This document shows, piece by piece, positions 1 to 18,570 of a stretch of 18,570 bases of DNA. The position numbers and the translations under genes are program-made. The stretch lies in assembly GCA_043754515.1 (NCBI GenBank), contig JAYUUO010000026.1:1-18570 (forward strand), given 5' to 3'. This DNA is from Armatimonadota bacterium (lineage in GTDB: Bacteria > Armatimonadota > Armatimonadia > Armatimonadales > Armatimonadaceae). Within the stretch, counting starts at the first letter, position 1. Every line of letters starts with the position of its first letter. The notes below the pieces were generated by a model that was not told the DNA's origin, did no database searches, and worked only from the letters and a program-made list of their open reading frames with translations.

Positions 1-216
1 TCATCTGGGCTTAGTGGGTTCGGGGTATTCCCCACCGCGCCTGCCCACTTCCGCCCCGGATGCAGTGTGTCCCACGGTGAGCGGGTGTTTGAACAAGTCT
101 TCGCGGCGTCGCCGTGTTTGCCTATCCCATAGCAGATGCGCGTCTCGTCGTTCCAGATCGGAGTGAACTCGCGAATCAGGTACGTCTCCGCCGTGCCCTA
201 CCAGGCACTGGTAGTC
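1..216 (-). pseudogene. C-terminal fragment of an Eco29kI-family (GIY-YIG) restriction endonuclease, 5'-truncated, with an in-frame TAG; runs off the window start
   Basis: Manual translation from 216 leftwards: MTTSAW*GTAETYLIREFTPIWNDETRICYGIGKHGDAAKTCSNTRSPWDTLHPGRKWAG. The E..LI..F.P.WN, G.G.H and RSPWD.LHPGR.WA motifs match the Eco29kI-family C-terminus as I recall it. TAG at 198-200; no N-terminal GIY-YIG half is visible upstream. Confidence 0.75.
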
Positions 217-244
217 ATTGCGGAACCGAACCGGACGCCGACGC

Positions 245-252
245 GGTACAAT
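245..252 (+). promoter_or_regulatory. -10 element GG-TACAAT 6 nt upstream of ATG 259 (probable leaderless promoter)
   Basis: ggTACAATgaacccATG; no Shine-Dalgarno; the same geometry recurs at 4518-4534. Confidence 0.55.
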
Positions 253-258
253 GAACCC

Positions 259-1356
259 ATGGCAACGTCGCGACTACCCAATCTATTGAACGGAACGAGA
301 AAAGGCACAGGGGGCGGTGTGCTACGCGCCGCTGCTACCGCTCTATTTATGACCGCACTGACAACTTTGCACCCGTCCGCGACCGTCGCCGACCCGCCTG
401 AGAAGCATCTGTCCGCGCAGGTCGCCGTCACCCACGTCGCTTACGAGGGCTGGCAGGACGCGTACAAGATCTCGAACGGCACGGCGGAGGTGGTCGTCGT
501 CCCGCAGATAGCCCGGATCATGCGCTACGGCTATGTGAATGGACCGAACCTTCTGTGGAACAACCCGGCGGAACTCGGCAAGTCCGGCGACACGAGCGGC
601 AACTGGCGCAACTTCGGTGGCGACAAGCCGTGGCCCTGGTCGCAGGACGACTGGCCGACCTGGTTCAAGCGCGAGGCGAACTGGCCCCCGCCTCCCGAAG
701 CCGATCAGACGCCGCAGACTGCGGTGATTGTTGGGGTGAACACTGTGCGGATGACCTCGCCCGTACTGGCGCGAACGGGCCTGCGTATCGTGCGTGACAT
801 CACGCTCGGCGAGACGGGTACGCGGGTGGACAGCGTGACGCGCTTCGAGCGGGTTGAAGACGGTTACGACTTCCCGGTCGGTGCCTGGACTATCACGCAG
901 ACCCCGTTCACGCGCGGTGCCATCGTCGCGCGGTTGGTGCCCGGCGACACCACGCTCGCCGAGGGCTGGCGCATCCTGGGCGACCTGTCGCCTTTCGCTT
1001 CGGCGCGGCGTAGTCCAGATGGCGTGACGCTCGCGGTTACCCGCGACCCGGACGCGAAAGGGGGGCGCAAGCTCGGCTTCGATGGTGACGCGCTCGCGGG
1101 CGTGATCGGGGACACAGTGCTGATGATCCACGCCGACTCTCCCGAATCGAAAGGTTTTGCCTGGCGTCCGGGCGAACGCGGACAGATTTACATGAGCGAC
1201 GCGTCGAACCCGTATATCGAGTGGGAGTTCACGTCGCCGCCCAAGCCGATCAAAAAGGGCGAGAGCGTAACGCTAACGACCACATACGAAGCACGCCGAA
1301 TCGCGGCTGACCGGAGCGGTAGCGATGCCGTGGAGTCCGCCCTGCGTGGGAGATAG
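259..1356 (+). CDS. Secreted DUF4380-like (aldose epimerase-fold) hypothetical protein
   Basis: ORF 136..1356; start moved to ATG 259. Hydrophobic signal-like segment (LRAAATALFMTALTTLHPSATVA), then YEGWQDAYKISNG..VVVPQIARIMRYG..GPNLLW and GGDKPWP, typical of DUF4380. Confidence 0.65.
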   Translation: MATSRLPNLLNGTRKGTGGGVLRAAATALFMTALTTLHPSATVADPPEKHLSAQVAVTHVAYEGWQDAYKISNGTAEVVVVPQIARIMRYGYVNGPNLLWNNPAELGKSGDTSGNWRNFGGDKPWPWSQDDWPTWFKREANWPPPPEADQTPQTAVIVGVNTVRMTSPVLARTGLRIVRDITLGETGTRVDSVTRFERVEDGYDFPVGAWTITQTPFTRGAIVARLVPGDTTLAEGWRILGDLSPFASARRSPDGVTLAVTRDPDAKGGRKLGFDGDALAGVIGDTVLMIHADSPESKGFAWRPGERGQIYMSDASNPYIEWEFTSPPKPIKKGESVTLTTTYEARRIAADRSGSDAVESALRGR

Positions 1357-1411
1357 AGCAACGCCTACTGGGAATTATGATCCGCCCCAAGCGGTATAGA
1401 GACTACGTATT

Positions 1412-2254
1412 ATGAACCCTGAAGACCTACCCGACTACATGAAACTGATCGGCAAGCAGATTGAGAGCCGTGTCAACGCCACTTTCGGTGACAACGACAA
1501 GTCCAAGAAGAACGCCGACCGCGACGCGCAACTTAACAACGAGAACGCGGGTCGTATTCGCATGAACGCGAACGGATATAGCGAGTTTGAACCGGATTGG
1601 GAAGAACTGGATAAGCGCGCCGACCAGATAGTCGGCGGCTACACGATGGTGATGGCGGCGGGGAACGTGCTCCCGCTCCCCTTCGACGCGATGGTGGTGA
1701 CCGCGACTTTCGCGAAGATGACCACCGAACTCGCCGGGGTGTACCAGGTGATTGTTTCGACGAAGCGGGCGCGGCAGATCGGCTGGGCCATCTCCGGCGC
1801 GACCGGTTCGGTGCTCGGCCTGACGTTCGCCGCGAGTAGCCTAGCGAAATGGGTGCCGGGTGGCTATTTCGCGGGCGTCGCGGTCCAGGCTTCCCTGGTC
1901 GGCGCGATTTGCTGGGCGGCGGGCGACGCGCTGAAGCAGTACTTCAAGGCGTGCCGCCAGGGGACCGAGCCGGACCTGAGCACGCTCCAGGAACTGTTCG
2001 CCAAGACCCTGCACCTCAAACTCAAAACGGTGAAGTCCGAAGTCGAAAAAGCGGGCGGTTTGAAGACACCCGCCGCCCCGGCTGGCACGCCCGCCGCGCC
2101 GACCGCGTCCGCGACCCCAGTGGCACCCGCCGAAAAAGTGACGGTCGAAGACGTTTTAGAGAAGATCGCCGCGATGCACGAGTTGTACCGCGCGGGTGCC
2201 TTGTCCAAAGACGAGTACGAGAAAAAGAAGACCGAACTCCTCAAGCGGCTTTAA
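1412..2254 (+). CDS. DUF697/YcjF-like membrane-associated protein with C-terminal SHOCT domain
   Basis: Small-residue hydrophobic helices with LPLPFD and LAKWVPGG motifs; Ala/Pro linker; SHOCT-like tail LEKIAAMHELYRAGALSKDEYEKKKTELLKRL. Confidence 0.7.
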   Translation: MNPEDLPDYMKLIGKQIESRVNATFGDNDKSKKNADRDAQLNNENAGRIRMNANGYSEFEPDWEELDKRADQIVGGYTMVMAAGNVLPLPFDAMVVTATFAKMTTELAGVYQVIVSTKRARQIGWAISGATGSVLGLTFAASSLAKWVPGGYFAGVAVQASLVGAICWAAGDALKQYFKACRQGTEPDLSTLQELFAKTLHLKLKTVKSEVEKAGGLKTPAAPAGTPAAPTASATPVAPAEKVTVEDVLEKIAAMHELYRAGALSKDEYEKKKTELLKRL

Positions 2255-2275
2255 GGGGCGGGGCAAGCACCAAAC

Positions 2276-3079
2276 ATGCCGACCCTGATCCTGCCACCGC
2301 GCCGCAACGACGACACGCGGGCGTTGGGCGACACTGCCATCCGCGCAGGGTGGCAGGTTTATAACGCGGACAGGTAGCAGCTCCCGCCCGACGCTCGATT
2401 CGACCCGCCTGTCACCATCTACGGCGACCCTCTCTTCGCCGAAATCACGGCGTCCGCGCTCGACCTCGCGCTACTGGAACCGCCGCTCGATCGGCTTCCG
2501 CTACTCCCAACGGCGTTGCGCCGCCGACACGTCGCGCTCAAAACGCTGGATGTCACGCGGACCTTTCCCGCACCGACTTTCGTCAAACCCGGCAACGATA
2601 AATCGTTCCCAGCCACCGTGTACGCTGACGCGGAAGCCATGTTCCGGGTAACTTCCGACCTTTCCGACGCCATGCCCGTTTTAGTATCCGAGCCGGTGAT
2701 ATGGGAGTCGGAGTACCGCGTTTTCGCTAAGGACGGCGAGCCGACGGCGATCTCGCCTTATTTCCGGAACGGCAAACTGGCTCTCGACGTAGGCGATGGG
2801 CAGTGGCTCGCGCCGCCCGATGAACTAGCGGATGCCCTCACGTTCGCGACACTCGTTCTCCGAGAAGCGGGCCACGATCTTCCGGCGGGGGTGGTGTTGG
2901 ATGTCGGGATCATCACCGGGCGCGGCTTCGCCGTGGTCGAGGCGAACCCGGCGTGGGCGAGCGGGCTGTATGGGTGCGAACCGATAGACGCGCTCGACGT
3001 CATCGCCGCGTCGGTGTATCCCACGGGCGAAAAGGGCGCGGGCCGATTCGCCCGCGCCGCGATCACCATCGAGCCGTAA
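2276..3079 (+). pseudogene. ATP-grasp domain protein (DUF4343/R2K-like) interrupted by an in-frame TAG at 2375-2377
   Basis: ATG 2276 is in frame with ORF 2516..3079: MPTLILPPRRNDDTRALGDTAIRAGWQVYNADR*QLPP..IYGDPLFAE..LLEPPLD; then ATP-grasp motifs FVKPGNDKSF, SEYRVF, VLDVG, VVEANPAWASGLYG. Confidence 0.75.
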
Positions 3080-3216
3080 CTACGGGTTCTATGCGCACTT
3101 TTCGTCACGGAATCGCGTGTATAGTCGTTTGCCTATTGACGCGAACTTGCCGCGCGTCTTGCCGCTTCATGCCTCTGTGCGCGGCGCGTAACTAAAAGGC
3201 TCTGTTATGTCGGAAG

Positions 3217-3258
3217 ACGGGCAGGAGTTCGCGCTCAAAACGGCGAACTGATGCCCGT
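3217..3258 (+). other. Two-stem hairpin in the 5' leader of the gene at 3289
   Basis: ACGGGCA(3217-3223)/TGCCCGT(3252-3258), 2x2 internal loop, AGTTCGC(3226-3232)/GCGAACT(3243-3249), 10-nt loop. Confidence 0.5.
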
Positions 3259-3288
3259 AACTATGTCGCGTCAGGAAAGATTATCGCC

Positions 3289-4311
3289 ATGAATTGGAAA
3301 ACCGTCGGCGTTTGTGCCGCCGCTCTCGTCGCTATCGCCGTCCCATCGTGGGCGCAAGGGGTCACCGATGTCCGCTTCGGTTCCGGCCCGCCCGTCAAGG
3401 TCGTCGCGCCCAAGGGTTTCACACCGAGTGGATACTCGTCCTTTCTTTACGAAGCCTACGCAACGATCTTGACATCGAATCAGTCCCTCAACAGGTACAT
3501 CTCGCCGTCGGACATCGTGATACTATGTCCCCCCGCGACCACCGCCGTGCTGAACGGCAAGCGGCCCACGACTTCCGGCATTTCGGGCAAGGGTGGCCAA
3601 ACCTCGACCCCCATCCCGAGCGAGAGTCGGCTCTCACCGACCGGAACCTATATCATCTACGTCGAGGGGCGACGCTTCCTGACGGTTGACGCGGCGATGG
3701 CGCGCGCGAACGGCATGTCATCGTCCGCGGCGTTGGCGACGAAGCTCGCTCGTCAGTACATGCAACGCTTCCCGCGTGAGTGCTTCCGCCCGCCGACGCT
3801 CCCCGCGCTAGCCGGGGTGCCCGCGAATCCGCCGCTCCGGCTGACCACGAACCTGGAACAGTGCGTCCCGCCCGATGTCCGGGGGCGCGTGATTATGTTT
3901 GGCAAGGGACTGTTCAACACGGCAACCGTGCTACCGGACGGCTCTACGGGACCCGACAAGGCGGCAGTATTGACGCGCAAGACGACCCAGATCATGAACA
4001 ACCTCGACCTGACACAACCGATCCCGGTTGTCGCGGTCAAGGACGGCGCGGAGGCGAATGTCAAGGTCGGCGACAAGGTGCTGTACACGCTGAACGACTT
4101 CGACGCGAAGTCGAACGGCTTCCGCAACGCCATGGGGTTCGCAAAGTTTCTGGTACTCGAAGTCACGAAGCGGCTACAGGCCAAGGCACAACCGGCGACA
4201 CCACCCGCCGTACCCGACGCAGTGCCCGTGCCCGCGCCGGTGGACAAGCCTGCTGATCCGGCCCCGGCACCGCCGACTGTGCCCGCGCCGGTCCCCGCGC
4301 CGACGCGCTAG
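3289..4311 (+). CDS. Secreted hypothetical protein with Pro/Ala-rich C-terminal tail
   Basis: Sec signal MNWKTVGVCAAALVAIAVPSWA; AGGA-type SD upstream; two loosely similar internal segments (IYVEGRRFLTVDAAMARANG / VKVGDKVLYTLNDFDAKSNG); Pro-rich tail. Confidence 0.7.
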   Translation: MNWKTVGVCAAALVAIAVPSWAQGVTDVRFGSGPPVKVVAPKGFTPSGYSSFLYEAYATILTSNQSLNRYISPSDIVILCPPATTAVLNGKRPTTSGISGKGGQTSTPIPSESRLSPTGTYIIYVEGRRFLTVDAAMARANGMSSSAALATKLARQYMQRFPRECFRPPTLPALAGVPANPPLRLTTNLEQCVPPDVRGRVIMFGKGLFNTATVLPDGSTGPDKAAVLTRKTTQIMNNLDLTQPIPVVAVKDGAEANVKVGDKVLYTLNDFDAKSNGFRNAMGFAKFLVLEVTKRLQAKAQPATPPAVPDAVPVPAPVDKPADPAPAPPTVPAPVPAPTR

Positions 4312-4341
4312 CGCGTCGCGGGCTTGCTGATTGTTACATGC

Positions 4342-4496
4342 CCCCTCTCACATAGGCTGGGGCGGTTGCGTCATGGTTTGTCCGCTCGCCCAGCGGGCGT
4401 GGACGGACGGCTTGCCGCGTCTGTGCGGACGGCGAGCCGTTCCGGTGGGCGAGCGGGCAAACCATGACGCAACCGCCCCAGCCTATGTGAGAGGGG
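4342..4496. repeat. Long intergenic palindrome (51-bp arms, one mismatch) with internal stem; REP/MITE-like element
   Basis: 4342-4392 is the reverse complement of 4446-4496 except T4381/G4457; the spacer holds ACGGCTTGCCG/CGGCGAGCCGT. Confidence 0.9.
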
Positions 4497-4517
4497 CACC
4501 CACGCGCGAACTCATCG

Positions 4518-4525
4518 GGTACACT
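4518..4525 (+). promoter_or_regulatory. -10 element GG-TACACT 6 nt upstream of ATG 4532 (probable leaderless promoter)
   Basis: ggTACACTgccgtcATG; no SD. Confidence 0.55.
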
Positions 4526-4531
4526 GCCGTC

Positions 4532-5704
4532 ATGCTTTCTCGCCGCACCCTTCTCGGAGCGTCCCTGCCCGCGCTCGTTCTCGCCGCCGTTCCCGCCCTC
4601 GCGAATGCCCGCGCAACGACCGTCGCCCGCGTCGGCGCGATGGGTAAAGGGGACGCGCCGTTCGTTCGCCTCGCTTTCAACACCGACGCCGTACATCGGT
4701 TGCTGGATCTGCAAAGCACGAAGGATGCGAGCGACGCCGCGATCAACGCGCTGTTCGATCTGCCCGCCTACAAGAACGTGCTCCGGGTTGGCCTCGCCGA
4801 AGGGAGCGTGACGCGGGAGCGGCTCGCCGAGAACGCCCGCGCCGTCATTCGTGGCACCGCTACCCCTCAGAGTCAGCCCCGCGAAGACGCCGCGCGTCTA
4901 CTGATCGTGGACGCCGCTGTATGCCGCGATCTGCTGAAAAAACTGGACGAGACCGCCCCAGTGCGAACGGCGCGCATCGCGGAACACCTCGCCGGGTTCA
5001 CCCCTGACAAAGTGCGCAAGGGCGACCCGATTACGCAGACCGTTTATCTGCACCTCGGCGGCACCTGGGACGCGCTGAATGTGAGCGGGGACATTTTCCT
5101 GAACTTCCACTACTGGCTCGAATACAACCGACCGTCGCTCGACGGGCTGAACCTGGTCGTCGCGCACGAAACGATGCACACGATCCAGAACCGCGCCTAC
5201 GGAAACCCTGAAGCGCAGGAAACCGGCACGGGCGCGTTCCTGACCACCCTGTCCAAGATCCAGCGCGAGGGTACCGCCCGGCTTGTGGAGACCGAGACCG
5301 ACCGCGAAGCCTACGGCGCGTACACCTACGGATTTTTCTATCGCGCCGTGGACGCGGAAACGGTTCGGGACTTCGCCCGCCTCCCGCCCTTGCTCGAAGA
5401 CCTGCACGCGGCATGTTTCCCCACGTTCGACCCGGAGCGGTTCGGGGCGTTGTACGCACGCGGGATGAACAACGGCGGCGTGCTCTACGCGCTCGGCTAC
5501 GGCGCGGCGAAGGCCATTGACGAACGGGTGGGACGGGCCGCGCTGGTCGCGACCGTAGAGGGCGGCCCTAAACCGTTCTGGTCCCGCTACGCCGAACTGT
5601 GCCGCACAACGCCCGCTCTGCCGCGCCTCCCTGCCGTAGTGGAAGCGCGGCTCAAGGAGTTGCCGGAGCGGCTACCGTCCTCGGCGGGAAAGCCGCCCGC
5701 CTAG
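4532..5704 (+). CDS. Exported putative Zn-dependent protease (DUF5700/DUF2268-like gluzincin) with Tat-like signal
   Basis: Start ATG 4532 (the 4331 extension only reads through the palindrome). MLSRRTLLG twin-Arg motif plus hydrophobic core; VVAHETMH (HEXXH) followed by QREGTA (third Zn ligand); YALGY motif near the C-terminus. Confidence 0.7.
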   Translation: MLSRRTLLGASLPALVLAAVPALANARATTVARVGAMGKGDAPFVRLAFNTDAVHRLLDLQSTKDASDAAINALFDLPAYKNVLRVGLAEGSVTRERLAENARAVIRGTATPQSQPREDAARLLIVDAAVCRDLLKKLDETAPVRTARIAEHLAGFTPDKVRKGDPITQTVYLHLGGTWDALNVSGDIFLNFHYWLEYNRPSLDGLNLVVAHETMHTIQNRAYGNPEAQETGTGAFLTTLSKIQREGTARLVETETDREAYGAYTYGFFYRAVDAETVRDFARLPPLLEDLHAACFPTFDPERFGALYARGMNNGGVLYALGYGAAKAIDERVGRAALVATVEGGPKPFWSRYAELCRTTPALPRLPAVVEARLKELPERLPSSAGKPPA

Positions 5705-5717
5705 CCCGCGCCGTGAC

Positions 5718-7154
5718 CTACCGAGCCAGTTCATACAGCGCGTGCGCGTAGATCTTCGCGCACTCGACGAGCCGGGCCAGCGCGATCCGCTCGTTTGACT
5801 GGTGTGCCCCGTCCGGGTCGCCCTCGCGCATCGCGCCGAACGCGACCCCGACCGGGGCGACGGTGGTGGCGTAGGTGCGCCCGCCCATCGTCTTCGGCGG
5901 GGTCATGTCTCCCGTCTGCTCGCGATAGACGCGCAAAAGCGTCCGCACCGGCTCGGCGTCAATCGGGACATAAAGCGGCGGCGTGTGCGCAATGTTAGCG
6001 ACCGTGTAGCCGCTCTCCGAAACGCTCTGGGTGAAGCGCGCGATCAGACGGTCGCCGTCGAGAGTCGCGGGATAGCGCACGTTGAACACGGCGGTCGCCG
6101 TGCCATTGTCAAGTGTCACCACGCCCAGATTGCAGGTCAAGTGGCCAGTCACTTCGTCCTCACAGGCGATAGCGTTCTCCGCGCCGGTGGTGGACGCGCC
6201 GCGCTTGGCAAGGTCCACGAGCCATTCGCTCGCCGCGCTATCGAGGTCATCGAACGCGGACAGGTTAGACGTCAACGCCCGCGCGAGTTTCACGGCGGCG
6301 TTGTCGCCCTGATCCGGGGTCGAGCCGTGCGCGGCTTTGCCTTTCGCGGTCACGACAAGCTCGCCCACCGGACCCGGTTCCCTGTACGCGGTGATACCTG
6401 GCATCTGGTTCAGAACCCCTTCCATGATCGCGAGCGGCTCGTCGTTGCCCCGGAGAACGGCGGTTGCCTCGTCCGGCACCATGTTAGGACGCTGTCCTGA
6501 CACGAACGAGACCAGCCAGACGCTCCCGAACTCGTCGCCGAATGTGTGGGTGACCGTGCCCGTGAACGAACCCTTTTCGGCGTGAACGAGCGGGAACGCG
6601 GCGTCGGGCGTGAACGCCAGCGTCGGCTTCGGCTGACCCGCCGCGCCGAAATAGTGCGTCATACACTCCCAACCGCTCTCTTCGTCGCACCCGAAGATCA
6701 GGCGAATCTTGCGGGACAGTTGCACGCCTTGCGCGTCGCACACCGCCTTAACCGCGAACGCGCCCCACATCGCGGCATAGGTGGGCCCTTTGTCGTCGGT
6801 ACTGCCGCGCCCCCAGAGCCAGCCGTCCACGACGGTCGCGCTCCACGGGTCATACGTCCAGCCTTTCCCGACCGGAACCACGTCGAGATGGCCGAGCATC
6901 GCGGCGATTTCGATGCCGGTTCCGAAGTCGGCGTGCCCGGCGAACCCGCCGAAGTTCTCGGTCACGAAGCCGTTCGCTTCGCAGACCGAGAGCGTGTAGC
7001 GGAGCGCGTCGGCGGCCGCGCGTCCGAACGGCGCGTCGGCGGCGGGGTCCACGGTATCGGCATCTTTCACGCTCGGTATCCGCAGAACGGCTTGCGTAGT
7101 CTCGATCAATTGGGGGACGTGGGATTCGATCCACGTTTCTAGGGCTTCGCGCAT
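5718..7154 (-). CDS. pepV: Dipeptidase PepV (M20/Sapep family metallopeptidase)
   Basis: GHLDVVP, GRGSTDDKGP, IFGCDEESG, FTPDAAFPLVHAEKG, GKAAHGSTP, GGRTYA, AHQSNE; AAGGA SD upstream. Confidence 0.9.
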   Translation of the reverse strand: MREALETWIESHVPQLIETTQAVLRIPSVKDADTVDPAADAPFGRAAADALRYTLSVCEANGFVTENFGGFAGHADFGTGIEIAAMLGHLDVVPVGKGWTYDPWSATVVDGWLWGRGSTDDKGPTYAAMWGAFAVKAVCDAQGVQLSRKIRLIFGCDEESGWECMTHYFGAAGQPKPTLAFTPDAAFPLVHAEKGSFTGTVTHTFGDEFGSVWLVSFVSGQRPNMVPDEATAVLRGNDEPLAIMEGVLNQMPGITAYREPGPVGELVVTAKGKAAHGSTPDQGDNAAVKLARALTSNLSAFDDLDSAASEWLVDLAKRGASTTGAENAIACEDEVTGHLTCNLGVVTLDNGTATAVFNVRYPATLDGDRLIARFTQSVSESGYTVANIAHTPPLYVPIDAEPVRTLLRVYREQTGDMTPPKTMGGRTYATTVAPVGVAFGAMREGDPDGAHQSNERIALARLVECAKIYAHALYELAR

Positions 7155-7186
7155 GATAGTTGTGTCTGTCCTTCCAAGGATGAGGG

Positions 7187-7210
7187 ATTGTATTAAAGCG
7201 GATTGTACCC
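7187..7210 (-). promoter_or_regulatory. Tandem TACAAT -10 candidates for pepV
   Basis: Minus strand reads ggTACAATccgctttaaTACAATccc (+ strand attgta at 7202-7207 and 7187-7192). Confidence 0.45.
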
Positions 7211-7263
7211 GTTGCCGCGCTTACCAGGTAACGACGGATCGGCGGAATCCCGAAGATGTTGCT

Positions 7264-7551
7264 ATGATGAACAAAAATGTGCCGCTACCGGGAGCGAACA
7301 ATCCCGGATTTTCGATCGTGATCCCGGAGGCGTCGTTCCGGGCCATGCTGGGAACCGTGGCCGCGCTAACCGCATTGACGCTGGGCGCGTTCGTGGTAGG
7401 CGGGCGTGTGTCCAGGCATGAGGCACGTCACCCCGCGACATCGCGCGTCGCCGTCAACGCGGCTAGCGCGGCGATGAGCGTACCCACGCCGTTGGTGGTA
7501 ACCGCCGTAGCGCGGGGTGGTGGACTGTCTGTTCCGAGTAAAGCGCACTAG
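7264..7551 (+). CDS. Small hypothetical membrane protein
   Basis: ATG 7264/7267 within ORF 7153..7551; one hydrophobic helix (AMLGTVAALTALTLGAFVVG). Confidence 0.45.
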   Translation: MMNKNVPLPGANNPGFSIVIPEASFRAMLGTVAALTALTLGAFVVGGRVSRHEARHPATSRVAVNAASAAMSVPTPLVVTAVARGGGLSVPSKAH

Positions 7552-7652
7552 CAGGCTGGGCTTCGCGAGTATCACCTGCTAGAAAATTATCGGATTTAGT
7601 GTTGTTCTTCCAGGTGGGAGGAGTAATCCATGCTTGGCGCGAAATGCAAATC

Positions 7653-7988
7653 ATGAACGATGCATCCACGGTAGACGAACCCGAGTTACTCACGCCAAAC
7701 AGTTCGACGGGCAGTACGCGGGCGGAGTGGAACCGGTTGAACCTGGACACCGCGCTTCCGTTCACCAACGTGTTTCTCGTAATCTGCTTGCTGGCCGCCG
7801 TCCCGCTTTTGTTCATCAGCTTGCGCTCCATAGCAGAGGATGCCGTTCTCGCCTGTTTCGGTACTGGCATCAAAGCGTCGGTCGCGCAGATCAACGAACC
7901 GATGTCGTATACCTTCTCCGTGACCAGAGGCATTACGACGTCGCGATCACTCCCGATCCCGCGGCGCCCCTACTTCCGACAAACGTGA
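7653..7988 (+). CDS. Small hypothetical membrane protein, possibly a truncated remnant
   Basis: ATG 7644 or 7653; TM helix VFLVICLLAAVPLLFISL; the C-terminus looks abrupt. Confidence 0.4.
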   Translation: MNDASTVDEPELLTPNSSTGSTRAEWNRLNLDTALPFTNVFLVICLLAAVPLLFISLRSIAEDAVLACFGTGIKASVAQINEPMSYTFSVTRGITTSRSLPIPRRPYFRQT

Positions 7989-8166
7989 TGCCGCCAGGAT
8001 AGCGCAACATTCCCGTTGCCCCGAACATCGGTGTCTTCCGACACATCAACCCCCGAGCAACTATTTGTTACCGCGATATGTCAGATGGCCCGCGCGAACG
8101 CCGCGCCCCCAATCGGGTGAAATACAGCGGCTCTGTGTAACCGCGTCCTCTGAAGACTGATCCCTT

Positions 8167-8185
8167 GAGGCGGAGAAGCCGCCTC
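8167..8185 (+). terminator. GC-rich hairpin immediately upstream of the mqnC promoter (possible terminator)
   Basis: GAGGCGG-agaag-CCGCCTC, followed only by a weak T tract (gggttt). Confidence 0.35.
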
Positions 8186-8189
8186 GGGT

Positions 8190-8218
8190 TTGACACCCGG
8201 CATACACGGCGATACACT
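8190..8218 (+). promoter_or_regulatory. Sigma70-type promoter of mqnC
   Basis: TTGACA (8190-8195), 17-bp spacer, TACACT (8213-8218). Confidence 0.85.
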
Positions 8219-8229
8219 TCAACTATACA

Positions 8230-8247
8230 TTGTGAACTTGTTCACAA
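8230..8247. promoter_or_regulatory. Rex operator (ROP)
   Basis: TTGTGAA-cttg-TTCACAA exactly matches the Rex consensus TTGTGAA-N4-TTCACAA, just downstream of the predicted TSS (repressor position). Confidence 0.85.
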
Positions 8248-8285
8248 ATTACAACCGGAACCGGAATCGGTTAGAAGGTACCCCT

Positions 8286-9455
8286 ATGATAAGCCGACGC
8301 GAAATCGCCCTCGCCGCCCCCCAGCCTAAGGACGCCCCGTTCTTGCCCACGGCGTCCCAGACCCGGCGCGGGCCGGATTCGGATATATCAGACATAGCGG
8401 ACAAGGTTTTCGTGGGCGAGCGGCTGTCGGCGGCGGACGGCTTGCGTCTGTTCGAGCATCCGAACCTCGGCGACCTGTCAATGCTCGCCGACCACGCGCG
8501 CCGCGTGAAGAACCCCGAGGAGCGAGTCACCTACGTGATAGGACGCAACGTCAACTACACCAATGTGTGCTGGGTGCGCTGCTCGTTCTGCAACTTCTAC
8601 CGGACGCCGGGGCAGGACGGCGGCTACGTTCTGTCCCAGGAAACCATCTTCCAGAAGATCGAGGAGTTGGTGCAGGTCGGCGGCGTGGAACTCCTGATGC
8701 AGGGGGGACTTAATCCGAAACTCAAGATCGAATACTACGAGGAGCTACTGTCGTCCATACGCGCCCGATTCCCCACGGTGTTGCTACATGCGTTCTCGCC
8801 CGCCGAACTGATTTACGTCAAGAACATCAGCAAATTGACGATGGCGGAGACCCTGATCCGGCTCAAAGCGGCGGGGCTACACTCGGTGCCGGGCGGCGGG
8901 GCGGAGATACTGACCGATCGGGTGCGCGGCTTTATCTCGCCGTATAAAGACACCGCCGAGGAGTGGCTGGACTGCATGCGCACCGCGCACCAGGTCGGGT
9001 TGTACACGTCGGCGACCATGATGTACGGCTCGATAGATACGTTCGCGGACCGCGTCGAGCACCTGATGAGACTGCGCGATCTGCAGGACGAGTCGCTGGC
9101 GAACTACCCGGCGCACTTCCGCGCGTTCATCGCGTGGAACTACCAACCGGACGGCACCGAGCTGGGTGGTGTCCGTGCGTCGGGCTTCGACTACCTGCGC
9201 ACCATCGCCATCGGCCGGATTCTGCTCGATAACTTCCCGCACATCCAAGCGTCCTGGGTGACGCAGGGTCCGAAGATCGGGCAGATCTCGCTCGGCTACG
9301 GCGTGGACGATTTCGGCTCGACGATGATGGAGGAGAACGTCGTCTCGCAGGCAGGTTGCGTGTTCGCGGTGCCGCTCGAGGAGATGGAGCGGCTAATTAC
9401 GGACGCGGGCTACGACGTCAAGCGGCGCAACACGCGCTACGAGATCGTGTCGTGA
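8286..9455 (+). CDS. mqnC: Cyclic dehypoxanthinyl futalosine synthase (radical SAM, futalosine menaquinone pathway)
   Basis: RNVNYTNVCWVRCSFCNF (CX3CX2C), LMQGGLNP, PGGGAEIL, IQASWVTQG, DDFGSTMMEENVVSQAG. Start ATG 8286; the ORF-track start at 8190 is the -35 box. Confidence 0.9.
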   Translation: MISRREIALAAPQPKDAPFLPTASQTRRGPDSDISDIADKVFVGERLSAADGLRLFEHPNLGDLSMLADHARRVKNPEERVTYVIGRNVNYTNVCWVRCSFCNFYRTPGQDGGYVLSQETIFQKIEELVQVGGVELLMQGGLNPKLKIEYYEELLSSIRARFPTVLLHAFSPAELIYVKNISKLTMAETLIRLKAAGLHSVPGGGAEILTDRVRGFISPYKDTAEEWLDCMRTAHQVGLYTSATMMYGSIDTFADRVEHLMRLRDLQDESLANYPAHFRAFIAWNYQPDGTELGGVRASGFDYLRTIAIGRILLDNFPHIQASWVTQGPKIGQISLGYGVDDFGSTMMEENVVSQAGCVFAVPLEEMERLITDAGYDVKRRNTRYEIVS

Positions 9456-9503
9456 CCTCCGGGAGGCGCGTGCCGTGATGCGGGTGCGAATAGGAGGACT
9501 TGT

Positions 9504-10082
9504 ATGACCACGCGGTTCTGGGGGACGGTGACGGCAGCGCGAGCGCGCCTGACGCTCGCCAAATTCGAGGGGGAGAACTACCCGACGTCCGACGGGCACT
9601 ACCTACTCGTCGTCGGCACCCTCACGGTCGGCGGCGGCCCCCCTCTGCCCGGCACGGCTACGGTCGCCATTGGGCCGAGGGCGCAGGAGGAGAAGCGGTT
9701 TGCGGTCGGCGACCTGGTGCGCGGGGACGGCGAGCCGGTGCCGGAAACCAACCGCGACGTTTGTGCCGACCTGTACCGCGCACGCACGGTTCACCTGCTG
9801 GCGCGTGCGGCGGATCGCGGCGTCACCGGACGCCCCCCGGATCCGCCGCGCACCGACCCACCCCTCTCGCCGGAAGCCGCCACCCGCGCATCGCGACGCC
9901 CGCTCAGCCCCGGCAACCTCGCGCCCGGCGGCGCGTGCGAATCGTGCCCGTATGGAACCGTGATCGCCGTGGTACGCCTGTCCGACCCGCGCGATATGCG
10001 GCGCGGCATCTGGTCGCGGGTACCGGCGTGTCTCGGCCCGATTGACTGCGTCTACTATGCGCCGCCCGCGCCCGAGGGCTAA
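9504..10082 (+). CDS. Hypothetical protein with C-terminal four-Cys motif, probably co-transcribed with mqnC
   Basis: AGGAGG SD at 9492-9497; beta-rich N-terminus; CESCPYG ... CLGPIDC. Confidence 0.65.
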   Translation: MTTRFWGTVTAARARLTLAKFEGENYPTSDGHYLLVVGTLTVGGGPPLPGTATVAIGPRAQEEKRFAVGDLVRGDGEPVPETNRDVCADLYRARTVHLLARAADRGVTGRPPDPPRTDPPLSPEAATRASRRPLSPGNLAPGGACESCPYGTVIAVVRLSDPRDMRRGIWSRVPACLGPIDCVYYAPPAPEG

Positions 10083-10089
10083 CTGCGTC

Positions 10090-13000
10090 CTACTCCCGCG
10101 AGCAGATCAGCTGGTACGGGCAACGGTCGCACTCGCCGCTCACGGTCGGGGCCACGACCCCGCGCTTCATCCGCTCCACCGCGTCTTTCAGATTTTTAAG
10201 TCGGTTGCATTTCGCCTTAGTTCCAGGCGTTACTGGGAGGTCGACGCCGCCCGCGTGCGGGTAGTAGAATGACACCGCCGCGCCGCCGCGGTCCGAGCAC
10301 TCCGCGCTCTCATGATCCGCGTGCAGTGCATATAACTTCGCGCGGCTATCGTCAGGAGTGGTCTTCGGCACCTGAGTCCCTGACTTGTGACGGCGGTAGA
10401 GTTTCGGGCCTACCGCCGGGGTGATCTCTTCGTCCACGCTGAAGCGGAGTGCGTGTGTCGCGCCGTCCGCGAAGGTGCCGAGCGGTAATGTTTTGGATTG
10501 TCTGTACGCGACGGTGGTGTTTTGCGCGGTCGCGGCCGTCATCTGCTTTTCGATGTGCGAGACCAGCCGCTCCGCCGCCTTCCGGAACAACGGCGTCTGC
10601 CAGTCGGAAACATCAGGCCCCGCTTGCTCCCAATTGCGGGCGAAGGCGGCGCGAAACTTCACCGGGTCACCCCCCGCATCCCGCGCCGCATTATAGACGG
10701 CCTGGTGGTAGTTGAGAAACGCGCTCTCTGTCTGGGGTAGGTCGTAGATTTCCGCGAACAGGTACTTTCGGGGGCATCCCTCGTACAGGCGCAACAGGTA
10801 CTCCGGTATCTCCTCCCGCACCGAGAACGGGATCAACTCCGGGCCGGGGGCGGTCTCATCGCTAGCGGATGTCGTCGGCACCGCTGCTTCGTATGCGGAC
10901 GCAATGTCGTCGCCCGAGGCGCACGTCTCCCCGCTCGCCGCCAGATGCTCCGTGACCGCGCTACGCAGAGATGAGATCGCGCCGGCTGAGCGCGACCCGT
11001 ACCGCGCCGCGCTGGATAGGTACAGTTTGTCGCGGGCACGAGTGACCGCGACATAAAAGACGCACGCTTCCTCACGTTCGTGCGCTTCCCCCGGCGTCGC
11101 GTCGTCCGTTTGAATCAAAGGTGGCGGAATCGGTAGCGTATCTTCGCGCTCGCGGACAGGAAATTCACCCTCGACGCAGACCGGGACGAACACCGCGCCC
11201 CATTCCAACCCTTTGCTACTGTGCGCGGTGAGGATAGAGACCGCGTCGCCGACGCGCGGCAACTCGTCTGACACGCCCAGCCCCCCCGACTCGAGCGCGG
11301 CGGAAACGTAGGCGAGGAATGCCCCGGTATCTGTGCCCGTTTCTAGCCGGTCGGCGTCCTCGTCCATTGGCAATTCGGGCGCGTCGGTGGGTGCGGTTTG
11401 GCTGGTCACCGCCTCGCCGGACCCCGCCGCCCCGCCTGTAGAAATCGACGCCACTTCGGCCCGTGCCGCGCTGGCGAGCGCGTCCCGCCCGGTGGCGAAC
11501 GCCGCCGCCAGGTCCAGCGTCTGCCCGACGGTCGCCAGCACAGCCCGTGCCGCGTACTCCGTTTTCGCGTCAGTCGACAGAAGCGAGCGGAACCAGCGGG
11601 CATGCTCGAACAGGTAGACGGACAGGTTGTGGTGCGGGCGGGCGGTCACGGACAGTGCATCGGCGACGCCAAGTAGCTCGCGGCAGACGACGCGCCCCGC
11701 GCCGGATAGTGTCACGATTCCGCCGTACGCCGCCGCTCGTAGGAGTTTCCGCGCCCCCCATCGTCCGCGACGGTCGGCGAACAACGCCCGCCGGTCCGTT
11801 TCCGATAGCGCAAAGTCCGACGTCGTACCCGCGCCTGCGGGCAACATTGAAAGCCCCGCGATCCCTCGCGTATCATCCGCCGCAAGTAGCAACGCACTGA
11901 CGAGAACGCGGAAGACCGGCCGCTCGTGAATAGGCCCCGCCCACCGGTGCGGGATGCCCGCCCGCGTCAGCGCGGCCGCGATCCGCTCGGCGTGGTTGCG
12001 CTTGCGCACCAGCACCGCCATATCACTCAGTGTACGTCCCCTGTCCTCCTCACTTCGGATATGCGCGGCGATCCAATGGTTCTCGGCAGTCACGTCCGGC
12101 AGGTGCGCCGACATTACGGCGGGCGTTCCGTCCTCACTCGCGGGCCGCGTCGCGTTTAAGTCTGGCGGCACGAGACCCGGATGGTTCCCCAAGATCGGGA
12201 CGGGCACCCCGGCACCGGCCCGCACGATAGCGGGAACAGAACGGTAGTTCCGCCCCAGCCGTACCACCGTGGCGGACGGATAATACTCCCCCGTAAAGAA
12301 GCGCGACAAGTTCACCGGGGACGCGCCACGAAACCCGAAGATACTCTGTCGCGGGTCGCCCACCACCCATACCACGCCGCGGCCACCGTCTAGCTCACGC
12401 GTCAGCCCCCCCGACACATAGTTGATGTCCTGGAACTCGTCCACAAGGATGTGCTGGTACCGCTCGCGGATTTCGGCGGCGACCTCCGACACGGTGAACA
12501 GACGCAACGCTTCGGTTTGCAAGTCGCCGTAGTCGAGTAGACCGCGACGACGCAGGGTGCGCTGGTAATCGGCGTAGAACGTCGCGCCGTCCGCGACCCA
12601 ATCCGGCTCTGAACTGGTGTCCGGGTTCGCGTCGCGCCACCCCTGCGCCAGCCGCTCCCATTCCTCCACGCCCGCGTTCTCCTCTTTCGCGCGGCTAACC
12701 GCCTTCAACTGAGTCCGCAGACTTTCGAGCGCGCCGGTGACGCCGCTCAAAAATCCGAACGCTGCATTGGCGGCGCGGCGGCGGCACAGGAGTAGAGCGT
12801 CCATCGGCGTCACCAGTCGCAAAGGCGTTTTGAGGCCGATGCGTCCGCCGTACTGCTGAAGCAGTTGCAGGCCGAATGCGTGAAACGTGAACACCTCGAC
12901 ACTCGCCGCGTGTTCTTCCCCGACCCGCGCCGCGATCCGCTCACGCATTTCGCCCGCCGCGCGGTTCGTGAATGTCAGAGCAAGGATGTGTCTCGGGTGA

Positions 13001-13806
13001 ATCCCCTCCGACACGAGGCGGGCGTAGCGCGAAACCAGAATGCGCGTCTTGCCCGCGCCCGGACCGGCGACGATCAGCGCGGGCGCCGCGCAATCGGCGG
13101 CGGCACGTTGCTCGGGATCAAGGGGCGCGGCAAGATCGTCGTTGACGCTAGCAGGGGGCGGATCGTCACCCGCTCCGGCAGGCGCGGCGAACAAAAGGGT
13201 GTTCGCCATGCCGACCCGCATCAGCGAGTGAGCGACGCCGAAATGTGCCGCAAGCGACCCTACGGTACGAAGGGGACTGGATTCCAGCAGGCGGCGCAGT
13301 TCGTCGCCCGGCACCAATAGCTCGGTCGCGAACGCGTTCGCCTGAATCTCGTAGTAGTCACGCTCGTTATAGCCGCGCAGGAGCGTCATCGCGTGTTCGG
13401 ACAGGTCTAGCCCGGTGAGTTGCGCTTGCCGTCCCGCCGACAGGTCGCCGGACGCGATATCGGGGTTGATCGTCGCGGCGGTGTCGGCGAGCACGGCGTG
13501 GAGCGGGTGATCCAACGCGTGATGCCCTATCTCGTGCGCGATCACGAAGGCGGCGCGTTCCGTCGGGAGGCCAGGGCGGATCAGGATTAAACCGTCCACG
13601 CGGTTCAGTTCGCCTTCAATATTGGTGCCCGCGAGACTTTCGTCGTTTATCACGGTCAGCCCGAAGACAAGCTCGGCGACCTGTTCGAGCAGGGCGCGGA
13701 GCGGGATGGCCTCGCCGAGTGTCCCACGCGGCGTCCCCCCACGCGCAACGAACTCCTCGTTCCAGAGGCGGCTAACGCGCTTCTGGATTAGCACGGCGGC
13801 ATCCAC
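10090..13806 (-). CDS. Fusion protein: ImmA/IrrE (M78) metallopeptidase + UvrD/PcrA SF1 helicase + C-terminal AddB/Cas4-like Fe-S PD-(D/E)XK-like domain
   Basis: FVIAHEIGH (HEIGH at 13522-13536) and EIQANAFATELLVP; AGPGAGKT (13045-13068), ALTFTNRAA, LVDEFQD (DEFQD at 12427-12441), VGDPRQSIFGFRG, NYRS, TAHSSKGLEW, FYVAVTRAR; YEGCPRKY ... CDRCPYQLIC. GTG start 6 bp after the upstream stop. Confidence 0.9.
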   Translation of the reverse strand: MDAAVLIQKRVSRLWNEEFVARGGTPRGTLGEAIPLRALLEQVAELVFGLTVINDESLAGTNIEGELNRVDGLILIRPGLPTERAAFVIAHEIGHHALDHPLHAVLADTAATINPDIASGDLSAGRQAQLTGLDLSEHAMTLLRGYNERDYYEIQANAFATELLVPGDELRRLLESSPLRTVGSLAAHFGVAHSLMRVGMANTLLFAAPAGAGDDPPPASVNDDLAAPLDPEQRAAADCAAPALIVAGPGAGKTRILVSRYARLVSEGIHPRHILALTFTNRAAGEMRERIAARVGEEHAASVEVFTFHAFGLQLLQQYGGRIGLKTPLRLVTPMDALLLCRRRAANAAFGFLSGVTGALESLRTQLKAVSRAKEENAGVEEWERLAQGWRDANPDTSSEPDWVADGATFYADYQRTLRRRGLLDYGDLQTEALRLFTVSEVAAEIRERYQHILVDEFQDINYVSGGLTRELDGGRGVVWVVGDPRQSIFGFRGASPVNLSRFFTGEYYPSATVVRLGRNYRSVPAIVRAGAGVPVPILGNHPGLVPPDLNATRPASEDGTPAVMSAHLPDVTAENHWIAAHIRSEEDRGRTLSDMAVLVRKRNHAERIAAALTRAGIPHRWAGPIHERPVFRVLVSALLLAADDTRGIAGLSMLPAGAGTTSDFALSETDRRALFADRRGRWGARKLLRAAAYGGIVTLSGAGRVVCRELLGVADALSVTARPHHNLSVYLFEHARWFRSLLSTDAKTEYAARAVLATVGQTLDLAAAFATGRDALASAARAEVASISTGGAAGSGEAVTSQTAPTDAPELPMDEDADRLETGTDTGAFLAYVSAALESGGLGVSDELPRVGDAVSILTAHSSKGLEWGAVFVPVCVEGEFPVREREDTLPIPPPLIQTDDATPGEAHEREEACVFYVAVTRARDKLYLSSAARYGSRSAGAISSLRSAVTEHLAASGETCASGDDIASAYEAAVPTTSASDETAPGPELIPFSVREEIPEYLLRLYEGCPRKYLFAEIYDLPQTESAFLNYHQAVYNAARDAGGDPVKFRAAFARNWEQAGPDVSDWQTPLFRKAAERLVSHIEKQMTAATAQNTTVAYRQSKTLPLGTFADGATHALRFSVDEEITPAVGPKLYRRHKSGTQVPKTTPDDSRAKLYALHADHESAECSDRGGAAVSFYYPHAGGVDLPVTPGTKAKCNRLKNLKDAVERMKRGVVAPTVSGECDRCPYQLICSRE

Positions 13807-13812
13807 TCGTGG

Positions 13813-14589
13813 TTACGCCCCCGCGCCGTCGGAGCTATTCGGGCCGATGTCCGCGGCTACGCCCACCCAGTAGGCGGTCTGTTCCGGGGTAAGTGCCGTC
13901 CGTATCCGCTCGAACTCGGCGTCGAAGTCCTCGGTTGCCCCCCGCCGCTCGCGCACCAGGTCGGATTCGGGCACGCCCCGCGCCGAGTAGGCCGCTGCGG
14001 TGACCAGGGGGGAATTTGCACCCGTCGCTTGAAGCACCGCCCGCGCCTGCTCGCGGCTAACAGTTAGGGCGTCCGCGACAGCCCGCGTCAGTCGCTCGGG
14101 CCAATCCCGGAACTGCCCGCGCTCGATCTTTAAAAGTAACTCCTTCGGCACATACAGCCGCCGCGCCAGTTCCGCCAGACTCCAGCCGCGCGCCTTGCGC
14201 TCCTCACCGAGCGCGGCCGCGACAGAGACGGCTGGCTCCCTTAGCAGCACGGAAGCACTCGCGGCACGTGTCAGTCCGAGTTGCGACCGGGCAGCGGCGA
14301 TTCCGGCGTCCGCCGCCGCGATGAACTCCGTCGTGTACTCGGCCTTATCTTCGCGGAGCCGCTGTTCGGCGGGCAATACTATCAGAACGGCATCCAGTAG
14401 CGGCGCGGCGTAGCGAGGGTAGCGGCGCGCGACGCGGTCGTACGCTCCCCCCTCGCCGGATTCCATCGCGAGCAACAGTTCATCCAGCGCGGTCTCATAA
14501 AGCGGCTCGTCGAGTAGCGATCCGAACCCCAGAGTAGCCGCATCGTCGGTAGGGGCGGACGTCGTTTCGTTTTCGTTTGGTGTATTCAT
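13813..14589 (-). CDS. XRE-family helix-turn-helix protein with an N-terminal helical extension
   Basis: LGEERKARGWSLAELARRLYVPKELLLKIERGQ is an HTH_3/XRE pattern; AGGAG upstream. Confidence 0.8.
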   Translation of the reverse strand: MNTPNENETTSAPTDDAATLGFGSLLDEPLYETALDELLLAMESGEGGAYDRVARRYPRYAAPLLDAVLIVLPAEQRLREDKAEYTTEFIAAADAGIAAARSQLGLTRAASASVLLREPAVSVAAALGEERKARGWSLAELARRLYVPKELLLKIERGQFRDWPERLTRAVADALTVSREQARAVLQATGANSPLVTAAAYSARGVPESDLVRERRGATEDFDAEFERIRTALTPEQTAYWVGVAADIGPNSSDGAGA

Positions 14590-14652
14590 GTCTGAGGGAC
14601 ACTCCTTTTTTTCGGGTGGTGTCGAGAACAGTCGGTGTCAGGAGTCGGCATT

Positions 14653-15480
14653 TTAATAGGTCGCGGCGAGGTAGTCGCCGTACTCACCGTGGGAGGCGTG
14701 ACGCGCCCGCGCCCATGCGTGCATGTCGGCGCGCGCCCTCTCTATGTAGTTATAAACGGTCTTCTCGGAACGCACACCGAGTATCCGCGCGATCGCGGCG
14801 TGTGTCAATCCGCGAACGGAAAGGAGAATCGCCTCGCGGTGGCGCGGATCACGGACGGCTTCCAGAAGCGAATCTAGCGCGGCCTCCTCAAATAGCGTTT
14901 TGAGCGCGGAATTTGAGTCGGGGTCATGCGACTCGGCGAGCATATCTCCGGTATCGTCGCCCGACGCGGCGAGTGGGCGATCCGCCTCGCGCTGTTCGCG
15001 GGGGTAAGCGGGGGCGTCGCTGTCGCCACCCGGTTTTACCCACTCGCGCCCGTAGCCCCGTTGCACTCCGCGCGTAAACAGGTTGTAGGCCAGACGTTTG
15101 AGACAGGTCCAGAACATCACCGGCTTCTCCCAACCTCGCGCACTCTCACCGCTTCCCAGATCCTGCCACTTCTGATACAGCGCGAGGGTGAGGTCGCGCG
15201 CGCCATCCGTGGTCAACGACGTGTCGTGGAGGTAGGCGTTAGCGTATGCTAAGAGTCTCCCCCGAGTTAGATCGAGCGCGCGTTCGCACGCGGCGTCGCC
15301 ACGACGCTTCGCATCGTCCGCCTTAGCCAGTTCCCCGCGTTCCCGGTGCGCCGCTTCGCACTTCCAGTGGCGGCGCATCTCTGTCACCAGGCCCGCGCAC
15401 TCGGTCGCCTTGTTCGCGCCGCCGACGCCTCGGGCGGGGGAAGGGTCGGGATGATTCGTCGTGGATTGCGTCGGGTTCAT
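14653..15480 (-). CDS. ECF-type sigma-70 family RNA polymerase sigma factor (divergent)
   Basis: Region-2-like LLAYANAYL..ARDLTLALYQKW..FWTCLKRLAYNLF; region-4 HTH PRHREAILLSVRGLTHAAIARILGVRSEKTVYNYIERARADM; AGGA SD. Confidence 0.8.
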   Translation of the reverse strand: MNPTQSTTNHPDPSPARGVGGANKATECAGLVTEMRRHWKCEAAHRERGELAKADDAKRRGDAACERALDLTRGRLLAYANAYLHDTSLTTDGARDLTLALYQKWQDLGSGESARGWEKPVMFWTCLKRLAYNLFTRGVQRGYGREWVKPGGDSDAPAYPREQREADRPLAASGDDTGDMLAESHDPDSNSALKTLFEEAALDSLLEAVRDPRHREAILLSVRGLTHAAIARILGVRSEKTVYNYIERARADMHAWARARHASHGEYGDYLAATY

Positions 15481-15761
15481 AATATCCTGTTCCTAAGCGG
15501 GTAGATGTCGCGCAAACCGGCGTTCATCCGTCGCTTATAGGGAGAGTTGTCACGGTTGCGCCGTCCCAGTCGGTAAAGTTTGGTGAAAAACCTTCGGGGT
15601 GTGACGGGCCGCGTGTCCACCCGAAGAGACAGCATTATTCGTGCCGTTCACTCGTTATGCATCCGGGGATGGGTCTTGATGCAAAAAAATCTTTTAATCT
15701 GGTACTATTACGAGACATTATGCACTTCGTTTTGAGCAATTTTCTATCCTAAAAAACTGTT

Positions 15762-15812
15762 ATCGTTGCAACAATTCGATAATCTTCTCTGTTTTTCCTA
15801 CAGTGCAACGAT
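15762..15812. promoter_or_regulatory. 9-bp inverted repeat in the AT-rich divergent promoter region (candidate operator)
   Basis: ATCGTTGCA (15762-15770) ... TGCAACGAT (15804-15812); related TGGCAA units at 15832 and 15838. Confidence 0.4.
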
Positions 15813-15852
15813 TATCCTGATTCATGTTGGGTGGCAATGGCAACGCGGAACA

Positions 15853-15861
15853 TGGTATTAT
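15853..15861 (+). promoter_or_regulatory. Extended -10 promoter (TG-G-TATTAT) directly upstream of the structured region
   Basis: TGgTATTAT; predicted TSS ~15866-15868 coincides with the first base-paired nucleotides. Confidence 0.6.
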
Positions 15862-15917
15862 ATATACGTAATCGCGCTGGAGTTCGCTAGAAGAGGGAAC
15901 CAGGTGTGAATTACGTG

Positions 15918-15959
15918 GCGACCGCGTAGTTCAGTAGGAGCATACGACGGTCGTTTTTT
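15918..15959 (+). terminator. Intrinsic terminator (3:4 stem of a putative attenuator)
   Basis: GCGACCG(15918-15924)/CGGTCGT(15948-15954) with inner CGTA/TACG and GTTC/GAGC pairs, then TTTTTT (15954-15959). Confidence 0.65.
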
Positions 15960-16365
15960 GTTACCTAAGTAGGAGTTACGCGGTTGGCGGTTTCGGATGC
16001 CCGGATCTGTCCGTCCCACCCGCAAGCGGGTACCCAATGTCCGGCTACGAAGTAGCCTAGACAGGCAATCGTCAAAACAAGTTTTGACTGTACTTGTTTC
16101 GCCGATGACATGGGTTTCAACCCGCGTTCTTAATGAACCGTGTAACTCCTACCTAATATACCCCCTCATCAACACCGATGTGTCGGCGTCGCCAGCAATG
16201 GACCTGCTGTCAGACCTTGCGGGTGTCAGAATTCGAGCTAGGTATCCTCAGCCCCTGACGCGGTACCGACTCTAAAGTCCTTGACCATTCGCCCACCCCG
16301 GTGGATTTATTGATGTGTCTCCTACCAGGCATATGTATGGCTCGCATGCTTCGGAAAACATATGT

Positions 16366-16419
16366 GTTTCCTGGAAGGGCACTGTTTCTTGGTTAGAAAA
16401 CAGTGCCTTTTCAGGAAAC
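16366..16419. terminator. 22-bp hairpin between the candidate RNA and the convergent DUF1573 gene
   Basis: GTTTCCTGGAAGGGCACTGTTT / AAACAGTGCCTTTTCAGGAAAC with two G-U pairs on +; 7 nt from the minus-strand stop at 16427. Confidence 0.6.
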
Positions 16420-16426
16420 TAATTGT

Positions 16427-16828
16427 TTACTTCCTCCATATAAACACGTACACCGGTCGGGTTCGGAAGCCCTGCCGCGCCGTGAAGCGCAACGCCTCTG
16501 TTCGTTCGCCGACTGACGCCGCCTCGAAAGCCACCGTGAACGCTCCCGATTGGTGGGGCAGGATAGTTGTTGCGGGCGTCACGACGCGGACGCAGGCGCA
16601 ACCGGTCATCGGCGGCGGCATGACAGTGAGCGGCAGGAGGTACGACGGGTTGCGGAAGATGACGGTGCGCGGCGTATCGCGCTCGTAAGGTAGCGTAACG
16701 GACTCTGTGTGATTCTGCCACCGATATTCTGGCATGGCTTTAAGTGCGGTGAGGGAGGCAACGACTGTAGCAGTCGCAATTACCTCCCAACTATTTCTTG
16801 ACAGCGATCCAGAAATCCTAGTTTGCAA
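16427..16828 (-). CDS. Small DUF1573-like Ig-fold protein with N-terminal hydrophobic segment
   Basis: FRNPSYLLPLTV..TGCACVRV..TILPHQSGAFTVAF fits the DUF1573 pattern. Start uncertain: TTG 16828 overlaps the upstream stop; the ORF is open to 16870. Confidence 0.6.
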   Translation of the reverse strand: MQTRISGSLSRNSWEVIATATVVASLTALKAMPEYRWQNHTESVTLPYERDTPRTVIFRNPSYLLPLTVMPPPMTGCACVRVVTPATTILPHQSGAFTVAFEAASVGERTEALRFTARQGFRTRPVYVFIWRK

Positions 16829-17430
16829 CTTGAACTTTATAGTCGGATCTTTCCAGTGCTGCGTCCGCATACATCTTAACGGTTTTGCTGTTAGATGAGA
16901 CGAAGGGCAAGATTACAGCCACTGACTCCTGTCGGTGCATATTGCTCAGGATAGCAATATCCATACTCACTGCAAACTCTTTGTGATCTGTGTTGATGAC
17001 CGGCGATTCGCTTGTCAACTTGTTCGAGATGAAAATGAACAGATCATCTTGTTGTAGCTTCGTCAGGCGATTTGATGCCACACACTGTATCAACAAAGCC
17101 ACAATCGAGAAGTGGCGTAGATCCTCGATTTGTGGATCATTGACAGGAGCAACCTGTTTGACTTTTTGTATAAGCCAATCAGCATCAGCGTCTGTTATTC
17201 GGTTTTCTTCCATGAATGTTTTATTGATTTTCGCGAACATCTCGGCATCAACACCCTGAAAAAAATGCAGTTTGGTTATGTTTTGCTTGCTCTTTTCGAG
17301 ATCATACATAAGTTTTAGCGCTTCGTGTCTTGAATCTATCCATTAGCCATCCCGAGCCGATCCATGCAAACACCAACAGGTTCGAGCATAACAGGATTAG
17401 AAATATCCTGTTTATAGTTTTTCTTTGCAT
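16818..17430 (-). pseudogene. Membrane-anchored alpha-helical (HEAT-like C-terminus) protein apparently split by a 1-bp frameshift near 17343
   Basis: ATG 17430 opens a 42-aa TM ORF (MQRKTINRIFLILLCSNLLVFAWIGSGWL...) ending at TGA 17302-17304. The 163-aa ORF (16818..17309) is open back to 17342. Removing one base gives ..GSGWLWIDSRHEALKLMYDLEK.. Two coupled genes remain possible. Confidence 0.5.
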
Positions 17431-17506
17431 GATTTTTGCGTTTTAGGGGCCTAAGATAGGCCACCAACAAACACCTATGGCAGCGTACCTCAGAGTCTTC
17501 ACGCTC

Positions 17507-17765
17507 CTAATTCAATCCGCCTATGTTCTTCAAGCACATGAACTTAACGCACAAGGTGACACATTCGGCATAACCAAACGGCCCCGTTTCGATTGTGGCA
17601 ATACATCCTGCGGTACATTCTACTGCACAGAGACCGAGATTGACACCAGGTGTCTGCGGAGACTGGCCGCGCCGTCATGACGGCTATTCCCCCCACGAGT
17701 GAGGCGGACAATACTGCGATCATCACGAGTTGCTTTACATAACTAGGCTGTTTGACCATTTTCAT
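17507..17765 (-). pseudogene. Secreted six-cysteine peptide precursor, apparently frameshifted just after the signal peptide
   Basis: Signal MKMVKQPSYVKQLVMIAVLSASLVGGIAVMTARPVSA from ATG 17765. The +1 frame reads PGVNLGLCAVECTAGCIATIETGPFGYAECVTLCVKFMCLKNIGGLN* (TAG 17507-17509) and has no start codon of its own. Confidence 0.6.
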
Positions 17766-17775
17766 TGCTCCATTC

Positions 17776-18570
17776 TCACATTCTGGTCGCCATGATAACA
17801 ACTAGTACCGGTACGACGATTCGCGGTTGTTTCTCGCTACCGGTGGCGATAACAATCCGTTCGTTCAGCACGCTCCCCGAAAGGAATGCGCCGGGCAAAA
17901 TTGTGACATGGAGAGTGGCTTGAGCATCCGACGATCTTTCGACTCGGGCGGATACTCCCTTCGGCGCGGAAACGACCCGAAAGTCGGGGGGCGGGCCTGG
18001 CGCGACGGTGGACAGGATCGCGGTCAATTCGACCGTCTTACTACTCTTGCTGACGAGTCCGAAGTTGAGTAGATCGGGCGACGTGATGAATTGACCACTC
18101 GCGGTGTAGGACACGGGAATTCGCACCGGAGGCAGGCTCACATCGGTCGGCGTGAGAGTCATCGTCACCTGCTTCGCGCCCGGAAGGCGGGACGCGACCG
18201 CCATGACGCTGACAGTCGCTACTTTAAAACCGGCATCGGGAGTGATGGTGGCGCGGACGCCGTCTGACGCGAGAGGTTTAGCGAATGCGACCGCGCCGCC
18301 CGAAACGCGGTGTATGGAAACAGTGGCGGTCTTCGTCTCGCCACCCGGTATCGTGCCGAGTTCCAGTATGCCGGATGGGCTGACGCGCCACTCGGTCTTC
18401 ACCGTTCCACCGAGTGACAGCGTGATCGGCTCGTCCGGCGTCTCGGTGATGAAGATCGAGACCTGTTTCTCAATGGCTCCGGGGCGGCCGGATGAGTCGA
18501 AAGTGACGGCGAGCGGCACGGAGCCACGCGCGGGAACGAAGGACAGTCTCCCGGTCGAGGTGCAACCACA
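17776..18570 (-). CDS. DUF1573 domain protein with additional Ig-like domains; 5' end lies beyond the window
   Basis: Frame is open to the window end: CGCTSTGRLSFVPARGSVPLAVTFDSSGRPGAIEKQVSIF (DUF1573 CGCT motif); repeats SPSGILELGTI and SPDLLNFGLV start further Ig-like domains. Confidence 0.8.
   Translation of the reverse strand, partial: CGCTSTGRLSFVPARGSVPLAVTFDSSGRPGAIEKQVSIFITETPDEPITLSLGGTVKTEWRVSPSGILELGTIPGGETKTATVSIHRVSGGAVAFAKPLASDGVRATITPDAGFKVATVSVMAVASRLPGAKQVTMTLTPTDVSLPPVRIPVSYTASGQFITSPDLLNFGLVSKSSKTVELTAILSTVAPGPPPDFRVVSAPKGVSARVERSSDAQATLHVTILPGAFLSGSVLNERIVIATGSEKQPRIVVPVLVVIMATRM

Follow-up and report, generated by a model that had tools for sequence, protein, structure and literature searches.

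The window analyzed here comprises 18,570 nt from an Armatimonadota bacterium (GCA_043754515.1, contig JAYUUO010000026.1, positions 1 to 18,570, forward strand). Three co-oriented open reading frames lie on its minus strand: 14653-15480 (275 aa) encodes an ECF-type sigma factor of a divergent family with an N-terminal extension, 13813-14589 (258 aa) encodes an XRE protein, and 10090-13806 (1238 aa, GTG start) encodes a fusion of an M78 peptidase and a helix-turn-helix (HTH), a UvrD-type SF1 helicase and an Fe-S nuclease-like domain. The ORF coordinates confirm the gaps given in the initial annotation, 63 bp between the sigma and XRE genes and 6 bp between the XRE and fusion genes, and each Pfam family it had named for an HMM scan (Peptidase_M78, UvrD, PDDEXK_1, HTH_3 and Sigma70_r4_2) was matched. 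The fusion gene is flanked on one side by the XRE gene and on the other by a convergent ORF of 192 aa that matches no family; no adjacent second subunit resembling AdnB is present at the locus. Elsewhere in the same genome there is a truncated second copy of the sigma.

Residues 36-205 of the fusion (13192-13701, minus strand) correspond to a zinc peptidase of the IrrE/CapP type with a small HTH, as identified by Pfam (Peptidase_M78, E 1e-9) and by our family profile. Direct reading of the motifs placed HEIGH at residues 91-95 (13522-13536) and the third ligand, E153, at the start of E153-IQANAFA; H91, H95 and E153 are invariant in 72 sequences. At least 120 homologues of the fusion were listed, almost all of them sharing its set of Pfam domains. 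The fusion family profile matched IrrE (3DTE, E 6e-9) and CapP (7T5T, E 1e-8), with both matches stopping at the HTH. In IrrE/PprI, ssDNA binding and activation need the GAF domain (PMC10904395). Pfam found no GAF domain in the fusion, and the helicase starts at residue 229 after a short linker. Thus, by domain order, the helicase takes the place of the GAF sensor domain of IrrE and CapP, consistent with the sensory role proposed for it in the initial annotation. The window protein carries an arginine, R84, seven residues before HEXXH, as does IrrE/PprI, in which this residue binds ssDNA. A cysteine-switch loop follows HEXXH in CapP, though not in all CapPs; the corresponding loop of the window peptidase contains no Cys, while a Cys occurs in the switch-loop region of 34 of the 54 parsed trio members.

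The helicase (residues 229-933; 11008-13122, minus strand) is of the UvrD/PcrA type, matching UvrD-helicase at E 2e-59 (residues 229-503) and UvrD_C at E 7e-26 in Pfam. All of its motifs are intact, including Walker A (AGPGAGKT at residue 247; 13045-13068), Walker B (12427-12447), DEFQD at residue 456 and SF1 motifs Ia, III, IV, V and VI. Both the Pfam matches and the motif reading therefore bear out the earlier description of an intact HEXXH..E peptidase joined to an SF1 helicase. PADLOC returned matches to GajB, but these cover the helicase alone, and no GajA-type nuclease was found by Pfam among the 16 window proteins scanned; identification as Gabija or as an RT-associated helicase was rejected.

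The C-terminal domain (10102-10794, minus strand; PDDEXK_1, E 2e-6, residues 1005-1235) is of the AdnA type, with Fe-S cysteines at 1011, 1226, 1229 and 1235, and AdnA is its closest structural relative (profile E 5e-8). Its D-x-K motif reads R-H-K (10378-10395). The DLKTG of AdnA aligns with rhrtG in the family, placing R1139 on the catalytic Asp. Among 99 family members this column holds Arg in 70, and neither Asp nor Glu is among its six commonest residues. The AdnA D934A mutant is nuclease-dead, and the same site reads Ala in nuclease-dead structures. Because Arg replaces the catalytic Asp of AdnA, the nuclease-like domain is probably inactive; on the column counts and the AdnA alignment we discarded the active nuclease that appeared in the title of the initial annotation. 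In AdnA/AdnB and AddA/AddB, too, a RecB-like domain with four Fe-S cysteines comes after a UvrD-type motor. However, those enzymes have a catalytic Asp and a partner subunit, whereas the fusion has Arg, no adjacent partner and a peptidase added at its N-terminus.

The sigma gene matched Sigma70_r4_2 (Pfam, E 3e-7). Taken alone, the window sigma scored below the NCBIfam ECF cut-off (TIGR02937, 22.8 bits vs 42.9). Over regions 2 to 4, a profile built from 66 sequences of the sigma family matched SigE, AlgU, SigL and RpoE, at best with E 4e-20, and the alignment spans residues 67-249; regions 2 and 4 are present and regions 1.1 and 3 are not, as defines an ECF sigma factor. Casas-Pastor et al. 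(2021) noted the ECF130 and ECF201 groups near HTH genes, and a search of the text of that paper for IrrE, helicase and Armatimonad- gave no match.

The XRE protein, which we predict to be both the substrate of the peptidase and the inhibitor of the sigma, consists of a helical N-terminal domain, a central XRE HTH and a C-terminal motif (Pfam HTH_25/HTH_3; predicted structure pLDDT 78.7). Its family comprises 1,619 clusters at 50% identity. The HTH (residues 124-191; 14017-14220, minus strand) is structurally matched by DdrO (Z 6.9), CapH (Z 6.5), SinR (Z 6.5) and ImmR (Z 5.8). While CapH, DdrO and ImmR share this domain, in those proteins it is N-terminal and followed by a dimerization domain only; here a folded helical domain of ~90 residues comes first. 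That candidate anti-sigma domain (residues 24-112; 14254-14520, minus strand), defined by alignment and model, carries the family motif W..RYP..A..L and was modeled confidently as a four-helix fold (pLDDT 84.9). A fold search gave no clear match to a known anti-sigma fold, with a best Z of 6.5 among helical bundles; the top row, a chain from an RNA polymerase complex loaded with AlpA (Z 6.5), lies within background. An Atlas structure search with the XRE protein returned scores all under 0.9. A resemblance between the RYP motif and the N-terminal regions of ECF-linked kinases of planctomycetes was also considered and gained no support, as the 150 profile matches listed were all 121-269 aa and Pfam/NCBIfam gave nothing.

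Of the fusion loci, 47 of 66 in Armatimonadota and 15 of 40 in Chloroflexota carry the whole trio (locus L026 was re-counted by hand), as does one Methylococcaceae locus; the predicted conservation of the trio in other genomes therefore holds. In four families the module is near-universal (13/13, 17/19, 16/17 and 14/15). Additionally, seven of the eight plasmid regions read contain the trio, on proteobacterial and cyanobacterial plasmids including those of Mesorhizobium and Leptolyngbya, often directly before multiubiquitin/ThiF/DUF6527 genes, and in genome G035 it precedes DUF7665, JAB and ThiF genes. The range beyond Armatimonadota and Chloroflexota rests on these plasmids and the one locus, because a scan of the GTDB collection, in which the whole-fusion alignment picked generic helicase patterns, yielded fusions at 4 of 80 loci among the matches listed. 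The clade of the window copy has a patchy distribution and falls among Chloroflexota sequences in a quick-method, unrooted tree of 40 selected rows, built without a clade test and giving no direction of transfer. The window copy is a second, divergent and probably acquired system. LexA scored above the cut-off in 33 of 34 genomes, this genome included, which eliminates the module as a LexA-less alternative SOS; the window system runs alongside LexA.

Where the fusion stands alone, the XRE gene is found elsewhere in 31 of 34 genomes. Twenty such separate loci were fetched, and the sigma gene is directly upstream of the XRE gene at 19 of them, the 20th being at a contig end. All three XRE-less genomes (G029, G033 and G095) are without the HEXXH Glu and have no strict site of the motif described below. 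Six fusions, all stand-alone, have a broken or missing peptidase motif, and every fusion with an adjoining XRE gene retains the peptidase Glu. Genome G289 is an exception, with a broken peptidase and an XRE gene still present. The XRE gene was found in none of seven genomes without the fusion. The residues needed for peptidase activity thus co-evolve with the XRE gene, supporting the pairing of peptidase and HTH protein put forward in the initial annotation.

A bipartite motif of the family, TTTCCG-N18-GAGT, precedes the sigma genes, often with an ATG 7 nt after it. We found TTCCG-N18-NAGT in 28 of 74 sigma-upstream regions, compared with 0-3 for other spacers between 12 and 24, and divergent copies of the motif in these regions keep the same spacing; most Chloroflexota and plasmid sigmas lack such a motif. 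Across 301 genomes, the 64 that encode the fusion contain 152 strict-motif sites (17 for the reversed control) and the other 237 contain 33 (control about 71, by hand tally); in 21 of the fusion genomes the strict motif is absent. DNA-repair or defence genes follow 52 of 144 non-sigma sites and 0 of 24 wrong-spacer control sites, a difference whose Fisher P of 8e-5 overstates its significance because the sorting of genes into classes was manual and came after they had been viewed, and because kin are not independent. Among these genes are those for RecA (three), RecN, MutS, RecJ-type DHH proteins (four), LigA, GyrA and SSB (two each), DprA, RecD2, PARP, Cas3-HD (two), Cas4, Cas6, HsdR, methylases, DUF1016 and DndB. 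Unassigned or unrelated genes follow 92 of the 144 sites. This repair and defence output was not visible to the initial annotation. The TTTCCG-N18-GAGT-type motif is likely the promoter of the module's sigma.

The window copy has a variant of this motif, TTTACCG-N18-TGAC (15549-15577, minus strand), a predicted autoregulatory promoter 68 bp before the sigma start. Contig C28 carries an 87%-identical copy in which the motif is retained and only its spacer has changed. In this genome the variant has 9 sites, three of them inside genes, vs 1-5 at other spacers, and the main-type motif shows no enrichment over other spacers. The variant lands independently on cas6 and a recJ-type gene, both main-motif targets elsewhere, a coincidence supported in this genome only. 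A looser pattern in five other genomes of the clade gave 66 sites vs 51 controls, and none of 30 such sites read was followed by a DNA-related gene as judged by eye. We predict a small regulon for the window copy: itself, cas6, recJ and a YhaM-S24 operon.

Our preferred interpretation, to which we give somewhat better than an even chance, is that the trio is a conserved DNA-sensing switch in which the XRE protein holds the sigma and the fused protease frees it for repair and anti-phage genes. The ECF sigma would be kept inactive by the XRE protein until the helicase-fused zinc peptidase loads on broken or foreign DNA; the loaded fusion would then cut the XRE protein, and the freed sigma would transcribe DNA-repair and anti-phage genes from the TTTCCG-N18-GAGT-type promoter. 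We regard the XRE protein as the likely substrate of the peptidase, and replacement of the GAF domain as DNA sensor by the motor and dead Fe-S domain as fairly likely. We also lean towards inhibition by direct anti-sigma binding rather than by operon repression alone. Taken as a whole, the interpretation in the initial annotation survives in its conservation, its peptidase-XRE co-evolution and its helicase in place of GAF, but not in its active nuclease.

Alternatively, the XRE protein could be an ordinary CapH/DdrO-type repressor acting at the operon or the motif, with cleavage raising sigma synthesis and no binding to the sigma at any stage. Its central domain resembles DdrO, CapH, ImmR and SinR and looks intact for DNA binding, as in plain repressors; the characterized M78 partners are all DNA-binding repressors, and the fold search found no clear likeness of the N-terminal domain to a solved anti-sigma domain (best Z 6.5). 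Nevertheless, within the operon the XRE gene invariably comes straight after the sigma gene, where an anti-sigma gene is normally found, and the two remain together when the fusion lies elsewhere. The extra 90-residue N-terminal domain is absent from CapH and DdrO, and the sole conserved upstream motif found is bipartite and non-palindromic with fixed spacing, resembling an ECF promoter, with no inverted repeat. We consider this reading rather unlikely.

The family-wide loss of the nuclease residue, the lack of an adjoining AdnB-like partner and the retention of the peptidase Glu where XRE adjoins, with its loss in three XRE-less genomes, all make it improbable that the fusion is chiefly an AdnA-like repair or defence enzyme within the sigma regulon, having a different peptidase target and a sigma switched by another signal. 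Such an enzyme would fit the AdnA/AdnB architecture of UvrD motor and Fe-S domain and the motif-like site upstream of a stand-alone fusion on contig C43. Moreover, the motor remains intact in six fusions whose peptidase is dead or absent, indicating that it is useful by itself. We think it very improbable that the module acts only locally on a neighbouring immune operon, as CapH and CapP do, with the genome-wide motif belonging to another regulator and the window copy an orphan. The plasmid trios directly before multiubiquitin/ThiF/DUF6527 genes and the G035 trio before DUF7665, JAB and ThiF genes suit this idea, as do the patchy window clade nesting among Chloroflexota and the truncated second sigma copy. 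Against it, the motif was first derived from sequence upstream of the sigma gene itself and accompanies the module from family to family. Four families carry the module almost universally, unlike mobile defence cassettes, and the peptidase and motor motifs of the window copy are all intact.

The proposed sigma-releasing switch has partial counterparts among known systems. As in ECF/anti-sigma pairs freed by regulated proteolysis, the sigma gene is co-transcribed with that of a small partner downstream, and a bipartite autoregulatory promoter is predicted; in those pairs the protease is a membrane protein, whereas here it would be a soluble DNA motor, and the partner has an XRE domain. IrrE/PprI and DdrO, of the Deinococcus radiation-desiccation response, share the M78 peptidase, the XRE protein and genome-wide repair genes outside LexA control. 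Their regulon includes recA and uvrD, along with gyrA and ssb, and DdrO represses a palindromic operator. In contrast, the present module has an ECF-promoter-shaped motif, its own sigma and a fused helicase with no GAF domain, and its predicted regulon also takes in CRISPR and restriction genes. CapP and CapH (Lau et al. 2022, Calloji et al. 2026) share the M78 HEXXH..E peptidase with small HTH and the XRE partner, and they control CBASS, Bub and other immune operons, much as plasmid trios precede ubiquitin-like operons. However, a UvrD motor and a probably dead Fe-S nuclease stand here in place of GAF, the XRE partner is extended N-terminally relative to CapH and co-transcribed behind an ECF sigma, and activation of a scattered regulon is predicted rather than derepression of one adjacent operon. 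Lau et al. mention, without study, a sigma70-family gene beside capH and capP at 24 CBASS loci, with no helicase. The initial claim of an uncharacterized composition is accordingly qualified by these loci; of the trio and the fusion, no description was found in the literature searched.

In its broadest form, to which we assign about an even chance, the module would constitute a new LexA-parallel response to DNA damage and phage: an end- or gap-loading motor with its own protease would destroy a hybrid anti-sigma/XRE protein and free an ECF sigma, co-inducing genes for recombination, ligation, CRISPR-Cas and restriction across the genomes of Armatimonadota and Chloroflexota while acting locally before plasmid ubiquitin-like operons, with paralogues of shifted specificity providing two circuits per cell. 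The known ssDNA-sensing switches, CapW, CapP+CapH, CapK+CapS and IrrE+DdrO, all act by lifting repression. If true, our model would link proteolysis and an alternative sigma to a DNA motor powered by ATP, so that repair and immunity genes are positively activated together throughout the genome. We found no paper on an Armatimonadota DNA-damage response in the literature searched, and the motif offers a concrete, testable promoter and regulon for this phylum. The trio is also a candidate regulator for Bub operons listed without one, and the Mesorhizobium and Leptolyngbya plasmid versions make the mechanism testable in tractable hosts.

The sigma, XRE and fusion genes form a real, conserved and uncharacterised regulatory module. 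As the initial annotation had it, three co-oriented minus-strand ORFs (14653–15480, 13813–14589 and 10090–13806) are separated by gaps of 63 bp and 6 bp, and an HMM scan against Pfam placed Sigma70_r4_2 in the first, HTH_3/HTH_25 in the second, and Peptidase_M78, UvrD-helicase, UvrD_C and PDDEXK_1 in the third, a 1238-aa fusion whose peptidase and helicase motifs are intact. The window's sigma is divergent and as a single sequence falls below the NCBIfam ECF cut-off; a profile built from 66 members of its family matches SigE, AlgU, SigL and RpoE over regions 2 to 4. The 258-aa XRE protein belongs to a family of 1,619 clusters at 50% identity. Structural matches relate its central domain to DdrO, CapH, SinR and ImmR, and the structure model gives its N-terminal domain four confidently folded helices, for which a fold search found no clear structural relative.

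The fusion family is large, with the same Pfam set in nearly all of at least 120 homologues; Armatimonadetes, Ktedonobacterales and Roseiflexus are among the source names listed. A peptidase-domain profile matches 86 of 301 Armatimonadota genomes, being near-universal in four families (13/13, 17/19, 16/17 and 14/15), and 57 of 401 Chloroflexota genomes. Joint conservation of the three genes, which the proposal presupposed, was borne out in a survey of 108 fusion loci, five of which stop at contig edges: the sigma-XRE-fusion order occurs in 47 of 66 Armatimonadota and 15 of 40 Chloroflexota loci, in one Methylococcaceae locus and in the window. One locus, L026, whose ORF call ran too far, was moved manually from the lone fusions to the trios. 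Additionally, sigma homologues occur on 78 plasmids and XRE homologues on 75, and seven of eight plasmid regions examined carry the full trio. Downstream of three of these trios lie annotated multiubiquitin, ThiF and DUF6527 genes, and downstream of two a ThiF gene; one of the remaining trios precedes unannotated same-sized genes and one an IS. On the chromosome of genome G035, a ubiquitin-like operon (small ORF, DUF7665, JAB peptidase and ThiF gene; L021:1626–4488) follows the trio. Such operons do not stand behind every chromosomal trio. Two genomes of family f8 have extra XRE copies before one fusion (loci L149:267–4355 and L143:4723–6956), with two sigma-XRE pairs and a short third XRE gene in L149. 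The third gene is shorter in the trios at L164:4427–6364 (645 aa), L161:4478–6877 (799 aa) and L416:1890–2687 (266 aa), where the helicase match is weak or missing; we read these as putative degenerate or re-fused peptidase variants.

Where the fusion stands alone, the XRE gene lies elsewhere in the genome in 31 of 34 genomes, and a sigma gene is immediately upstream in 19 of 20 distant XRE loci fetched, the twentieth being at a contig end. All seven genomes examined that lack the fusion also lack the XRE gene. The fusion has lost the HEXXH Glu in all three stand-alone-fusion genomes without an XRE gene, and the six fusions whose peptidase motif is broken or absent all stand alone. Because of these pairing counts and the loss of the Glu in genomes without XRE, sigma and XRE are a fixed pair, and peptidase activity, predicted from the motif, appears to be retained where the XRE protein is present. 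One of the six genomes with a defective motif, G289, retains an XRE gene all the same and so speaks against a strict rule.

The motif TTTCCG-N18-GAGT emerged from counting words in the regions that precede 74 sigma genes. The form TTCCG-N18-NAGT occurs in 28 of the 74 regions versus 0–3 at other spacers, in divergent copies too, and an ATG often lies 7 nt downstream; a bipartite motif with a fixed spacer has the shape of an ECF promoter. The strict motif has 185 sites in the 301 Armatimonadota genomes: 152 in 64 fusion-bearing genomes, versus 17 for a reversed control, and 33 in the 237 others, versus about 71 for the control (hand tally). We examined 153 sites, a subset from module-bearing families with three pattern versions pooled, and nine stand in front of the sigma gene itself. 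Repair, recombination, nuclease or defence Pfam genes, classes set by hand after inspection and across non-independent kin genomes, are found at 52 of the 144 non-sigma sites (two sites at the gene end, the rest upstream), and at none of 24 wrong-spacer control sites. These genes include RecA (three), RecN, MutS, RecJ-type genes (four), a RecQ-like helicase, LigA (two), GyrA (two), SSB (two), DprA, RecD2, PARP, YhaM-like HD (three), Cas3-HD (two), Cas4, Cas6, HsdR, five methylases, DUF1016, DndB, DUF559 and Uma2. Left out of the 52 were bleomycin-resistance/glyoxalase genes, transposases, ADP-ribosyl hydrolases and five sites whose downstream gene is from a family with an Atlas match to Slr1353_N. 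That family stands behind the motif in six genomes including the window's own (L319, L320, L322, L378, L392, L463) and has no match in local Pfam or NCBIfam; Slr1353_N has a weak tie to Sak annealing proteins, and the family is a candidate single-strand annealing or damage-response protein. Genome G034 (L328, L343–L354) has 13 motif sites, with the start codon exactly 9 nt downstream at eight, which precede DprA, GIY-YIG, three DUF559 and IS200-like transposase genes. In two genomes the 3' end of cas6 holds a motif copy directed into the remaining cas operon (L234:1501–1527 and L240:1501–1527). As 33 of 34 genomes encode LexA, the module would run beside SOS.

The nuclease that the initial annotation assigned to the fusion probably does not hold. 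Among solved structures, the C-terminal domain is closest to the nuclease domain of AdnA (E = 5e-8), and in a profile alignment the family's rhrtG aligns with AdnA DLKTG, with R1139 of the window's protein, an Arg in 70 of 99 family members, at the catalytic Asp position. Three of four AdnA entries have Ala at this Asp or are wild type for comparison, and D934A inactivates the AdnA nuclease (PMC5314763). Three C-terminal Fe-S cysteines are invariant and the fourth is present in 88 of 99 members. Thus, the domain is probably not a nuclease, and we read it as a putative Fe-S DNA-binding module.

In PprI and CapP, ssDNA sits between the peptidase and GAF domains (PMC10904395 and PMC13228613), and loss of GAF abolishes both the ssDNA binding and the activation of PprI (PMC10904395). 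The fusion keeps the peptidase and HTH, with a UvrD motor at the place of GAF; this motor may be the sensor. Of the 54 trio members parsed, 34 have a Cys in the switch-loop region, which is missing from the window's protein. The module would work like CapP with CapH and IrrE with DdrO, yet by architecture it is a member of neither system. Lau et al. (10.1101/2022.04.27.489752) describe a predicted sigma70-family gene together with capH and capP in 24 CBASS systems; the word helicase is absent from their text. The module is not described in the accessible portions of Casas-Pastor et al., Iyer 2006, Iyer 2017 or Calloji 2026, and we found no description of it in the literature searched, subscription papers aside. 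Gene order and the pairing with sigma make the XRE protein a candidate anti-sigma factor, the main rival being that it acts as a plain repressor. If it does inhibit sigma, helicase-gated proteolysis would free the ECF sigma, which would drive a repair and defence regulon; this full mechanism is our best reading, held with somewhat better than even confidence.

The window's genome carries two systems, the window's trio and a family-typical sigma-XRE pair (contig C299) with its fusion on contig C43. A quick tree, built from 40 selected fusions, places the window's fusion (support 99) in a group of patchily distributed Armatimonadota and Chloroflexota sequences, remote from the C43 copy; the trio was likely acquired. 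A variant motif, TTTACCG-N18-TGAC (15549–15577), stands upstream of the window's sigma, and its copy on contig C28 differs in the spacer only. That contig holds a truncated sigma copy (L017:98–442), 87% identical over 113 aa, whose ORF ends in a stop close to the end of the contig. In its vicinity, behind a second motif copy, a gene at 4304–5764 joins a YhaM-like HD protein to an S24 domain of the LexA type. The same YhaM-HD/S24 fusion gene flanks the trio of genome G003 and in G036 is divergent from the trio, behind the motif (L019:7636–10004, L233). As a recurring partner, it would bring a RecA-type autocleavage domain into the circuit. The variant motif has nine sites in the window's genome versus 1–5 at other spacers, six of them 35–117 bp upstream of a gene: sigma, its truncated copy, a small ORF with the YhaM-S24 operon, cas6, a recJ-type gene and one unassigned gene. 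Applied to five further members of the clade, a looser variant pattern showed no signal; the variant motif is therefore supported in this genome only. Main-type sites here show no genome-wide enrichment; they precede ligA, recD2, PARP, WGR-ligase and two hsdR genes. The gyrA ORF (C1:33385–40164) is about 2,260 aa long and contains what we take to be a LAGLIDADG-like stretch, which suggests one or more inteins.

Convergent with the fusion, a plus-strand 192-aa ORF (9504–10082) lies 7 bp from its stop and matches no Pfam, NCBIfam or PADLOC family. GC drops to 48–53% at 15500–18000, versus 62% for the genome. Three minus-strand ORFs lie at 16427–16870, 16818–17309 and 17776–18519, two with weak Ig-like DUF1573 matches. 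Lastly, the plus-strand gene at 8190–9455 encodes MqnC, a cyclic dehypoxanthinyl futalosine synthase above the NCBIfam cut-off and an unrelated housekeeping neighbour.

Follow-up and report, generated by a model that had tools for sequence, protein, structure and literature searches.

The flagged region of 554 nucleotides, at positions 15866-16419 of the window (the whole stretch of 18,570 nucleotides that was analysed, contig C26 of an Armatimonadaceae genome labelled G000), is almost certainly a juxtaposition of three unrelated neighbours: a likely gene of a small RNA of about 92 nucleotides, a 182-bp MITE, and unconserved DNA. An earlier note had read the same stretch as a single structured RNA of some 550 nucleotides, possibly the output or cofactor of the adjacent sigma-HTH-helicase operon. 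The apparent large RNA results from these parts lying side by side, and the striking features of the stretch are explained by a routine MITE of the IS701 type. The MITE, the RNA family and the absence of linkage to the operon are matters of observation. The complete reading to which we lean adds that the 92-nt RNA stands alone and would regulate other genes in trans, plausibly with its conserved 5' end pairing to targets with the help of Hfq.

Folded in one piece, the region has a z-score of -6.60 on the + strand and -5.97 on the - strand relative to shuffles, and its minimum free energy structure has 17 G-U pairs on + and 17 on -. Since both strands fold about equally well, with 17 G-U pairs each, the region as a whole gives no pointer to an RNA: the + strand does fold beyond its shuffles, a check that the earlier note had proposed, but not in a strand-specific way, and the + strand bias in G-U pairs that the note had seen vanishes at this scale. 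Folded separately, segment 15866-15962 yields -5.84 (+) against -2.16 (-), the MITE yields -5.97 and -5.84, and the end hairpin, -7.6 and -7.1; the values for the DNA between these last two are given in Table 1. Counted by part, + against -, there are 6 G-U pairs versus 1 in 15868-15960, 2 versus 1 in the end hairpin, and the reverse, 1 versus 4, in the MITE. A blastn search of the genome against itself finds many copies of 15970-16151, finds 15828-15962 repeated elsewhere by itself, and leaves 16152-16419 unique.

Table 1. Features of the flagged region and of the neighbouring operon, in window coordinates.
Feature	Position	Strand	Remarks
M78 peptidase-UvrD-PD(D/E)XK fusion	10090-13806	-	operon member
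HTH protein	13813-14589	-	operon member
Sigma-70 region-4 protein	14653..15480	-	first gene of the operon, outside the RNA unit (Pfam)
Predicted sigma-70-type promoter	15832..15861	+	-35 TGGCAA at 15832-37; 18-nt spacer; extended -10 TG-N-TATTAT at 15853-61 (TG 15853-54, TATTAT 15856-61)
Predicted 92-nt small RNA	15868..15959	+	hairpin 1 at 15868-15914; terminator-type hairpin 2 at 15917-15955; U6 tail at 15954-59
Left target-site duplication CCTAA	15964..15968		one extra G at 15969; repeated at 16152-16156
182-bp MITE	15970..16151		16-bp terminal inverted repeats of IS701 element, interior of small hairpins; identified by copies, ends and depth
Right target-site duplication CCTAA	16152..16156		copy of 15964-15968
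Unstructured, unconserved DNA	16152..16365		folding z +0.23 (+) and -0.50 (-); no real match elsewhere
22-bp inverted repeat, single-copy	16366..16419		separated by 7 nt from the stop of the - strand ORF 16427-16870; neither strand has a U-run

Most of the individual signals reported in the earlier note are in place: the extended -10, the 22-bp hairpin with two G-U pairs on the + strand, and all four occurrences of GTAGGAG (15934 and 15969) and CTCCTAC (16146 and 16319). Their meaning is another matter. The pair 15969/16146 is the terminal inverted repeat of the MITE, which contributes this long-range pair and most small helices of the region, so that the nested pairing and the dense helices, taken as features of an RNA, both turn out to be part of an inserted element; the GTAGGAG at 15934 sits in the variable terminator loop of the small RNA. 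A single unit of 550 nucleotides is further contradicted by a terminator-type hairpin with six T, ending at 15959, only 92 nucleotides past the predicted start. The claim of a new + strand non-coding RNA behind the extended -10 and outside Rfam likely stands, with its size and anatomy revised from 550 nucleotides to about 92.

The region yields no significant RNA of a known family and, in the frames scanned, no convincing gene. The 92-aa ORF at 15997-16275 has no Pfam match at E<=0.01 and no PADLOC match, and a small ORF across the RNA, open in some copies, meets an early stop in the window copy. Rfam 15 gives no match in the window at the gathering cut-off: there are just four chance matches of miRNA hairpins, far under their cut-offs, all on the end hairpin and none on the small RNA. 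No tRNA or tmRNA is called in the window, and the tmRNA of the genome is on contig C234.

Within its own genome, the MITE has 43 blastn matches at E<=1e-5, from which 23 near-full copies were aligned; matches of at least 170 nt number 24, at 74-100% identity. The exact 16-mer of the MITE end was counted 50 times and its reversed control 0 times. Exact direct repeats of 4 bp or more, mostly 5-6 bp, flank 13 of 25 complete copies, or 14 when the one-base offset of the window copy is included; among 600 mismatched flank pairs, 7 show such a repeat. Contig depth in run X2 climbs from about 20 to 1426-2190 over the MITE, with loose ends exactly at 15970 and 16151. The same ends are found on a 1100-bp element (L137 in genome G049) that encodes an intact IS701 transposase of 335 amino acids (NF049921, 372.6 bits versus a cut-off of 250). 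A related IS is visible in G000 as 99-nt ends that lie at the ends of contigs C298, C128 and C226 and match broken metagenome copies. No joint corresponding to an allelic empty site appears among the contigs of eight runs, none of which spans the stretch.

The element is thus multi-copy, shorter than 600 bp, bounded by terminal inverted repeats, devoid of a transposase, flanked by a target duplication mostly of 5-6 bp, and shares its ends with a full autonomous IS, here IS701. In all of this it resembles MITEs mobilised by IS transposases, as defined for Microcystis aeruginosa (PMC2779907). Unlike these, it has an interior grown by nested small hairpins, its forms of 123, 145 and 182 bp differing by hairpin-sized inserts, and no intact partner transposase was found in the assembly, where the single DDE_5 match is another element. 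Two of the inserts also occur once each outside the MITE. Across the order, 23 of 71 genomes contain further MITEs (for example G002:C208:6363-6402 and G049:C4:3092917-3093000) that are 40 to about 220 bp long and share these terminal repeats but not the interior, and the IS701 transposase copies L045, L046, L138 and L024 are interrupted by short hairpin-like inserts.

The DNA behind the MITE, taken as 16152-16430, has no real match in its own genome or in plasmids, and in 70 other genomes of the order, just one match of 36 nucleotides, at E 0.005, to the end hairpin. A resemblance of 16152-16272 to a RelA/SpoT motif was dropped because its three short frames gave only a chance match to Laminin_B. 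The - strand ORF next to the hairpin has a weak DUF1573 match and looks like a chimeric remnant. Segments 16440-16692 and 17802-18464 have copies at 90-96% on G000:C293, and a low-GC insert (about 16800-17600, GC 0.43) lies between these duplicated pieces.

We now turn to the small RNA. Its predicted start, near 15868, is placed from the position of the -10 box; a simple promoter/terminator scan lists neither this promoter nor the terminator. In the family described below, the -10 box is TATACT, TATTAT or TATAAT in 58 of 69 members, the hexamer 18 nt upstream of it is mostly TTGACA, TGGCGA or TGGCAA, and the TG extension is present in 44 of 68; these counts lean high because the promoter was part of the search model. 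Five of the six matches of the promoter pattern in the genome itself are followed by the family terminator. The members measure 55-132 nt (median 86, n=69), and combine conserved ends with a variable middle: a start of the ATAGTCG type, a hairpin 1 with a purine-rich internal loop, and a terminator base GCGAC/GTCGC that is 80-96% conserved before the T-run, its pairs being near-invariant (88-96%) and without covariation.

When 10 close copies are aligned plainly, 94.6% of cells pair and 7 of 28 pairs have changed on both sides; none of 500 shuffles reached either value and slid controls fall far below, covariation counts being inflated by the kinship of the copies. An alignment fitted to the model gives the same picture of covariation, but leans toward structure. 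The + strand folds better in just 38 of the 69 members, so the call of the strand rests on the promoter and the U-tail. Judged from these sequence features, a real transcribed RNA gene is probable. The one run on record as RNA, X19, contains just a MITE copy from another site.

Paralogs of the RNA lie on contigs C28, C125, C263 and C246 of the same genome, the first with the same upstream DNA and RNA but without the MITE. Two of these paralogs, at G000:C263:6002-6157 and G000:C246:343-499, are long family members of about 132 nt with three hairpins, and the one on C263 lies upstream of a phage-like gene. A first model, R1, built from seven copies, matched 20 times, in 7 of the 32 genomes of the family. 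Model R2, built from these 20, gives 67 matches in 18 of the 32 genomes and 10 of the 12 genera, with 1-9 matches per positive genome and 5 in G000; some of those scoring around 30-40 bits may be generic promoter-terminator units. Genus g5, with 10 genomes, has no R2 match, and 145 genomes outside the family, under stricter filters, have two weak ones. An exact gapped-pattern search through 185,579 species genomes returns 19 matches, all in genomes titled Armatimonadota; viral contigs give 0. The aligned set of 69 consists of 65 of the 67 R2 matches, the two from outside the family, and two more found in loci.

Sixteen small-RNA loci compared with Rfam have 0 matches at E<=1, and searches of open-access paper listings found no description of such a family, nor of any RNA family for phylum Armatimonadota. 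The 92-nt RNA is likely to represent an uncatalogued, multi-copy family of small RNAs of the Armatimonadaceae, absent from Rfam. Its copies sit next to unrelated genes (HsdM, glyoxalase, ATP synthase beta, SRAP, 2'-5' RNA ligase and others). Evaluated by codon score, the next downstream gene is convergent in 23 of the 69 cases, on the same strand in 19 and undecided in 27; a cruder call gives 35, 33 and 1. Since the neighbours are unrelated and downstream genes are found on either strand, we consider the unit as stand-alone rather than as a leader. However, of the first 20 matches, 12 have a downstream gene supported by Pfam; 9 of these genes are on the same strand and several lie within 45 nt, which allows for read-through.

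The small RNA has no demonstrated tie to the sigma-HTH-helicase operon. Homologous operons exist in G004, G006, G016 and G005, the last with a helicase that is 53% identical over 1272 residues. In none of the four loci does R2 have a match at E<=1, upstream coverage in G004 and G016 being about 0.8-0.9 kb, nor does it in three loci with weaker sigma matches, and a blastn search with the upstream region is equally empty. This comparison of regions upstream of homologous sigma genes, suggested by the earlier note itself, speaks against the RNA as output or cofactor of the operon. Peptide patterns reveal no sigma homologs in a collection of genome contigs. Only two of the 69 model matches are adjacent to this sigma gene, the window copy and the copy on C28, where the sigma gene is truncated and 87% identical. 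The end of C26 overlaps the start of C28 by 18 nt, and the C28 copy is a local duplication.

A single 550-nt RNA serving this operon could still invoke the overall z-score and the fact that the second copy in the genome also adjoins a sigma gene, albeit truncated. But a third of it is MITE and 214 nucleotides are unstructured, its two sigma-linked copies amount to one local duplication, the four homologous operons have no RNA match nearby, and three genomes of the same genus (G001-G003) carry 14 copies of the RNA and no match to the sigma protein. Moreover, a single contig of run X8, a run that is probably DNA, has 16193-16301 behind different DNA. This reading is largely refuted, and we find it barely credible.

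The operon recurs in at least four other family genomes (L127, L128, L129, L130), and resembles a regulatory module triggered by DNA damage or defence; PADLOC gives domain-level matches for the helicase and HTH proteins only. Upstream of the closest homologous operon, at L127 3300-4574, two small genes that look HEPN/nucleotidyltransferase-like by eye are found instead of the RNA. The overlap between C26 and C28 (G000:C28:1-930, window 17776-18570) suggests a tandem duplication of the sigma start and the small RNA, and the truncated sigma copy is out of frame with a DUF1573-like gene.

How could such an RNA work? RNA polymerase would start at about 15868 and stop at the U-run ending at 15959, ahead of a MITE that would have landed later, 10 bp behind the terminator, moved in trans by an IS701 transposase. 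A hairpin with a U-tail would serve to load Hfq. Targets would be recognised by the first 12-15 nt, which are better conserved than the bases they pair with; OmrA and OmrB, the sibling sRNAs of Enterobacterales whose conserved ends surround a variable middle (PMC12692685), are the precedent. With this pair, the family has in common paralogs of about 80-90 nt in which the 5' and 3' ends are conserved and the middle varies, an intrinsic terminator and the presence of Hfq in the host; as far as sequence can tell, it also has its own promoter, a U-tail on its terminator and a stand-alone position. It differs by the lack of any sequence relation (no Rfam match), by up to nine scattered copies versus a tandem pair, and by a 5' end that is predicted to be paired.

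Within a subfamily of 19 members, hardly any change is seen in the first 12 nt, although their partner strand is variable, and between subfamilies the first 8 nt differ. Hfq is found in 32 of 32 family genomes, usually as two homologs (in G000, at G000:C239:3695-3886 and C47:1976-2125), but it is permissive only, because 14 of these genomes have Hfq and no RNA. In the window copy, pairing is predicted for nearly the whole 5' end, unlike an open seed, and on family average this end is partly open; a crude target scan of 2997 start regions does no better than shuffled seeds. That the RNA acts in trans, rather than as a cis leader, is probable; that it does so by a 5' seed and Hfq-assisted pairing is a tentative proposal.

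The main rival to Hfq-assisted pairing keeps the same composite, but has the small RNAs bind and titrate a protein, with no pairing to mRNAs. CsrB, RsmY and RsmZ are protein-titrating RNAs that are multi-copy, stand-alone, and run from promoter to terminator, as does the family. The many unlinked copies behind strong promoters, the scarcity of single-stranded sequence, the variable linker, and the near-invariant terminator-base pairs and purine-rich loop described above would all fit such a role. However, CsrA was not found in the genome, which is 92.7% complete, and ANGGA, far from being repeated in loops, is missing from 50 of the 69 members, so that identity with CsrB/Rsm fails. The logic of Y RNAs does not fare better. 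YrlA (PMC4201824) is characterized by a GNCGAAN0-1G motif, a tRNA-like domain and a position adjacent to Ro60: the family resembles it by a conserved 5' strand with GNCGA in 18 of 69 members and by the occurrence of TROVE proteins, but the full motif is in 0 of 69, no tRNA is called, an intrinsic terminator is present, and R2 has no match near a TROVE gene (loci L093 and L094). TROVE proteins occur in just 12 of the 18 RNA-positive genomes, and in 4 of the 14 RNA-negative ones. We consider titration unlikely, and its boldest version a long shot: the RNA would found a CsrA-free titrating class, in which the 5'-strand motif and the invariant terminator base bind a global regulator, and the cassette is copied so fast that no two genomes share a location, its copy number setting the regulator dose.

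A cis-acting leader or attenuator, with regulated read-through from promoter and terminator into the next gene, is improbable. It would account for the several copies that leave 20-45 nt between their end and a gene on the same strand (SRAP, DUF6027, PPDK-like, HsdM) and, on inspection of the sequence, pairing is possible between the 5' GUCG and the terminator strand with CGAC. An attenuator, though, should always lie upstream of a same-strand gene: of the 42 decidable copies, 23 are followed by a convergent gene, and some of these genes end no more than 15 nt from the U-run. In addition, the downstream genes have no common function, the 5' end and the terminator strand do not co-change on inspection, and no gene on the same strand follows the window copy. 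Finally, the unit of promoter, RNA and terminator might be a cassette that spreads selfishly or passively, with an RNA that regulates nothing. The variation in copy number, from 0 to 9 per family genome, and the absence of shared sites agree with this: in a search for empty sites, none of 64 foreign copies has both flanks adjacent in G000, and none lies at a site matching a G000 copy. Yet no terminal repeats or target duplications are seen around the unit by inspection, a promoter that lies outside the RNA argues against RNA-mediated copying, and the helices are maintained by compensatory changes; we judge this reading quite improbable. Two other ideas were discarded. For a type I antitoxin, the longest complementarity to the flanks of each copy is at control level, except in one tandem pair of copies, and a small hydrophobic ORF is near 11 of 69 members, with no common family by inspection. 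Similarities seen in the hairpins to tRNA D-arms, T-loops, boxB and a 9-mer of 16S rRNA were dropped because they are not conserved across members.

Beyond this locus, a word of caution is in order, as MITEs made of nested hairpins can mimic big structured RNAs. For the Armatimonadaceae, our preferred reading leaves a family of small RNAs with up to nine copies per genome that are never at a shared site between the compared genomes, a behaviour that is unusual for sibling sRNAs, and whose function and spread are testable.
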